A DNA stretch of 60,824 nt, the filler included, from Desulfonatronovibrionaceae bacterium (GTDB lineage: Bacteria > Desulfobacterota > Desulfovibrionia > Desulfovibrionales > Desulfonatronovibrionaceae): assembly GCA_046539845.1 (NCBI GenBank). It is 2 parts of 2 records of this genome, joined end to end, with 100 filler letters (N's around TTAATTAATTAA, not from the genome) between each part and the next. Parts side by side here need not be neighbours in the genome. Positions count along the whole stretch, not along the records: positions 1 to 30,687 come from JBKHGE010000026.1; 1 more part is not named here. One strand, given 5' to 3'. Below the pieces are notes generated by a model. It ran no database searches. It had not been told where the DNA came from and saw nothing but the letters and a program-made list of their open reading frames with translations. This document shows, piece after piece, positions 1 through 60,824 of the stretch (positions within the stretch are counted from its first letter, which is position 1; every line of letters starts with the position of its first letter). The translations under genes were made by a program, and so were the position numbers.

Positions 1-54
1 CCAGTGGGCGGCCGAGAGGTCGCCGGTAGGTTCGACTCCTATACGCTTCCGCCA
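1..54 (+). tRNA. selC: tRNA-Sec, 3' part (5' end and anticodon lie outside the window)
   Basis: Long variable arm GGCGGCC-GAGA-GGTCGCC, T-arm GTAGG-TTCGACT-CCTAT and 3' end ACGCTTCCGCCA, matching the selC-type ...TTCCGCCA acceptor end. Confidence 0.85.
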
Positions 55-75
55 CAAATTTTCATTCCCGGACGC

Positions 76-1491
76 CTATAAACCGCCCGGCCGGCACCCT
101 GCCATCCATTGATCCAATTCCGCGATCTGGGCAGCCACCGCCTTGGGTCCGGTCCCTCCCGGACTCTCCCGCCTGGCCACCGCCTGCCGGTAATCCAGAA
201 CAGCAAACACGTCCTGATCAATGACCGGAGAAAAGGCCTGCAGGTCCTCCAGGCCCAGGTCTTCCAGGCCCATCCCCCTGGATTCGGCAAAGGCCACCGC
301 CTCGCCGGTTATCCGGTGGGCCTCCCGAAAGGGCACCCCCTTTTCCGCCAGGTAGTCGGCCAGCTCAGTGGCATTTAAAAAACCAGCCCGCAGGGCCTTT
401 TCCATATTCAGGGGATTAAAACAGATATCCCGAACCATCTGGGCCATTATCCGCAGGGAGTCGCGAACCGTTTTGTCCGTGTCCAAAAAGGGTTCCTTGT
501 CTTCCTGCATGTCCCGGTTATAGGCTAGCGGAAGGGCCTTCATAAGAGTCATGAGCGTCATCTGGTTCCCGTATACCCGGGCTGTCTTGCCCCGCATTAT
601 CTCAGCCACGTCCGGATTCTTTTTCTGGGGCATGATCGAGGAACCGGTGGACAGATCATCCGGGAGATGCACAAACCCAAATCCCGGATTGGACCAGACG
701 ATTATCTCCTCGCAGAAACGGCTCAGATGGGTCATGATCACCGCGGCGACAAAAACGGATTCCATCACGAAATCCCGGTCGGACACTGCATCCATGCTGT
801 TTTTGAAACAGCCGTGCATGCCCAGTTCCCGGGCCGGGGCCACGGGATCGATATTATAGGTGGTCCCGGCCAGGGCGGCAGCCCCCAGCGGGGAGACCAG
901 AGTCCTTTTCCGGCACTCCGAGGCCCGTTCAAAATCGCGGCGCAGCATCTGGCAGTAGGCCAAAAGATGGTGCCCCAGGCTCACCGGCTGGGCTGGCTGC
1001 ATATGTGTATATCCGGGCAAAAGCACGGAGATATTCTCCTCGGCCCGGTCCCGGAAGGCCTTTATCAAGAAAAAAATCAACTCCTGCCAGCTCAAGAGCG
1101 CTTCGCCGACAAACAGCCTGAAATCCAGGGCGATCTGATCATTTCGGCTGCGGCCGGTGTGCAGCTTCTGACCGGACCGGCCCGCGATCCGGGTCAGCCG
1201 GTCCTCTATATTCATATGCACGTCTTCCAGATCGGTGCGCCACTGGAAATTCCCGGATTCTATCTCCTCTTTGACCCGATCCAGGCCCTCCAGGATCTTT
1301 TCTGTATCCTCGCGGCTCAGGATCCCCTGTTTTCCCAGCATGCGGGCGTGGGCCTTGGAACCTTCAATGTCCTGGATGTACAGACTGCGGTCAAAGGATA
1401 CGGACTGGGTGTAATCTTCGGCCAAGGGGGCGGTCTCCCCGGAGAACCGCCCGCCCCACAATTTTTCCTTCTTGTCTTGATCCCTGCTCAC
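76..1491 (-). CDS. argH: argininosuccinate lyase
   Basis: [17 protein letters not shown] and [12 protein letters not shown] signatures; GTG start at 1491 with GGAGG RBS preferred over the ORF-track start at 1521. Confidence 0.97.
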
Positions 1492-1521
1492 CTGCTGCCA
1501 CCTCCGTGCAATATATGCCAA

Positions 1522-2712
1522 CTATTCCCCGCTACCGGCCAGTCTGAGGCCCTGTAGCCGGATAAAACCCTGGGCGTCGTTCTGGTCATAGCTCTGGTCG
1601 GCCTCAAAAGTGGCCAGATCCTCCCGGTACAAAGAATGCACAGACCGCCTGCCCAGGGGATATACCCCGCCCTTATACAGCTTGATCCGGACCTCACCGG
1701 AGACCTTTTTTTGGGTCTCATCCACCAGGGCCTGCAGGGCCTTTCTCTCCGGGGAATACCAGAACCCGTTATACACGGCCCGGGCATACTGGGGAACAAG
1801 CGAATCCCGGAGATGCATCTCCTCCCGATCCAGGCAGATCCCTTCCAGATCCTGGTGCGCGGCATAAAGGACAGTCCCGCCCGGTGTTTCATAAACACCT
1901 CGGGATTTCATGCCCACAAACCGGTTTTCGACCATGTCCAGCCGGCCGATGCCGTGCCTGCCTGCGATCTGATTCAGTTTTTTCAACAAAGCGGCAGGGC
2001 TGTACTTTGCTTTGTCTATACTCACTGCATTCCCCTTTTCAAAGCCGATTTCCAGTATCTCCGGCTCGTCCGGGGCCTGTTCCACGGGAACAGCCAGATG
2101 ATAGGTTCCCATCCCCGGCTCCTGCCAGGGATCTTCCAGCTCTCCGCCCTCAAAGGATATATGCAGGAGATTGCGGTCGCAACTGTAAGGTTTCTCCCGG
2201 GTCACCGGCACCGGGATGCCGTTTTCCCGGGCAAATTCCACCAGGGCGGTCCGGGAACCCAAGTCCCATTCCCGCCAGGGAGCGATTATCTTCAGATTCG
2301 GGTCCAGGGCCATGAAGGCCAGCTCAAAACGGACCTGATCGTTGCCCTTGCCGGTCGCCCCGTGGGCCACACCCTGGGCTCCCTCGACATGGGCCACCTC
2401 CACCATGCGCTTGGCAATCAGCGGCCGGGCCAGGGAGGTGCCCAATAGATAGCGGCCCTCATAAATGGCCCCGGCCCGAAACGCAGGGAAGACAAAATCG
2501 CGGACAAACTCCTCCTTAAGATCCTCGATATAGGCCTGTGAGGCCCCGGTTTCCTTGGCCTTTTGCTCCAGACCGGTCAGTTCCTCCTCCTGGCCCAAAT
2601 CAGCGGTAAAGGTGACCACTTCGCAGCCGTATTCCTTTTTTATCCATTTCAGGATAACCGAGGTATCCAGTCCCCCGGAATAGGCCAAAACCACCTTGTT
2701 CAATTTTTCCAT
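1522..2712 (-). CDS. argG: argininosuccinate synthase
   Basis: [23 protein letters not shown] and [10 protein letters not shown] motifs; ATG at 2712. Confidence 0.97.
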
Positions 2713-2725
2713 TTCTCGGCTCCGC

Positions 2726-3640
2726 TTATCTAACTTCAAATCCGTCAAATACCCATTGCATAAGCGCTTTTTGCATATGCAGCCTGTTCTCGGCCTGATC
2801 CCAGACGATGGAATGCTCGCCCTCCAGGACCTCCTCGCTTATCTCCTCCCCGCGGTGAGCGGGAAGGCAGTGCAGGACTTTCGCGCCGGAAGCCGCCTCC
2901 CGAAGCAAATCCCGGTTTATCTGGAAGCCGGAAAAGGCCTTTTCCCGCTTTTCTTGCTCCCCTTCCTGACCCATGGAGGCCCAGACATCGGTATTTATAT
3001 ACTCGGCCTCCTGTACTGCTTCCCGGGGGTCGTGGGTCAAAAAAATCTTTGCCCCGGCCTGCAGGGCGCTGGAAAGTATCTCCGGATCGGGCTCATATCC
3101 TTTGGGAACGGCCATATTCAGCTGAAACGGGAAATAAATGGCCGCGTTTATCCAGGAGTGGGCCATATTGTTGCCGTCCCCCACCCAGGCGATCTTGAGT
3201 TCGGGAAATCCCTTGCCCCTCTCGGATATGGTCAAAAGATCGCTCATGACCTGGCAGGGGTGATACATATCCGTAAGCGCGTTTATGACCGGTATGTCAC
3301 TGTAATAGGCCAGTTCCTGCAGCTTGTTCTGCCCGAAAGTACGGACCACCAATCCGTCCGCATACCTGGAAAGGACCCTGGCGGTATCCTTCAGGGGCTC
3401 GCTTCGGCCCAGCTGAGACTCGTTCGGGGTCATGAATACGCAATCCCCCCCGGCCTGGGATATACCGACTTCAAAAGATACCCGGGTCCGGGTGGAGGAT
3501 TTCTCAAAGACAAGGACAATATTTTTACCCTGTAAAAAAAGGGCCTTCCTGGTCCCGGATTTAAACTCCCCGGCCCGTTTCAGGGCCTCGTGCGCTGCAG
3601 AGCAAGGCATATCCAGGATAGAGAGCAGATGGTTGACCAT
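2726..3640 (-). CDS. argF: ornithine carbamoyltransferase
   Basis: [20 protein letters not shown] and HCLPAHRG motifs; adjacent to argG and argH. Confidence 0.97.
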
Positions 3641-3781
3641 GTTCAGACTCCAGATGGTACTGGTTGGTAAAAGGAGGTTTTGTGCCTGATAAAGTTTGAA
3701 ATGTAAAGATGCCGAAAGCCGCGGCAGGCATGGAATCCCGCAGTACCCGTTCGCTACGGGGCCGGCTTATCAGGCAGGGCG

Positions 3782-4888
3782 TTAAATCCTGCTTAGGGTG
3801 TATTCCCTTGTTCCCAGGCCCAGCTTGCGGGCATGCTCCAAAAGATGTTCCCCGTCTGTGTCCTTGTTCGCCGCTTTGAACTTGTCCTCCCCGGGACGGA
3901 TATCTTTGGGCAAAGCACTGGGATAAACCGGCAGGGCCTGGTTGACCAGATCCAGACAACATTGGTCCAGGGCCACGGGGTCGAAGGAGGCCAGAACCCC
4001 GAGGTCCGGGCATATGGGGGCATCATTGAACCCCGGGCAATCGCACCCCGGAGAGACATTGAATACATAGTTTACGTGCAGCACCCTGTTTTCGCGTGGT
4101 AAGAGCGCGGCAGCGGCGTACTCGGCCACTTTCTCCATAAACCCCTTGAGTTCGGTACTGAAATCTATCTGCAATGCACCGGTGGGGCAGACCCGGATGC
4201 AGGAGGCGCAGCCCACGCATTTCTCCCGGTCCAGCTGAATGCCATCCCCGTCCAGGGACAGCGCACCGGGGGCGCAGACCTCGAGGCACACCCCGCAGGC
4301 CTCGCAGTGCTCGGCCTTGACCTTGGGGCCGGTCCCACAGTGCTGCTGCATCTTGCCCCGCCTGGTGGCGCAGCCCATGCCGATATTCTTGAGCGCCCCC
4401 CCGAATCCGGTCAGGGCGTGGCCCTTGAAATGGCTCAGGTTCACGATTCCGTCCGCATCCAGGATGTCCCCGGCAATGTAGGCGTACTCGAAATGCTTGC
4501 CCGGGCAGGGGACAGGGCGCTCATTGTTACTCTTCAACCCGTCCGCGATAATCACCGGGGCGCCGAGGAGATTGGGATCAAAGCCGTGCGCCGCTGCCTG
4601 CAGGGCGTGTGAGACGGCTTCACCCCTCTGGCCCATGTACAGGGTGTTGGTGTCGGTCAAAAAGGGCTTGCTTCCGGACTTGCGCAGATAGTCCAGGACC
4701 GGGGACACCCACAGCGGAGACACAAACCCGGTTGTCCCCTGCTCCCCGAAGTGGATCTTGACTGCGACCAGAGGGCCTTCCTGCAGCGACTTATGTGCCC
4801 CGGCGGTCTTTAAGAGCTTTTTTATGCGCAGGTTAAAGGGCATCTTTGCCGAGGCACGCAAATCCCAGAAGTATACACTGGCAGCCAA
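3782..4888 (-). CDS. DUF362 family Fe-S protein with 2x[4Fe-4S] ferredoxin domain
   Basis: VAVKIHFGE and HFKGH...GGALKNIGMGC motifs; two CxxCxxCxxxCP motifs; TTG start with GGAGG RBS. Confidence 0.85.
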   Translation of the reverse strand: MAASVYFWDLRASAKMPFNLRIKKLLKTAGAHKSLQEGPLVAVKIHFGEQGTTGFVSPLWVSPVLDYLRKSGSKPFLTDTNTLYMGQRGEAVSHALQAAAHGFDPNLLGAPVIIADGLKSNNERPVPCPGKHFEYAYIAGDILDADGIVNLSHFKGHALTGFGGALKNIGMGCATRRGKMQQHCGTGPKVKAEHCEACGVCLEVCAPGALSLDGDGIQLDREKCVGCASCIRVCPTGALQIDFSTELKGFMEKVAEYAAAALLPRENRVLHVNYVFNVSPGCDCPGFNDAPICPDLGVLASFDPVALDQCCLDLVNQALPVYPSALPKDIRPGEDKFKAANKDTDGEHLLEHARKLGLGTREYTLSRI

Positions 4889-4946
4889 AACAACCTCCCT
4901 GGTCTGTTTATCCGCGGCAACCCGAGTGGGTAAGCGGAAAAATTTT

Positions 4947-5276
4947 CTATTGAAAATACTTGTCTAGTTCATCGTAAAGGACCTTAAAATACATCATCTT
5001 CGGCCCCCCGCCCATGACCACGGCCATCATGGCCGCATCCAGGATCTCCTCCTTGCTCGCGCCCTCGTTTACCGCGTTTTTGACATGCACGGCAATGCAC
5101 CAAGTACACTGCTGGGCCACGGCCAAAGAGACGCAGATAAGGCATTTCACTTTGGAGTCCAAAACCCCCTTGGTCTTGGCCGTTTTCACGAAATTCATAA
5201 AGCTGTTGACCGGTTTGGGCGCGTCCTGGCTCAGATTTTTGAACAATTCATCTGCTTCGGCTATGAGATCGCTCAT
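4947..5276 (-). CDS. carboxymuconolactone decarboxylase/AhpD family protein
   Basis: LDSKVKCLI...QCTWCIAVH CxxC motif and GASKEEI; ATG at 5276. Confidence 0.85.
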   Translation of the reverse strand: MSDLIAEADELFKNLSQDAPKPVNSFMNFVKTAKTKGVLDSKVKCLICVSLAVAQQCTWCIAVHVKNAVNEGASKEEILDAAMMAVVMGGGPKMMYFKVLYDELDKYFQ

Positions 5277-5373
5277 GTCAAAACCTCGCTTTTTTTTGTT
5301 CCGGAAATAAAAAAGGGAAGGATCAGCTTGATCCTTCCCTTTGACGATAAACAGCTTGCCCTCGGGATGCAAA

Positions 5374-6642
5374 CTAAAATTTATACCCCACGGACAGCCC
5401 GGCTATATGGCTGTAGCCGTTCTTGAATTCGCCGTCCAGGATATTATCATCATCCCTGGCGTTCACGTCCCGGTCCTTTATGACCAGATAGGTATAAGAC
5501 AGGTCCACGGTCCAGTTGTCCCAGTGCAGGCCGGTACCCAGGCCGTAAAGCTGGCGGTCGTTGGCCGGGACCATGTAGTCCACGGTCTTGTCCGGGATGG
5601 GGCTCTCGTCATATACGTAGCTGGCCCGGATATCCCACATCTCGTTTATGCTGTACTCCGCCCCGAACTGCAGCCGCCAGGTATCCTCCCATTCCTTGGG
5701 AGTAGTAGTTGAGGGCTGACCCAAAATCCCTTTATCGTAATTCATAGTTAGTTCTTCGTAACTGCTCCAGCCGGTGCGCACCGCGTCCGCTTCAATGGAC
5801 AGATTATCCAAAGGATAGACCGCCACCCCCATGGTCCAGGAGTCAGGCAAAGTTATGTCCCCGTGCGCCCCTCCGTCAGGGAAGGCATCCTGGACCTCCT
5901 CAGGCTGATCCTTGGTGGAGAATTCGGCATCACCGCGCACATTCTGGGTCACCTCGCTACGATAGATAACCCCCATTTTCAACCACTCGGTCGGGGTGTA
6001 ATGCACTGCCGCGTCAAACCCGTAGCCCACACTGTCCCCTTTCAGCTTGGATTTAAAAGGGGTGCCGGGCAATGTATATTTTGCAGGGTCAATATAATTT
6101 TCCTTGGTAAACTCGAACCACATGGCCTCCACGCCCACGGCAAAGGACAAATCCTCGGTCAGTTTGATGCCCAGATTGGGGTTCACGGATACCGAGTTTA
6201 TGCCCGCGTAAGTGGTATTGTACCGGCCGGCCCAGTCATCCGGGTATTCCGTGCCCAAACCATAGCGGGAGAATATCCCCACTCCCAGCCAGTAGCGCTT
6301 CCCGAGCTGGGTGGTCAGATAGGCGTGCGGGGGGAGCCAGATATTGTTTTTGCCCGCTGTGGTCTCTGTCTCGCCCCCGTTTTTGGTGACCACATCCACC
6401 TGCGGATTTATCCCGCTCAAACCGGCCATTGCCTGCGTTCCGTTCAGCTGGGTCATGCCCGCCGGATTATAGGCCACTGCCGAGGCATCGTCCGCCCGAC
6501 CCACAAGGGTTCCGCCGAGGGCGTTTCCCCGGGCGCTCCATTCATAGATCCCGAAACCTGATCCCCGGGCCTGCCCTGCCCCCAGGACAAACATGGCCGT
6601 CAGGGCGAAAAAAACCACTGCGGTCCTGAACTCAAATCGCAT
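5374..6642 (-). CDS. OmpP1/FadL family outer-membrane transporter
   Basis: Signal peptide, GFGIYEWS...DDASAVAYNPAG hatch motif, C-terminal YKF beta-signal. Confidence 0.9.
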   Translation of the reverse strand: MRFEFRTAVVFFALTAMFVLGAGQARGSGFGIYEWSARGNALGGTLVGRADDASAVAYNPAGMTQLNGTQAMAGLSGINPQVDVVTKNGGETETTAGKNNIWLPPHAYLTTQLGKRYWLGVGIFSRYGLGTEYPDDWAGRYNTTYAGINSVSVNPNLGIKLTEDLSFAVGVEAMWFEFTKENYIDPAKYTLPGTPFKSKLKGDSVGYGFDAAVHYTPTEWLKMGVIYRSEVTQNVRGDAEFSTKDQPEEVQDAFPDGGAHGDITLPDSWTMGVAVYPLDNLSIEADAVRTGWSSYEELTMNYDKGILGQPSTTTPKEWEDTWRLQFGAEYSINEMWDIRASYVYDESPIPDKTVDYMVPANDRQLYGLGTGLHWDNWTVDLSYTYLVIKDRDVNARDDDNILDGEFKNGYSHIAGLSVGYKF

Positions 6643-6816
6643 ACTCCCTCCCTGAACAATTGGTTTGAAAGATAAAAGATTTTAGCGGCACATAAAACTC
6701 CGCCCGGGTACATGCACGAAAAGCAAAAATCAACCCTATTTTTGGGGCTTCGAAGACAAAAGGGCTTACAGGGTATAAGGAACCCAGGCGATAAGGGCAA
6801 AAAAACAGGCCGACTC

Positions 6817-7965
6817 TTATGCCTTTCTGCCGTGCAGGTATTTGAAAAGGGTGGGGGCGGTAAGACAGGTCAAAAGGGCCAAAAGGACAAAGGCGTCCTT
6901 GGTCGGCGCACTTATGAAGCCTTCCTGCCGACCAATGGTGACCGCGGCGATTATCAGGCTCAGGCGGGAAGAGAGCAGCACACCGGCCTTGAAGGCCTGG
7001 GCCGGGGGCATCCTCTGCCAGGTAAAGAGCATGGCCGGGAGCACCTTGACCGCAAAGGCCAAGACAAAGAGGAGCCCGGTTATTTTCAGCTGGGACCAGG
7101 ATATTACATTGGCCAGGTCAAAATTCATGCCCACGTGGATAAAGAATATGGGGATCAAAAAACCGAACCCCAGTCCGGATATCTTGCTTTCCAGGGCCTC
7201 TTTCTCCCGCATGGCGAAGGAAAGCACGCACCCGCCCATAAACGCACCCAAAACCGGTTCCAGGTGCACCAGCTCGGACAAAGCGACCATGCAAAAAAGC
7301 AGGGCCAAAGCCAGACGCACCCCCTGTTCATTGGCGTCTTCGGCGGCCAGGAGGGCCTCCGCCCGCTCTGGATTCCACCAGGCCCAAAGCCGGGCCGCCC
7401 AGAGCAGAAAACCGAATCCGAAAAAAAGGAGCAAAGGATTGAAGAGCTGCCAGTCCAGACCATGTTTATGCCCCAGGACATACAGGGTTATGGCCAAAAG
7501 GGTGACAAAGTCGGCCAAAGATGCGGCCAAAAGTAGGTTCTGGCCGAATTTGGAACGGCTGAGCCCGGCATCCTTTATGGCCGGCATGACCAGTCCCAAA
7601 GAGGTCGTGGCCAGAACCAGGGCCACGAATATACCCTTGTTTAAAATCCAGGCGCAGGCCAAGGACAGGGCAAAGGTCCCGGCAAGCACGGCCAATTGGA
7701 TGCAGATATCTTTGGCCGACTGCCTGGCCAACAGATCAAAATCTATCTCCATCCCGGAATAGAACATGAGGACCAGAAAGCCCAGATGGGCCAAAAGCAC
7801 CGGCCAGTCCCCGGAAAATCCCAGGTCCAGAAAGCTCTTGCCCAGGAATATGCCGAAAATTATCTCCATTACCGCCGGGGGCATGCGCATAAGGCGGCTC
7901 AGACCCGGGAGTACGGCCACTGCCCCGGCCACGACAAAAAGAGACACCGCCTGATCCAGGATCAT
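6817..7965 (-). CDS. CPA2 family cation:proton antiporter
   Basis: Many TM segments; GMEID, ATTSLG, LGAFMGG and FLIPIFFIHVG motifs; ATG overlaps the upstream TGA (ATGA). Confidence 0.88.
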   Translation of the reverse strand: MILDQAVSLFVVAGAVAVLPGLSRLMRMPPAVMEIIFGIFLGKSFLDLGFSGDWPVLLAHLGFLVLMFYSGMEIDFDLLARQSAKDICIQLAVLAGTFALSLACAWILNKGIFVALVLATTSLGLVMPAIKDAGLSRSKFGQNLLLAASLADFVTLLAITLYVLGHKHGLDWQLFNPLLLFFGFGFLLWAARLWAWWNPERAEALLAAEDANEQGVRLALALLFCMVALSELVHLEPVLGAFMGGCVLSFAMREKEALESKISGLGFGFLIPIFFIHVGMNFDLANVISWSQLKITGLLFVLAFAVKVLPAMLFTWQRMPPAQAFKAGVLLSSRLSLIIAAVTIGRQEGFISAPTKDAFVLLALLTCLTAPTLFKYLHGRKA

Positions 7966-9377
7966 GACTCCCCGCCCGGCAAAAAAAGGACCGAGCAGCC
8001 GCACCTGGAGGCCACCAGCTCGGAGATGTTCGGATACAAAAACAGGCCTTCCGGTCGACCGGACTCACCCAGGACCATAAGATCATAATCCGCGGCTGCG
8101 GCCATGGCCTGCTTGACCGGATTGCCCTGCCTTACCTCTTCCTGGATCTCGAATTTCAGGATATGGGCCTGCTCCCTGATCTCGGCCAACATGGCTTCAT
8201 CCGGACCGTCTTTACCCCCTCCGCTGATTATCTCTTTCTCCCGGACCACCAGGGCGGTGACCCGGGCTCCGAACTGCTTGCCCAAATCCACCGCCGCGTG
8301 CAGGACGTGCTCCGGATCAGTGCAGTGGGAAAAAAAGACCAAAATCCGCTCATACGGGAAAGTGCCCCTGGAAAACAGGACCGGGCGCTTGGTCTCCTGG
8401 ACCAAAGAGAGGTAGTTGTTGCGGCCCAGATAGCGCCATATGGAGGGGGCCGGGGCCGGAAGCATGACCACCGCTGGCAGGTGCGCGGCAGCGATTTTGC
8501 CCAAGGCGGCCATATAATCCTTTCCCCGGGGCAGATAATTCAGGGGCATCTCCTCGGACCACCGCTTTAGTAGTTTGCTGTTTTCAGCCTGCCCTTTATC
8601 AAACAAGACATCCACTTGCCCGAGTTGTACCCCCTTGACAAACTCATTCGCCTCCTGGACCACAAGCCCGGCCCCGACATCCGGATCCAAGGCCAAAAGC
8701 AGGCTCCGACCGCTGTTGTGCGGGAACTGCGGACTGCCGCATTCAGCAAGGTCACAGACCTCGGAAAACAGCCCCTCCCGGCCCAGGATGATCAGCCGAT
8801 CGCTGGGCTGGACAGGCGTGTTTTCATCCGGGAACACTAGATCCTCGCCCTTAAACATGCCCACCACCCGCCAATTATCCTGATTGAGCTCCTTGATGCT
8901 CTTTCCGGCCACCGGAAAATAGTTGGACACGTCCATCTCCATCAAGTCCGCCCGCCCCAAGTCCAGGGGCATGACCTTGATTCGCGGGTCCTGCAGATAA
9001 TGATACACACTCTTGGCCAGTATCCCGCTTGAGGACACGGTCCGGACGCCCAGGCGGGAAAATTCGCTTATGCGTCTATGGCTGTTGACCAGTGCCAGGG
9101 GGTGATCCACGTCCTTTTCCCGGGCGAAGCGCATAATGGCCAGGTTCGCGTCATCGCTCCCGGTCATGGCCAAGACATAGTCAAACCCGGAAAGCCCGGC
9201 CCGGTCCAGGACCACCGGGCTGGAGGCGTCCCCGAGGACCTTTTCCCGGACCGAATCGTGCTCCGCCTTCTCAAGTGCGCCGGGATCAATATCGATAACG
9301 GTAACCTCCCAACCCTCGACCAAAAACTCCAGGAGCTGTCTGGAGATGCGGCTAAGACCACACAGCAAAACGCGCAT
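7962..9377 (-). CDS. TrkA-N/TrkA-C (RCK) protein fused to C-terminal universal-stress-protein domains
   Basis: N-terminal Rossmann fold (VTVIDID, GDAS, TGSDDANL); RCK_C (FPDENTPVQPSDRLII); USP motifs (YERILV, GNPVK, DLMVLG, CSVL). Confidence 0.75.
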   Translation of the reverse strand: MRVLLCGLSRISRQLLEFLVEGWEVTVIDIDPGALEKAEHDSVREKVLGDASSPVVLDRAGLSGFDYVLAMTGSDDANLAIMRFAREKDVDHPLALVNSHRRISEFSRLGVRTVSSSGILAKSVYHYLQDPRIKVMPLDLGRADLMEMDVSNYFPVAGKSIKELNQDNWRVVGMFKGEDLVFPDENTPVQPSDRLIILGREGLFSEVCDLAECGSPQFPHNSGRSLLLALDPDVGAGLVVQEANEFVKGVQLGQVDVLFDKGQAENSKLLKRWSEEMPLNYLPRGKDYMAALGKIAAAHLPAVVMLPAPAPSIWRYLGRNNYLSLVQETKRPVLFSRGTFPYERILVFFSHCTDPEHVLHAAVDLGKQFGARVTALVVREKEIISGGGKDGPDEAMLAEIREQAHILKFEIQEEVRQGNPVKQAMAAAADYDLMVLGESGRPEGLFLYPNISELVASRCGCSVLFLPGGES

Positions 9378-9785
9378 ACCCCCCCCTAACGGATTGTCTT
9401 TTGCCTGTTACCAAGCCCCTTACCCGGCCCGGGCAGACGGCTTGCAGATAAAAACCTGCGGAAAACAGGCGCCGCGGCCGACTATTTTATCCTGATATTA
9501 GGCGTAAAACATAAATGCGGTCAACTGACAGGACCCAGTGCTTGGTAAGTATCCGGAGCCGGTAGGGATCATAGATCTGTCCATATTTAAACATATTTTG
9601 GACCCATCCCTTGCATCGCCTACAGTCAAGCCCATCTTATAACCTGCAATCAATAAAAAAATACTGCTCGATTGACACCAAGGCACTAAAAATGTCATTT
9701 ATATAATAATTTGGATCCAAGACCGGTTTAACCATCTCAGCCGGAACCCAAAAACACCTTCCAGCCCATTAAATAAGGAGAAACC

Positions 9786-11375
9786 ATGAGCAACGCCCGA
9801 GAAGAAAAAAAGTATGAGGAACTAAGCCCTTTTGAGCTGAAGAACAAGCTGATCTCCATGGCCGCCTCCAGGCAGGAAGAGACAATGCTCAATGCCGGAA
9901 GGGGCAATCCCAATTGGGTGGCCACTCTGCCCAGGGAGGCGTTTTTCCTTTTGGGTAATTTCGCCCTGGAAGAAGGACACCGGGTTTTAAGTCGGCCCGG
10001 TCTTGCCGGGGCGCCGCAAGCACAGGGGATAGGCGAGCGCTTTGTCCAGTTCTGCCGCAGGAAGGCCGAACATACAGGAGGCCAATTCCTGGATAACTCC
10101 TACAGATATGTTACCACAACCCTAGGCCTGAACGGGGATGAGTTTATCGCCGAAATGGTCGACGCCATACTCGGAGACCACTACCCCACCCCGGACAGAA
10201 TGCTCAAAAACGCCCAGGAGATAGTCCGGGAATATCTGAATCTGACCATGTGCGACAGCCAGCCCCCAAAGGACACCCTGGACCTGTTCGCGGTCGAGGG
10301 CGGAACAGCGGCCATGACCTATATCTTCAATTCCCTGAAGGAAAATTTTCTGCTCAACCCGGGGGACAAAATCGCCCTGGGTACGCCAATTTTCACCCCC
10401 TATCTGGAAATACCTCCGCTGAATGATTATCAGCTAGAAATCGTGGAGATCAAGCAGGACGAGCACCACGACTGGCAATATCCCCCGCAGGAGCTGGAAA
10501 AACTAAAAGATCCCGCGATAAAGGCCTTCTTCCTAGTCAACCCCTCCAATCCCTCCTCGGTCAGCGTGGACGAGAAATCCCTTAAAATGCTTGCCGATCT
10601 AGTCCAAAAGGAAAGAAAAGACCTGATCATCCTCACCGATGATGTCTACGGCACATTTGTCAACGGCTTCAAGTCCCTGGCCGCAACAGCCCCCAGAAAC
10701 ACCATTCTGGTCTATTCCTATTCCAAATATTTCGGGGCCACCGGCTGGAGACTGGGGGTTATCGGTATTCACCAGGACAACGTCCTGGACGAAATGATCG
10801 CTCGTTTGCCCCGGGATAAACAGACCGGGATGCACAAACGCTATGAATCCATCTCCACCGAGCCGGAAAAACTGAAGCTGATAGACCGCATGGTGGCCGA
10901 CAGCCGGGCTGTTGCCCTGAACCACACCTCGGGACTGTCTACTCCGCAACAGGTGATGATGGTCCTTTTCTCCCTGCAGGAGCTTTTGGATGCGGACAGC
11001 CGCCTGTACCGCAAGGAAGTCCAGGACATCGTCCACGAACGCTACAGCGCCCTGTATAATGCACTTGGGACACAGGGAGGGCTTTTGCCCTGCTATGCCC
11101 AATACTACACGACCATAGATATCTACGAGCTTGCAGCCAAGCGGCATGGAGAGGAATTTGCCGCTTGGCTGAAAAAAACGCACGAGCCGATTGATTTTGT
11201 CTGGCGCCTGGCCGAGGAAAAGGGCGTGGTCCTCATGGACGGAGGCGGATTTGACGCCCCGGAAATGTCGGTCCGGGTCTCTTTGGCCAATCTGTTCAAG
11301 GCCGACTATGAAAGGATCGGCAAGGCCATAAGCGAACTTCTGGAGGACTATTACCAGCAGTTTGCCGGCAAATAG
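9786..11375 (+). CDS. aspD: aspartate 4-decarboxylase (PLP-dependent)
   Basis: LSPFELKN, LNAGRGNPNW, EGGTAAM, YSYSKYFGATGWRLG and ALNHTSGLSTPQQ motifs. Confidence 0.95.
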   Translation: MSNAREEKKYEELSPFELKNKLISMAASRQEETMLNAGRGNPNWVATLPREAFFLLGNFALEEGHRVLSRPGLAGAPQAQGIGERFVQFCRRKAEHTGGQFLDNSYRYVTTTLGLNGDEFIAEMVDAILGDHYPTPDRMLKNAQEIVREYLNLTMCDSQPPKDTLDLFAVEGGTAAMTYIFNSLKENFLLNPGDKIALGTPIFTPYLEIPPLNDYQLEIVEIKQDEHHDWQYPPQELEKLKDPAIKAFFLVNPSNPSSVSVDEKSLKMLADLVQKERKDLIILTDDVYGTFVNGFKSLAATAPRNTILVYSYSKYFGATGWRLGVIGIHQDNVLDEMIARLPRDKQTGMHKRYESISTEPEKLKLIDRMVADSRAVALNHTSGLSTPQQVMMVLFSLQELLDADSRLYRKEVQDIVHERYSALYNALGTQGGLLPCYAQYYTTIDIYELAAKRHGEEFAAWLKKTHEPIDFVWRLAEEKGVVLMDGGGFDAPEMSVRVSLANLFKADYERIGKAISELLEDYYQQFAGK

Positions 11376-11435
11376 GATTCTTTTATTCCGGAAGGTTAAC
11401 AACACTTGGTTATTATTACCTGGCATTTGATCCGT

Positions 11436-11469
11436 CATCCGGCACTCCCCTGAAGATGAGTGCCGGATG
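11436..11469 (+). other. intergenic hairpin between aspD and aspT
   Basis: 12-bp perfect stem CATCCGGCACTC / GAGTGCCGGATG with no U-tract; possible mRNA-stabilising or processing hairpin. Confidence 0.5.
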
Positions 11470-11568
11470 CAGTATCTTAATTTTGCCGGTGTAAATAATG
11501 TCCGGCCCAAGCTGATTGATACGAACCTGAAATATTGATTCCCTTGAAACAAGATTGGAGCGAGCTGT

Positions 11569-13266
11569 ATGGAATCCATCTTTGAGTTTTTGAGAAACAA
11601 TCCCTCGATTCTTCTTTTTGCCGCCCTGGCCGGCGGATACGCACTGGGAAAAGTAAAGGTGAAAGGTTTTTCCCTGGGCGCGACCACCAGCGTCCTCCTG
11701 GTGGGTATCGCCCTGGGCGCGGTCATCCTCGGGCAAAACACGCATTACGACCTGGGTATACTAAAGACGGTATCCTTCGCGCTCTTTATCTTCGGCATAG
11801 GCTACAAGGTCGGACCGGATTTCATAAGCGGCCTCAAACGCGGCGGGATGAAATACGTGAGTGTGGGCGTATTCTTCTCCGTGGTCGCCCTGGTCTGCGC
11901 GGTGATACTGGGCCGGGCCTTCGGCCTGGACAAGGGCTATACCGCGGGCATGCTCGGCGGAGCGCTTACCCAATCCGCGATTATCGGCACGGCGGACTCG
12001 GCCCTTAACCATCTGGCCGGGATCAAGCACGGCGTGGAAATGCATCTGCAGTCCGATCTGGCCGTGGCCTACGCCGTGACCTACATATTCGGTACAGCCG
12101 GGCTTATAGTTCTCTTGAAAATCCTGGCCGGAGTGAGCCGGATCGACATGAAAAAGTCCGCGCAGGAAGCCCAGAAAGATCTGGGGCAGATGCAGACCCC
12201 GGAATCCATCGAGGCCTTTCAATGGAATAGCATCGCCGCTCCCCGCGCCTTCAGGCTAACCAACCAGGAACTGATCGGAGCCGGTGTATTGGAAACCGAC
12301 GCCAAGACCCTGCCTGAACGCGTTTCAGTGGAAAAAATAAAACGGGGGGAGAAGATAATCGAGGAATTTGATTCCCGGACCTCGTTTGAAAAAGGGGACG
12401 TGGTTCTTCTTCTGGGCATGACCTCGGATATGCTCAAGGCGGGTGAAATGATCGGCACCGAAGTTGACGACCGCGAACTGCGCCGGATTGTCGGGGAAGT
12501 ACTCAATATCTGTTTTACCAATAAGGAACTTGAAGGCCAGACCGTCCAGAAAATCGTGGACGAAAATTCCCGCGGCTGCTTTGTGCGCCACATTTTAAGG
12601 CAGGGGCATGAACTCCCGTTTGGCCTGGACGTGAAGCTGTATCCCGGGGACACGGTGCAGGTAATCGGGGAGAAGAAACAGGTTGATAAACTGGCCCAAA
12701 AAATCGGCTATCCGGAACGAGATTCAAACGTGACCGACTTGGTGGCTGTGGGCATCGGCATCATCCTTGGAACCCTGATCGGGCTCATCTCCATTCCCAT
12801 CGACGGTATCCCCCTTACCCTGGGGGTCGGCGGGGGCGTACTCATATCCGGACTTTTCTTCGGCTGGCTTAGATCGCTCCGACCGACATGGGGAACCATC
12901 CCGTCCTCGGCCCTGTGGATATTCACAGATCTGGGGCTTAATCTGTTTATCGCCTGCGTAGGCATATCGGCCGGACCCAAAGCAATCCAGGCCCTGCAGC
13001 AGGCCGGAGTGGAAATCCTGATCGCCGGGATGCTCTTGACCACGATCCCGCATGTCTTGACCTGGCTGTTCGGGAGATACGCGCTTAAGCTGAATCCGGT
13101 CCTGCTCATGGGCGCCATGACCGGCGCCGGGACCTGCACCGCGGCCATGAACTCGGTCAAGGAAGACTCGGGCAGCGCCGTTCCTGTAATCGGATACACC
13201 GTTCCCTACGCCATAGGCAATGTCCTGCTCACGGTCTGGGGGGCGCTCATTGTCCACCTGGCATAA
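11569..13266 (+). CDS. aspT: aspartate:alanine antiporter
   Basis: AAE family duplicated TM domain (GYKVGPDF, GALTQSAIIG, GYTVPYAIGNVLLT) around a cytoplasmic TrkA-C region; directly downstream of aspD. Confidence 0.92.
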   Translation: MESIFEFLRNNPSILLFAALAGGYALGKVKVKGFSLGATTSVLLVGIALGAVILGQNTHYDLGILKTVSFALFIFGIGYKVGPDFISGLKRGGMKYVSVGVFFSVVALVCAVILGRAFGLDKGYTAGMLGGALTQSAIIGTADSALNHLAGIKHGVEMHLQSDLAVAYAVTYIFGTAGLIVLLKILAGVSRIDMKKSAQEAQKDLGQMQTPESIEAFQWNSIAAPRAFRLTNQELIGAGVLETDAKTLPERVSVEKIKRGEKIIEEFDSRTSFEKGDVVLLLGMTSDMLKAGEMIGTEVDDRELRRIVGEVLNICFTNKELEGQTVQKIVDENSRGCFVRHILRQGHELPFGLDVKLYPGDTVQVIGEKKQVDKLAQKIGYPERDSNVTDLVAVGIGIILGTLIGLISIPIDGIPLTLGVGGGVLISGLFFGWLRSLRPTWGTIPSSALWIFTDLGLNLFIACVGISAGPKAIQALQQAGVEILIAGMLLTTIPHVLTWLFGRYALKLNPVLLMGAMTGAGTCTAAMNSVKEDSGSAVPVIGYTVPYAIGNVLLTVWGALIVHLA

Positions 13267-13342
13267 AAAGCGCATTCAATTGTCGCCTGATTCAATTCCG
13301 AAAAGATCCAGACTTCCGGACTTTAAAACATAAGGAGGCCGC

Positions 13343-14494
13343 TTGCACAACAAAGGTCTATTATCCCCTCTTGTTTGTTTGTTTTTTACGGCCGCCATTG
13401 GCATAGGCATGTTTTCCACCGCCCTGGCCGGTTCAGAAACCCCGGCAAAAAAAGTGCTGCATAAACTGAAAAACTCCACGCCCAAGACCTCCACAGTGGG
13501 CTCCAATCCCGACCTGCCCACCGTGGCCATCATATCCACCGGGGGCACGATCGCGGAAAAGACCAAATCCAAAAACAAAGGCGCTGTCCCCTCTGTTTCC
13601 GGATCGGAGCTGGTTGCCGCAGTCAAGGGCCTGGACAAGATCGCCAACATCAAGGTGGTAAACTTCTGCAACATTGACAGCTCGCAAATGGAGCCGGAGA
13701 TATGGGCCGAACTGAGCAAGGAAGTGGATAAGATACTGAAAGACCCAGATATCAAGGGAGCGGTGATAACCCACGGCACAGATACCATGGCCATTGGCGC
13801 GTACATGCTGGATATTACGCTCAACACCGACAAACCCGTGGTCTTCACCGGGGCAATGAACGACGCCTCCAGCCTTGATCCGGACGGTCCGGCCAATATC
13901 CTGCACGCGGTTCAGCAGGTATGCTCTGAAAACGCGGAAAACTGGGGAGTTACCGTGACCCTGAACAGATATGTAAGCAGCGCGAAAAACGTGCGCAAGA
14001 CACATACGACCAACCCACAGACCTTTAAATGCGGACCGGCCGGGTATCTCGGGTATGTGTTCAACGGCCGCGTAATCCGCTATAATGAGCGCGGTCCCCG
14101 CCGCCATCTACCCGTACCGGATAAACTGCCCCAGGTGACCTACGTTGCCACCTACTCCGGCGCAAACGGGGAGTTAATCCGCCATGCCGTGGATAACGGT
14201 GCGAAAGGATTGGTCGTTGACGGTCTCGGTGCGGGCAATGTGAACGCCGCCACCTTTGAGGCCGTTAAATACGCCCTGGATCAGGGAGTGGCAGTGATCA
14301 TCTCCACCCGGGTCTATCATGGGGGATTTCAACCCATTTACGGCGACCAGGGCGGTGGACAGACACTTGTGGATCAGGGCTGCTTGATGGCCCCGGTTCA
14401 GCTTACCGGTCCTAAATGCAGGATTCTGCTCATGCTCGCCCTGGGGAATTATGGGAATGACTCCGAAAGATTAAACAGGATTTTTGCCCGCTGA
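13343..14494 (+). CDS. ansB: L-asparaginase type II (exported)
   Basis: STGGTIA and THGTDT catalytic Thr motifs, DGPANI, GLGAGN; signal peptide ending ALA; TTG start after AAGGAGG. Confidence 0.88.
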   Translation: MHNKGLLSPLVCLFFTAAIGIGMFSTALAGSETPAKKVLHKLKNSTPKTSTVGSNPDLPTVAIISTGGTIAEKTKSKNKGAVPSVSGSELVAAVKGLDKIANIKVVNFCNIDSSQMEPEIWAELSKEVDKILKDPDIKGAVITHGTDTMAIGAYMLDITLNTDKPVVFTGAMNDASSLDPDGPANILHAVQQVCSENAENWGVTVTLNRYVSSAKNVRKTHTTNPQTFKCGPAGYLGYVFNGRVIRYNERGPRRHLPVPDKLPQVTYVATYSGANGELIRHAVDNGAKGLVVDGLGAGNVNAATFEAVKYALDQGVAVIISTRVYHGGFQPIYGDQGGGQTLVDQGCLMAPVQLTGPKCRILLMLALGNYGNDSERLNRIFAR

Positions 14495-14499
14495 CTGTA

Positions 14500-14537
14500 A
14501 AAAAATCGCCCGCCTGAAAACAGGCGGGCGATTTTTT
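14500..14537. terminator. bidirectional intrinsic terminator between convergent ansB and glnK
   Basis: 17-bp perfect inverted repeat AAAAAATCGCCCGCCTG-AAAA-CAGGCGGGCGATTTTTT. Confidence 0.9.
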
Positions 14538-14560
14538 ACGCTCTCTCACTCAGAACTGCA

Positions 14561-14902
14561 TCAGCCCATTGCCGCCGGACCGGTCTCCTCGGTGCGGATG
14601 CGCATGGCCTCAGCCACTTCCAGGACAAAAATCACCCCGTCACCCTCGTTTCCGGTCTGGGCACCCTTTTTAATCGCCTCCAGGGCGGGCTGGACAAACT
14701 CATCATTTACTCCGATCTCCAGGCGGACCTTTTTCAACAGATTCACCTCCACGGCCACTCCGCGGTAAGTCTCGGTAAATCCCTTCTGACGGCCGCTGCC
14801 CAATATATTGGTTACCGAGAGATTGTAAACATCCGAGGCGTAAAGCTCCTGCTTTACACTGTTTAATTTCTCCGGTCGAATATAGGCTATTATCATTTTC
14901 AT
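14561..14902 (-). CDS. glnK: nitrogen regulatory protein P-II
   Basis: IRPEKL, GSGRQKG, YRG, TGNEGDGVIFV and RIRTEE motifs; co-transcribed with amtB. Confidence 0.92.
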   Translation of the reverse strand: MKMIIAYIRPEKLNSVKQELYASDVYNLSVTNILGSGRQKGFTETYRGVAVEVNLLKKVRLEIGVNDEFVQPALEAIKKGAQTGNEGDGVIFVLEVAEAMRIRTEETGPAAMG

Positions 14903-14922
14903 TTTGTTAATCCTCCAAACAG

Positions 14923-16299
14923 TTACTCGTTGCTGAAGACCTGAAAACCGCTGTAGGACTCCATACCGTGTTCACTTATATCCAGTCCCTTTAGCTCCTC
15001 GGCTTCGCTGACCCGGATGCCGAACACCTTGTCCGCGATCTTGAATACAATGTATCCGGCCGCAAGGGCCCAGATCATGACTGCGACTACTCCCAGGGCC
15101 TGGACCAGAAGCGGCTTGATCCCGCCGCCGTAAAACAGGCCGGACATAGACCCGAAACCCGGGGCGGCGAAAAGGCCAACGCACAAAGTCCCGAAGGCCC
15201 CGCAGACCCCGTGCACCGATACTGCGCCCACCGGATCGTCCACACGCAGGACCTTGTCTATAAATTCCACGGAAAGGACGCAAAGCACTCCGGAAAAGAA
15301 TCCGATGATTATGCTTCCCAGAGGCGAGACCTCGAAACATCCGGCGGTAATCCCTACCAGCCCGGCCAAGGCGCCGTTAAGGGAGATGGAGACATCCGGC
15401 TTGCCGAATCGGACCCAGGCCAGAAGCATGGCCCCAATCACTCCGGCGGCCGCGGACAAATTGGTGTTCAAGGCGATATAGCCGATACTTCCGTCCGCTG
15501 TAGTCGTACTGCCCGCATTGAATCCGAACCAAGCGAACCAGAGAATAAAGACACCCAGGGCACCCAGGGGGATATTGTGCCCGGGGATGGCTCGGGCCAC
15601 TCCGTCCGGAGTATATTTTCCTCTCCTCGGCCCAAGTACCCAGGAGCCGACCAGGGCGATCCAGCCGCCTACCGAATGAACCACCGTGGAGCCGGCAAAG
15701 TCGGCAAAACCGAGGTTCTCCAGCCAGCCACTGCCGGCCTCGCCCAGCCACAGGCTGCCCCAGGCCCAGTGCCCGGATATCGGATACACCAAGCCGGTGA
15801 CCAAAAGACTGACCAAAATATATCCGGAAAACTTGGTCCGCTCAGCTATCCCTCCGGAGACAATAGTGGCTGCCGTGGCTGCGAACACACTCTGGAAAAT
15901 CACAAAAGTAAGTGTCCAATTCCCTTCCGGAGTACCGGGAATCACCCCGGCAAGTCCGAAGCCGCTGCTGCCGATTATCCCGGCCGCGTCCGCTCCGAAC
16001 ATAAACGCAAACCCCAAAAGGAAAAAGGTGATCGAACCCACGGAAAAATCCAGGGCATTTTTCATTAAAATGTTGCCTGCATTCTTGGCTCGGGTAAACC
16101 CAGCCTCAACCATGGCAAACCCGGCCTGCATGAACATGACCAGAATGGCCGCGATCAGGGTCCATAAAATGTTCCCGTGCTCCTGGGACAAGAACTCCCC
16201 GGCCCGAGCGGCCGTGGGCAATAGGGTCAGAGCAAACCCTGCTCCGAATACGTTCACGAGTTTACGTGCTCTCCTTCCGACAAAATTGTAGCCATCCAT
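14923..16299 (-). CDS. amtB: ammonium transporter
   Basis: MQAGFAMVEAG, DFAGSTVVH, WFGFNAGS and DDPVGAVSVHG motifs; ATG at 16299 after GGAGGTG. Confidence 0.96.
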   Translation of the reverse strand: MDGYNFVGRRARKLVNVFGAGFALTLLPTAARAGEFLSQEHGNILWTLIAAILVMFMQAGFAMVEAGFTRAKNAGNILMKNALDFSVGSITFFLLGFAFMFGADAAGIIGSSGFGLAGVIPGTPEGNWTLTFVIFQSVFAATAATIVSGGIAERTKFSGYILVSLLVTGLVYPISGHWAWGSLWLGEAGSGWLENLGFADFAGSTVVHSVGGWIALVGSWVLGPRRGKYTPDGVARAIPGHNIPLGALGVFILWFAWFGFNAGSTTTADGSIGYIALNTNLSAAAGVIGAMLLAWVRFGKPDVSISLNGALAGLVGITAGCFEVSPLGSIIIGFFSGVLCVLSVEFIDKVLRVDDPVGAVSVHGVCGAFGTLCVGLFAAPGFGSMSGLFYGGGIKPLLVQALGVVAVMIWALAAGYIVFKIADKVFGIRVSEAEELKGLDISEHGMESYSGFQVFSNE

Positions 16300-16329
16300 A
16301 AAGACACCTCCGTTGTTTTTCCTTTGCCT

Positions 16330-16345
16330 TGCAAACAACGGTCCA
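16330..16345 (-). promoter_or_regulatory. sigma54 -24/-12 promoter of amtB-glnK
   Basis: Minus strand TGGACCGTTGTTTGCA = GG-N10-GC, about 30 nt upstream of the amtB start. Confidence 0.7.
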
Positions 16346-16410
16346 CGAAAATAACTCGCTGAAATAACAGAACTTAATGTTAAATCGCCTAAATACCAGA
16401 GAGGGCACCT

Positions 16411-16475
16411 TACATTTTTGAAATTTATTGCCCTTCATAATCCGATAATAACAGGCATTATATCACAAATTTGTA
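16411..16475. promoter_or_regulatory. two putative enhancer (NtrC-like) sites upstream of amtB
   Basis: TACATTTTTGAA (16411-16422) and CACAAATTTGTA (16464-16475), resembling TACA-N4-TGTA, which also occurs upstream of glnA. Confidence 0.5.
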
Positions 16476-16619
16476 TTTTTTTAGCGCGGGGAACCAAACC
16501 GCCAGAGGGAACTACGCTAAGCAGCCTAATGCAGGACCATCAATGCAGGCTAATCACCGGGGTCGGCCGGACAAAAAAATATCCTTACCGGGGAGGACTG
16601 TATTTTTTGCAAAAAATAC

Positions 16620-16649
16620 TTGACAAGCGGACAAAAGCTTACTTATAAG
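16620..16649 (+). promoter_or_regulatory. sigma70 promoter of the aromatic supraoperon
   Basis: TTGACA (16620-16625), 18-nt spacer, TATAAG (16644-16649); predicted +1 falls at about the leader ATG (16657). Confidence 0.65.
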
Positions 16650-16656
16650 CGGCCTC

Positions 16657-16746
16657 ATGCAAAGCACAACCTTCAACTACAGCTTTTTTTGGTATTTTTA
16701 TTTTACAAAGGCCTGTGGTCCGGAGGTTGTGGTGCACTGTAGCTAA
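16657..16746 (+). CDS. aromatic amino-acid attenuator leader peptide MQSTTFNYSFFWYFYFTKACGPEVVVHCS
   Basis: Translated by hand (too short for the ORF track): 9 aromatic codons within 11 (5 Phe, 3 Tyr, 1 Trp), between the promoter and a terminator upstream of aroA'. Confidence 0.85.
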   Translation: MQSTTFNYSFFWYFYFTKACGPEVVVHCS

Positions 16747-16768
16747 AAGTCAGGTACCATAAAACACC

Positions 16769-16806
16769 AAAGGGCCGCAGGCGGAAGCCGGCGGCCCTTT
16801 TTTATT
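16769..16806 (+). terminator. attenuator terminator upstream of aroA'
   Basis: AAAGGGCCGC-AGGCGGAAGCCG-GCGGCCCTTT followed by TTTATT; its 5' arm can instead pair with 16711-16721. Confidence 0.85.
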
Positions 16807-16863
16807 GTCGTCTTCTTCCGGGCCGCGGGCAAAAAGCCGGGCCGAAACCAAGGAGGACACAAG

Positions 16864-17664
16864 ATGCAACAGGGAAAAGCAATCCGGCTGGAAAGGATCT
16901 TTGACCGCAACACCGGCAGGGCGATCATAGTCCCTTTGGATCATGGCGTGACCATCGGTCCGGTTTACGGGCTGGTGGACCTGAAAAAAACCGTGGACAA
17001 GGTGGCCGAAGGCGGGGCCAACGCAGTGCTCATGCACAAAGGACTCTCCCGCTGCGGCCATCGCGGCCACGGCCAGGACGTGGGGCTGATAGTCCACCTT
17101 TCGGCCAGCACCGCCCTTTCTCCCCATCCGAATACCAAGACCCTGGTGGGCGGAGTTGAGGACGGCATCAAGCTCGGCGCGGATGCAGTCTCCATCCACG
17201 TAAATCTGGGAGACGAAAACGAGCGCAACATGCTCAAGGACGCCGGACAGGTCTGCTCCCGGGCCAGCGACTGGGGAATGCCGGTTCTGGCCATGGTTTA
17301 CGCCCGGGGACCGAAGGTGGAAAACGAATATGACCCCAAAATGGTCGCCCATTGCGCCCGGGTGGGCGAAGAATTGGGTGCAGACGTGGTCAAAGTGGCC
17401 TACTCCGGAGACGCAGAATCCTTTGAACGGGTGGTGGACGCCTGCTGCATCCCGGTGGTCATTGCCGGGGGAGAAAAAATGGACAACAACAGGGATCTCC
17501 TCAAAATGGTCCAGGATTCCATCCAGGCCGGAGGAGCAGGCCTGTCCATCGGCCGGAATATTTTCCAGCACGACGACCCCACTCTTTTGGTCCACGCCCT
17601 GAAAATGATTGTCCACAACGACGCCGAACTCCAGGAGGCCCTGGATATCCTGCAACCCAACTAG
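16864..17664 (+). CDS. 2-amino-3,7-dideoxy-D-threo-hept-6-ulosonate synthase (AroA', class I aldolase family)
   Basis: [31 protein letters not shown] and GRNIFQH motifs; paired with DHQ synthase II. Confidence 0.88.
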
Positions 17665-17676
17665 GACGATTGTAAA

Positions 17677-18651
17677 ATGGACAAAAAAGTATACTTTAGC
17701 GCCGTACCTTTTGACAAAGAGCTGGTCACGATCGCTTTGGAATCCGGAGCAGACGGGGTGATAACCGAGGCCAAGGACGTGGACAAGGTGCGTTCCCTGT
17801 CCCGGGTCGAGGCCCTGGACAAGAGCAAATTCCGTTTTTTGCAGATAAAGTCCAAGGATGACGAAAAGGCAGCGGTCAATGCGGCCAAAAAAGGGGAAAA
17901 AGTTGTCTTGAGGCACGGTGTGGAGATCATTCCGGTGGAAAACATCCTGGCTGAAAGCGGGGATGTGGGCATGGAGGTGGCCACGGCCGAGGAGGCCGCA
18001 ACTGCACTGGGCATTTTGGAAAAAGGTGTGGCCTTTCTTGTGGTCACCGCGGACAATGCCCAGGGCATCAAAAATTGCCTCGCCGCGGCCAAACAGACAG
18101 CCGGAACCCTGGAACTCTCCCGGGCCAAGATCACCGAGATAAGACCGGTCGGGCTAGGCCATCGCGTATGCGTGGACACCATCTCCCTCTTAAATACCGG
18201 ACAGGGGATGCTCGTGGGCAATTCCAGCGGGTTTACCTTTTTGATCAACGCTGAGACTGAATCCAATCCATACGTGGCTCCGCGTCCTTTCCGCATCAAC
18301 GCGGGTGCGGTCCATTCCTACGCTGTTTTGCCGGGGGACAGGACCTGTTACCTGGAGGAGCTCGGCCCGGGCGACGAGGTGCTGATCGCCGGTCCCAAAG
18401 GCGAGACCCGGATCAGCTCTGTAGGCCGGCTCAAAACCGAGGTCAGACCCATGCTTTTGGTCCGTGCGGCCGGGGCAAAGGGCGAGGGCACGGTCATCCT
18501 GCAAAACGCTGAGACCATCCGTCTGGTGGATCCGGACGGAAAACCGGTCAGCGTGGTCGACCTCAAGCCCGGAGACGAGATCTTGTGCCGCTGCGACACA
18601 GCCGGACGCCATTTTGGAATGCGTATCCAGGAAGACATCCGGGAAAAATAG
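17677..18651 (+). CDS. 3-dehydroquinate synthase II (AroB')
   Basis: GHRVCVDT, RPFRINAGAVHSY, LQNAETIRL and GRHFGM motifs. Confidence 0.93.
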   Translation: MDKKVYFSAVPFDKELVTIALESGADGVITEAKDVDKVRSLSRVEALDKSKFRFLQIKSKDDEKAAVNAAKKGEKVVLRHGVEIIPVENILAESGDVGMEVATAEEAATALGILEKGVAFLVVTADNAQGIKNCLAAAKQTAGTLELSRAKITEIRPVGLGHRVCVDTISLLNTGQGMLVGNSSGFTFLINAETESNPYVAPRPFRINAGAVHSYAVLPGDRTCYLEELGPGDEVLIAGPKGETRISSVGRLKTEVRPMLLVRAAGAKGEGTVILQNAETIRLVDPDGKPVSVVDLKPGDEILCRCDTAGRHFGMRIQEDIREK

Positions 18652-18669
18652 CCCCGGACAGGAACTATC

Positions 18670-19758
18670 ATGGACGACACCCGCTTCGATACAGTCAGAA
18701 AAAAAATCAACGCCACCGATGAAAAGATCCTGGAACTCTTGAACTCCAGGGCCAAACTGAGCATGGAGGTGGGGCGGATAAAGGCCGGGTCCGGGACCAA
18801 CGTGTTTAGACCGTTCCGGGAAAAGGACCTCCTGCAGTCGCTTGTTGAAAAAAACCCCGGTCCGCTTCCGGCAGAGCATCTGGTGAACATATATACGGAG
18901 ATACTCTCCTCCTCCCGCCGCCTGCAGAGACCGCAGTCCGTAGCCTATCTGGGTCCGGAAGGCACCTTTTCCTATCTGGCCGGGGTGGAATTCCTGGGCA
19001 AGAGTTCGGAATTCGTGCCCATGAACTCCCTTAGGGACGTATTCGCGGCTGTATCCGAGAACCGCACCCACCTCGGGGTTATCCCCCTGGAAAACTCTTT
19101 ACAGGGCAGCGTGGGGCAGAGCCTGGACCTTTTTTTGAGTTTCGAGCTGACCATCCTGGCCGAGCTGTTCTGCCGCATAAGTCATTCCCTTCTGGGCCGG
19201 TCCTCAGGACTCAAGGAAGTGGAAAGGGTTTACTCCCATCCCCAGGCCCTGCAACAATGCGCGAACTGGCTGCGGTCCAACCTCCCGGAGGCCAAATTGG
19301 TTCCGGTCTCCTCCACAGCCGCAGCCGCACAGGAAGCGGAAAAGGATGAACACGGCGCTGCCATCGGACATTTCAAGCTGGCCAGCCAGAACGACCTGGA
19401 GATCATCCATTCCGGTATAGAGGACCTGCCGGACAACTGGACCAGGTTCCTTATCCTGGGTCGGGAACCGACCGAGGACCAGGGTAACAGGGACAAGACC
19501 TCGATTCTGTTCACCCTCCCGGACAAACCGGGCTCCCTGGTCCGGGCCCTGCAGGTCCTCTCCGGCCGAGGCATAAATATGACCAAGCTGGAGTCCAGGC
19601 CCTTGCCGTTTGAAAAATGGAAATATGTGTTTTTTGCTGACGTGCAGTGTGATCTGACCGCCGGGGAGTACAAGAAGATGCTCGAGGAATTGAACTCCGC
19701 CTGCCATTCCATGCGCGTTCTGGGCAGCTACCCTGAGGGCAAGCAGGTCAGGTTCTGA
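18670..19758 (+). CDS. pheA: chorismate mutase / prephenate dehydratase (P-protein)
   Basis: N-terminal AroQ domain, YLGPEGTFS, PLENS, SHPQALQQC, NWTRF, and ACT domain with TKLESRP. Confidence 0.96.
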   Translation: MDDTRFDTVRKKINATDEKILELLNSRAKLSMEVGRIKAGSGTNVFRPFREKDLLQSLVEKNPGPLPAEHLVNIYTEILSSSRRLQRPQSVAYLGPEGTFSYLAGVEFLGKSSEFVPMNSLRDVFAAVSENRTHLGVIPLENSLQGSVGQSLDLFLSFELTILAELFCRISHSLLGRSSGLKEVERVYSHPQALQQCANWLRSNLPEAKLVPVSSTAAAAQEAEKDEHGAAIGHFKLASQNDLEIIHSGIEDLPDNWTRFLILGREPTEDQGNRDKTSILFTLPDKPGSLVRALQVLSGRGINMTKLESRPLPFEKWKYVFFADVQCDLTAGEYKKMLEELNSACHSMRVLGSYPEGKQVRF

Positions 19759-19760
19759 TT

Positions 19761-21131
19761 ATGGTCAACCAAACTAAGGCCATAACCCTGACCGCGCCTG
19801 GCTCCAAATCGGTATCGCACCGGCTTTTGATCTGCGCCGCTTTGGCTGACCGCACCAGCCGGTTACAAAACCTGCTGGACAGCGAGGACATCCACTGCAC
19901 TGCGGACTGCTTGCGCCAGCTGGGGGCGATTACCTCTGGAAACCCGGGAGACAAAGCAATGCGGGTAACCGGGATAGCCGGCCGGGTGCACAATACAGGG
20001 GAAAGCCCGGTGGAGCTGGATGTGCGCGAATCCGGGACCACCTGCCGCCTTTTGGCCGCTGTTGTTTCCGCCGGGCAGGGCCTCTTTTCTATCCGCGGCA
20101 GGGGCAGGATGCACCAGCGCCCTCTTTACGATCTGGCCCGGGCGGTGGAGAATCAGGGAACCGATTTCAAATGGCTGGAAAAGCACGGCTGCCCTCCGGT
20201 GCATATCCTCGGCCGGGGCTTTAGCGGCGGGGAGATAGAGATCAGCATGGACAAGAGCAGTCAATTTCTGTCCGGCCTGCTCCTTGCCGCTCCAATGGCC
20301 GCCTTGCCGCTCAAAATCCATGTCTGCGGGAGAAAAGCGGTCTCCTGGCCGTACGTGGGCCTTACCCTGCAGGCCATGCACAAATTCGGGGCCCGGGTCG
20401 AGGTGTACAGCCAGGACAGACTGATCGCCGCTTTGGGTGAGACCAGCGGTCTAAAGGAAATAGTCCCCGGCGAAACCAGCTTTTATGTCCGGCCTGGCCC
20501 GTATGTGGCCAATGAAGTGTTTGTCGAAGGCGACTATAGCAGTGCCTCCTATCTCTTGGCCGCAGGCGCTCTCGGGAAATCCGCCGTGGAGGTCAACGGA
20601 CTGGACCCGGATTCTACACAGGGAGACCGGGTCATAGTCGACATTCTGCACAAAATGGGGGCCAATATAAAACGCACAGCCCACGGCTACCTCTCCATGC
20701 CCTCCGAACTGCACGGCACGGATATAGACATGGGGCACTGCCCGGATCTGGTACCCACTGTGGCCGCAGCTGCCTGCTGGGCCTCCGGAGAAACCAGAAT
20801 AACAAACGTCGCTCATCTGCGGCTCAAGGAGAGCGACCGTCTAGCCGCACTGGAGAGCGAACTCAACCGGGCCGGATTCGCGGTCCGGGCCCAGGAAAAC
20901 GGGCTGCTTATAGGAGGCAGGACCGCATCCAGGAAAAAGACCGAATTTCGGACCCACGGCGACCATCGCATGGCCATGTCCCTGTCTCTTTTGGAACTTT
21001 TGGGCTTTCAAGTCGCCCTGGACAACCCCAGTTGCGTGGATAAATCCTATCCCGGATTCTGGGAGGATTTGCAAAGGATCAAAGAAGCCAACGGCCTGCA
21101 GTCTGTAGGTTCGGGAAACAAAACAAGCTAA
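19761..21131 (+). CDS. aroA: 3-phosphoshikimate 1-carboxyvinyltransferase (EPSP synthase)
   Basis: PGSKSVSHR, ESGTTCR, SSQFLS, LRLKESDR, DHRMAM and KSYPGFW motifs. Confidence 0.96.
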   Translation: MVNQTKAITLTAPGSKSVSHRLLICAALADRTSRLQNLLDSEDIHCTADCLRQLGAITSGNPGDKAMRVTGIAGRVHNTGESPVELDVRESGTTCRLLAAVVSAGQGLFSIRGRGRMHQRPLYDLARAVENQGTDFKWLEKHGCPPVHILGRGFSGGEIEISMDKSSQFLSGLLLAAPMAALPLKIHVCGRKAVSWPYVGLTLQAMHKFGARVEVYSQDRLIAALGETSGLKEIVPGETSFYVRPGPYVANEVFVEGDYSSASYLLAAGALGKSAVEVNGLDPDSTQGDRVIVDILHKMGANIKRTAHGYLSMPSELHGTDIDMGHCPDLVPTVAAAACWASGETRITNVAHLRLKESDRLAALESELNRAGFAVRAQENGLLIGGRTASRKKTEFRTHGDHRMAMSLSLLELLGFQVALDNPSCVDKSYPGFWEDLQRIKEANGLQSVGSGNKTS

Positions 21132-21162
21132 AAAGCCAACAACAGTCTAGCGGCAAACCAAT

Positions 21163-21948
21163 ATGGACCAGGAAATAGAAAAAATCGCCCTGATTGGGGG
21201 GCGGGGGCGCATGGGACGCCTGTTCGCCGGCTTGTTTGCTGCGGCCGGCCTGGAGATCAAGACTTTTGACCGGCCCTTGGACAGCCACCGTCTACAAAAG
21301 GAGCTGCCGGATTGCCGGCTGGTGCTTATGTGCACTCCGGTACACGCCCTTCCGGACGCCCTGGCGGATATCGTCCCTGCCCTGGGAGCGCATAACATCC
21401 TGGCCGACATCTCCTCGGTCAAGGTCAAGCCCATGCAGCAGATGCGGGAGGCGTTCTCCGGCCCGATAGTTGGCACACACCCCCTTTTCGGACCCGATCC
21501 GGACGGCCAGACCCCGCTCAGATGCGCCATATGCCCGGACGCCTCGGCCTCTGCAGAGGACACGGCAGCCCTGGAAAAGTCCTTTACTGACGCGGGTATA
21601 ATCCCGTTCAGGAGCGAGGCGCACGAACACGACCGGGCCATGGCCTGTATCCAGGGCCTGAATTTCGTAACCTCTATCTGCTATTTCGCCTCTCTACCCG
21701 GCGATCTGGACCTCTCCAGCTTTGCCACTCCTTCTTTCAACCGCCGCTTCGAGTCGGCGCGCAAGATGCTTACCGAAGACAGCGAATTGTTCACCTCCCT
21801 TTTTGAGGCCAATCCGTACAGCGCGGAGAGTGTGCGCCGCTTCAAGTCCTTTTTGAATCTGGCCGCCGCCGGAGAGCTGAATCTCCTTTCGGACAAGGCC
21901 GCTTGGTGGTGGTGGAACAAGGATATACAGTCGGGAGAAGGACCTTGA
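21163..21948 (+). CDS. tyrA: prephenate/arogenate dehydrogenase with C-terminal WWWW run
   Basis: IGGRGRMG, DISSVK, GTHPLFGP and HDRAMACIQ motifs; ends ...KAAWWWWNKDIQSGEGP. Confidence 0.92.
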   Translation: MDQEIEKIALIGGRGRMGRLFAGLFAAAGLEIKTFDRPLDSHRLQKELPDCRLVLMCTPVHALPDALADIVPALGAHNILADISSVKVKPMQQMREAFSGPIVGTHPLFGPDPDGQTPLRCAICPDASASAEDTAALEKSFTDAGIIPFRSEAHEHDRAMACIQGLNFVTSICYFASLPGDLDLSSFATPSFNRRFESARKMLTEDSELFTSLFEANPYSAESVRRFKSFLNLAAAGELNLLSDKAAWWWWNKDIQSGEGP

Positions 21949-21997
21949 ACGGATAACAGCAAAAATCCGGTTTGCCAGCAAGGCCGCATTCTCCCGA
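21931..21997 (+). promoter_or_regulatory. antiterminator hairpin of the tyrA-trpE attenuator
   Basis: TCGGGAGAA (21931-39) pairs with TTCTCCCGA (21989-97); CCTTG (21943-47) pairs with CAAGG (21979-83); inner AACGGAT pairs with ATCC(G)GTT; mutually exclusive with the terminator. Confidence 0.8.
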
Positions 21998-22011
21998 ATG
22001 CGGCCTTTTTT
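21980..22011 (+). terminator. intrinsic terminator (attenuator) between tyrA and trpE
   Basis: 12-bp stem AAGGCCGCATTC-TCCC-GAATGCGGCCTT running into a T-tract. Confidence 0.9.
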
Positions 22012-22052
22012 ATCGCTGTAACATTGTCAAAAATACCCAAAACGGAGGTCAA

Positions 22053-23465
22053 ATGATCGAATTAAAACATTTTGTCCGCAACATTCCGGCCGATACCCAG
22101 ACCCCGGTCTCCTTGTATCTGAGCTTTATCGGAAACAAGAAAGGGCTCCTTCTGGAGAGCTCGGAAGTGGACGGGAGACTGGGGAGGTTCAGCATGCTGG
22201 CCTGGGACTTCCGCCTCACTCTGACCTGTGAACAGGGGCTTTTGCGAGTGGGCTTAAAAGACGAACGCCTGGCGGAGATCAAAGAAATAGACGGGCTGCC
22301 TTTTGTCCAGGGGGTACGCAGGGCAATGCAAGCCATAAATATCCACCCCCCGGAACAGGGGGCTGCCCCTCCGGCCATAACCCGCTCTTTGTGCGGCTAT
22401 TTCGGCTACACCGCAGCCGGACTGTTTGAGCCAGCCCTAAATGGTGTTCTTCCTCCGGAAGAGGCCGAGGCCCAGCTAGTTTTGCCCGGCCGGATCCTGC
22501 TCTATGACCACCTGCACAAGTCCTGCATCTATCTCACCCTGGACGAGGACGGCTTTTTGCCCCGGGGTGGGTGCTCAGCCGGCGGGAAAAGCACCGGCAC
22601 CGGAGAAGTCCATTCCTACCCGCCCAAAAAGGAGTTCAAAAGCCGGGTCCGGGAGGTAAAAAAGCAGATCGAGGAGGGCGAGGCCATCCAGGTGGTCCTT
22701 TCCACCCGGTTCACCGCCGCCTTCAAAGGCGACCCCTTCCAGGTCTACCGCAGGCTGCGGCAGATAAACCCCTCCCCGTACACCTTTTTCATGGACCTTC
22801 CCGGCCGCTGCCTGTTCGGCTCTTCCCCGGAGCTTCTGGTCAAGGCCGAGGACGGCCAGGCCATGCTCCGGCCCATTGCCGGGACCCGGCCCCGCTCCGA
22901 GGATCCGGAAAAGGACGAGGCCCTGGCCCGGGAATTGGCAGCAGACGAAAAGGAAAAGGCCGAGCATGTCATGCTGGTCGACCTGGGCCGCAACGATCTG
23001 GGCCGCATAGCCGCGCCTGGATCGGTCCGGGTGGACAAGTTCATGCAGATCGAACGCTTCTCGCATGTCATGCACATGACCTCCTATCTGCAGGCAGAGC
23101 TGAAAAAAGGCGTGGACTGCATGGACCTTGTGGCCGCCTCCTTCCCGGCCGGCACTGTCTCCGGGGCACCCAAAATACGGGCCATGGAGATCATCGCCGA
23201 AAAGGAGGACTTAAAGCGCGGCCCCTATGCCGGGTGCATCGGCTGGTTCGGCTTGGACCGGGATACGGTGCAGATGGACACCGGAATAACCATCCGCAGC
23301 CTGTGGGTGGAGGGGGACAAACTGCACTGGCAGGCCGGGGCCGGGATTGTCTTTGACTCCGATCCGGAAGCCGAATTTAGGGAATGCCAGAACAAGGCCG
23401 CGGTCATAAAAGCGGCCCTAATCGACAACGGAGGCACTGATGATTTTGCTCATAGACAATTATGA
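22053..23465 (+). CDS. trpE: anthranilate synthase component I
   Basis: LLESSE, NPSPY, SSPE, RPIAGT, EHVMLVDLGRND and FPAGTVSGAPKIRAM motifs; ATG at 22053 after GGAGG. Confidence 0.96.
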   Translation: MIELKHFVRNIPADTQTPVSLYLSFIGNKKGLLLESSEVDGRLGRFSMLAWDFRLTLTCEQGLLRVGLKDERLAEIKEIDGLPFVQGVRRAMQAINIHPPEQGAAPPAITRSLCGYFGYTAAGLFEPALNGVLPPEEAEAQLVLPGRILLYDHLHKSCIYLTLDEDGFLPRGGCSAGGKSTGTGEVHSYPPKKEFKSRVREVKKQIEEGEAIQVVLSTRFTAAFKGDPFQVYRRLRQINPSPYTFFMDLPGRCLFGSSPELLVKAEDGQAMLRPIAGTRPRSEDPEKDEALARELAADEKEKAEHVMLVDLGRNDLGRIAAPGSVRVDKFMQIERFSHVMHMTSYLQAELKKGVDCMDLVAASFPAGTVSGAPKIRAMEIIAEKEDLKRGPYAGCIGWFGLDRDTVQMDTGITIRSLWVEGDKLHWQAGAGIVFDSDPEAEFRECQNKAAVIKAALIDNGGTDDFAHRQL

Positions 23466-24033
23466 CTCGTTCACTTTCAACCTGGTTCAGGTTCTGCAGG
23501 TCCTAGGCCATCATCCACTTGTACTGCGCAATGACCAGCCGGAGCTGAGCGAAAGGATCACCGACCCGGAATTAAAGGCCCTCATCCTGTCCCCGGGGCC
23601 GGGCCGGCCGGAAAACGCGGGCATGTGCCTGGAGCTCTTAACCTGCCTGCCCGCGCAGATCCCGGTTCTGGGCGTGTGTCTAGGCCATCAGGCCCTGGCC
23701 TGCTACGCCGGCAGTAAGGTGAACACCGGAACCAGGATCATGCACGGCAAGACCTCTGAAGTGATGCACGACGGCAGCCCGCTATTTGCCGGGATCTCCA
23801 GCCCGTTTACCGCCTGTCGGTACCACTCCCTTCTGGCCGAGGATATCCCCGGAATAGAGGTCATCGCCAATACCGAAGAAGGGGAGATTATGGCCCTCAA
23901 ACTCCCGGACCGTCCCTGGTACGGAGTGCAATTCCACCCGGAATCCATCCTCACCCCAGACGGTCCCAGGATCATGGACAACTTCTTTGCCATGCACGGC
24001 ATAAAAAAGAACAAGGAGGAGTTATGCGCATAA
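23440..24033 (+). CDS. trpG: anthranilate synthase component II
   Basis: IDNYDSFTFNL, SPGPG, GVCLGHQ, RYHSL and QFHPES motifs. Confidence 0.96.
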   Translation: MILLIDNYDSFTFNLVQVLQVLGHHPLVLRNDQPELSERITDPELKALILSPGPGRPENAGMCLELLTCLPAQIPVLGVCLGHQALACYAGSKVNTGTRIMHGKTSEVMHDGSPLFAGISSPFTACRYHSLLAEDIPGIEVIANTEEGEIMALKLPDRPWYGVQFHPESILTPDGPRIMDNFFAMHGIKKNKEELCA

Positions 24034-25019
24034 ACGAAGTACTGCAGAAAATCGGCACCGGCACGGACCTGGAATACGCGGAAAGCAAGACCATGTTTGA
24101 ACGCTTCTTTGCCGGGGAACTCACCCCTTCTCAGTGCGGAGCACTCCTTATGGGGCTTACCGGCAAAGGGGAAACCGCGGACGAACTCAAGGCAGCCGTG
24201 GACTCCGCCCTGGACAATGCCCGGCTTATCCGGGGACTGGACGGAGTACGTATCGACACCTGTGGGACCGGTGGGGACGGGCAAAACAGTTTCAATTGCT
24301 CCACGGCAGTGGCCTTTTTTCTGGCCGACATGGGGTATAAGGTAGTCAAGCACGGCAACCGGGCGGTGTCCAGCACCTGCGGCAGTGCGGATATAATCCA
24401 GGCGCTTGATTTGCCCATTTTGAAGGATCCGGACGAGATCAAAGGATCTCTGGCCGCAACCAACTTCGCCTTCATCTTCGCCCCGCACTTCCATCCGGCC
24501 TTTGCCCGGGTCGCTCCTATCCGCCAGGAGTTGGGCATACGGACTATCTTTAATCTCATGGGGCCTTTGCTCAACCCGGCCCGGCCCACCCATCAGGTAC
24601 TGGGGGTACCCAAAGCGGGAATGGCCCCGCTCATGGCCGAAGTCCTGCGCCTAAGCGGATTGAAGGCAGCAGTGGTCCATGGCGCCGGAGGGTTTGACGA
24701 ACTTACTCCCTGCGGGGTGTCTGAAATCCATCTTGTAGATCGGGAAAGGACAAAAAAGCTCGATATTGATCCTGCCACCTTTGGGATGGACATCTGCCGC
24801 CCCAGGGATCTGGGCTGCTCGGACAAACAAACCGCTGTGGCCATGCAAAAGGAGGTTTTGGCCGGGAAAGGCCCAGGAGCGGTGCGGGATATGGTGGCCC
24901 TTAACCTGGGCCTGGCCCTGCATCTTCTAGACTTTGATGCCGGACTGGAAAATTGCATCCGCGAAGCGCGGAAAACCGTGGAAAATGGACTGCAAAATCC
25001 CATCCCCAGTGCGGCATGA
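24024..25019 (+). CDS. trpD: anthranilate phosphoribosyltransferase
   Basis: DTCGTGGDG, KHGNR, RTIFNLMGPLLNP and GFDE motifs. Confidence 0.96.
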   Translation: MRINEVLQKIGTGTDLEYAESKTMFERFFAGELTPSQCGALLMGLTGKGETADELKAAVDSALDNARLIRGLDGVRIDTCGTGGDGQNSFNCSTAVAFFLADMGYKVVKHGNRAVSSTCGSADIIQALDLPILKDPDEIKGSLAATNFAFIFAPHFHPAFARVAPIRQELGIRTIFNLMGPLLNPARPTHQVLGVPKAGMAPLMAEVLRLSGLKAAVVHGAGGFDELTPCGVSEIHLVDRERTKKLDIDPATFGMDICRPRDLGCSDKQTAVAMQKEVLAGKGPGAVRDMVALNLGLALHLLDFDAGLENCIREARKTVENGLQNPIPSAA

Positions 25020-25106
25020 TTTTTTAAAGACTATAAAGAGCATATCTCTGGGGCAGCCCAGACTAGAGAGTGAAGAAAACAAGCCAAAACATACGGAGAC
25101 GAACCG

Positions 25107-25877
25107 ATGCTGGAAATATTCAGGCGGATCAAGCTTGAAGAGATAAAAGACCTGAAGAGGATGAAAAGGCTGGGGTCTTTTCCCGCACCCTTCTGCGGCA
25201 CCCGGCCCGGCCTAAAGCCCAGGCTGAAGGGCGGAGCACCGGCGATAATTGCGGAGATAAAAAAGGCCTCTCCTTCGCACGGAGAGATAAAAACAGACCA
25301 GGACACCGGGGAATTGGCCGCTATTTACGCCCAAAACGGGGCGGAGGCCATTTCGGTCTTGACCGAGGAACACCTTTTCCACGGACATGTCCAGGACCTG
25401 AACCTAGCCGCTCCTCCCGGTCTGCCCTTGCTGCGCAAAGATTTTATCCTCGATCCTGTCCAAATGGAGCATACTGCCTCCACCCCGGCGTCCGCAGTAC
25501 TTTTAATAGTCCGGTTCATAGGCGAGCAGTCCAAACTGTGTGATCTGATCGGGATTGGTCAGGAATTAGGCCTGGAAATGGTTACAGAGGTATTCAGCGC
25601 CCAAGAATTGGACTGTGCCCGCCGGGCCGGGGCAGATATAGTCCAGGTCAACAACAGAAACCTGGACAATCTGGAGGTCGATCTAGACAACTCCCGCAGC
25701 CTGGTCAAAGAGAAAAAGGACCAAGAGATCTGGATAAGCGCCAGCGGCCTTGACACCCGCAAACAATGCCTGGAGATGCACTACCTGGGATTTGACGCCT
25801 GCCTGATCGGTACCTCGGTTATGCTGGCAAGCGACCCCGGGGAGAAACTCAACGAGCTCACCGGAGTCCGGAGATGA
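25107..25877 (+). CDS. trpC: indole-3-glycerol phosphate synthase
   Basis: IAEIKKASPSHG, ISVLTE, LRKDFI and VNNRNL motifs. Confidence 0.95.
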   Translation: MLEIFRRIKLEEIKDLKRMKRLGSFPAPFCGTRPGLKPRLKGGAPAIIAEIKKASPSHGEIKTDQDTGELAAIYAQNGAEAISVLTEEHLFHGHVQDLNLAAPPGLPLLRKDFILDPVQMEHTASTPASAVLLIVRFIGEQSKLCDLIGIGQELGLEMVTEVFSAQELDCARRAGADIVQVNNRNLDNLEVDLDNSRSLVKEKKDQEIWISASGLDTRKQCLEMHYLGFDACLIGTSVMLASDPGEKLNELTGVRR

Positions 25878-26503
25878 AGACCAGGGTCAAGATCTGCGGC
25901 ATTACCCGGGAGCAGGACTTACTTTTTTGTATACAGGCCGGTATCGACTTTGCCGGATTCATCTTTCACCCGGAGAGCAGGCGGTATATCCGGCCAGAAC
26001 AGGTCGGAGCACTCAAAGGGATGGAAGGCGGCCGGGTCGGAGTCTTTGTTCGCCACAGCCTGGAGGAGATAAAAGAGGCGGTTGATGCGGCGCGCCTGGA
26101 CTTCATCCAGCTGCACGGCGCCCAGGATACGGAGTTTTGCCGCGCCCTTCCCGCGGACAAGATAATCAAGGTGTTCTGGCCGGAAAAATATCCCAGCCCA
26201 GAGGAGCTGCAAAAAGACATGCGCCTTTTCGCCCCATTGTGCCGCTATTTGCTCCTTGACGCCGGACAGGGCGGCGGAGGGCACGGACGGAGGATCAAGA
26301 CCCCTTATCCTGAAGAACGCGATCTTTTGGGCAGAACCTTTATCGCCGGCGGCCTTGGCCCGGACAATATAAAACAGGTGTTGAACCAATCCCCTTTTGC
26401 GGTGGATATAAGTTCCGGAGTGGAAAAATCCCCGGGAATAAAGGACCAAACCCTGGTCCTTGAGCTGATAAGAAAGGTAAGGACCAAAAAGGGTTTGGAC
26501 TAG
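25874..26503 (+). CDS. trpF: phosphoribosylanthranilate isomerase
   Basis: [19 protein letters not shown] and VDISSGVE motifs. Confidence 0.95.
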
Positions 26504-26598
26504 ACACGGCAGTCGCCAGTGGCCTGGGTTTAGCTTGGCAACCAGACAGACTGTTTTTAGGTCTTTTTGGTCTTAACAGACAATCAAAAGGAGAAATA

Positions 26599-27765
26599 AT
26601 GATGCGCAAGGGATATTTCGGCAATTACGGCGGGCAGTTCGTGCCTGAGCTGCTCATGCCCCCGCTTTTGGAGCTGGAAGAGGCCATGGACAAACATCTT
26701 TCCAGCCCGGAGTTCACCAAAGATTTGGACATCTTACTCCGGGACTTTGTGGGCAGGCCCACTCCGCTTCGCTTCTGCAGACGGCTCTCTGAAGACCTAG
26801 GGTTTTCGCTGTGGCTCAAGCGCGAGGACTTGGCCCACACCGGGGCGCACAAAATAAACAACACCGTGGGTCAAGCCCTTCTTGCCAGATATATGGGCAA
26901 AAATACCCTCCTGGCTGAAACCGGGGCCGGGCAGCACGGAGTGGCCACGGCAACAGCCGCGGCCATGCTGGGCATGGACTGTTTGGTATATATGGGAGCC
27001 AAGGATATCGAGCGTCAGGCGCACAACGTCCGGCGTATGGAACTGTTGGGCGCACGGGTGGAGCCGGTAAAGACCGGGACTCAGACCCTAAAGGACGCTA
27101 TCAACGGAGCACTCCGGGACTGGATAGCCCGCCAGGAAAAATGCCACTATTGCATGGGCTCTGTGGTCGGCCCGCATCCCTTTCCCCTCCTGGTCCGCGA
27201 GATGCAAAGCGTGATCGGAACAGAAACAAAAAAACAAATTCTCGCCCAGGCCGGGTCAAAACCACACACCGTTATAGCCTGTGTGGGAGGCGGGTCGAAT
27301 GCGGCCGGGATGTTCTCGCCATTTGAGGCGGATACCGACGTACGCCTAATCGGAGTGGAGGCCGCAGGCAAGGGCGGGGAAAAGGATTACCATTCCGCCA
27401 CCTTGAACAAGGGCACTCCGGGTATTCTCCACGGCACATACTCTTTTTTGCTCCAGACGGACCAAGGCCAGATTCTGCCCTCGCATTCTGTGGCCCCGGG
27501 GCTGGATTATCCGGGTGTAGGACCGGAACACGCCTTTTTAAAAACCTCCAGGCGGGCCGAATACTTAAGCGTTACCGATAGCAAGGCCCTTGATGCCTTC
27601 TACCGCCTGACCAGGCAGGAAGGGATTATCCCGGCCCTGGAGAGTTCACACGCCCTGGCCTGCGCCCTGGATCTGCAAGGCAAGATGGACAAAGACGATC
27701 ATGTGGTGGTCAATCTCTCCGGCCGCGGGGACAAGGATCTGGGGATCGTCTTCAGTGACCGATAA
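26599..27765 (+). CDS. trpB: tryptophan synthase beta subunit
   Basis: [43 protein letters not shown] and NLSGRGDKD motifs. Confidence 0.97.
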
Positions 27766-27827
27766 GCCGCGAACCAATTACTTTTCAAAGTTGTCCAACC
27801 CTGAAACCGACAGCAAGGAGATTATGT

Positions 27828-28601
27828 ATGAACGGCCATCAAGCCCTGCACCGGGCCATAAAAAAGGCAAATCAAAAAAAACGGCCCGCGCTCATCCCTT
27901 TCCTTCCGGCCGGATACCCGCAAAAGTCCCGGTTCTGGGATTTGATCCACGAGCTGGACTCCGGCGGCGCAGATATCATAGAGATAGGGGTTCCGTTCTC
28001 CGATCCGGTGGCCGACGGCCCGGTTGTTGAGGAGGCCTCGATTGCCTGCCTGGAGCAGGGCATAGACCTCGAATGGATACTGCAGGGGCTAACTGAGCAG
28101 GCTGAGTATCTGTCCGCACCAGTGGTACTCATGGGCTACAGCAATCCCTTTTACCAATACGGGCTCAAGGGACTGGCCCAAGACGCCGCCCAAGCCGGAG
28201 TTTCCGGATTCATCGTTCCCGACCTTCCCCTGGAGGAACTCCCTGCGTTTGAAGGGCTGCAAAGCAGTGCGGAGACCACGATTATCCCCCTGATCGGACT
28301 GAACACCACCGCCGGGCGGATGAAGGCCTACGCCGAGCTTGACCCGGCCTTTGTGTACACGGTCTCAGTCATGGGCACCACCGGGACAAAAGCCGGAGCG
28401 AGCAGCCGCTTAAAAAGCCAGCTCGCTTTGGCCCGGGAGATCTTTGACTGCCCTCTCGCCCTGGGCTTTGGCATTGAAAACAAAGACCAGATCCGCGATC
28501 TCGGAGTGGAGGTCCAGGCCGTGGTTTTTGGTAGCGCCCTTATCCGCCATATACGCCAGGGAAAATCAGTAAAAGAGTTTATGCGTGCCTGGACTGAATA
28601 A
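27828..28601 (+). CDS. trpA: tryptophan synthase alpha subunit
   Basis: EIGVPFSDPVADGPVV, VPDLP, GTTG and GFGI motifs. Confidence 0.96.
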   Translation: MNGHQALHRAIKKANQKKRPALIPFLPAGYPQKSRFWDLIHELDSGGADIIEIGVPFSDPVADGPVVEEASIACLEQGIDLEWILQGLTEQAEYLSAPVVLMGYSNPFYQYGLKGLAQDAAQAGVSGFIVPDLPLEELPAFEGLQSSAETTIIPLIGLNTTAGRMKAYAELDPAFVYTVSVMGTTGTKAGASSRLKSQLALAREIFDCPLALGFGIENKDQIRDLGVEVQAVVFGSALIRHIRQGKSVKEFMRAWTE

Positions 28602-28612
28602 CGGCTGCATTC

Positions 28613-28640
28613 GCCGGTCCTGCTATGCAGCAGGGCCGGC
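28613..28640 (+). terminator. hairpin after trpA (possible terminator)
   Basis: GCCGGTCCTGCT / AGCAGGGCCGGC stem just after the stop codon; no U-tract. Confidence 0.45.
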
Positions 28641-28686
28641 CCGGCCGATTGCCCGGCAGTCCTTGTCTATCGATACAAGGTAAAAC

Positions 28687-28741
28687 TACAATCTTGTAAA
28701 ATACAACCCTTTCAGCCGCAGCTTTGTTTTACGATTTTGTC
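28687..28741. promoter_or_regulatory. two putative enhancer (NtrC-like) sites upstream of glnA
   Basis: TACAATCTTGTA (28687-98) and TACGATTTTGTC (28730-41). Confidence 0.5.
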
Positions 28742-28817
28742 TAAAATCCCTTTCGCCAGCCGGCATTTTTCTGTCCTGCCTTATTCAAGTAACTGAGATT
28801 ATAAATTAACTAGGGCG

Positions 28818-28833
28818 TGGCATGCAAATTGAA
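28818..28833 (+). promoter_or_regulatory. sigma54-type promoter of glnA
   Basis: TGGCATGCAAATTGAA: canonical -24 TGGCA with a TTGA variant at -12 and correct spacing. Confidence 0.6.
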
Positions 28834-28872
28834 TTACTCTTGGAAAAACAACAAACCTTTCAGGAGGGAAAC

Positions 28873-30219
28873 ATGAGTTTGGACATGGCCTTTAATTGCA
28901 AGAACGCCGACGACGTGATCAAGGCGGTACGGGAATACGAAATCAGTTTTGTTCAGTTCTGGTTCGTGGACGTTTTGGGCACCTTAAAGAGTTTCCAGGT
29001 CACCCCGAATGAGCTCGAGGCCGCATTTGAGGAGGGCATGGGCTTTGACGGTTCATCCATCGAGGGCTTTGCCCGCATCCATGAAAGCGATATGGTTGCC
29101 TTCCCTGATCCAACCTCGTTTCAGGTGGTTTCCTGGAGACCTACTGAAAAGCCGGTGGCCAGGATGTTCTGCGATATAAAGAACCCGGACGGGACCCCGT
29201 ACGAAGGGGACACCCGCTACGCCCTGAAAAGGATGCTCTCCCGGGCCGCGGAAAAGGGATACACGTTTTACACCGGCCCGGAGCTGGAGTTCTTTCTCTT
29301 TGAAAACAATCGCGAGCCCAAGATCCTGGATTACGGCGGATATTTTGATGCACCGCCTCTGGATCTGGCCAACGACATACGCCGGGACATTATTTTCTCC
29401 TTGAACAAGATGGGAATCCAGGTGGAATACAGTCATCATGAGGTGGCTCCCAGCCAGCATGAAATCGATCTCCGCTACCAGGAGGCCCTGAAAATGGCTG
29501 ACACGGCTATCACCTATCGGGTCATAGTCAAGGAGACAGCCCGCAAACACGGCTGCTACGCCACTTTCATGCCCAAGCCCCTGGCCGGGGTGAACGGCAG
29601 CGGCATGCATGTGCACCAGTCCCTTTTCAAAAACGGGAAAAACCTTTTCTATGACGGCAAAGGGGAATTCCACCTGAGCAAGGAAGGCCGGAGCTATATC
29701 GCCGGACTACTCAAACACGCCAAGGAAATAACCGCGCTTTGCAACCAATGGGTAAACTCGTACAAGAGGCTGGTTCCCGGTTACGAGGCCCCGGTTTACG
29801 TGGCCTGGGCCCGGCGCAACCGCTCCTCCCTGGTCCGGGTGCCCATGTACAAACCAGGCAAGGAGGAAGCCACTCGGGTGGAACTGCGCTCCCCGGACCC
29901 GGCCTGCAATATGTATCTGGCCTTTGCCGGCATGCTGGCCGCCGGATTGAAGGGGATTGAGGACGGGTATGAGCTGCCCGATCCCGTGGAAAAGGACATC
30001 TTTGAGATGAATGATGCCGAACGGGCCGATATGGGCATTGAAAACCTCCCCGGAAGCCTGGTGGAGGCCATTGACGAATTGTCCGGCAGCGAAACCATAC
30101 GCGAGGCCCTCGGGGACCATATCTTTAGCCAGTTCATCTCCAACAAGAACATCGAATGGGACGACTACCGGACCCAGATCACTGAATACGAGATAAAGAA
30201 ATACCTGCCGCTTTTGTAG
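28873..30219 (+). CDS. glnA: glutamine synthetase type I
   Basis: FDGSSIEG, GPELEF, HHEVAPSQHE, FMPKP, NGSGMHVHQS and NSYKRLVPGYEAP motifs; ATG at 28873 after AGGAGG. Confidence 0.96.
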   Translation: MSLDMAFNCKNADDVIKAVREYEISFVQFWFVDVLGTLKSFQVTPNELEAAFEEGMGFDGSSIEGFARIHESDMVAFPDPTSFQVVSWRPTEKPVARMFCDIKNPDGTPYEGDTRYALKRMLSRAAEKGYTFYTGPELEFFLFENNREPKILDYGGYFDAPPLDLANDIRRDIIFSLNKMGIQVEYSHHEVAPSQHEIDLRYQEALKMADTAITYRVIVKETARKHGCYATFMPKPLAGVNGSGMHVHQSLFKNGKNLFYDGKGEFHLSKEGRSYIAGLLKHAKEITALCNQWVNSYKRLVPGYEAPVYVAWARRNRSSLVRVPMYKPGKEEATRVELRSPDPACNMYLAFAGMLAAGLKGIEDGYELPDPVEKDIFEMNDAERADMGIENLPGSLVEAIDELSGSETIREALGDHIFSQFISNKNIEWDDYRTQITEYEIKKYLPLL

Positions 30220-30255
30220 GCAAAAGCGGTTATAATTCAATTGACGATTTCCTCC

Positions 30256-30293
30256 CCGCCCGGCACGCAAATCCTGTTTTGAATGCCGGGCGG
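30256..30293 (+). terminator. hairpin after glnA
   Basis: 10-bp stem CCGCCCGGCA / TGCCGGGCGG; weak U-tract. Confidence 0.45.
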
Positions 30294-30687
30294 AATGTAT
30301 ACGGACAGTTAACGCCGAAGCCCATACCCCCCTTGGCTGGACGCGGCCCGGCGGACAGCATACCCGCCCCTAAGCGGCTGTTGTAAGGGCCTTCTCTTGC
30401 CGGCCGTTCCCCAAACCAAGGAACAGTACAAAAAAATTAAAACCCCTTTTTGCTGCTCGGCCGGACATGATCTGCCCAATCCCATCTTTTTCTAACGCTC
30501 GGCCGGTTCCAAAGGCAAAAATTCAAAACTGGACGTTTTTTGCCGTCGTTAGACCTTTGCCCTGCCCAAGGGGGCCGTCCCCTAAAATCTCTTTGCCACC
30601 TTTGCTTTGGCAAGCGAAGGCGAAGCCCAACTTCTGATTCGGGGATAAAAAAGTTACAGTCTTTTGCCTGCTCATTTTTTAACTATA

Positions 30688-30787
30688 NNNNNNNNNNNNN
30701 NNNNNNNNNNNNNNNNNNNNNNNNNNNNNNNTTAATTAATTAANNNNNNNNNNNNNNNNNNNNNNNNNNNNNNNNNNNNNNNNNNNN
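30688..30787. other. artificial contig-joining spacer
   Basis: 44 N + TTAATTAATTAA (stops in all six frames) + 44 N = exactly 100 nt. Confidence 0.97.
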
Positions 30788-30947
30788 AGCGGTAAACATA
30801 AGCACCTAACATTGTTTGATTTATTGTTGGGACACTAGTGACTAGAACTAGTTGCTGATGCGACTGATGCCTTGAATTTGCGCAACCGCCCGAGTTGGTT
30901 CGCTTATTGAAGACAAAGACTAAACCCTATATTATAAGGAGGCAATC

Positions 30948-31526
30948 ATGAAGAGGAAACATTTGATTTTGGGTCTGACAGTACTTCTGGCCGCAGCCAT
31001 GCTGTCCTCGGCAGCGTTGGCCCAGAGGCACGGCCGGGGAATGATGCGCGGGCAGAACTATGCCGATACCCAGTACAGAAGCGGTGACTACGGGCCTTAT
31101 ACCGGACTGAGTGAGGACCAGATTCAGGCCCTGCAAAAGATAAACGAGAAGTACCGTCAGGATCTGGCCGACCTGCAGAATAAGATGCTCCGCAAAAGGA
31201 CGGAGCTGAACAGCCTGCTCGTGCAGGAGAAAGTAGACACATCCAAGGCGACCTCCGTATACAGGGATATCCTGGATATCCGGGCGGATATGTTCGAACT
31301 AGGTCTGAAAAAGCGCTCCGAACTCCAAGACCAGGACCTGAGCCTTCCCTACGGACAGGGCCCGGGTATGATGGGCGGTCCCGGGATGATGCAAGGCCCC
31401 GGATACGGTCCCGGGATGATGCACAGCCCCGGATACGGTCCCGGGATGATGCAAGGCCCCAGATACGGTCCCGGGATGATGCAAGGCCCCGGATACGGTC
31501 CCGGGATGATGCACGGCGGATGGTAA
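30948..31526 (+). CDS. Spy/CpxP/ZraP-like periplasmic protein with GPGMM-repeat tail
   Basis: Signal peptide (AALA), LSEDQ motif followed by a helical hairpin, Met/Gly-rich C-terminus; AAGGAGG RBS. Confidence 0.8.
   Translation: MKRKHLILGLTVLLAAAMLSSAALAQRHGRGMMRGQNYADTQYRSGDYGPYTGLSEDQIQALQKINEKYRQDLADLQNKMLRKRTELNSLLVQEKVDTSKATSVYRDILDIRADMFELGLKKRSELQDQDLSLPYGQGPGMMGGPGMMQGPGYGPGMMHSPGYGPGMMQGPRYGPGMMQGPGYGPGMMHGGW
31377..31517 (+). repeat. 30-bp tandem repeat, about 4.7 copies (GPGMMQGPGY)
   Basis: Unit GGTCCCGGGATGATGCAAGGCCCCGGATAC repeated with few substitutions. Confidence 0.95.
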
Positions 31527-31634
31527 AACAACAAAAGATTTTTTAAGCAAATCCGGACACAAATTCTTGAAAACAACCCGGTAAAAATCCCGTGGGGATG
31601 CATGTTCCCCAGGGGATTTCAAAGGAGAAAAAAT

Positions 31635-31934
31635 ATGGCTTGGCAGAATCTTATTCCCTGCGCACAGTACGGGCCCGGCAGCGGCCCGGGTCACTGGTGG
31701 GGATCGGGCATGATGCCCTTTGGCGGCCTAGGTATGATAATCGTCCTTGTCTTTGCCGCGGTTGTCGTTTTCCTCCTGGTCCGACTTTTGCGTAGCCTGC
31801 CACAGTCCCCGGAGAGATCCGAGCCCAAAACGCGCGAGGAATCGGCACTGGACATCCTCAAAAAGCGCTATGCCCGGGGGGAAATAGACGGAGACGAATT
31901 CAAACGGATGAAAAAAGATATCGAGCAAGGCTGA
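31635..31934 (+). CDS. SHOCT-domain membrane protein
   Basis: One TM helix and C-terminal SALDILKKRYARGEIDGDEF; ATG after AAGGAG. Confidence 0.85.
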   Translation: MAWQNLIPCAQYGPGSGPGHWWGSGMMPFGGLGMIIVLVFAAVVVFLLVRLLRSLPQSPERSEPKTREESALDILKKRYARGEIDGDEFKRMKKDIEQG

Positions 31935-31972
31935 AGCGGGGGCCGGTGGCAGCCTTGTTTCGTCCGCCAAGC

Positions 31973-32620
31973 TCAGCCCAGACAGGAAAGCACAGCGAAA
32001 TAATGCAGTGCGCTCCCGGCCAGGACAAAGATATGCCACACGGTATGGCTGAAGCGCACTGTTTTGCGCACGTAGAACACCACCCCTGCGCTGTAGCAAA
32101 ATCCTCCGGCCAGAAGAAAATATAGTCCGACTGCAGGTACATGGGTGATCATCTCTTTTAAGGCTATTAGACACATCCAGCCCATGCCCAGGTACAAAAC
32201 AAGGGAGAGCCTGCGAAAGCGATGGATGTCCGTCCACTTGAGTATTATCCCCAGCAGGGCCAGCCCCCACACTGCCCCGAAGATGCTCCACCCCCACGGA
32301 CCACGCAGGTTTATAAGCATAAACGGGGTATAAGTCCCGGCAATGAGCAGAAAAATAGCCGAGTGATCCATCTTCTTGAAAAACGTCTTCTGCCGCGGGG
32401 CTTTTAAGGAGTGGTACAAAGCGGATGAGAGATATAAAAAGACCAAACTGATACCGAAAACAGAAAAGCTTAGCACATGCCAGGCGCTGCCCTGTGTGCA
32501 GGCGTGAATCACCAAAACCACCAAGCCGACCAAGCTGAGGAGCAGGCCAAGCCCATGCGTCAGGCCGTTGAACAATTCCTCGGTCGGGGAATAACCGCGT
32601 GCAGAACGGTCGGTGCTCAT
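31973..32620 (-). CDS. hemolysin III / PAQR family membrane protein
   Basis: EELFNGLTH, SALYH, DHSAIFLLIAGTYTPF and HTVWHIFVLAG motifs. Confidence 0.93.
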   Translation of the reverse strand: MSTDRSARGYSPTEELFNGLTHGLGLLLSLVGLVVLVIHACTQGSAWHVLSFSVFGISLVFLYLSSALYHSLKAPRQKTFFKKMDHSAIFLLIAGTYTPFMLINLRGPWGWSIFGAVWGLALLGIILKWTDIHRFRRLSLVLYLGMGWMCLIALKEMITHVPAVGLYFLLAGGFCYSAGVVFYVRKTVRFSHTVWHIFVLAGSALHYFAVLSCLG

Positions 32621-32663
32621 TCCGGTCTCCTGTGTTCCAGGGGAAAAGACCGTATCTTCGACT

Positions 32664-33554
32664 CTAGACCCTGCGTCTGCTCCCGGCCCCCAGTCCGGCC
32701 AAAAGGCCGCTCAAAAGGGCCACAAAAAGGAGTATGCCCATGAATAAAAGCAGGTACTGCCAGGGCAGGTATTGAATGCGGATCCAGAAGGGCGGAAAAT
32801 GCAGGACCTCCTGCAGGCCCAGCTGAATAAGCTTGAGCAGCCCCAAGGCGAGCACACCGCCTGCAAACGCCTGCAAAAGCCCCACAGTCAAAAGGGGGAG
32901 ACGCATGAAAAACCGGCTGGCCCCGATTATGGACAAAATCTCCATATCCTCCTTGCGACCGGACTGGGCCAGCTTTATGGTATTGGCCACTATCAGACCC
33001 AACATCACGAACAAAGCGATATTCAAAGGCCAGACTATGGTCTTGACCACCCGGACCCAGGTCTGGGCCAAATCCATCTGCAGCGGGTTGTAGTGCACTT
33101 CCTTCACCCCGGGCATGGCCTGCAAACGGTTTAAAATCTCCCGGCTCCACTCACCCGGATTATCCTCGGGCAGCCCGACGCGGACCACTGCGGTGTACGG
33201 CAGGGGATTATCCCCCTCCAGGGCCGCAAAGTCCTGCCCCTGGCCGAAGTCTTCGGACATGACCCTGAGTGCGGTCTCCGGGGTAAAGGTCTGGACCTCG
33301 CTCCCGGAGATGTCCTCCAGCTCGGCCCACTGCCTGCGTACAGTCTCCTCTTCGGTCCCTTTTTCCCAATATATCTGAAATTCTACACTGCTCTGCGGTC
33401 CGCTGAAAAGGAGCTGCAGATTGAAGAGCAAAAGCAGAAAAAACGCCGCCAAAAGAGCCATGAGAGTGACCGCGGTCAGGGTCAGGGCCTGAACGCCCCG
33501 CGTGCGGCGTACGTCGCGAAACCCCTCGGCCACCAGACGGAAAAACAAACGCAT
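32664..33554 (-). CDS. ftsX: cell-division permease FtsX
   Basis: NPLP periplasmic motif, IVANTIKL and IIGAS...RLP; downstream of ftsE. Confidence 0.88.
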   Translation of the reverse strand: MRLFFRLVAEGFRDVRRTRGVQALTLTAVTLMALLAAFFLLLLFNLQLLFSGPQSSVEFQIYWEKGTEEETVRRQWAELEDISGSEVQTFTPETALRVMSEDFGQGQDFAALEGDNPLPYTAVVRVGLPEDNPGEWSREILNRLQAMPGVKEVHYNPLQMDLAQTWVRVVKTIVWPLNIALFVMLGLIVANTIKLAQSGRKEDMEILSIIGASRFFMRLPLLTVGLLQAFAGGVLALGLLKLIQLGLQEVLHFPPFWIRIQYLPWQYLLLFMGILLFVALLSGLLAGLGAGSRRRV

Positions 33555-34231
33555 CAGTCCACCTCCGCAGTCCAGTTTGTCCCGACCACCCGGCCGGATT
33601 CCAGGGACAGGACCTTGGCCTCGGGCTGGACGCGCAAAAGCTCCTCACTGTGCGTGGCCAGGACAATGGTCGTCCCATAGGTGTGGAACTTGCGGAATAT
33701 CTGCAAAAGACGCCAGGAGAGTCCGCTGTCCAGGTTCCCGGTGGGCTCGTCCGCCAAAATAAGCTTGGGATTGACCACTATGGCCCGGCCTATGGCCACC
33801 CTCTGCTGCTCCCCGCCGGAGAGCTCCTCGCAGTTGCACATGGACATATTATCTAGATGCAGGCTGCGCAAAACAGCCCGAACCCGTTTTGCAATCTGGG
33901 ACCGGGGCATGCCCTGGACCACCAGGGGCAGGGCCACATTCTCCCACACGGTGCGGTCGGGCATGATCTTGAAATCCTGAAAGACCACGCTGACCTGTCT
34001 GCGGAGCAGGTGTAAATGTCTGGGTTTGAGGGTCTTCAAGTCAAAGTCAGCCACCCTGGCCCGGCCGGCCTGGACCGGGAGGCTGCCGTGCAGAATGCGC
34101 ATGAGAGTGGTCTTGCCCGCTCCGGACGGACCGGTCAGAAACAGAAATTCCCCTTTTTCCACGTTAAAGGACACATTTTTAAGCGCCCAGTTGCGGCCGA
34201 AACTATGGGACAGATGAGACAGTTCAATCAT
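33554..34231 (-). CDS. ftsE: cell-division ATPase FtsE
   Basis: LTGPSGAGKTT, VVFQDFK, LSGGEQQRVAI and ADEPTGNLD motifs. Confidence 0.92.
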   Translation of the reverse strand: MIELSHLSHSFGRNWALKNVSFNVEKGEFLFLTGPSGAGKTTLMRILHGSLPVQAGRARVADFDLKTLKPRHLHLLRRQVSVVFQDFKIMPDRTVWENVALPLVVQGMPRSQIAKRVRAVLRSLHLDNMSMCNCEELSGGEQQRVAIGRAIVVNPKLILADEPTGNLDSGLSWRLLQIFRKFHTYGTTIVLATHSEELLRVQPEAKVLSLESGRVVGTNWTAEVD

Positions 34232-35391
34232 TGCGGCTGTTCACTCCGTTGAAACCTACGCAAAAGAGACTCGGCCTGGCCAAAACCCGGCTCCAATTCC
34301 AGCGCCCTCTTAAGGCGCTTGATGGCCCGGGTCTTTTTTTCGTGGTAATAATCCGCAATCGCAGCGTTGTACAGGAGTTTGCAGTTGTCCGGATCCTTAT
34401 TTAGGGCGGTTGCGTACAGATCTGCAGCATCCTCCATCCTGCCCTGCTTGCGCAGAAAAACCGCGTAGTTATTCAAAACATCCGAGCTCAGATACTCAAA
34501 TATAAACGGGGCAAATCCCTTTTCCCCCTCTTCGCCCAGATTCCGGGCGGTGTATAGGCCCCAGATTTCCTGCTTGATCCAGGACTCCTTGGGAGCCACG
34601 TTGATCGCCTTTTGAAAGCTCTCCCTGGCCCGGACAAAATCCCCGTCCAACAGGCACACGTCTCCCAAAGTCAAAAGACAATCCACGCTGCGTGGATTTA
34701 TCTCCAGGGCCTTGTCCAGACTCTTTTGGGCCTCGGACCATTGTTCCCCGGCCATTTCCAGCTTGGCCCGCAGATGCCAGGCCCGGCTCATAAGCGGATT
34801 TATATCCAGGGCCTTGTCCACCGCTTCTTTGGCCCGATGGGGCTCCCCGGCCTGAAAAAGGACAGCTGCCAGTTCATAAAGGATCCTGGACTCCAGGGAA
34901 GGGGCTTCTTTTAAAAACGCAACCAGTTTCTCCTCGGCCGCGGCGAACTCGGAATTCTTGCACAGCTCACGTGTTTCTCTAAGTACAGCAGTCAATTTAT
35001 GGCGGGGGTTCATGGAATCCAGGTGCTTGAGTTTATCCAAAAGGACATCCACCTCGAGCGGCTTGACCATGTATTCGGTGACCCCGAGATCGCAGGCCTG
35101 GGCCACGTCCTCGGTTTCGCTCTTGGAGGTCAAGAATAAAAATGGGATGTCTTCCCATTCCTCCCGGCTTCGGATGCGGTGCAGCAGCTCGGCCCCGTTC
35201 ATGCGGGGCATCTTCCAGTCGGAGATGACCAGTTTTATCCCCGGGTTATTCTCCAGAACCTGCAAGGCCTCCTCACCGTTCGCCCCTTCCTGTATATTCT
35301 TGTATCCGAGAACGCGCAGGATATTCATGACTGTCTCCCGGGCGGGCTGGATATCGTCAACCACCAGAATACAGCTATCCTTGTCCAGCAT
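34228..35391 (-). CDS. response regulator (REC) with TPR repeats
   Basis: LVVDD, SDWKMP and YMVKP receiver motifs followed by several TPR motifs (ALDINP, ALEINP, ALELEP). Confidence 0.88.
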   Translation of the reverse strand: MLDKDSCILVVDDIQPARETVMNILRVLGYKNIQEGANGEEALQVLENNPGIKLVISDWKMPRMNGAELLHRIRSREEWEDIPFLFLTSKSETEDVAQACDLGVTEYMVKPLEVDVLLDKLKHLDSMNPRHKLTAVLRETRELCKNSEFAAAEEKLVAFLKEAPSLESRILYELAAVLFQAGEPHRAKEAVDKALDINPLMSRAWHLRAKLEMAGEQWSEAQKSLDKALEINPRSVDCLLTLGDVCLLDGDFVRARESFQKAINVAPKESWIKQEIWGLYTARNLGEEGEKGFAPFIFEYLSSDVLNNYAVFLRKQGRMEDAADLYATALNKDPDNCKLLYNAAIADYYHEKKTRAIKRLKRALELEPGFGQAESLLRRFQRSEQPQ

Positions 35392-36715
35392 CGCTTTCCT
35401 CCTGCGGCGCATACAAGGTTACGCAGAAAACACTCCCCCCTTCCGGGGCGTCCTCAACCCAAATGCGGCCATGCATAATGGTCACAATACGGTTGCAGAT
35501 AAAAAGCCCCACTCCCGTGCCCTGGATATCCTTGTCCCGCTCTGCGCGGCTGAAACGGTCGAATATCTTTTTCTTCAGCTCATCCGGAACCCCGGGGCCG
35601 CTGTCCCGGACGCATATCTTGACTATCCGGTCATACCTGTCCTCGGACCGTTTGGAGTCCAAAACATCCCAGTAGACATGTACGTCCCCGCCCACGGGCG
35701 TGTATTTTATGGCATTGGACAAAAGATTGCTCAAGAGATGGGCAAGGAGGGAGTTCTCGGCAATGACCCGGACCTCGGCACCGGAATCCAGGGCAAGGTT
35801 TATTTCCCTGGCCTCGGCAGTGGGAGCGGCTTCCTGCATGGCCTTTTGCACTTGCGGCAAAAGCGCGGTCGGCTGCAGGCGGCCTTTCTGCTCCTGCCAT
35901 TGATCCAGTCTGGCCACCTGCAAAAAGTCGTTTATCATCTCCAGGAGCTTGCTCGCCCCGTTTCTGGCCGTATCCAGGATATTTTCCTGCTCTTCGGAAA
36001 TGCCAATATAGCGCAAAAGATCCAGATTGGAGATCACCGCGGACAAAGGACTCTTGAAATCATGGACCACCATCTGGACCAACTCGCTCCTCTCGGTATG
36101 GGTGATCAAAAGCTCCTTTTGCTTCAGTTCCAGTTCGCGGACCAAGGCTTGGTAGCGGTCCTTTTCCCGGGCCAGGCTGTCCACTAGGCAGGAGTTCTCC
36201 ACCAGGGGGGAGATCAAGGCGGAGTATTCGCGCAAGATCTGGCGGTCGTCCTCGGTAAAGCAGGTATCTTTCTCCCTTTCCGAGCAGTTAATCACCCCGA
36301 TGGAACGCCGCTTTGAGCCCAGAAGCGGGACACACAAAAGGGAATCGGTCCGGTACGGATCCCCGCGGCCGGCTGCCGGCCGGAACATATCACTTTTGTT
36401 TATATCCCGGATAAGAAGGGGTACCGAGGTCTGAAAGGCATATCCGGAAATGGACCGCGGATCCACCGCCTGAACCACCCCCACTATGTCCGGATTGGTG
36501 GCCGCGACTACCTCCAGACCGTCCTTCTCCGGGTCCCAAAGCATAATCGAACCGCGCCTACCCCGGATTTTGTCCAAAATAAACTCCAGGCTTCGGTTCA
36601 GGCGCACCCCCAGGGACAGCTCACTGTCCATGAGCACACGGACAACACCACGGATAGATGCGGTGTCCCCAACACAAACTTCCCGGGCCTCAGCAATGGG
36701 CGTGCCTTTATCCAT
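35375..36715 (-). CDS. cytoplasmic GAF-domain sensor histidine kinase
   Basis: GAF (SLLCVPL...IGVIN...FTEDD), H-box HDFKSPL, NLLSNAIKY, DSGPG and GTGVGL; no TM segment. Confidence 0.9.
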   Translation of the reverse strand: MDKGTPIAEAREVCVGDTASIRGVVRVLMDSELSLGVRLNRSLEFILDKIRGRRGSIMLWDPEKDGLEVVAATNPDIVGVVQAVDPRSISGYAFQTSVPLLIRDINKSDMFRPAAGRGDPYRTDSLLCVPLLGSKRRSIGVINCSEREKDTCFTEDDRQILREYSALISPLVENSCLVDSLAREKDRYQALVRELELKQKELLITHTERSELVQMVVHDFKSPLSAVISNLDLLRYIGISEEQENILDTARNGASKLLEMINDFLQVARLDQWQEQKGRLQPTALLPQVQKAMQEAAPTAEAREINLALDSGAEVRVIAENSLLAHLLSNLLSNAIKYTPVGGDVHVYWDVLDSKRSEDRYDRIVKICVRDSGPGVPDELKKKIFDRFSRAERDKDIQGTGVGLFICNRIVTIMHGRIWVEDAPEGGSVFCVTLYAPQEESDAGQG

Positions 36716-36736
36716 TGGGCCTCTTAGCGCTCTCTA

Positions 36737-39700
36737 TCAACCGCACTTGGTATAGCCGCAAGCCTGGCAGACAAAACAGCCCTCCTGGAAGATGAGTTCC
36801 TCCCCGCATTCCGGACAGCCCGGTCGGTTCAGGTCATGAAAATCTGATTTCACCCCTTCCCCGTCCAGATACCTGTTTTCCAGGACCCAGGCAACCGCAT
36901 CCGGGATGGAGAGCAAAAGTCCCTTTTTCTGGAACACTGGATGCTCACCGCCTATGCCCTTGAGCTGGCTGACCACCTCCCGGACGTCGATGCCGGATCG
37001 TAGGGCCAGGGAAACCAGCCTGCCGATGGCCTCGGCCTTGGCCGTGATGGATCGACCGGAACGGCCGATGGTGGCAAAGACCTCGAATGGGCGGTTGTCC
37101 ACCTCGTTTACTGTCAGATACAGATCGCCCAGGCCGGTACTCACTTTCTGGGTAAACCCGTAAACGATCTCCGGCCTGTCCTTTACCCGGCGGGAGCCAC
37201 TCCTGGCCCGTTCCTCGTCCCGCTCCGAGCCCTCGCCTGTACTCAGGACCTGGGTGGTCTTGCACCCGTCCCGGTAAACGGTCACTCCCTTACAGCCCAG
37301 CTCATAGGCCAGCCAATAAATGCCCCAGATGTCCTCCTGGGTGGCGGTGTTGGGCAGATTAACCGTTTTGGAGACCGCGTTGTCCGTGTATTTCTGGAAC
37401 GCAGCCTGCATCTTCAAATGCACTTCCGGCTCTATATCCATGGAAGTGACAAATACCTCCCGGAGCTGAGGATCCAGAAAATCCATGTCCCGGATTGTCC
37501 CCTTGCGGGCGATATCCTGCATGAGCTTGGGGCTGTAGCTCTGGGCCTCCTTCAGGGCCTGCTCGAAATAGGGGTTAACCTCGAGCAATCTCTCCCCGTC
37601 CATGACCTGGCGGGTGAAGCTCAGGGCGAAAAGCGGTTCGACTCCCGAGGAACACCCGGCGATAATGGACAGGGTCCCGGTGGGCGCGATCGTGGTTGTG
37701 GTCGCGTTGCGGTAGGGCCCGAAATTCTGCTCCGCATAAACCGACTCCTCATAGGCAGGAAACGGCCCTCTCTCCTTGGCCAGGACCTTGGAGGCGGACC
37801 AGGATTCTTTTTGAAAGAAATCCATGAGCTTTTCCCCGAGGCTCAGGGCCTCGTAGCTGTTATACGGAATGCGCATCCGGTACAAAAGATCGGCCCAGCC
37901 CATCACACCCAGGCCTATCTTACGGTTCTTGTGCACTGTGTCTGCGATCCTCTGCAGGGGATATCTGGAAGAATCTATTACGTTGTCCAGAAAGCGTACA
38001 CTCAGGTGGATGGTCTTTTTCAGCTCCTCATAATCAACATCCCCGGAGGAAGGAGAATAGAAACAAGCCAGGTTTATGGACCCCAGATTGCAGGCCTCGT
38101 AGGGAAGGAGCGGTTGTTCGCCGCAGTTGTGGACCACCAGACCATTGGCGTCAAAGCAATTGGCACCGGGAATACGGACGTCGAAGACTTCCTCCTCGCC
38201 TTCCGGCTGTAGCCGATCAACAGTGGCCAGAAAATATTCCCGGTAAAGACCCCGGTTATAGCTTTTCAAGACCTGTTCAAGCCGGGAGCTCTTGTCCTCG
38301 TCCCTGAACCCGATGCGCCGGGCGAAAACTTCCATGTTGGACTTGCTTATCACCAGCTCATGCTGCGCCCGGACAGCATAATTTTTCCGCCCGCCCTTGC
38401 CGTCTGGAAGGCTGGTTTCTCCCTCAGGCCTGCGGTTTTGGTAAATAACCGATTTTATCCCCAATCTGAGCAGCATCCTCTGCACGGCCAAGAGGGTATC
38501 CTCATTGCTCTGAGCCAGCCGTATGCTGTGCCCCTTGGCAAAGGAGCCCTGAACTGAGCCATCCGCGTCAAACAACCCGGACAAAAAAGAGGCACAGAAC
38601 TCTGAGGAGCATTCTTCCAGCTCAGGAGTTATGCGCTTGTTACCCGGGGACATTCCCAAATCCAGGCACACGGATTTGATGCTTCCAAGGGTCAGCCGAT
38701 ATTCGCCCCGGTTTTTCATCTTTTGCCAGCCGGCAAAATCCTGGCGATGGGCAAGACCGTGCGCGCACCTTAAAGCGGACTGCATTATCCCGTTTTGGGG
38801 AAGCTCATCCCCGTTAGCCGCCTCCGCCCGAGGCCAGCAGGAAATAACCGCCTTGTCCTCTTTTAATACCCCGTCGCCCACAAGCAGACCCAGAAGATAG
38901 CCTTCATTCTCGCCGTACTTCCCTTCCCAGCCGGAAAAGTCGCGGAGATCATTTAAAACAATCCTGTCTCCCGGGGTAAGCTCTTCCGCGCGCACCCACT
39001 CCTTTTGCACTGTTTTGCGCTTTACCGAAGCCGCTCTGTACACCGGATGATCCCCGGTGAGCCGCAGCCGGAACCCTTCTTTGGTGGTGAGGGAATAGAC
39101 TGGCTTGCGGCCGGTGGAGAAAAAACCGTCCGCCTCACTGCAAAAAAGTCGGCCGTTTACAATCGCGGTGAATTCCCGGCCGAGCAAATCGGCCACGCGC
39201 CGGGGGCCTTGTGCGGTACAGACAAAAGTATCCCTGGTAACGCAGGGGTTGGTGCTCTCTATCTCTCCCTGCTTCGGAGTGGGGTTGTCCCGGTTTATGC
39301 GATCCAGAAAGACTATGCCCGGATCCCCGCTCTCCCAGGCCTTCCGGACCAGAAGGGCAAAAACCTCCCGGGCATTGAGTCTGCCCTTTTCCTTCCCGTT
39401 TTGCGGGGCCAGAAGCGGATAGTCCTCGTTGTGTTCCACCGCCTGCATGAATTTTTCGGTCAGGGCCACGGAAAGATTGAAGTTATTCAAATCCCCGTCC
39501 CGCTCCTTGGCCTTGATAAAATCCAAAACATCCGGATGGTCCACGCGCAGAATGCCCATGTTCGCCCCGCGCCTGGTCCCGCCCTGCTTGACCTGTTCCG
39601 TGGCCGTGTTGAAAATACGCAGAAAGGAAAGCGGGCCCGAGGCTATGCCCCCGGTGGAGCCCACCCGACTGTCCTTGGGCCGCAGACGGGAAAAAGAAAA

Positions 39701-40093
39701 CCCGGTCCCGCCCCCGGACTTGTGGATCAAAGCGGCATCCTTTATGGCCTCGAAAATCTCCTCCATGGAATCCCCCACCGGGAGGACAAAGCAGGCGGCC
39801 AGCTGCCCCAGATCGGTCCCCGCATTCATGATAGTCGGGGAATTGGGTAAAAATCTGTATTCGGTCATCAGGGAATAGAAGTCCCGGGCTAGGTCCTCGC
39901 TTGCATACGAGGACTCTTTATATTTGTCCTCCTCAGCGGCTATGCTGGAGGCAACCCTCCAGAAGAGCTGTTTGGGATCTTCCACGGGCTCGCCGTCCTC
40001 CCCCTTGCGCAGATATCTTTTCTTGAGCACTATTTCCGCATTCGGGTTCAGCTCCGGTTCGGGCAGATCTGAAGGGACAATGGTCGAATCCAT
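36737..40093 (-). CDS. nrdJ: class II (B12-dependent) ribonucleotide reductase, intein-containing
   Basis: FLPNSPT, ACFV, GGGTG, RRGANM, TNP|CGEQPL, CNLGSINL, TTIAPTGT and KGVTVYR motifs; C-terminal TSCPD domain and Zn ribbon. Confidence 0.95.
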   Translation of the reverse strand: MDSTIVPSDLPEPELNPNAEIVLKKRYLRKGEDGEPVEDPKQLFWRVASSIAAEEDKYKESSYASEDLARDFYSLMTEYRFLPNSPTIMNAGTDLGQLAACFVLPVGDSMEEIFEAIKDAALIHKSGGGTGFSFSRLRPKDSRVGSTGGIASGPLSFLRIFNTATEQVKQGGTRRGANMGILRVDHPDVLDFIKAKERDGDLNNFNLSVALTEKFMQAVEHNEDYPLLAPQNGKEKGRLNAREVFALLVRKAWESGDPGIVFLDRINRDNPTPKQGEIESTNPCVTRDTFVCTAQGPRRVADLLGREFTAIVNGRLFCSEADGFFSTGRKPVYSLTTKEGFRLRLTGDHPVYRAASVKRKTVQKEWVRAEELTPGDRIVLNDLRDFSGWEGKYGENEGYLLGLLVGDGVLKEDKAVISCWPRAEAANGDELPQNGIMQSALRCAHGLAHRQDFAGWQKMKNRGEYRLTLGSIKSVCLDLGMSPGNKRITPELEECSSEFCASFLSGLFDADGSVQGSFAKGHSIRLAQSNEDTLLAVQRMLLRLGIKSVIYQNRRPEGETSLPDGKGGRKNYAVRAQHELVISKSNMEVFARRIGFRDEDKSSRLEQVLKSYNRGLYREYFLATVDRLQPEGEEEVFDVRIPGANCFDANGLVVHNCGEQPLLPYEACNLGSINLACFYSPSSGDVDYEELKKTIHLSVRFLDNVIDSSRYPLQRIADTVHKNRKIGLGVMGWADLLYRMRIPYNSYEALSLGEKLMDFFQKESWSASKVLAKERGPFPAYEESVYAEQNFGPYRNATTTTIAPTGTLSIIAGCSSGVEPLFALSFTRQVMDGERLLEVNPYFEQALKEAQSYSPKLMQDIARKGTIRDMDFLDPQLREVFVTSMDIEPEVHLKMQAAFQKYTDNAVSKTVNLPNTATQEDIWGIYWLAYELGCKGVTVYRDGCKTTQVLSTGEGSERDEERARSGSRRVKDRPEIVYGFTQKVSTGLGDLYLTVNEVDNRPFEVFATIGRSGRSITAKAEAIGRLVSLALRSGIDVREVVSQLKGIGGEHPVFQKKGLLLSIPDAVAWVLENRYLDGEGVKSDFHDLNRPGCPECGEELIFQEGCFVCQACGYTKCG
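38126..39244 (-). mobile_element. intein with LAGLIDADG homing endonuclease (373 aa) in nrdJ
   Basis: Begins CVTRDT after TNP and ends NGLVVHN before CGEQ; block B LTGDHPV; endonuclease motifs LLGLLVGDG and FLSGLFDADG. Confidence 0.95.
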
Positions 40094-40209
40094 CTTGTTC
40101 CTGCTCCTGGTATTTTTCTTTATGATTCTTGTCTTGCGTCCTGGAACGGGACCGGAGCCGCCGGCTTCCGTCCCCAGTCGGATATATTGGACATGGAAAA
40201 CAGTCCGTT

Positions 40210-40392
40210 TTATAATGCAAACTCAGGGACGGGGCAAGCGCTGATCTCTCTACAAAGGCGGAAACGGCTTGGGAGTAAAAAGACAAACACCGCGATCAGG
40301 ATGCCGGCGATCACCTTTTGCGTCTTGCTATGCTCCCAATAATAGTGCAGAGGATCGAAAACGAAATTTATAAGCTCACAAATCCTGTCCAT
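40210..40392 (-). pseudogene. probable truncated membrane-protein gene (N-terminal remnant)
   Basis: RBS + ATG, then FDPLHYYWEH...KVIAGILIAVFVF (one TM), after which the protein-like sequence degenerates; resemblance to a longer family is from memory only. Confidence 0.35.
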
Positions 40393-40534
40393 AATCAAAC
40401 TCCCTTGCACGGGACATATCCGGAGGGATAATTTTGAGCAAGGGGCATAAAACAAACAAGTTTTGCCCCCAGCCAGAAAAGAAACGGCCGGATCCGATTA
40501 CAACAAAGAGACAACCAGGACTCAAATAAGATCC

Positions 40535-41299
40535 ATGCGCAAACAAAACTCATCGCCTCGCGCACTGGGCGAGGCACAGACCATAGCCGTAATCTCGGAC
40601 GTCCACGCCAATATGGAGGCTTTGAACGCGGTGTGGACGGACATTCAAAGACTCCTGCCGGACCGGGTCATCTGCCTCGGGGATATCGTGGGCTACGGCC
40701 CGGATCCGGAGGAGGTAGTCCGCTTCTTTATGCACCGGAATATCCCGACAGTGGCCGGGAACCACGAACAGGGAGTCTTGGGTATCGCCTCCCGCGAGGA
40801 CTTCAACCCCTTCGGACTGCAGGCCCTAGAGATATCGGACCGCCTGCTGTCCAGGGAAGCAAAGGACTACTTGTCCGCGCTGCCGCAAAGCATACACGAA
40901 GACGAGCTTTGCTTTGTGCATGGCTTCCCCCCGGACTCCCCGCACAAATATCTTTTTGAGGCCGATTCGGCCATGCTCCGGACGGCCTTTGAAGAATCCC
41001 CTTTTTCCTTCTGTTTTGTCGGCCACACCCATGACCTGGAGCTCATCGGCCTGGAGGACGGGAACCTAATCCGGGCGCCGCTCGCCGCAGGGAAAACCAC
41101 GCTTGATCGGGGGCGGTTCATAATAAACTGCGGTAGCGTAGGACAGCCCCGGGACAAGGACAACCGGGCCAAATACGCCGTATTCGACCGCAAAAAAAAG
41201 GTCCTGGAGATGAGGTCCGTGCCCTATGACTTCGAGACCACGATCAAAAAACTCATAACCCGCGGGTTCCCCGAGACATACGCCCGCAGGCTGCGCTAA
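40535..41299 (+). CDS. calcineurin-like metallophosphoesterase
   Basis: SDVHAN, LGDIVGYG, GNHE, VHG, GHTH and NCGSVGQPRD motifs. Confidence 0.92.
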   Translation: MRKQNSSPRALGEAQTIAVISDVHANMEALNAVWTDIQRLLPDRVICLGDIVGYGPDPEEVVRFFMHRNIPTVAGNHEQGVLGIASREDFNPFGLQALEISDRLLSREAKDYLSALPQSIHEDELCFVHGFPPDSPHKYLFEADSAMLRTAFEESPFSFCFVGHTHDLELIGLEDGNLIRAPLAAGKTTLDRGRFIINCGSVGQPRDKDNRAKYAVFDRKKKVLEMRSVPYDFETTIKKLITRGFPETYARRLR

Positions 41300-41352
41300 C
41301 TGCGGAAGCGGCCTTAGAATGCCGCAGGGACCCCGAACACACGGATCAAACG

Positions 41353-42693
41353 ATGTACCTGGGAAAATACAAGGCCACCGGCCTGCTTGGCCGGGGCGGA
41401 ATGGGCACCATCTACAAGGTGGATCATCCACGGCTCCACTCCATCATGGCCCTGAAGCTCCTTTCCCCGCGCGAGGAACTGGAGGCTGTTCTGGGGCGAA
41501 AGGCCCTGCGGGAGATGTTTACCGAGGAGGCCCGGGCCATGTCCCGCCTGGATCATCCGCATGTGGTCCCGGTGTTCGATCTGGACGAATGCGCCCGCGG
41601 CCTTTTCATGGTCATGCCATTTTACTGCTGGAGTCTGGCCTCGGTAATGCGCCTGGGCACGGAAATGGACGCCCCTTCCCTGCCCCTGCACGCGGAAACA
41701 ATTTTCACCTATTCCCTTGAGGCCTTGAGCGGCCTGGAGGCCATGCACGCAACCGGGATGATCCACAGGGACATAAACCCCGGGAATCTGCTTTTGACCC
41801 CGGATAACCGGGTGCGCCTAATCGACCTCGGACTGTGCAAGAAAGCCGGCGCTGTGGAGAGCACGCCCCGGGCAATGAAAGTCGGCTCCCCGTTTTATAC
41901 TGCCCCGGAACAGGAAAAAAATCCGGAAAAAGCGGACAAACGGGCCGATCTGTACTCGATGGGTGTGACCGTGTGCCGCATGCTCACCGGCTTCCTGCCC
42001 GATAAAAACGGCAAGCCAAAAGACCCGCCCCACCCGGAAGACAAATGGGAATCCTTTCTGACCCGGGCCGTGCATGCGGACCCGGACAAGCGTTTTTCCT
42101 CAGCCGAGGAGATGAAGCTTGAACTCGCTTCCCTACGCCGGGAATGGCAAAAAGCCCGGGAAAACACCTGCAGCCTGTGGGCCCCGGAACAAAAATCCTG
42201 CCGCTTGCGGGAGGATATCCGCTCCAGACCGGTAAAAACCGGGGTGGTCCGGGCGGATCAGGCGTTTGATGTGGACGGATTCGGCCGGCCCCTGCATTCC
42301 TGCACCAGCGTCCTTAAGGGCCCCGGGCCTGTTTTTGCGGATCACACCTACGGGCTTAGATGGTATCTGCCCCGGGCAAATGCTGCCATGCCTATGTCCG
42401 AGGCCGAATCGTGGCTTAGCGGTATAAACGAAAGGGAAAATGCCTCCTGGCGCCTGCCCACTGTGGATGAACTTCTGACCATAATCCGGCCCAAGAAAAA
42501 TCCATCCGACTATTGCCTGGCCTTTGCCCACGAACACCTGCATCCCCGGATTTGGAGTGCGGACCGCAGATCATTTGCCAGCTACTGGTGCGCGGATGTC
42601 TTAAACGGATTCATATCTCACGCGGACAAGGACTGCCTCTTGCATATCCTGGCCGTAAGCCGCACTCAAAATCAAACAGACGAAGAAGAATGA
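41353..42693 (+). CDS. Hanks-type Ser/Thr kinase with C-terminal DUF1566/Lcl-like domain
   Basis: GRGGMG, ALK, HRDINPGN, DLG, YTAPEQ and DLYS kinase motifs; C-terminal WRLPTVDEL. Confidence 0.85.
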   Translation: MYLGKYKATGLLGRGGMGTIYKVDHPRLHSIMALKLLSPREELEAVLGRKALREMFTEEARAMSRLDHPHVVPVFDLDECARGLFMVMPFYCWSLASVMRLGTEMDAPSLPLHAETIFTYSLEALSGLEAMHATGMIHRDINPGNLLLTPDNRVRLIDLGLCKKAGAVESTPRAMKVGSPFYTAPEQEKNPEKADKRADLYSMGVTVCRMLTGFLPDKNGKPKDPPHPEDKWESFLTRAVHADPDKRFSSAEEMKLELASLRREWQKARENTCSLWAPEQKSCRLREDIRSRPVKTGVVRADQAFDVDGFGRPLHSCTSVLKGPGPVFADHTYGLRWYLPRANAAMPMSEAESWLSGINERENASWRLPTVDELLTIIRPKKNPSDYCLAFAHEHLHPRIWSADRRSFASYWCADVLNGFISHADKDCLLHILAVSRTQNQTDEEE

Positions 42694-43829
42694 GAATCGT
42701 ACTCGCCCCGGATTCCTTCAAGGGCAGCCTGAACGCCGGGCAGGTATGCGAAATGGCTGAAGCGGGAATAAGAGGAATCCTGCCCGCGGCAAGGATAAAA
42801 AAAATTCCTCTGGCCGACGGAGGCGAGGGGACATTGGAAGCGCTTGAGTGCGGCCTTGGATGTAAGCGGATAAAAACCCGGGTGACCGGGCCTGTGGGCA
42901 AAAAAACCGAGGCCGAGTTCGCGGTCTGCGAAAAAAACTCCACCGCGATCATTGAGTCGGCTCGGGCCAGCGGAATCGGCCAGATAGCGCCGGACAGCCC
43001 GGATCCGCTGCGAGCCACTTCCCGGGGCACGGGAGAACTCATAAGATCCGCCCTGGACCTGGGCTGCACCCGGATAATCCTCGGTATCGGAGGCAGCGCG
43101 ACCAACGACTGCGGCGCCGGAGCGCTCCAGGCCTTGGGCTTTGAACTGCTGGATGACGCCGGAGAGGATATAGGCCCGGGCGGGAAGGAACTTTCAAGGC
43201 TCAAGAAAATCAATGCCGCCGGAGTAGATCCCCGCCTGCACCGCGTAAAAATCGAAATCGCCCATGATGTGGACAACCTCCTGCTCGGGGAAAACGGAGC
43301 CACATATACCTACGCACCGCAGAAAGGGGCAAAGGCAGAGGACCTGCCCGTGCTGGAGAAAGGCCTGGAACACTTTTCCCGCTTGGCAAAAAAAGGTATG
43401 GGTATCGAGATATCAGACCGGGTCGGCTCGGGAGCTGCCGGAGGGCTCGGGGCCGGTCTGCTGCTTCTGCCCGGAGCCAAGCTCATCCCCGGCTTCAGAC
43501 TCATTCGGGAGAACATCGGGCTCAAGGAAAAAATAAGACGTTTCGCCCCTGATATCATCCTTACCGCGGAAGGGGAAATAAACGCCCAAACAGCCATGGG
43601 CAAGGTTCCCTGCGGGGTGGGCCGAATTGGGCGGGAACTGGGAATTACGGTAGTCGCTCTGGCCGGAGCACTCGGCCCCGGCCACGAAAAGGCCTACTCC
43701 TGCGGCATAACCGCTATGTTCAGCATAGCCGACCGGCCCATGAGCATTAAAACCGCCATTGACCGCACACCGGATCTTGTCCGCGGGGCAGCCGCCCGCC
43801 TGACCCGGCTGATTGAGACCTGCGGGTAG
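42690..43829 (+). CDS. glxK: glycerate kinase
   Basis: MRIVLAPDSFKGSL, PLADGGEGT, GIGGSATND and GAAGGLG motifs; ATGA overlap with the kinase stop. Confidence 0.93.
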   Translation: MRIVLAPDSFKGSLNAGQVCEMAEAGIRGILPAARIKKIPLADGGEGTLEALECGLGCKRIKTRVTGPVGKKTEAEFAVCEKNSTAIIESARASGIGQIAPDSPDPLRATSRGTGELIRSALDLGCTRIILGIGGSATNDCGAGALQALGFELLDDAGEDIGPGGKELSRLKKINAAGVDPRLHRVKIEIAHDVDNLLLGENGATYTYAPQKGAKAEDLPVLEKGLEHFSRLAKKGMGIEISDRVGSGAAGGLGAGLLLLPGAKLIPGFRLIRENIGLKEKIRRFAPDIILTAEGEINAQTAMGKVPCGVGRIGRELGITVVALAGALGPGHEKAYSCGITAMFSIADRPMSIKTAIDRTPDLVRGAAARLTRLIETCG

Positions 43830-43987
43830 GAATTGACGCCAAAAGGCTTTCTTTGGGAAATTTAAGGGCGTTGCCTAAAGCAGGGTGCCCCAAAAGCCCG
43901 CATCAGTCGTTGCCGAACCAGTTATGCATAGATTGAGTAGGTCCTACCCAGCAGAGACAGCACAATATCTGAGGTCAATCCTTCGCC

Positions 43988-44015
43988 GTGACATGATATT
44001 AAATGGTGATATCAT
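43988..44015 (+). promoter_or_regulatory. hicAB promoter with overlapping operator palindrome
   Basis: GTGACA-16 nt-TATCAT; inverted repeat ATGATAT-N9-ATATCAT (43993-44015). Confidence 0.55.
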
Positions 44016-44021
44016 ATTTCC

Positions 44022-44276
44022 ATGAATAAAAAACAGCGCCAGATACTTGAACGGATTCTGGAACAGCCTGTCCGGTCCGATATTCCATGGTCGGATATTG
44101 AAAAACTGTTTCGTGCACTGGGTGCTGACCTATCAGAAGGAAGAGGTTCACGCGTCCGTGTGGCTCTGGAAGACGTGAAGGCCATTTTTCATAGTCCTCA
44201 CCCGGAGCGGTTGGGGAATCAAGCCACCATTCGTGCAGTACGGCGATTTTTAAAAGAAGCGGGGGTAAAACGATAA
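44022..44276 (+). CDS. hicA: HicA family toxin
   Basis: WSDIEKLF...GRGSRVRV...FHSPHP HicA pattern. Confidence 0.9.
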   Translation: MNKKQRQILERILEQPVRSDIPWSDIEKLFRALGADLSEGRGSRVRVALEDVKAIFHSPHPERLGNQATIRAVRRFLKEAGVKR

Positions 44277-44623
44277 TGGAATACAAAAGTTATTCAGCCA
44301 AAGTCGAATTCGATGAAAGTGCCAATATTTTCCATGGCGAAGTCATAAATCTTCGGGATGTCATAACATTTGAAGGGGAAACTGTAGAACAATTGCGTCA
44401 GGCTTTTCAGGATTCGGTCGATGATTATCTGGAATTCTGTGCTGAGAGGGGTGAAAGTCCGGAGAAACCTTATTCCGGAAAATTTGTCGTTCGTGTTGAG
44501 CCGGAACTGCATAAACGTCTGGCAATTGAAGCCCATAAAAGAGGCGTGAGTATCAATGCCCTTGTGGGCGAGGCATTGTCACAAAAAATGGATGCATCCA
44601 CCCAGCAAGGGCATTCACACTGA
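44276..44623 (+). CDS. hicB: HicB family antitoxin
   Basis: FHGEVINLRDVITFEG, SVDDYL and PEKPYSGKF...PELH RHH tail. Confidence 0.92.
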   Translation: MEYKSYSAKVEFDESANIFHGEVINLRDVITFEGETVEQLRQAFQDSVDDYLEFCAERGESPEKPYSGKFVVRVEPELHKRLAIEAHKRGVSINALVGEALSQKMDASTQQGHSH

Positions 44624-44685
44624 CCGAAAAGTCTGAAGGGGTTTTGGAAAATAATGCCCGGCTTTAAACGCTTCAGGTTTCAAGT

Positions 44686-44802
44686 CCGATCCACGCAGTA
44701 TGGGGCATACCCAAAGGCGAGAAAAGTCCAGCCGTTCTTGTCACCGCCTACAGGCCCGACCCCGCACAATGGACTAATAATTTCAGGAGACGAAAGCAAT
44801 GA
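44686..44802 (+). pseudogene. 5'-truncated DUF4258-like (putative toxin) gene remnant
   Basis: Hand translation PIHAVWGIPKGEKSPAVLVTAYRPDPAQWTNNFRRRKQ*; in-frame TAA upstream at 44665 and no start codon; TGA overlaps the next ATG. Confidence 0.7.
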
Positions 44803-45014
44803 ATACAAGGCACTCAACCAAGCTCGTGCACGAGGGGAACTACGTGGCTGAAGTCGATGTTGTGTTGACCGATTCAGACACAAGCTGGTCGCCTTACCTT
44901 TCCCTCGACGACGCCTACCGCCTCGACGAGGTTCGTTCAGCGCTTCGTCGCGGAGACATTAAGAGAGCCAGCAGCCTTGCTCGGGTCTACGAGTTGAAGC
45001 CCGTTGCGTCATGA
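44799..45014 (+). CDS. small hypothetical protein, likely partner (antitoxin) of the DUF4258 gene
   Basis: 71 aa containing KLVHEGNYVAEVDV...WSPYLSLDDAYRLDEVR; ATGA coupling to the remnant. Confidence 0.7.
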   Translation: MNTRHSTKLVHEGNYVAEVDVVLTDSDTSWSPYLSLDDAYRLDEVRSALRRGDIKRASSLARVYELKPVAS

Positions 45015-45048
45015 TTGACGATTCCCATCAACGCTGGACCAAAACAGA

Positions 45049-45870
45049 TCACCTCCAGATCACCTGCGCCGGGTTGCGCAGAGGCAAACGGTGATAAGCG
45101 AACTTGGGATGGCCGATCATCATCGCTCCGTAGCAGTCGTTTCCTTCGGGAAGGGGCAAAGCCTCTTTAAGCTGCGGGTAATTGGCGGCCGCGGCCATGA
45201 AATACCCGGCCCAGCAGCAGCCGAGTCCCAGGGTGGGCGCGGCCAGCTCCAGATAACTGAGGGCAATGGTGCAGGCCGGAGGAGCGGGCTTTATTTCCCG
45301 ATCCGCGTGGGCCAGAATCAGCATGGGGGCCCCGCGGAAGATTACGTCGTTGCCGCCCTCCCATCTGTCCACGGTAATATCCATGCGCATGGACTTTGCT
45401 GCTTCCGGCATATTTTTAAGCAGCCAGCGCATCCAGTCTATAACCATTCCCCCCAGCCGGACCAGCTCCTCGCGGTCGCTTAAAACCAGCCACTCAACAC
45501 ACTGCGAATTGTGCCCGGTCGGGGCGTAATGGGCCATGTCGATCAGCCGGGAAATACTCTCCTTGTCCGGAGGACGTTTTTTGTAGTTGCGTATGGAGCG
45601 GCGGGCGCGGAAGAAATGCTCGCCCTGCTTAGGCCCGGGCAAAAGAGAGGAATTCACCTCCGGGCACTTTTCCACTGGCATGTCCCGGTGGGTAAGACTA
45701 GCCGTGGGGCAGACCGCAACGCAGTGCCCGCATCTGATGCACAGACCGTTCGCCTCCGGAATGGGTTCCGGATATCCCTCCGGAGTTAGGCGGATAAGCC
45801 CTCCCGGACAAACCGCGGCACAAATGCCGTCCTGATTGCAGGTCGCGGTATTTACCTTTAACAAATCCAT
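45049..45870 (-). CDS. nitroreductase with N-terminal ferredoxin domain
   Basis: CNQDGICAAVCP, CIRCGHCVAVCP, RRSIRNY, APTGHN and LGLGCCW motifs. Confidence 0.92.
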   Translation of the reverse strand: MDLLKVNTATCNQDGICAAVCPGGLIRLTPEGYPEPIPEANGLCIRCGHCVAVCPTASLTHRDMPVEKCPEVNSSLLPGPKQGEHFFRARRSIRNYKKRPPDKESISRLIDMAHYAPTGHNSQCVEWLVLSDREELVRLGGMVIDWMRWLLKNMPEAAKSMRMDITVDRWEGGNDVIFRGAPMLILAHADREIKPAPPACTIALSYLELAAPTLGLGCCWAGYFMAAAANYPQLKEALPLPEGNDCYGAMMIGHPKFAYHRLPLRNPAQVIWR

Positions 45871-46887
45871 ATCTGTCCTCCTTTATGCCGGATAGAAGCG
45901 GAAATTCCGCCAGGTTTCATTCTAATAAGCCATTTAAATGGCCTTACTTATAAAAACATTCGCCTGCAAGCCCAGAGCAGATGCCCGATTTAGCTGCATG
46001 GTTAGCTTTTTCCGTTATCTATTTTCTATACTCCGTTTGCATGTAGCGGCAAAAAACTTTTCTATGCTGTGAATTCTACCCTCCCCAGCCGCTTTCAACA
46101 AACAGCTTTAAGACATCCATTCTCCCGCCTTTGCCCGGGCGCAGACCAATGCGCTAAATATCCCTTGCCCCGCACGCGGACAACAGCCCGGATTACCTCC
46201 CGGGCTAATCTTTTTGCCCTTTCTATTTTCATATGAATTGAATGATAAATAAAGGTACATCCATGATAAGAACGTCAACAGGGAAAGCGAGGGTTTTTCT
46301 TACACCCTGGTAGGCCTTGCCCTTGGGGTCCGGTTCTGTGAATTTGCCGCTTTTTTTGATCCTTCCCAATGATCAAAAAATAAATCTATGACCAGACACC
46401 ATTTCTGCCCCCGACCGGAAGTCTTGAGCTTTACGCAGCCTCCTTTGCAAGGGTCATTGCAGAAGATTAAGTTTGGATGAACCCTGCCGACCTCGAAACA
46501 GACTAATTGGTGCATCGCGGAATTTTTGCGGCCATACAGTCCCTATTAAAGATAGCTTTGTACCGGCTGCTAAACTTGGCTGCAAAGGGTACCGGTGTGA
46601 GGAAGGGGGGGGGGGAGGTCGCTCCTGATCCCGACAGCGATCCCGATTTTGTACTTTTAATTTCCGGCTAAATCGAATACTAGTCCTTTATTCTTTTACT
46701 CATCATATCGGGCATGCACATTTATTACCGACTGGGTGAGTTGGCAGCCGGAAACACATGCATTCCACCGATATGATCTGCGACTCAATCCCTGATAGGG
46801 GTTTATGGTCCGCTACCTTTCCAGTGGGGTTCGACATTCGCCGCCGCAAACCATCTTAATCACTGCATCCAAAGGGAGATTCAAATA

Positions 46888-47781
46888 ATGGGCGCGAGTA
46901 CAGCCCTTGTGGCGCTGGCCGCTCTTTTCTGGGGGTTATCGGGCGGGATCGGCGGTATTCTTATGGCCGGTGGTTGGGATGCGTTCGTGGTTTCCTTCTA
47001 CCGGGGCGCAATCGGACTACTATTCGTCCTTGTCTGGCTAGCGCTGCGGCCACACGGCAGTGGACTGACAAACGGCCGGTTATGGTTCTGGTCCGCGATT
47101 GCCGGTGTGGGGGTAGCAGGCAACTTTGCGTTCTATTTCGTCAGCATTTCACAGGGAAGTGTCGCGGTCGCGGCTACGTTGATGTACTGCGCACCTGTAT
47201 TCGTATACTTGGTGTCATTCGCTCTAAGACTTGAAAGCGCCACCGCGCTAAAGTGGGCTGCGATCGCGGTGGTGATGATTGGTATCGTGCTGCTTACCCA
47301 GATCTACGACATTGAAGCAAGCGGCGTCACTGCGATTGGTGTGGGGGCGGGACTTCTTTCCGGGCTGTCCTACGCGATATTCATTTTCGGCTTCAAATAT
47401 GCGGCACCGCACGGCAGCCCGCAGGCGATTCTCGTGGTTGCGTTTGCCGTACTTGCCGCCGTCCTTATCTTGCCCGGCGATTCGGGCCAGGCGGTTGCCG
47501 CTCTGAGCACACCGGATTGGCCGCTGTTCGTGGGGCTGGGAGTCCTCGGCGCAGGACTGTCTTTCGTTCTCTATATCATTGGCCTGAATCATACAGCACC
47601 GGCCGTGGCCTCAATTGTGGCCACGGTGGAGCCGGTTACTGCGGCGCTGTTCGGGGTCGTGGTGCTAAACGAAAACCTGGTTGGTTTGCAAATTTTGGGT
47701 ATGGGACTAATATTAGTCACGGTTACCGGGCTAAGCGTATATTCTAGCCCCCGGCGGGTACCTTCTGATTTGACCTACTAA
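46888..47781 (+). CDS. DMT/EamA family transporter
   Basis: About 10 TM segments in two repeats; LMYCAPVFV and VEPVTAALFG motifs. Confidence 0.9.
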   Translation: MGASTALVALAALFWGLSGGIGGILMAGGWDAFVVSFYRGAIGLLFVLVWLALRPHGSGLTNGRLWFWSAIAGVGVAGNFAFYFVSISQGSVAVAATLMYCAPVFVYLVSFALRLESATALKWAAIAVVMIGIVLLTQIYDIEASGVTAIGVGAGLLSGLSYAIFIFGFKYAAPHGSPQAILVVAFAVLAAVLILPGDSGQAVAALSTPDWPLFVGLGVLGAGLSFVLYIIGLNHTAPAVASIVATVEPVTAALFGVVVLNENLVGLQILGMGLILVTVTGLSVYSSPRRVPSDLTY

Positions 47782-47900
47782 ATAACGGATTAATCTCGAT
47801 TCCTGGACACAATAAATGTTTTTATTTCTAGGCCTATTAAGGCATGCAGCGTGCAGGACGAAGTCCCGCCTGAAGCTGTTTATCCGCGGGATTAACCTCC

Positions 47901-48362
47901 ATGGAACTACGAGCTGCTGAAAGAACAGATCTGTTTATCATTCTCCCTTGGATCACCAGCGAGCACGAATGCCGCATGTGGGCCGGGCCAAAAATGCGGT
48001 TTCCCCCGACCCCTCAGAGTGCATGGTCTGATATGGAGGCCTCCGGAGAGAACGCTTACGTCCTTGTTGATGCTGCCGCTGCACTCATTGGTTTCGGCCA
48101 GGTTCTCCCTCGGGATGAAAATATCCTTCATTTGGCCCGGTTGCTTATTAATCCAGGACTACGAAGACAAGGCCTCGGCCGAGAGCTTTGCCTTGCCCTC
48201 ATGAAAATTGGCGCTGCGAAACATCACCCCGAGAATTTCACGCTCAATGTATACGAATCAAATAAGGCGGCTGTTAGGCTTTATCTCTCGCTTGGGTTTA
48301 AAATAATAAAAAGGGGCAACCCAGGGGAATTGGCGATGATTAAATCGCTGACACGACCTTAA
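47901..48362 (+). CDS. GNAT family N-acetyltransferase
   Basis: PGLRRQGLG motif A and LNVYESNKAAVRLYLSLGF motif B. Confidence 0.88.
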   Translation: MELRAAERTDLFIILPWITSEHECRMWAGPKMRFPPTPQSAWSDMEASGENAYVLVDAAAALIGFGQVLPRDENILHLARLLINPGLRRQGLGRELCLALMKIGAAKHHPENFTLNVYESNKAAVRLYLSLGFKIIKRGNPGELAMIKSLTRP

Positions 48363-48626
48363 ACCCGGACAGGGGATCAACCAAGGTCCGAGCGGGTAGA
48401 GCCGGGAAAGGAGCTCAGCTGACCATACCCAAGCGGGAAAGGTATTTTCCAAAAAAAACTAGGTACTTACAATCATGTGCTCGGGTATTGCTTTTCCCGG
48501 GGCCAACCCAAAACCGCGGCAGCCAGGGCCCCGCAAAGCGGGTTGAAAAGCGCTCCCAATCGGAATATACGGGCCTCTTTCTCCTGGAGCGAGAAAAGCA
48601 AACCATTTGTGTACGAGGAGACTTTG

Positions 48627-49262
48627 ATGCCTGATATAGGCAGTATCAGCATGTTTTCAGTTGCAGTCATCATCTTCGCCCTGACTCCGGGGCCGGATAT
48701 GCTGTATATCGCCACTCGTTCGGTCACTCAGGGCCGCAGCGCCGGGGTATGTTCGGCCCTCGGGGTACATGCCGGGGTATTGGTGCACACCCTGGCCGCC
48801 GCCCTGGGTCTTTCCGCGCTTATCGCCTCCTCGGCCGCAGCCTTCAGCTGCATAAGATACGCAGGCGCCGCCTATCTCATATATCTGGGGATAAAAACCC
48901 TGCTTTGCGATGCAGACCGCCTGGAAGTAAGCGCATACGAACCCCGGAAACTGAAAAACATCTTTAACCAGGGCCTGCTCACCAACCTGCTCAACCCCAA
49001 GGTCATCTTGTTTTTTCTGGCCTTTCTGCCTCAGTTCGTGGACCCGGCAAAAGGAAACGTCTCCCTGCAGCTCGTCTTCCTGGGCTTTCTCATGGTCGGG
49101 CTCACCCTGCCCATAGACATAGCCATCGGATTGCTCGGCGGTTCTGTGGGCGCTTTGCTCCAAGCCGGCCGGGGAATGCAGCGCACCGGGAAATGGTTTG
49201 CCGCCTCGGTATTCATCTTTTTAGGCCTAAGCACCGCCCTTTTCGGCGGCCGCAAGGCATAA
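48627..49262 (+). CDS. LysE/RhtB family exporter
   Basis: LTPGPD, GAAYLIYLG and NLLNPK...FLPQFV motifs; ATG at 48627 after GAGGAG. Confidence 0.92.
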   Translation: MPDIGSISMFSVAVIIFALTPGPDMLYIATRSVTQGRSAGVCSALGVHAGVLVHTLAAALGLSALIASSAAAFSCIRYAGAAYLIYLGIKTLLCDADRLEVSAYEPRKLKNIFNQGLLTNLLNPKVILFFLAFLPQFVDPAKGNVSLQLVFLGFLMVGLTLPIDIAIGLLGGSVGALLQAGRGMQRTGKWFAASVFIFLGLSTALFGGRKA

Positions 49263-49296
49263 GAAAACTATCCGGCCCCAGAGCAAAGGAGCCCAT

Positions 49297-51993
49297 ATGC
49301 CCGACAGAAAACCCCCGCTTGATCCCATAGACCAGGGAACACACTTTGATCCCCTGGAATGCTGCGAGATCCTGCAAAGCGCCCCAATTGGTATATTCAA
49401 ATCCACCCCGGAAGGGAAATATCTGGGAATCAACCCGGCCCACGCCCGGATGTATGGATACTCCACCCCGGAGGAGATGCTGACCTCGGTCACGAATATA
49501 GCCGAACAGATTTACGCCGATCCGGCGGATCGGGAGGAATTGAAAAGGCTTTTGGACTCCGCAGGGGAGGTAGTCAACCTGGAATACCCGATGCTGCGCA
49601 AGGACGGCAAAAGGATCTGGGTTTCCAGAAACATCCGGGCGGTGAAAGACGAGGAAGGCAAAGTCCTTTACTACTACGGATTCACCACCGAGATAACCGA
49701 ACGCAAAAAGGCCGAGGAAGGCCGGCGGCACCAGGAAAACCTGTTGGAAACCATTATAGACGGCACCTCGGACATACTGGCCATCCAGCACCCGGACTTA
49801 AGCATTGAGCGCTACAACCGGGCCGGATACGATCTTCTGGGCCTGAGCCCGGAAGGAGTAAAAGGCAAAAAATGCTTTCAGCTCATCGGCCGGGATCGAC
49901 CCTGCTCACCCTGCGCCAGTCAGCAGGCATTGCAAAGCAAAAAAGCGGCCAGGGTGGAAAGATACGTGCCGGAACTGGGTATCTATCTGGACTGCCGCTG
50001 CTCGCCCGTAGTGGACGACAACGGGAAGGTGGTCCGCATTGTGGAACACCTGCGGGACATAACCGAACGCAAGCAATTCGAGACCCGCCTGAAACAGGAG
50101 CGGGACTACATGTTCCAGATATTCGACAGCATGAGCCAGTACGTGATTGTGGACGGTTCGGATTACCGCATTGAGTTCATGAACCGCACGGCCAGACAGG
50201 CCTTCGGGGATCTTGTGGGCCGGGTGTGCTATGAACAGATGGGGATGGATGCCCCCTGCCCAGAGTGCCCCATGCAGCAGATCCTGATCCAGGGACAAAA
50301 CGAAGTCGCCGGATTCTGTGTCCACGCCTTCGGCCGCATCCTGGAGGGGAACGCCACTAGGCTTGAGAACCAGGACGGCAGCGTTTCCATGCTGGAAGTA
50401 CTTGAGGATGTAACTGAGCGCCGCGAGATGGAGGAATCACTGGAGCACTCCGAGAAATATTACCGGGCCATTTTCGAGACCTCGGGGGCGGCCCAGGTCA
50501 TAATCGAAAAAGATACCACCATCTCCCTGGCCAACTCCAGGTTCGAGGAGCTGACCGGGTATTCGCGCGAGGAAATAGAAGGAAAGATGTCCTGGACCGC
50601 TTTTAACCACCCCGAGGATTTGGAGAAAATGAAAGATTATCATTACCTGCGGCGCCGGGACCCGAACTCAGCGGCCAAACAGTATGAATTTCGACTCATT
50701 GACCGCACAGGGACTACGCACAATATATTTCTGTGCATAGACCTCATCCCGGGTACGGCCCAAAGCGTAGCCTCGCTTCTGGATATTACCGAACGCAAGC
50801 GGTCCGAAGAAAACCTTCTGGAGGCCAAGGAGCAGGCCGAGGCCGCCAATCGGGCCAAGTCCGAGTTTCTGGCCAACATGAGTCATGAAATCCGCACCCC
50901 GCTGAACGGGATAATGGGCATGCATCAGGTTCTGGAGACAACGAAACTGGACCCGGAACAGGCCGAATGCGTGCACATGGCCAGGCAATCCACGCAGCGG
51001 CTGCACAGGCTCTTAAGCGACATCCTGGATATGTCCCGGATCGAGGCGGGAAAAATGGAGCTGCACGAGGAGGAGTTTCATCCCCCGGAGATCCTGCGCT
51101 CGGTGCAGGACATCTTCAACCACGCCTGCCGGGAAAACAAAAATTCCCTTGACATAAGCCTGGATGAATCGGTCCCGGCCAAGCTCATTGGTGATCACGT
51201 ACGTCTTACGCAGATCCTTTTCAATCTGGTAGGCAATGCCGTTAAATACACCTATCAGGGGGATATCCATATTAAGGCCGGCCTTCTCTCGATCCGGAAC
51301 AAGGACTTTTGCCGTATCCTCTTTATCATCAAGGACACCGGCCAGGGCATCCCGGAGGACAAGCTGGACCAGGTACTGGAGACCTTCCGCCAGGCCGAGG
51401 ATCTGGAGTCGCCCTACACCAGAAAGCACGAGGGCGCCGGCTTGGGCCTGCCTCTGGTCAAACGCATCCTGCGGCTCATGAATGGAAACGCGTGCATTGT
51501 CAGCCAAAAGGACGCAGGGACCGCGGTTTACGTAAGCCTTCCCTTCCGCGTCCCGAAATCCCTGCAGGACAAAAAACCAGCCGCGGACGTGGACAAAAAC
51601 CGGGATCTGGCCGGGATGCATATTTTAGTGGTGGACGACGAAAACACCACCCGGTTTTATATCCAGAGCCTGCTGGAAAAGTATGGAACGCGGGTGACAA
51701 CTGCGGACAATGGAGAAGAGGCCCTGGACCTTTTGAGCAAAAACTCTTTTGACTGCGTTTTGATGGATATCCAGATGCCGGTCATGGACGGGGTACAGAC
51801 CACTAAGAAAATAAGGGAAATGGAACAAAATGCTCCGGAATCCCAGAATGCCAGAAACTTCATAATCGCTTTAACCGCCTATGCCATGGCCGGGGACCGG
51901 GATAGATTTTTACAGGCCGGGATGGACGAGTATATCTCCAAGCCGGTGGACAGGGACGAGCTTATGCGGGTGCTTAAAAAAAACCGGAGATAA
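49297..51993 (+). CDS. multi-PAS hybrid histidine kinase with receiver domain
   Basis: Repeated DITERK PAS ends, [30 protein letters not shown] and LMDIQMP. Confidence 0.93.
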   Translation: MPDRKPPLDPIDQGTHFDPLECCEILQSAPIGIFKSTPEGKYLGINPAHARMYGYSTPEEMLTSVTNIAEQIYADPADREELKRLLDSAGEVVNLEYPMLRKDGKRIWVSRNIRAVKDEEGKVLYYYGFTTEITERKKAEEGRRHQENLLETIIDGTSDILAIQHPDLSIERYNRAGYDLLGLSPEGVKGKKCFQLIGRDRPCSPCASQQALQSKKAARVERYVPELGIYLDCRCSPVVDDNGKVVRIVEHLRDITERKQFETRLKQERDYMFQIFDSMSQYVIVDGSDYRIEFMNRTARQAFGDLVGRVCYEQMGMDAPCPECPMQQILIQGQNEVAGFCVHAFGRILEGNATRLENQDGSVSMLEVLEDVTERREMEESLEHSEKYYRAIFETSGAAQVIIEKDTTISLANSRFEELTGYSREEIEGKMSWTAFNHPEDLEKMKDYHYLRRRDPNSAAKQYEFRLIDRTGTTHNIFLCIDLIPGTAQSVASLLDITERKRSEENLLEAKEQAEAANRAKSEFLANMSHEIRTPLNGIMGMHQVLETTKLDPEQAECVHMARQSTQRLHRLLSDILDMSRIEAGKMELHEEEFHPPEILRSVQDIFNHACRENKNSLDISLDESVPAKLIGDHVRLTQILFNLVGNAVKYTYQGDIHIKAGLLSIRNKDFCRILFIIKDTGQGIPEDKLDQVLETFRQAEDLESPYTRKHEGAGLGLPLVKRILRLMNGNACIVSQKDAGTAVYVSLPFRVPKSLQDKKPAADVDKNRDLAGMHILVVDDENTTRFYIQSLLEKYGTRVTTADNGEEALDLLSKNSFDCVLMDIQMPVMDGVQTTKKIREMEQNAPESQNARNFIIALTAYAMAGDRDRFLQAGMDEYISKPVDRDELMRVLKKNRR

Positions 51994-52056
51994 TAAGTTC
52001 TTACCTGGAAATGCAAAAATTTCCGGATCTAATCCAAAAAACCAGGAGGTGTTGGC

Positions 52057-52584
52057 ATGGACAGAAAAATGGGCAAGGTGAACGTGGAATGCGTACAGGG
52101 TGACATCGCCAACCAGCCGGATATGGAGGCGGTGGTCAACGCGGCGAACGCCTGGCTGCGACAGGGCGGAGGCGTGGCCGGGGCGCTACACAAAGCGGCC
52201 GGTCCCGGACTGGAGGAGGAATGCCGCCCTCTGGCCCCTATCCGCCCCGGTGAAGCGGTGATCACCGGGGGGCACAATCTGCCCAACAAATATGTCATCC
52301 ACTGCCTAGGGCCGGTTTACGGGCAGGACAAACCCGCGGACCAACTCCTGGCCGCGTGTTACACAAGCGCCCTGCGCCTGGCCGAGGAGCAGGGTATCCA
52401 ATCAGTGGCCTTTCCGGCCATCTCCTCCGGAGCGTTCGGCTATCCCCTGCAGGATGCGGCCCGGATAGCTACCGGGACCATAATTGAAAACGCTTCAAGG
52501 CTTTCTTCTGTTCGCCGTATCCGATTCGTTTTGTTCGGCGGCTCGGCCTTCAAGACTTATCTTACCTTGCTTGAACAGGGATAA
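52057..52584 (+). CDS. macro domain (ADP-ribose binding/hydrolase) protein
   Basis: GDI, VVNAAN, GGGVAGALH and AFPAISSGAFGYP motifs. Confidence 0.93.
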   Translation: MDRKMGKVNVECVQGDIANQPDMEAVVNAANAWLRQGGGVAGALHKAAGPGLEEECRPLAPIRPGEAVITGGHNLPNKYVIHCLGPVYGQDKPADQLLAACYTSALRLAEEQGIQSVAFPAISSGAFGYPLQDAARIATGTIIENASRLSSVRRIRFVLFGGSAFKTYLTLLEQG

Positions 52585-52672
52585 CAGTCTTACTCACACC
52601 TCCATGCCCCGGACTTGACAAGCCGGAATCCATTATAGTATCTGCAAATATACTTAATTGGACAAGAACAAT

Positions 52673-53011
52673 ATGCTCGATTCAGACAAGGCGGCTGGAG
52701 TCTTTAAAGTCCTTTCCGTGCCCACCCGGGTGCGGCTGGTCGAACTCCTTAAAAACAATTCTTTGTGCGTGAACGCCCTGGCCTGCAATCTGGGGATCAC
52801 CCCGGCCGCGGTATCTCAGCACCTGCGCATCCTACGCGACGCGGGCCTGGTTGTCGGGGAAAAAAGGGGTTACTTCGTCCATTACCGGGTCAGTAAAAAG
52901 GCCCTGCAGGAACTGTCCGTGACCCTGAAACCGCTTTTAAACCCAAATGAAAAACTGGAGGAAATCAAATTATGTGCCAATCCAACTGCTGCCAAAAACC
53001 GGAAAACCTAA
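52673..53011 (+). CDS. ArsR/SmtB family transcriptional repressor
   Basis: FKVLSVPTR, LCVNAL, AVSQHLRILRDAGLV and KRGYFVHY motifs. Confidence 0.9.
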   Translation: MLDSDKAAGVFKVLSVPTRVRLVELLKNNSLCVNALACNLGITPAAVSQHLRILRDAGLVVGEKRGYFVHYRVSKKALQELSVTLKPLLNPNEKLEEIKLCANPTAAKNRKT

Positions 53012-53112
53012 AGGACAAGCCGCAAAACTGTACCCCGGAGCAGATCCGCAAATGCCACGGGGAAGACAGCGAAAACCATCCGTGCACCCCAAATGACCGG
53101 AAGCAGAAATAA
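52972..53112 (+). CDS. 46-aa Cys/His-rich miniprotein MCQSNCCQKPENLKDKPQNCTPEQIRKCHGEDSENHPCTPNDRKQK
   Basis: Translated by hand; GGAGG RBS at 52957-61; 6 Cys and 2 His; lies between the ArsR and TauE genes. Confidence 0.7.
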   Translation: MCQSNCCQKPENLKDKPQNCTPEQIRKCHGEDSENHPCTPNDRKQK

Positions 53113-53177
53113 AGGGCATGTCCGCATCAGCCCTGGAGCTCATTGAAAACGTCCTGTTTTGATCCGGACCGGTATTT

Positions 53178-53936
53178 ATGACCCCAACAGTACTGCTTGT
53201 TGCCGCGGTATTCCCCATATCTTTGCTCCTGACCATGGTCGGCCTGGGCGGAGGACTTGTTTTCTCCCCCCTTTTCGTGGTCCTGGGCATGTCCAAGTCT
53301 GCGGCGGCTCCGGCCTCTTTGTTTCTGAACCTGGTGGCCGCGGGCTCGGCCGCCTGGACCTATGCGGGGAAAAAAATGATCGACTTTTCCCTGGCCGTGC
53401 CCCTGATCGTGTCCTCGAGTCTGGCCGCTCCGGTTGGGGCGTATATGAACCTGCGCATGGAAACGGACTTATTCCTTATAGTCATGTCCGCGGTTCTGGC
53501 CCTGGCCGCGGCACGCATGCTCCTTACTCCAACGGCGGATCCCGGGAAGCCGGACATAGCGGCGGAGAAAAAAATTGCCGGAGGCGCGGCCATTGGATTG
53601 GGCATCGGGTTTGCCGGCGGCCTTTTGGGCATCGGAGGCGGTGTATTCGTGGTCCCGCTTCTCATCTATGTCCTGAAGACCCCGACCAAAATCGCGGCCG
53701 CCTCGTCCACATTCATTGTCTGCTTTTCATCTTTGACCGGGTTTGTGGGCTACGCGGTCCAGGGTAGCATAGACTGGATGTTCATCCTGCCCGCAGCCGG
53801 CCTTTCCTTTGCCGGAGGAATAGCCGGGGCCAGGATCATGAGCTCCTGGGTAAAAGGCAAAACCATCCGGGCGATATTCAGCCTGGTGTTGTTCGGACTG
53901 TGCCTTAAACTGCTCCACCAGGGGCTGTGGGGCTAA
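53178..53936 (+). CDS. TauE/SafE (TSUP) family exporter
   Basis: Two GLGGG/GIGGG repeats, AAASS, about 8 TM segments. Confidence 0.88.
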   Translation: MTPTVLLVAAVFPISLLLTMVGLGGGLVFSPLFVVLGMSKSAAAPASLFLNLVAAGSAAWTYAGKKMIDFSLAVPLIVSSSLAAPVGAYMNLRMETDLFLIVMSAVLALAAARMLLTPTADPGKPDIAAEKKIAGGAAIGLGIGFAGGLLGIGGGVFVVPLLIYVLKTPTKIAAASSTFIVCFSSLTGFVGYAVQGSIDWMFILPAAGLSFAGGIAGARIMSSWVKGKTIRAIFSLVLFGLCLKLLHQGLWG

Positions 53937-54007
53937 GCCTATTTGCGATCTGCAACAAAGGATATGGATTTTAAAACATATCCGCTTGACCCTTTTGGGA
54001 GAGTAGA

Positions 54008-54988
54008 ATGCCGGGAAATGAAGCCATAGGCGTGGAAAAAATAAGCAAAAGATTCGACCAGGTGCAGGCCGTGTCCGACATCTCCTTTCAGGTCGAGGAA
54101 GGCGAGCTCTTCGGATTTTTGGGTCCCAACGGCGCGGGCAAGACCACGACCATAAATATGCTCACCGGTCTGGCTAGGCCGGATTCCGGAGTGGTGCGTA
54201 TAGGAGGCACAGACTGCACCAAACGCCCCCGGACCGCCCAGCACTTGATCGGTGTGGTCCCGGACGAGAGCAATCTCTACCCGGAACTCACCGGATTCGA
54301 CAACCTGTGCTTCTGCGCTTCACTGTACGGCATACGCAAACAGCAGAGAAAGGCCCGGGCCACAAAACTCCTGCAGGACTTCGACCTCCAGCACGCGGCT
54401 GACCGCAGATTCAGCGGCTACTCCAAGGGCATGAAACGCAAATTGACCATTGCCGCCGGGATCATCCACAACCCGAAGATCCTTTTTCTGGATGAACCGA
54501 CCACCGGCATAGACGTAGCCAGCGCAAGGCAGCTGCGTAAACTCATAGCCGAGCTGAACGCCTCCGGGACCACCATTTTTCTGACCACCCACTACATTGA
54601 AGAAGCGGAACGGTTGTGCGGGCGCATAGCCTTTATCGTCTCCGGCCGGATTGTGCGCACCGACAATGTGGATGAGCTGCTGCACCCGTTTCAGGCCCGG
54701 CATATGCTGCGCATCGCCTGTGCAACCCAGATCCGGGGGACAACGGACCGGCTTTTAAACTCCTTTCCCGGGCTTAAGTTCTCCTTCCCCGGGGAGAATA
54801 TACTTCAGGTGGAGGCAGATGAGCCGATCAAGGCAGGGAGCATAGTCCATTTCCTGGAGGAAACAGGTGTGGAAGTAACCGAGGCCAGGAAAATAATACC
54901 CAGCCTGGAGGATGTCTTCGTGGAGATAACCGGGATTGAAGCGGACGCATTGCGCACGGGAAAAGAAAACTCCGGAGTCAGGGAATGA
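54008..54988 (+). CDS. ABC-2 type exporter ATP-binding protein
   Basis: GPNGAGKTT, YSKGMKRK, LDEPTTG and TTHYIEEAE motifs; C-terminal SLEDVF. Confidence 0.93.
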   Translation: MPGNEAIGVEKISKRFDQVQAVSDISFQVEEGELFGFLGPNGAGKTTTINMLTGLARPDSGVVRIGGTDCTKRPRTAQHLIGVVPDESNLYPELTGFDNLCFCASLYGIRKQQRKARATKLLQDFDLQHAADRRFSGYSKGMKRKLTIAAGIIHNPKILFLDEPTTGIDVASARQLRKLIAELNASGTTIFLTTHYIEEAERLCGRIAFIVSGRIVRTDNVDELLHPFQARHMLRIACATQIRGTTDRLLNSFPGLKFSFPGENILQVEADEPIKAGSIVHFLEETGVEVTEARKIIPSLEDVFVEITGIEADALRTGKENSGVRE

Positions 54989-55722
54989 ACCGCTGGATCG
55001 CCTTTTTCAACATCATGCTCAAGGACATGCGCACCTATTACCTCAAGCCGCCGAATGTAAGCTGGGGACTCATCTTTCCCCTGGCCTGGACCGCGATGTT
55101 CTTTATCAAATCCGGGGCCGGGCTGGGGAGCATCCCGGAGCTCCTCCCGGCGGTGGTCGCGGTGTCCATCCTGTTCGGGACTACCTCCATGCTGGCCGTG
55201 ACCGTAACCTTTGAGAAAAAGCAACGCTCTTTTGAACGTCTCCTTCTGGCCCCGCTACCCTTGGAGCTGTTGATGCTGGCCAAGACCTCGGGAGCGATAA
55301 TCTTTGGCACGGCCAACGCCTTCATTCCGGTGATCATGGCCGCTTTTCTCATGGATCTCTCCACCGTGGCCTGGACCGTGTTTGTCCCGGCAGTGGTTTT
55401 AGTCGCCGTGGCCTCCACCTTTATGGGTCTGTTTATCGCGGTTGCGGTCAGGGAAGTATTCGAGGCTCAGACCTTTTCCAATTTCTTCCGCTTCCCGATG
55501 ATATTTTTGTGCGGGCTGTTCTTTCCCGTAGCCCAGCTGCCCATTTTTTTAAAGCCGCTGTCCTTTGCCCTGCCCCTGACCTATGGGGCGGACGCCCTGC
55601 ACGGCGCGGTACACGGGGCGCACATGCTGCCCTATACCCTGGACCTGCTTATCTTGGCCGGATTCTGCGCCCTCCTCTTCGGGCTCAGCCTGCGCAACAT
55701 AAAAAGGAATTGGATCGCCTGA
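54985..55722 (+). CDS. ABC-2 type exporter permease
   Basis: ERLLLAP, FLCGLFFPV and LPLTY motifs; about 6 TM; overlaps the ATPase stop. Confidence 0.9.
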   Translation: MNRWIAFFNIMLKDMRTYYLKPPNVSWGLIFPLAWTAMFFIKSGAGLGSIPELLPAVVAVSILFGTTSMLAVTVTFEKKQRSFERLLLAPLPLELLMLAKTSGAIIFGTANAFIPVIMAAFLMDLSTVAWTVFVPAVVLVAVASTFMGLFIAVAVREVFEAQTFSNFFRFPMIFLCGLFFPVAQLPIFLKPLSFALPLTYGADALHGAVHGAHMLPYTLDLLILAGFCALLFGLSLRNIKRNWIA

Positions 55723-55826
55723 TCCGGGGGTGCGGAAAACCGGCAGAAAAAACCCGTATCCACAAACAAAACCAATTCGATTCCGGCCCCCAAACGCTTT
55801 TTTGCGCCGGGGGCCTTAGATAACAA

Positions 55827-56324
55827 CTATATCATTTTATTCAGGTATCCTCCTTGACTCGGGGACGGGGACATGCCCCCGCCCATCCCGGAAAATCCGG
55901 AACCGATCCCGGCATTGGTAGCCGGAGCAAATCCTTCCGGCATGGATGCGGCCTGCATCTGGCTTCCATCCATACCGCCCAGGGCCTGGGTTGCTCCGGC
56001 CAGTTCACGGTTAGCGGTGCGCACCGTCCCGGACATAGGCGAACCAGCCGTGTCCTGGCCGGGGTTCGGTGCCTGCGAACCCCGATTTTGGATAACGGCA
56101 TTCCTGGCCTCCAGGGCCTCTTTGCTGCCCAAACTTGCTGTCTCCTGATGGGGCGGGTCCCCGGAAGAACTTTCTGCATCAGTTTTTTGGACTGCACCGG
56201 TACGCACTGCATTTTCATCCGGTTTGTGGAAGTTTGTCAGGCCGGTCTGCTGCCCGGAATTCATGTTCCGGGCATTGTGAGCCATCCCCGCACCTGCACC
56301 AGCTGCTCCTTCAATAAGGGACAT
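55827..56324 (-). CDS. hypothetical low-complexity (Gly/Ser/Ala/Met-rich) protein
   Basis: Strong AGGAGGTG RBS before the ATG; no recognisable domain. Confidence 0.6.
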   Translation of the reverse strand: MSLIEGAAGAGAGMAHNARNMNSGQQTGLTNFHKPDENAVRTGAVQKTDAESSSGDPPHQETASLGSKEALEARNAVIQNRGSQAPNPGQDTAGSPMSGTVRTANRELAGATQALGGMDGSQMQAASMPEGFAPATNAGIGSGFSGMGGGMSPSPSQGGYLNKMI

Positions 56325-57012
56325 AACACACCTCCTAGTCTTGTTTTACGTTCAGGGCCACTGATAAACACAGGCACCCTGAACTCTTTTCCTAGCGAAA
56401 AATCCGGGCCGCAACCCGGTCCCCTACCGTTGTTTTCTCCGCATGTCCCCGGTTTGTAGCACAATCCGGGGGAAAGGTTCCGGAAAAATTTTCCCGGTCG
56501 GCAAACAAAAAACATCAAAAATACCATCTCTCCGGCCTCCTTGCGGCGTCTGCAAAAAACATATTTTTGCGGGCAATGTTCAGTTTTAAATTGAAGATTT
56601 TAACTCAAATCAAGGTATTTTGACATCCAATTTGTCCGCCCTTCTCCATCTTTCGAATTTTTGCAGATGCATCCTCCTTGGCCGCTATACGCTCCAAGCG
56701 TCCCCAGTTTTTTCCTAAAAACTCTTTTCTGCCGGCTGTGCTCTGCCAGAAAAAAAGCATCTACTGTGCCAAAAGCCGCGAAACCTGCTCTTGGTTCGGC
56801 CCTGGAAATACAGATCAAGACCGGATGTCTTATCCCGGAAAAGTCGGCCGCAAATGGGGTAACTGTTTTTCCAAGGGATTTTCCGCTCTCTTGAAATCTC
56901 GCCATTTCACGCCTGTTTGCCGGGCATACTGCCGGCACAAAAGTCCGGATTGATTCGGTTGTTAGATCCGGAAACTTATAGTATAAAGGAGTAACCAAAA
57001 AGGAGGAAGTGT

Positions 57013-57486
57013 ATGAAAATCAAAAGAATCTGTCTGTGTGCCTGGCTTGTACTCGGACTCATCTGGATCGCTCCGGCGGTCAATGCCCAGGAAAAAGAAA
57101 ACAACAGCACCACAGCGGACGAAGTCAAGCAGGAGACAAGCGAACTTATCCGGTCGCTTCAATCATATTCGGCTGACCAGCGGGACCAAGCTGTCCGCAG
57201 GGCCCAAGGAGCCCTGGACGATATGGACAAACGCGTTAACGAGCTGCAGTCGGACATTGACAAGAGATGGGATGAAATGGACAGCAAAGCGCAGGAAAGG
57301 GCCTTGGAGAGCTTAAGCACCCTTGAAAACAAGCGGGCTCAGGTGGCTGAATGGTTTGAGAGCCTGAAAAGTGGATCCTCGGATGCCTGGGAGCATATAA
57401 AACAAGGGTTTTCGGATGCATATACCGGCCTGAATCAGGCCTGGGAGAAATCCAAAGAGGAGTTTGATCCCCCAAAAGACAAGTAA
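57013..57486 (+). CDS. hypothetical exported helical protein
   Basis: Signal peptide (AVNA), amphipathic helical body, AAGGAGG RBS. Confidence 0.8.
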   Translation: MKIKRICLCAWLVLGLIWIAPAVNAQEKENNSTTADEVKQETSELIRSLQSYSADQRDQAVRRAQGALDDMDKRVNELQSDIDKRWDEMDSKAQERALESLSTLENKRAQVAEWFESLKSGSSDAWEHIKQGFSDAYTGLNQAWEKSKEEFDPPKDK

Positions 57487-57689
57487 AGATAAGAAATCCG
57501 GCTCGTTAACAACCCTTATGGACTTTAATATTTTATCCACCTGCTCCTTTGGGTGCTTTTAACCCGAGGTCCGGCACCAAAATTTTGGTTTGAGTGCCGG
57601 ACAAGCCGGGTTTAGAAGGCCCTTGACCCGGAAGTCTGGCCTCCAAAAAGATCGGGTTTGTATCTTCAAATCCCGGCACCCCCAAGTGA

Positions 57690-60224
57690 TCAGCCCGAGT
57701 TTTTCTGCAAGACCCGGAGCAATTCGCTCCCGTCCACCGGTTTAGAAATATAGTCGTCCATGCCCGCGGCCAGGAACTTTTCCCGATCCCCGCGCATGGC
57801 GTAGGCGGTCAAAGCGATAACCGGAATTTCCCGTAAATCGCCTTCTAGGGAGCGGACTTTTTTCGTGGCCTGCACCCCGTCCATGACCGGCATCTGGATA
57901 TCCATCAAAACGCAGTCAAACCCGTCGGAAAAAAGCTTTTTCAAGGCCTCTTCCCCGTTTTCCGCCACTTCAACTGTATACCCCTGCTTTTGCAGCACAC
58001 GGCGGATATGCAGAACCGTGCTCGGGTCGTCATCGACAAGCAGGATACGCCGACTCTTTTCATTTATTTGCGCCCGGCCCTCCTGCCCGGCTGCTTCTCG
58101 GGATTTTGCTTCTTTTTGCAGGGTCTTGAGCGGGAGTTTTACATACACCTCGGTTCCCCGGCCCTCTTCCGTATCCATGGACATAGAGCCGTGCATCAGC
58201 GAGACCAAACGCTTGACCAGGGCCAAACCCAGACCGGCGCCTTCATACGGCCGGGTAAACGGGGTTTCGGAATCGCTGCCCTGGATAAAAGGCTCGAATA
58301 TCCGGGAGATCTTTTCATCCGCTATTCCCGGGCCGTTATCCTGGACAACAAACAGGAAATCCGGACCGTTTTTACTGCTCAAGGCTGATACATGGATGTC
58401 GATTTTTCCGTTTTGGGTGTATTTGCAGGCGTTGCCCACCAGGTTGAAAAGTATCTGGGTCAGGCGCATGCTATCCCCGATCAGGGTCTTTGGCAGGCCT
58501 TGGTCCAGTTCAATATTCAGGGAATTATTGTTGGTTTTGGCCTGATGGGCAAAAATATCCTCAATGGATTGCAGGATATCCCGGAGATCAAACTGCTCCT
58601 CCCGGATATTCACTTTTTGGGCCTCAATCCGGGACAGATCCAGAATATCGGTCAGCAGACGATTCAGGCGCTTGGTGGACTTGTAGGCCATACACACGTA
58701 TTCGTCCTGCTCCGGATCCAGGTCAGTGGACTGCATGAGCTGGATCATGCCCAGAATGCCGTTTAAAGGGGTCCTTATCTCGTGACTCATATTGGCCAGA
58801 AACTCCGACTTGGCCCTGTTCGCTGCCTCCGCCCTGCTTGCCGCCTCTTGCGCCTTTTTCTCGCTCTCCATTAGCCTGTCTATGCTTCGGGCGTTGCGCA
58901 GGGCAATGGCCGCCAGATCCCCGAAGGCCTGGGCGGTATTCACATCTTCCTGGGTAAATCCCCCATCCTTGTTGGCCAGGCCGATAAGTCCCACGGTCTT
59001 TCCTTCCACTATCAGCGGGGCGAACATAACATTATTAAGACGCATGTGCCCGCGCGGCATATACTTCATCCACTTGCTGGAATGGAAATCATTGTCATAC
59101 ATGACCTTGTTCAGGTGATAGGCCTCGGCCCGCAAACCGCGTATGGGCATGGCCAGAGACGGGTCCACGGAGCAGGGGCGCCCCCCGGATTCCAGAAAAA
59201 GGACCTCGTTTTCCTCTCCGTCAGGGGTAAGCAGGGCCACGTATCCGGATGTGGCCCCTATAAGTGCGGACGCGCTGTCAAAGATATGCCGGGCCGCGCT
59301 CTGGAAATCCTCCATTTTAAGGACCACCTTGGCCGAGGCGAACATGGTCCGAAGCTTTTCCCGGTGGTAGTGCGAATCCTTGAGAGCTGCTTTCAACTTG
59401 TCCTCGGCCAGACTGCGCTCGGTAATATCCATAGCCAGGATGCTCGCCCCGGCAACCTCCCCCTGTTCGTCAAATACAGGATAGGCGGTCCTGTCCAGTA
59501 TCCTGTCCCCGGTCAAGACTCCGGGCCGACTTTCTTGCTTTTTGCTCTGCATCGCTTCCAGAGCCGGGCACTCAGGACACGGTTCACCCCTGTCGTACAG
59601 AAGCTCGTGGCATTTCCGGCCCACTATTTTCTTGGCCGAGACATTTATAATCTCCTCGCCCGCTCGATTGACCAAGTCTATGGTAAAATCAGAATCGATG
59701 CGCAGAACAATCTCATTCAGGCTGTTCAGTGTATCCTGAAATTCCCTTTTGCTGCGCAAAAGATCGGCTTCAGCCTCCTTGCGCCGGGTGATCTCCCGGG
59801 TGGTGATAACGGTATGGATGGACCCATCATCCAGAGGAAAACCCCGGCCCACCGACTCCAGCCAGATGTATCCGCGGCGGGGATGATGGTAGCGGTATTC
59901 CACCCGCTTCGGCCTGTCCGCGTTCAGGGCGGCTCGAAATATATTCAGGACCGTTTCCCGGTCCTGGGGATGAATGTGCTCAAAAATGTCCTGACCGACT
60001 ATCTCCCACCCCCGCTCAAAGTGCATCTCATAAGCCGGGGAGACATAAGTAATCCGGCCCTTGTGGTCGGTCATAAGGATGACGTCGCTGCTGTTCTCGG
60101 CAATAAACCGGAATCTGGACTCCTTTATACGGGCCTCGTCTCTCTCCCGTCTAGCAGAGGCAAGCTCCCGCTCCAGCCTCTCAATCTTTTGTTCCATTTC
60201 CTGGAACCCGGACTTGGATTTCAT
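57690..60224 (-). CDS. PAS-PAS-GAF hybrid histidine kinase with receiver domain
   Basis: PAS ends EITRRK and DITER; GAF (VMFAPL...GLANK...FTQED); [21 protein letters not shown] and LMDIQMP. Confidence 0.93.
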
Positions 60225-60824
60225 ATATATTCCTTTCAAAAAAGGGGGAATCAGCCAGCCAGGCTAAAGAACAGGGTCAAAATTTACACTATGGGCAGAA
60301 GATATTTTCCCTGGATATTCAGTTTGCAGCAGCCAATGGATTTCCTGGCACTCTCTTGGCACATCAGCGGGGGAAGTGAAATAATCATAGCTTAAACTAG
60401 CCAGCTTAGACAAAAAAAGTCAATCAATTTTTAAATGAACGCCGGGAGGCAAAGTGCATGAGGCGGATAAACCGGCAAAAATTTGCAAAACTGGAGGGGA
60501 CGGATTCGGGATCGCTTGTTTTTTGCGCTATCTATTGACTTCACTTGGGAGATAAGGAAAATAACAATGAGCTTAAATCTGATTCAGCTAATAGGGGCAG
60601 GATATGGTTGACGGCAGGGATTTAGTCCCGGATAGACAGGATGCCGAGCCCGCCCAATCCACCAGCACATCCTTTGCGATTTCCTGCCCCCTAAATGCAA
60701 GCGAGCATTTGCATGTCAAACAAGTCCCCTTCGGATTCCGGCAGCCGGTTTGAATCAATCAGTCCCCAAGAGTGTTTTGACATACTAATGAATGTCCCTG
60801 TCGGAGTTTACAGATCAACTCCGG

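Follow-up and report, generated by a model that had tools for sequence, protein, structure and literature searches.

A predicted leaderless leader-peptide attenuator with a mixed Phe/Tyr/Trp codon block ahead of the aromatic amino-acid operon in Desulfovibrionales

Results

The window analysed here is the whole 60,824-nucleotide stretch of DNA (filler included) from a Desulfonatronovibrionaceae bacterium (assembly GCA_046539845.1), and it carries on the plus strand an operon of 12 genes that lies 3′ of a short leader, with intergenic gaps of −26 to 104 nt. The first controlled gene, aroA′ (16864-17664), encodes 2-amino-3,7-dideoxy-D-threo-hept-6-ulosonate synthase (TIGR01949, 392 bits against a cut-off of 299) and is preceded by an AGGAGG Shine-Dalgarno (SD) sequence at 16851-16856. 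It is followed at 17677-21948, with gaps of 2-31 nt, by genes assigned through NCBIfam as aroB′ (dehydroquinate synthase II), chorismate mutase/prephenate dehydratase, EPSP synthase and tyrA, the scores of aroB′ and tyrA falling under the curated cut-offs, and then by trpE, G, D, C, F, B and A (22053-28601; NCBIfam). The first-pass annotation of this DNA had placed the common pathway under control of the leader; of that pathway the operon contains only a part (aroA′, aroB′ and EPSP synthase), to which it adds the Phe, Tyr and Trp branches. The operon is flanked by a divergent amt gene with a PII-like gene (14561-16338; the PII label was read from the translation) and by glnA (28822-30219), and amt is also found upstream in several relatives. 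The nearest named relatives belong to Desulfovibrionales.

The leader is a 29-codon open reading frame at 16657-16746 (plus strand) encoding MQSTTFNYSFFWYFYFTKACGPEVVVHCS. Its codons 6-16 (16672-16704) comprise 5 Phe, 3 Tyr and 1 Trp codon, giving nine aromatic codons in 11, and seven of them run without interruption as FFWYFYF (codons 10-16, 16684-16704). Both the sequence and the ORF list thus bear out the 29-codon frame and the aromatic run described earlier. Among 18,670 short ATG ORFs (15-45 amino acids) of the same genome, it is the sole case with at least six aromatic residues in a row.

Upstream regions were collected from the best 80 of 407 aroA′ loci and from 30 loci of 41 relatives, resulting in 110 related sequences of which 94 were distinct. 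A search of these regions for short Phe/Trp/Tyr-rich ORFs and covarying stems, as the first-pass annotation had proposed, returned an aromatic leader ahead of aroA′ in 91 of 94, together with covariation in both of the mutually exclusive helices described below. Two of the three regions lacking the leader (L030 and L049) are truncated at contig ends, while the third (L008) has a terminator, with no leader found. Block codons of the homologous leaders are aromatic in 87% of cases when read in frame, a share that drops to 28% and 32% in the alternative frames, and the tally of TTT 191, TAT 99 and TGG 77 indicates, by its 77 TGG codons, that the aromatic block is not a plain T-run. The earlier worry that T-richness might be incidental is therefore not upheld. 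Codons ending in U are preferred within the block (TTT 191 to TTC 33 and TAT 99 to TAC 29, compared with 73 to 70 and 30 to 47 in the operon genes), which may reflect higher starvation sensitivity or the need to keep the RNA open.

Upstream of the leader, a predicted sigma-70 promoter consists of a −35 element TTGACA (16620-16625) and, after an 18-nt spacer, a −10 element TATAAG (16644-16649) that a consensus scan missed. A TTGAC motif is located 30-45 nt 5′ of the leader ATG in 91 of the 94 related regions, the next base being A in 96%, and the positions 24 and 25 counted from TTGAC are T in 77% and A in 96% of the 91 homologs. Between 16400 and trpE, TTGAC-N17-19-TA occurs at this single site. 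The spacing toward the start codon is narrow, with 74 of 91 leaders having their ATG 36-38 nt past TTGAC and 89 of 91 having it at 36-40 nt, against a genome-wide background in which an ATG follows 370 of 4,471 TTGAC sites at a distance of 35-40 nt; the base just 5′ of the ATG is mostly C in the 91 homologs. SD-like words are found ahead of 10 of 91 leaders, compared with 91 of 91 aroA′ genes. From these sequence features it is probable that the leader ORF is leaderless, with its ATG as the predicted transcription start. In one genus (L123-L129), the promoter lies 53-58 nt upstream, some 20 nt farther, and an SD-like word replaces the leaderless start at six of seven loci, the seventh being wrongly parsed. 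The appearance of an SD-like site where the promoter has moved suggests selection on translation of the leader by either route.

The leader RNA can be partitioned into regions 1 to 4 of a classical attenuator. Region 1, the protector arm (16665-16687), pairs with 16707-19 and 16722-31. Region 2, the 5′ arm of the antiterminator (16711-16735), has a core at 16711-21 and an extension up to 16735. Region 3 (16769-16782) is shared, serving as the 3′ arm of the antiterminator and the 5′ arm of the terminator, and region 4 with its U-tract (16787-16803) completes an intrinsic terminator of −25.5 kcal/mol. The terminator and the three helices proposed beforehand pair as described: the antiterminator core 16711-21/16772-82 in 11 of 11 positions (two G-U), the inner helix 16728-35/16754-61 in 8 of 8 (two G-U), the helix 16665-74/16722-31 in 10 of 10 (one G-U), and the terminator stem 16769-82/16787-800 in 13 of 14 (one A-G mismatch), with a U-run at 16798-16803. 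The role of competitor given to 16665-74/16722-31 needs amendment, however, because this helix leaves the antiterminator core 16711-21 uncovered. A longer 1:2 hairpin has this helix as its outer half, and the core is overlapped by the inner half, 16676-87/16707-19. By folding, the 154-nt leader reaches −59.7 kcal/mol (z −5.2; none of 200 shuffles equally good), 16711-16786 forms a single hairpin of −39.6 kcal/mol, and the 1:2 hairpin of this genome has −28.3 kcal/mol (z −8.5). Among 59 aligned homologs, the 1:2 hairpin in a leader-only fold has a z below −2 against shuffles in 37, with partners that vary and without fixed pairing columns. A simple promoter/terminator scan called no terminator at the leader and likewise missed the promoter; the terminator probably escaped because the mismatch interrupts its stem three pairs from the loop.

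The alignment used here comprises 59 of the 94 regions, those excluded being mostly near-duplicates plus the three regions without a leader hit (L030, L049 and L008). A covariance model built from it matches 148 of 151 genomes of the order, some of which contributed to its training and whose relatedness makes them non-independent, and 43 of 81 genomes of a second order (the one holding L041). An exact DNA pattern was also tried as a measure of range in 401 genomes of the phylum, matching 25, and was abandoned since a control pattern matched several as well and the out-of-order matches inspected did not lie 5′ of aroA′. In the 59 leaders, region 2 (16711-21) and region 3 are paired in 96.3% of cells versus 36-47% in slid controls, and the terminator is paired in 91.8% of cells, with two-sided changes at 5 pairs. 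Alignment column pair 116/190 of the 2:3 helix is U-A in 41, C-G in 14 and U-G in 4 leaders and is never unpaired (59 of 59), while the corresponding base, 16779, is unpaired within the terminator in 49 of 59. On the aroA′ tree, the U-A/C-G label of this pair requires 4 changes, at least 3 of them being forced by well-supported branches. At ten loci (L017, L035, L037, L042, L054, L057, L066, L069, L071 and L074), two tandem aroA′ genes head the operon.

The position of the block relative to the antiterminator is also constrained. With codons counted from the Cys/Arg codon of the peptide tail, the 59 leaders are 80-100% aromatic at positions −10 to −4 and at most 10% aromatic at −3 to +6, so that the block ends four codons 5′ of the antiterminator helix; 57 of 59 have their stop codon between +6 and +10, the window leader having it at +10. 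We modelled snapshots in which the transcript ends after region 3 and the ribosome covers an assumed footprint of −18/+9 nt, which sets the modelled boundary. The mean probability of 2:3 pairing in this model was 0.81-0.99 with the ribosome at −25 to −5, 0.54 at −4 and 0.00 at −2 to +6. According to this model, a ribosome stalled in the block would leave the antiterminator arm free and a running one would cover it. In 18 of 59 leaders, the window leader among them, a ribosome placed on the stop codon does not keep the 2:3 helix from forming again around it, and naked untranslated RNA prefers 2:3 in 47 of 59. By contrast, no switch emerged when the full leader was folded to equilibrium with the bases under the ribosome blocked, the terminator keeping a probability of at least 0.98 at every ribosome position. 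Because equilibrium always favours the terminator in these calculations, the switch would have to be kinetic.

Conservation in 91 of 94 regions, an aromatic excess specific to the reading frame, covariation in the two exclusive helices and the ribosome geometry together lend firm support to the leader-peptide attenuation put forward in the first-pass annotation, and we regard the leader as very probably a ribosome-driven transcription attenuator, as judged from sequence. Transcription would begin with the A of the leader ATG or with a base adjoining it, and a ribosome would load without an SD site. With ample amino acids, the ribosome would pass codons 6-16 and mask region 2 and the inner helix (its partner arm being 16754-16761, which pairs with 16728-35) during synthesis of region 3; 3:4 would then form and transcription terminate near 16803, aided by the 1:2 hairpin behind the ribosome. 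With one of the tRNAs uncharged, the ribosome would pause within the block and mask region 1, leaving region 2 exposed to form 2:3 ahead of region 4 synthesis, and the polymerase would continue into aroA′. That this exclusive-helix leader opens the aromatic operon when charged Phe, Tyr or Trp tRNA is short is, taken as a whole, the best explanation and a likely one.

Which amino acids are read can be approached by comparing codon content with the genes controlled. In the last ten block codons of the aligned aroA′-aroB′ leaders, Phe, Tyr and Trp are all present in 47 of 49, the other two (L047 and L079) having Trp and Tyr and no Phe. We took 20 covariance-model matches from genomes with several matches, among which the leaders of full aro-trp operons contain all three aromatics in 7 of 7. 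Trp is missing from the block in leaders of lone aroA′ genes (6 of 6, one of them identical to L065), in leaders of sodium:solute symporter genes (6 of 6) and in leaders of aroA′-pheA, which retain Phe and Tyr (4 of 4). Codon content thus tracks the controlled genes, Trp being absent where no trp genes follow.

Several related leaders were observed away from the main operon. L198 (G491:C73) is a mixed aromatic leader straight before trpE with Cys where its relatives carry Tyr. Phe-rich copies precede an uncharacterised sodium:solute symporter (L179, L182, L185, L189, L192 and L195), the codon content of which suggests the symporter as a candidate importer of Phe, a phenyl-acid or a precursor. 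A second aroA′ paralog that stands alone and whose leader is rich in Phe and free of Trp (L016, L064, L065, L076, L181, L184, L187, L190 and L194) is possibly a Phe-regulated isoenzyme, comparable to those of DAHP synthase in E. coli. Related mixed leaders of the second order are located before classical DAHP synthase (L210, L214, L217, L219, L224 and L230, with NCBIfam confirming L217 and L224), so that the switch stays with the entry step regardless of the enzyme that performs it. The genome of the window itself has two further copies. L172 (G000:C5:87941-88081) is a Phe-only leader (E 5.6e-7) with a TTGACG-17-TATAAT promoter, its ATG at the predicted start and a terminator, and the gene 3′ of it is PaaK-like (phenylacetate-CoA-ligase-like). 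L177 (G000:C20:31210-31365, minus strand) is a Trp-only leader with Trp at four codons out of a stretch of five and with a similar RNA scaffold; this weak model match (E 0.13) lies about 200 nt upstream of the gene for a TRAP solute-binding protein, and its Trp codons suggest a Trp-related ligand for that binding protein.

The trp genes likely have a second, Trp-only attenuator at 21904-22011 (plus strand), built into the enzyme gene tyrA. Four Trp codons end tyrA, an antiterminator arm lies at 21931-41 and a terminator at 21980-22011, and folding of the window sequence ahead of trpE gave exclusive helices of −26.5 (2:3) and −21.2 kcal/mol (3:4). A scan from 16400 to trpE found no further TTGAC-type promoter ahead of trpE. 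If the tyrA-tail gate operates, Trp starvation must open the first gate too, and the trp genes would need the first leader gate and the tyrA-tail Trp gate to be open together. Such a need would explain why a Trp codon is kept in the first leader.

Two-gate control bears directly on a competing reading in which the attenuator is opened in practice only by Phe (or by Phe and Tyr), the single Trp codon being too weak or structural and Trp control resting on the tyrA tail plus basal read-through. Such a division would fit a window leader in which Trp is one of nine aromatic codons, a block in which TTT is the commonest codon, and the existence of a separate four-Trp element ahead of trpE. The Phe-Tyr-Phe leader of C. 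glutamicum aroR-aroF responds to Phe and not to Tyr according to a review (PMC11802643), which lends it further weight, since the presence of a codon is then no proof of sensing. What it leaves unexplained is that Trp is found in 49 of 49 aroA′-aroB′ leaders and in none of the blocks of the paralogous leaders checked that lack trp genes, that L047 and L079 carry Trp and Tyr and no Phe, and that trpE has no TTGAC-type promoter of its own. We consider it improbable. Within the preferred reading of a mixed-aromatic sensor, Phe and Tyr are each, in all probability, effective signals by codon content; that all three amino acids are each effective alone is reasonably probable, triple sensing being deduced from which codons the block holds.

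An arrest peptide, whose nascent chain would stall the ribosome or bind a metabolite through the A-C-G-L/P-x-G tail, might seem to be indicated by the invariant Gly at +1 (59 of 59) and by the Ala/Val-Cys/Arg preceding it. The tail coincides with the antiterminator arm, however. The U-A to C-G change in 2:3 recodes Cys to Arg, with the residue following the base pair, and in two paralogous leaders, L189 and L192, the tail RNA motif falls in a different frame, so the constraint acts on RNA and the peptide tail is a by-product of pairing. As the order and number of aromatic residues also vary freely, the arrest-peptide reading of the tail was rejected and is given very little credence here.

Equally doubtful is the proposal that the ORF is untranslated and that the U-rich block and its helices belong to a riboswitch or protein-binding attenuator with an incidental codon bias. 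It would account for 81 of 91 leaders lacking an SD-like site and for the favouring of U-ending codons (TTT over TTC), unlike in the operon genes. It is opposed by retention of the start codon and open frame in 91 of 94, by an in-frame aromatic excess over some 30% out of frame, by an ATG fixed at the predicted start with an SD-like site appearing where the promoter shifted upstream, and by the failure to find a riboswitch or T-box match in Rfam.

Past the U-tract, region 5 (16820-16830) is a near-copy of region 3 and complementary to region 4. Of 59 homologs, 36 have a region 5:region 4 duplex that beats composition shuffles (p ≤ 0.05), as against 0 of 4 aroA′-pheA leaders; region 5 is transcribed only once read-through occurs, and part of the signal may come from self-similar G+C hairpins. 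Mainly translational control, with the switch exposing or hiding the ribosome-binding site of aroA′ in the manner of the leaderless polycysteine ORFs of mycobacteria, could use this pairing as well as a local fold that pairs the aroA′ SD of the window with 16807-16, but it is highly implausible given a conserved strong hairpin and U-tract, and was set aside when modelled SD accessibility proved nearly constant (0.37 with 2:3 forced, 0.44 with 3:4 forced), with no consistent change through region 5.

Discussion

The leader is a likely regulator of aromatic amino-acid synthesis across Desulfovibrionales, and its family can be curated from the present alignment. It is well suited to testing whether a single leader is able to read all three aromatics, of which we found no demonstration in the open literature searched, and its paralogs hint at substrates for the symporter (Phe or a precursor) and for the TRAP system (Trp-related). 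Since the mechanism is a textbook one, the surprise is moderate. On a broader and more speculative level, to which we would give an even chance, the leaders would make up an order-wide aromatic "ribulon" of sulfate reducers, in which one reusable leaderless switch carries a swappable codon cassette (Phe, Tyr and Trp for the operon; Phe or Phe and Tyr for lone entry enzymes and the symporter; Trp for TRAP), acts in series with the tyrA Trp gate, names transporter substrates through its cassette and is locked in its ON fold by region 5.

Attenuation in delta-proteobacteria has reportedly been treated by Merino, Jensen and Yanofsky and by the Lyubetsky group. No Rfam family reaches its gathering level in the window and no T-box or riboswitch match was found there, the Rfam Phe_leader (RF01859) scoring 24.1 bits (E 0.073), below its gathering threshold of 55. 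Pfam and NCBIfam gave no family at E ≤ 1 for six of six leaders, and an exact sequence look-up in a protein collection found none of five. The element had been called unannotated, which agrees with these collections but has to be qualified by the literature: Table 7 of Song et al. 2005 prints a putative attenuator ahead of the aromatic supraoperon of D. vulgaris, taken from a prediction website (PMC1173090). With the same operon and the same position, the two are very probably orthologous. In the available text of that paper, the entry is listed without peptide, mechanism or test, and the main text does not use the word "leader" and names no leader peptide (PMC1173090). Our search of the open literature found PMC1173090 as the only paper on this element and none describing the leader peptide, which may already be in print. 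What is presented here is a classical attenuation mechanism in a family absent from Rfam, Pfam and NCBIfam.

The trpL and pheL leaders of E. coli fold via regions 1-4, as is predicted for the leader here. It differs from them in holding three codon types in one block, in being probably leaderless, and in preceding common-pathway genes along with genes of all three branches. Enterobacteria also have multivalent attenuators, in ilvGMEDA (Leu, Ile and Val) and thr (Thr and Ile), in which, as proposed here, a single leader reads several amino acids of a branched pathway, in another amino-acid family and another lineage. Further features shared with trpL and pheL, as described in the available text of a published account, are a short ORF with a run of cognate codons, an intrinsic terminator and a biosynthesis operon downstream (PMC11802643). 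The nearest tested mixed aromatic leader, on the available texts, is C. glutamicum aroR, which likewise sits before the first shikimate-pathway enzyme, aroF (PMC11802643, PMC4046766). It has three aromatic codons and no Trp, whereas the present leader has nine of three kinds and precedes the alternative AroA′/AroB′ entry route. Leaderless polycysteine short ORFs of mycobacteria, described as a "ribulon", occur at several loci per genome (bioRxiv 10.1101/834739) and resemble the present family in codon runs, in recurrence at several loci of one genome and in leaderless starts, which are predicted here. By contrast, those ORFs gate access to a ribosome-binding site, while the conserved output of the aromatic leaders is an intrinsic terminator.

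Follow-up and report, generated by a model that had tools for sequence, protein, structure and literature searches.

A putative tryptophan attenuator within the 3' end of tyrA in the aro-trp operon of a Desulfonatronovibrionaceae bacterium

Organisation of the aro-trp operon

All coordinates refer to the window, i.e. the whole stretch of 60,824 nt analysed from the genome assembly GCA_046539845.1 of a Desulfonatronovibrionaceae bacterium. The locus lies in the part from 1 to 30,687, which corresponds to JBKHGE010000026.1. According to Pfam the genes are arranged in the order aroA'-aroB'-pheA-aroA-tyrA-trpEGDCFBA. The genes and the elements preceding them are:

16620..16650, + strand: promoter-like TTGACA ... 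TTATAA before the first leader ORF (read by eye; the consensus scan did not report it)
16657..16746, + strand: putative first-tier leader ORF, MQSTTFNYSFFWYFYFTKACGPEVVVHCS and stop, rich in Phe, Tyr and Trp codons and placed ahead of the whole aro-trp operon (sequence)
16770..16804, + strand: putative first-tier terminator, a hairpin and T-run 60 nt before aroA' (folding)
16864..21131, + strand: aroA' (DeoC-type aldolase), aroB' (DHQ synthase II), pheA (chorismate mutase-prephenate dehydratase) and aroA (EPSP synthase) (Pfam)
21163..21948, + strand: tyrA, prephenate dehydrogenase, 261 aa (ORF, Pfam, PDB, AlphaFold)
22053..28601, + strand: trpE, trpG, trpD, trpC, trpF, trpB and trpA (Pfam)

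The product of tyrA has the PDH nucleotide-binding domain (PF02153, 49.1 bits against a cut-off of 26.5) and is similar to solved TyrA structures, residues 3-214 matching PDB 2pv7 with an E value of 5e-19. It can thus be regarded as a prephenate dehydrogenase. Its AlphaFold model has a mean pLDDT of 96.

The terminator upstream of aroA' folds with -26.5 kcal/mol (z -4.95), and none of 200 shuffled sequences folded as well. A similar leader rich in aromatic codons precedes aroA' in four of the five relatives examined. Leader and terminator point to a second attenuator at the start of the operon, with a leader peptide rich in Phe, Tyr and Trp.

RNA elements between tyrA and trpE

The end of tyrA and the region preceding trpE contain the following elements:

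21904..21915, + strand: four TGG codons in a row (W248-W251), proposed to sense Trp (sequence read)
21916..21948, + strand: ten tail codons (NKDIQSGEGP) and the TGA stop; lower-confidence part of the TyrA model (ORF)
21931..21948, + strand: 5' arm of the antiterminator, over the last five codons and the stop, beginning 16 nt past the W-run (folds, RNAduplex)
21950..21969, + strand: spacer hairpin of 5 bp, CGGAU...AUCCG (folds)
21979..21997, + strand: 3' partner of the antiterminator, i.e. the 5' arm and loop of the terminator (folds, RNAduplex)
21980..22013, + strand: intrinsic terminator, a 12-bp stem (21980-22007) followed by T6 (hairpin scan, folding)
22044..22055, + strand: RBS (GGAGG, 22044-22048) and ATG start (22053) of trpE (sequence, Pfam)

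The translation of tyrA ends with SDKAAWWWWNKDIQSGEGP in front of the TGA stop (21946-21948), and the protein contains four Trp residues only, all of them in the run W248-W251. Among the 4291 ORFs of 100 aa or more in a crude six-frame set of the whole genome, 4 contain WWW, and WWWW is confined to TyrA. The stem of the terminator comprises 12 pairs (7 G-C) with a 4-nt loop and is followed by TTTTTT. It is the longest stem among 19 terminator-like sites in 16500-31000, and the hairpin alone folds with -24.6 kcal/mol (z -4.75; 0 of 200 shuffles fold as well). The ATG of trpE is found 42 nt past 22011, with 39 nt between the T-run and the start.

In the minimum free energy fold of 21895-22020 (-42 kcal/mol) the stretch 21931-21947 is bound to 21979-21997, so this fold contains the antiterminator. 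The stability of this segment as a whole is not unusual (z -1.65; 12 of 200 shuffles are as good). RNAduplex likewise finds the arm (21932-21948), with a duplex energy of -19.5 kcal/mol. An earlier note on this DNA had claimed that the four TGG are the only Trp codons of TyrA, that an arm over the tyrA stop is complementary to the 5' arm and loop of the terminator, and that a 12-bp intrinsic terminator lies shortly before trpE. ORF translation, the two kinds of fold and the hairpin at 21980-22007 confirm these claims.

Antiterminator and terminator exclude each other, and which of them forms depends on the part of the RNA that is accessible. Free RNA of 21916-22013 adopts the antiterminator (-30.1 kcal/mol). 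When a ribosome stalled on the W-run was simulated by masking and the RNA was made only to 21997, the antiterminator fold was obtained (-25.9). With a ribosome at the stop codon, i.e. with RNA from 21959 or 21962, the terminator alone formed. This agrees with the earlier note, according to which a stalled ribosome leaves the arm free and a ribosome at the stop covers it. Stalled and stop-codon ribosomes were placed according to the footprint sizes known for ribosomes. For RNA of 21926-22013, however, the terminator-containing fold (-28.7) was slightly more stable than the best antiterminator fold (-26.5), which means that read-through would have to rest on kinetics. The spacer hairpin at 21950-21969 is a possible pause element. 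No pairing of the sensing codons resembling the 1:2 hairpin of Escherichia coli stood out in the folds of 21895-22020 and 21916-22013. In untranslated RNA, read-through would be the default.

The tryptophan run as part of the TyrA protein

The run W248-W251 is situated inside the last helix of the TyrA model (residues 239-257). The pLDDT falls from 94 (residues 241-250) to 75 (residues 251-260) and is 55 at residue 261. One explanation for the whole arrangement would be a run of Trp residues that belongs to the structure of the protein, followed by a plain leaky terminator whose only effect is to fix how much trp RNA is made relative to aro RNA or to close the aro unit, with an incidental complementarity between tail and terminator. 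The position of the run within a confidently modelled helix is in keeping with this explanation, and so is the marginal advantage of the terminator-containing fold mentioned above.

The conservation of the run points in the same direction. We compared tyrA loci throughout the Desulfovibrionales (183 loci, 147 after removal of duplicates, 136 of them usable) and defined a locus as trp-linked if a trp gene followed tyrA within 650 nt, which gave 105 linked and 31 unlinked loci. All 105 trp-linked loci have a run of 2 to 4 Trp codons, and WWW is also retained in all 31 TyrA proteins that have no trp gene downstream, including those of three genomes (97-100% complete) in which no trpE match was found. 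In distant TyrA representatives from outside the group, with 36-44% identity, x-W-[Y/F] aligns with the run. Because of the WWW in unlinked TyrA and the W-[Y/F] in related outside proteins, the run is at least partly a protein feature, and on its own it does not demonstrate regulation. The earlier note had counted an equally conserved run in unlinked homologues, with a structural role, as evidence against its reading. Such conservation is what was found, and a purely regulatory run of Trp codons must therefore be abandoned.

The origin of the run was not illuminated by a search at the level of the phylum, which was uninformative in this respect: TyrA proteins from outside the order were only 28-35% identical, their C-termini could not be aligned and no trp gene followed. 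In a metagenome scan with the x-W-[Y/F] group of TyrA as query mostly WWW proteins of the Desulfovibrionales type were found, together with four x-W-F loci (L228, L229, L231 and L238) that had no trp gene downstream.

Conservation of the antiterminator and terminator

What distinguishes the trp-linked loci is the RNA. An antiterminator and a terminator after the tyrA tail were found in 89 of 105 trp-linked loci against 1 of 31 unlinked loci, figures which overstate the number of independent events as the genomes compared are relatives. In other words, the arm and terminator are lost in 30 of the 31 loci where no trp gene follows, which speaks against a plain leaky terminator behind a structural W-run. 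The earlier note had asked whether run, antiterminator and terminator occur together only where trpE follows; with a trp gene downstream as the criterion, this largely holds for arm and terminator but not for the run itself. Among the 16 trp-linked loci without an attenuator call there are several (L054, L195 and L196) in which tyrA and trpE overlap or are 2-5 nt apart. Evidently the trp genes can do without the attenuator.

The geometry of the element is also constant. Of the 69 loci whose terminator is strong, 64 have an arm starting 13-18 nt past the W-run, although among these 69 the tail is anything from 4 to 12 codons long and the arm begins between -23 and +7 as counted from the stop. 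Thus the spacing is kept with respect to the Trp codons while the stop and the tail length vary, again contrary to what would be expected of an incidental complementarity. Compensatory changes were seen at 10 of the 12 pairs of the consensus terminator helix (sequences of 72 relatives). Since arm and partner are out of register between lineages, the antiterminator was assessed by an alignment-free comparison of cognate and non-cognate duplexes. Cognate arms and terminators paired with a mean of -23.0 kcal/mol and non-cognate ones with -18.2 kcal/mol, and none of 5000 permutations was as good. Compared with shuffled arms, 50 of 65 arms had a z below -2. This preference for the cognate partner is difficult to reconcile with chance pairing.

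In the GTDB family of the organism itself 23 of 23 full-length TyrA proteins end in WWW or WWWW, followed by the purine-rich arm and the terminator, and in all 20 loci whose downstream sequence is long enough to tell, trpE is the next gene. The tyrA attenuator of Desulfovermiculus is followed not by trpE but by trpC-trpF-trpB. It is also present in Nitratidesulfovibrio (loci L123-L126), the genus of the genetically tractable model formerly known as Desulfovibrio vulgaris, which makes the proposal directly testable.

Free-standing leaders where trpE has left tyrA

In five genomes from two genera trpE is located away from tyrA and is preceded by a free-standing WWW leader. The hosts belong to the genus of Desulfovibrio piger, together with one uncultured Bilophila sp. 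MAG. In the six loci examined from genomes of the Desulfovibrio type, tyrA is followed by unrelated genes. An example of such a leader is MTRLSHTILFSLQGWWWRKQLRGGDVRA, ending at its stop codon. The free-standing leaders have their own start codon, comprise 26-30 codons and carry a TTGACA-like hexamer just upstream. The arm is offset by 11-16 nt, and 9-11 codons follow the last Trp.

A covariance model built exclusively from tyrA-embedded copies matched the free-standing leaders over their full length, with 56.8, 51.6, 51.4, 42.0 and 30.8 bits, while unlinked tyrA ends scored at most 22 bits. The second match of the model in the genome of the organism itself (26 bits) was a false positive consisting of the GGM-repeat tail of groEL and its terminator. 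Free-standing and embedded elements thus share the RNA family, the WWW(R)...GG... tail peptide, the arm offset and the type of terminator; they differ in that the former have a start codon of their own and a TTGACA-like hexamer and are not attached to tyrA. That the same module serves as a translated leader in front of an unlinked trpE is a further argument against a plain leaky terminator behind tyrA, and overall we consider that explanation improbable.

Proposed mechanism

Taken together, the data argue with good probability for a ribosome-mediated attenuator of the leader-peptide type inside the operon, in which the C-terminal end of full-length TyrA would act as the leader peptide. Typical elements of a trpL-type system are present: repeated codons for the amino acid to be sensed, an intrinsic terminator before the regulated genes and a suitably placed antiterminator. 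What is lacking is a separate small leader ORF that has a start codon to itself, as the sensing codons are part of the 261-aa tyrA ORF; such a short form was found only where trpE is unlinked. The earlier note had proposed precisely this, namely that there is no separate trpL and that the ribosome finishing TyrA senses Trp and gates trpEGDCFBA. On comparative evidence this proposal is well supported because of the unequal distribution among linked and unlinked loci, the constant spacing, the cognate pairing and the free-standing WWW leaders found where trpE has left tyrA.

From these observations we infer ribosome stalling, a kinetic competition between the two folds and a response to Trp as follows. 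Transcription would proceed from upstream of aroA' through tyrA with ribosomes trailing the polymerase. If charged tRNA-Trp is scarce, a ribosome would stall on the four TGG codons (21904-21915) with its front edge short of the arm at 21931-21948. The free arm could then pair with 21979-21997 as soon as this has been made, the terminator would be blocked and the polymerase would enter trpEGDCFBA. If tRNA-Trp is plentiful, the ribosome would reach the stop codon and cover the arm, so that the hairpin at 21980-22007 would form with its T-run and most transcripts would end before trpE.

Might the attenuator be real and its Trp sensor be something other than the ribosome translating tyrA? Trp could be sensed through a mini-ORF that starts inside tyrA in its reading frame, or in trans, for instance by uncharged tRNA or a protein resembling TRAP. 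An in-frame TTG is present at 21853, and the free-standing form demonstrates that a short ORF is sufficient. This TTG was nevertheless rejected as an internal start, as no purine-rich Shine-Dalgarno sequence precedes it. The residues that precede the W-run belong to the conserved part of TyrA and include no conserved Met. Moreover, ribosomes translating tyrA have to cross the Trp codons in any case. In 21700-22200 no T-box, PyrR or other Rfam family reached its gathering score. Another sensor is very unlikely. Equally little can be said for transcription of the trp genes mainly from a promoter of their own downstream of or overlapping the terminator, with the structure insulating two independent units: in some relatives, where trpE and the stop of tyrA are up to 300-500 nt apart, there would be room for it, but here the T-run is followed by a mere 39 nt, the consensus scan found no promoter-like site on the + strand between terminator and trpE, and the conserved antiterminator pairing would be left unexplained.

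If the embedded attenuator works as proposed, the W-run codons could conceivably have a triple duty, as part of the last TyrA helix (derived from an older W-[Y/F] pair), as Trp sensor and as a brake on the completion of TyrA. Every TyrA needs these Trp residues, so Trp starvation would also hold back its completion and steer chorismate from tyrosine towards tryptophan. The module would furthermore shift between the embedded form and a free-standing trpL with its own promoter. We put forward this extension only tentatively and regard it as rather doubtful.

Significance

Leader-peptide attenuation is textbook knowledge, and to our knowledge it has always been pictured with a tiny dedicated ORF. 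Here a single stretch of DNA would encode protein structure and at the same time supply the codons that sense Trp and an arm of the RNA switch. Searches for attenuators and annotation pipelines that are limited to short intergenic ORFs would miss such a class. For the aro-trp supraoperon of the Desulfovibrionales the sequences suggest a two-tier regulatory logic, in which the aromatic-rich leader would adjust the whole operon to the supply of aromatic amino acids and the Trp-only switch would adjust the trp half to the supply of Trp. The occurrence of embedded and free-standing forms in one order represents a natural experiment on the origin of leader peptides. Should the module indeed be movable, leader peptides can arise from, or hide in, the ends of ordinary genes.

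Comparison with known systems

In trpL of E. coli about 15 nt lie between the sensing codons and the 5' antiterminator arm downstream of them, which resembles the spacing in tyrA. Both systems have tandem Trp codons and mutually exclusive antiterminator and terminator structures; in both the stop codon lies on or close to the arm, and trpE is the next gene. However, trpL is a short separate ORF behind a promoter, whereas the element described here is the end of a 261-aa enzyme within an operon, and no 1:2 pause/anti-antiterminator hairpin stood out in its folds. It is not a member of the Rfam family RF00513 (Trp_leader) either, as the matches starting at 21898 and 21902 and ending at 22013 scored 19.2 and 20.6 bits, well below the gathering score of 41.

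The aro-trp supraoperon of Bacillus subtilis contains an internal attenuator before trpE which gates read-through from the upstream promoter according to Trp. As in the present case the attenuator is placed between upstream genes of the aromatic pathway and trpE. The sensors differ, since B. subtilis employs the TRAP protein, which acts on (G/U)AG repeats, and the sensor proposed here is a translating ribosome.

The aro-trp supraoperon of D. vulgaris was treated by Song et al. (2005; PMC1173090), who marked an attenuator before the cluster. It corresponds to the aromatic leader at 16657-16746. In the accessible passages of that paper no attenuator between tyrA and the trp genes is listed and the Trp codons of tyrA are not mentioned. 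A full-text literature search yielded no published description of a tyrA-embedded Trp attenuator, and an earlier one may exist. It is not described in the accessible passages of PMC1173090, PMC10102598 and PMC5343134, and PMC4045070 contained no match to the terms.

A further parallel is YtgCR of Chlamydia trachomatis, in which a WWW motif in a full-length protein serves as Trp sensor and ribosome stalling alters downstream Rho-independent termination and hence trp expression (PMC7755916). Both cases share a Trp-run inside a full-length protein and an effect, proposed in the case of tyrA, on trp genes. In Chlamydia a stalled ribosome favours termination within ytgR, and the effect is an indirect one, as less repressor is present (PMC7755916). 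In the tyrA attenuator, by contrast, stalling is proposed to prevent termination directly before the trp genes by means of the antiterminator.

The tyrA-trpE junction

The gene order is aroA'-aroB'-pheA-aroA-tyrA-trpE-G-D-C-F-B-A, and the putative switch is made up of the following elements from tyrA to trpE:

21163-21948, + strand: tyrA, prephenate dehydrogenase of 261 aa (Pfam PF02153, 49.1 bits against a cut-off of 26.5)
21931-21948: antiterminator arm, spanning the last five tyrA codons and the stop
21980-22007: terminator-like hairpin of 12 bp followed by T6, with the longest stem among the 19 terminator-like sites in 16500-31000
22053: trpE start, with GGAGG upstream

TyrA, whose nearest solved structure is 2pv7 (E 5e-19), ends in SDKAAWWWWNKDIQSGEGP directly before the stop. 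Its only four Trp residues, W248-W251, are consecutive and encoded by TGG x4 at 21904-21915. A crude genome-wide ORF set had WWWW only in TyrA and WWW in 4 of 4291 ORFs. The arm is complementary to 21979-21997, i.e. to the 5' arm and loop of the terminator hairpin, and the free RNA adopts this pairing in its minimum-energy structure; folded in isolation, the hairpin has an energy of -24.6 kcal/mol (z -4.75). A promoter scan found no promoter-like site on the + strand between the terminator and trpE. The layout of W-run, arm, terminator and trpE described in the earlier note was thus borne out by sequence, folds and terminator scan.

Probably these elements form a ribosome-mediated Trp attenuator in which the TyrA tail serves as the leader peptide. 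A ribosome stalled on the Trp codons would leave the arm free to form the antiterminator, while a ribosome at the stop codon would cover the arm and the terminator would form. Computed folds, with assumed ribosome edges, gave mutually exclusive structures, as the earlier note had predicted. With the ribosome on the last Trp codon and RNA up to 21997, the antiterminator formed (-25.9 kcal/mol); with the ribosome at the stop, masking the arm, the terminator alone formed. Once the full terminator is transcribed, the terminator-containing fold (-28.7 kcal/mol) and the antiterminator (-26.5 kcal/mol) are nearly equal, so thermodynamics alone gives no prediction of read-through. Near-isoenergetic folds whose outcome is set by kinetics are the pattern expected of an attenuator.

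Conservation and geometry

A TyrA match was present in 24 of the 27 genomes of the window's GTDB family and in 371 of 401 sampled genomes of the order. All 23 full-length TyrA of the family carry WWW or WWWW at their end, and in each case purine-rich sequence runs across the stop ahead of a strong terminator. trpE lies 3' of tyrA in 20/20 family loci with enough downstream DNA; outside this count are three loci whose sequence stops within 200 nt and one truncated inside tyrA. The Desulfovibrionales relatives include Desulfonatronovibrio, Desulfonatronospira, Nitratidesulfovibrio, Oleidesulfovibrio, Halodesulfovibrio, Desulfomicrobium, Desulfovermiculus, Desulfonauticus, Bilophila, Lawsonia and Desulfovibrio piger.

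Removal of identical loci reduced 183 tyrA loci to 147, of which 136 had a W-run and at least 700 nt downstream; the 11 dropped loci lay mostly at contig ends. An attenuator was called when a terminator of -15 kcal/mol or lower within 60 nt of the stop was combined with an arm-terminator duplex of -15 kcal/mol or lower. A trp gene (trpE in 102, trpC in 3) lies no more than 650 nt downstream in 105 loci, 89 of which gave such a call, as did 1 of the 31 loci lacking one; these are counts among related genomes and not of independent events. The single unlinked call (L058, arm offset 32 nt) looks like a chance call. Antiterminator and terminator therefore co-occur with downstream trp genes, and the tyrA-tail attenuator appears to be conserved throughout the order, model sulfate reducers included. 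In a Desulfovermiculus MAG (L139:2724-4757) the tyrA-embedded attenuator precedes trpC-trpF-trpB, trpEGD being absent from this place. In a same-genus relative (L004/L120) trpE is 292 nt downstream, and an N run and a second terminator copy lie about 225 nt past the tyrA stop; either the assembly is faulty there or the terminator has been duplicated.

Among the 69 loci with a strong terminator, the W-run is followed by a tail of 4 to 12 codons, and the arm starts anywhere between 23 nt upstream and 7 nt downstream of the first stop base. In 64 of them, however, the arm starts 13-18 nt past the end of the W-run (mode 15-16). The constant spacing argues that the arm is placed relative to the Trp codons and not to the protein end, which is exactly what a ribosome-stalling model would require. 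Complementarity is kept although arms and terminators vary among lineages (arm and terminator are GGGAGAAGG and CCGCATTCTCCC here, GGGGAGGAGTGCG and CGCGCTCCCTCCCC in Nitratidesulfovibrio). The mean duplex energy was -23.0 kcal/mol for cognate and -18.2 kcal/mol for non-cognate pairs, no permuted pairing in 5000 trials equalled the cognate one, and 50 of 65 cognate duplexes had z < -2 against shuffled arms. Across 72 sequences, 10 of the 12 pairs of the terminator helix showed compensatory changes. In the alignment of the region (columns 107-111 and 135-139) the stem base GCCGC...GCGGC is near invariant across the order; the inner stem and loop are variable and covary with the tail arm.

The 16 trp-linked loci without a call are of several kinds, which suggests that the switch was lost or rebuilt several times. 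Long unrelated tails were found in L055, L056, L092, L106 and L191. The GC-rich loci L061, L091, L096 and L183 have WWWR plus 3 codons and then hairpins (GGGGGC...GCCCCC) without a T-run before trpE; these may represent a non-canonical or rebuilt switch. In L054, L195 and L196 tyrA overlaps trpE or ends 2-5 nt from it. The same arrangement, which leaves no space for a terminator, was seen in L222, L268, L270 and L275, and WWW or WW is kept throughout. In five genomes (G139, G379, G392, G345 and G360) the tyrA match lies within an open frame of 743-789 aa, which hints that tyrA and an adjacent gene share one frame, perhaps as a fusion.

Free-standing leaders

In the genus containing D. piger, tyrA has no trp genes downstream and trpE is located elsewhere. 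Unrelated ORFs follow tyrA in the 6 such loci read, one of them flhB-like on inspection. Where the trpE locus is full-length (four genomes), a TTGACA-like hexamer and an ORF of 26-29 codons lie upstream of trpE; these ORFs encode MHAFPTTFFADSFMGWWWRIDMRGGDVRA, MSCTFSNICFRTFWWRASQCTGDVQA, MTRLSHTILFSLQGWWWRKQLRGGDVRA and MNVFSNTISNSFKGWWWRIQLRGGDVRA, each to its stop and each with a G-rich arm and terminator 3' of it. A fifth leader, MRFVASSSLSLFAGCAAWRGWRRAFREEGV, again to its stop, was found in an uncultured Bilophila sp. genome. The geometry is that of the embedded form: the arm offset is 11-16 nt, with 9-11 codons past the last Trp.

A covariance model trained on 72 tyrA-embedded copies and no others matched all five free-standing leaders over their full length (56.8, 51.6, 51.4, 42.0 and 30.8 bits). 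The same model gave 69.7 bits at 21904-22013, 36-45 bits for the short-tail embedded type and at most 22 bits for unlinked tyrA ends. The second-best match in the window's own genome (26 bits; G000:C11:52979-53087, L199 1501-1609) was rejected as a look-alike, being the GGMGGMGGMGGMY tail of groEL plus the groEL terminator. Judged by these homologies, one RNA module exists in two states, embedded or free-standing, and the state goes with whether trpE lies behind tyrA. More than any other result, this argues for the TyrA tail being read as a leader peptide.

The W-run as a protein feature

A purely regulatory W-run does not fit the data: WWW is present in 31/31 TyrA without a downstream trp gene, one of the outcomes that the earlier note had named as refuting its reading. 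Three genomes that are 97-100% complete (G243, G199 and G280; loci L089, L086 and L100) gave no trpE match with the TrpE query from the window and may be Trp auxotrophs, yet their TyrA still ends in WWW. In these and other unlinked loci arm and terminator have disappeared, and what follows WWW is a short or unrelated tail. TyrA representatives at greater distance (36-44% identity) show x-W-[Y/F] in the aligned columns, with 0-10 residues left before the C-terminus. In the AlphaFold model (mean pLDDT 96) W248-W251 lie in the last helix (239-257), with pLDDT falling from 94 (241-250) to 75 (251-260) and 55 (residue 261). Taken together, these observations indicate that the middle Trp is probably ancestral and structural. 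The triple or quadruple run would then be a derived trait of the group, kept even without the switch. A structural role leaves the arm, the spacing, the covariation and the free-standing homologues unexplained. The W-run is therefore partly a protein feature which was probably taken over for sensing, whereas the tail after it had the freedom to carry the RNA arm.

A leader at the start of the operon

Upstream of the first gene of the operon we found:

16620-16804: promoter-like pair TTGACA/TTATAA, leader and terminator, 60 nt before aroA'
16657-16746: leader ORF of 29 codons, many of them for Phe, Tyr and Trp, MQSTTFNYSFFWYFYFTKACGPEVVVHCS to its stop, upstream of aroA'

The terminator past this ORF has a folding energy of -26.5 kcal/mol (z -4.95). 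By its sequence the region resembles an aromatic attenuator that would form the first tier of control over the whole operon. An aromatic-rich leader precedes aroA' in 4 of 5 relatives examined, D. piger included; in the fifth (Nitratidesulfovibrio-type) the terminator is about 260 nt upstream and the leader lies outside the 330 nt read.

Comparison with known systems

The aro-trp supraoperon of B. subtilis contains an internal TRAP attenuator, which is alike in position and unlike in mechanism. The working principle proposed for the tyrA tail is that of the E. coli trpL attenuator, but the trpL class has a separate short leader ORF and the tyrA-tail switch has none. The latter also falls outside Rfam family RF00513 (19-21 bits against a threshold of 41). 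For D. vulgaris, Song et al. (PMC1173090) mark an attenuator ahead of the aro-trp cluster, which corresponds to the aromatic-rich leader at 16657-16746; the accessible part of their paper lists none between tyrA and the trp genes, and no description of a tyrA-embedded Trp attenuator was found in the full-text literature searched, which covers the field in part. The closest published parallel found is YtgCR of Chlamydia (PMC7755916). In that system a full-length protein is reported to detect tryptophan through its WWW motif and so to change Rho-independent termination, but indirectly and in the direction opposite to the one proposed for the tyrA switch.
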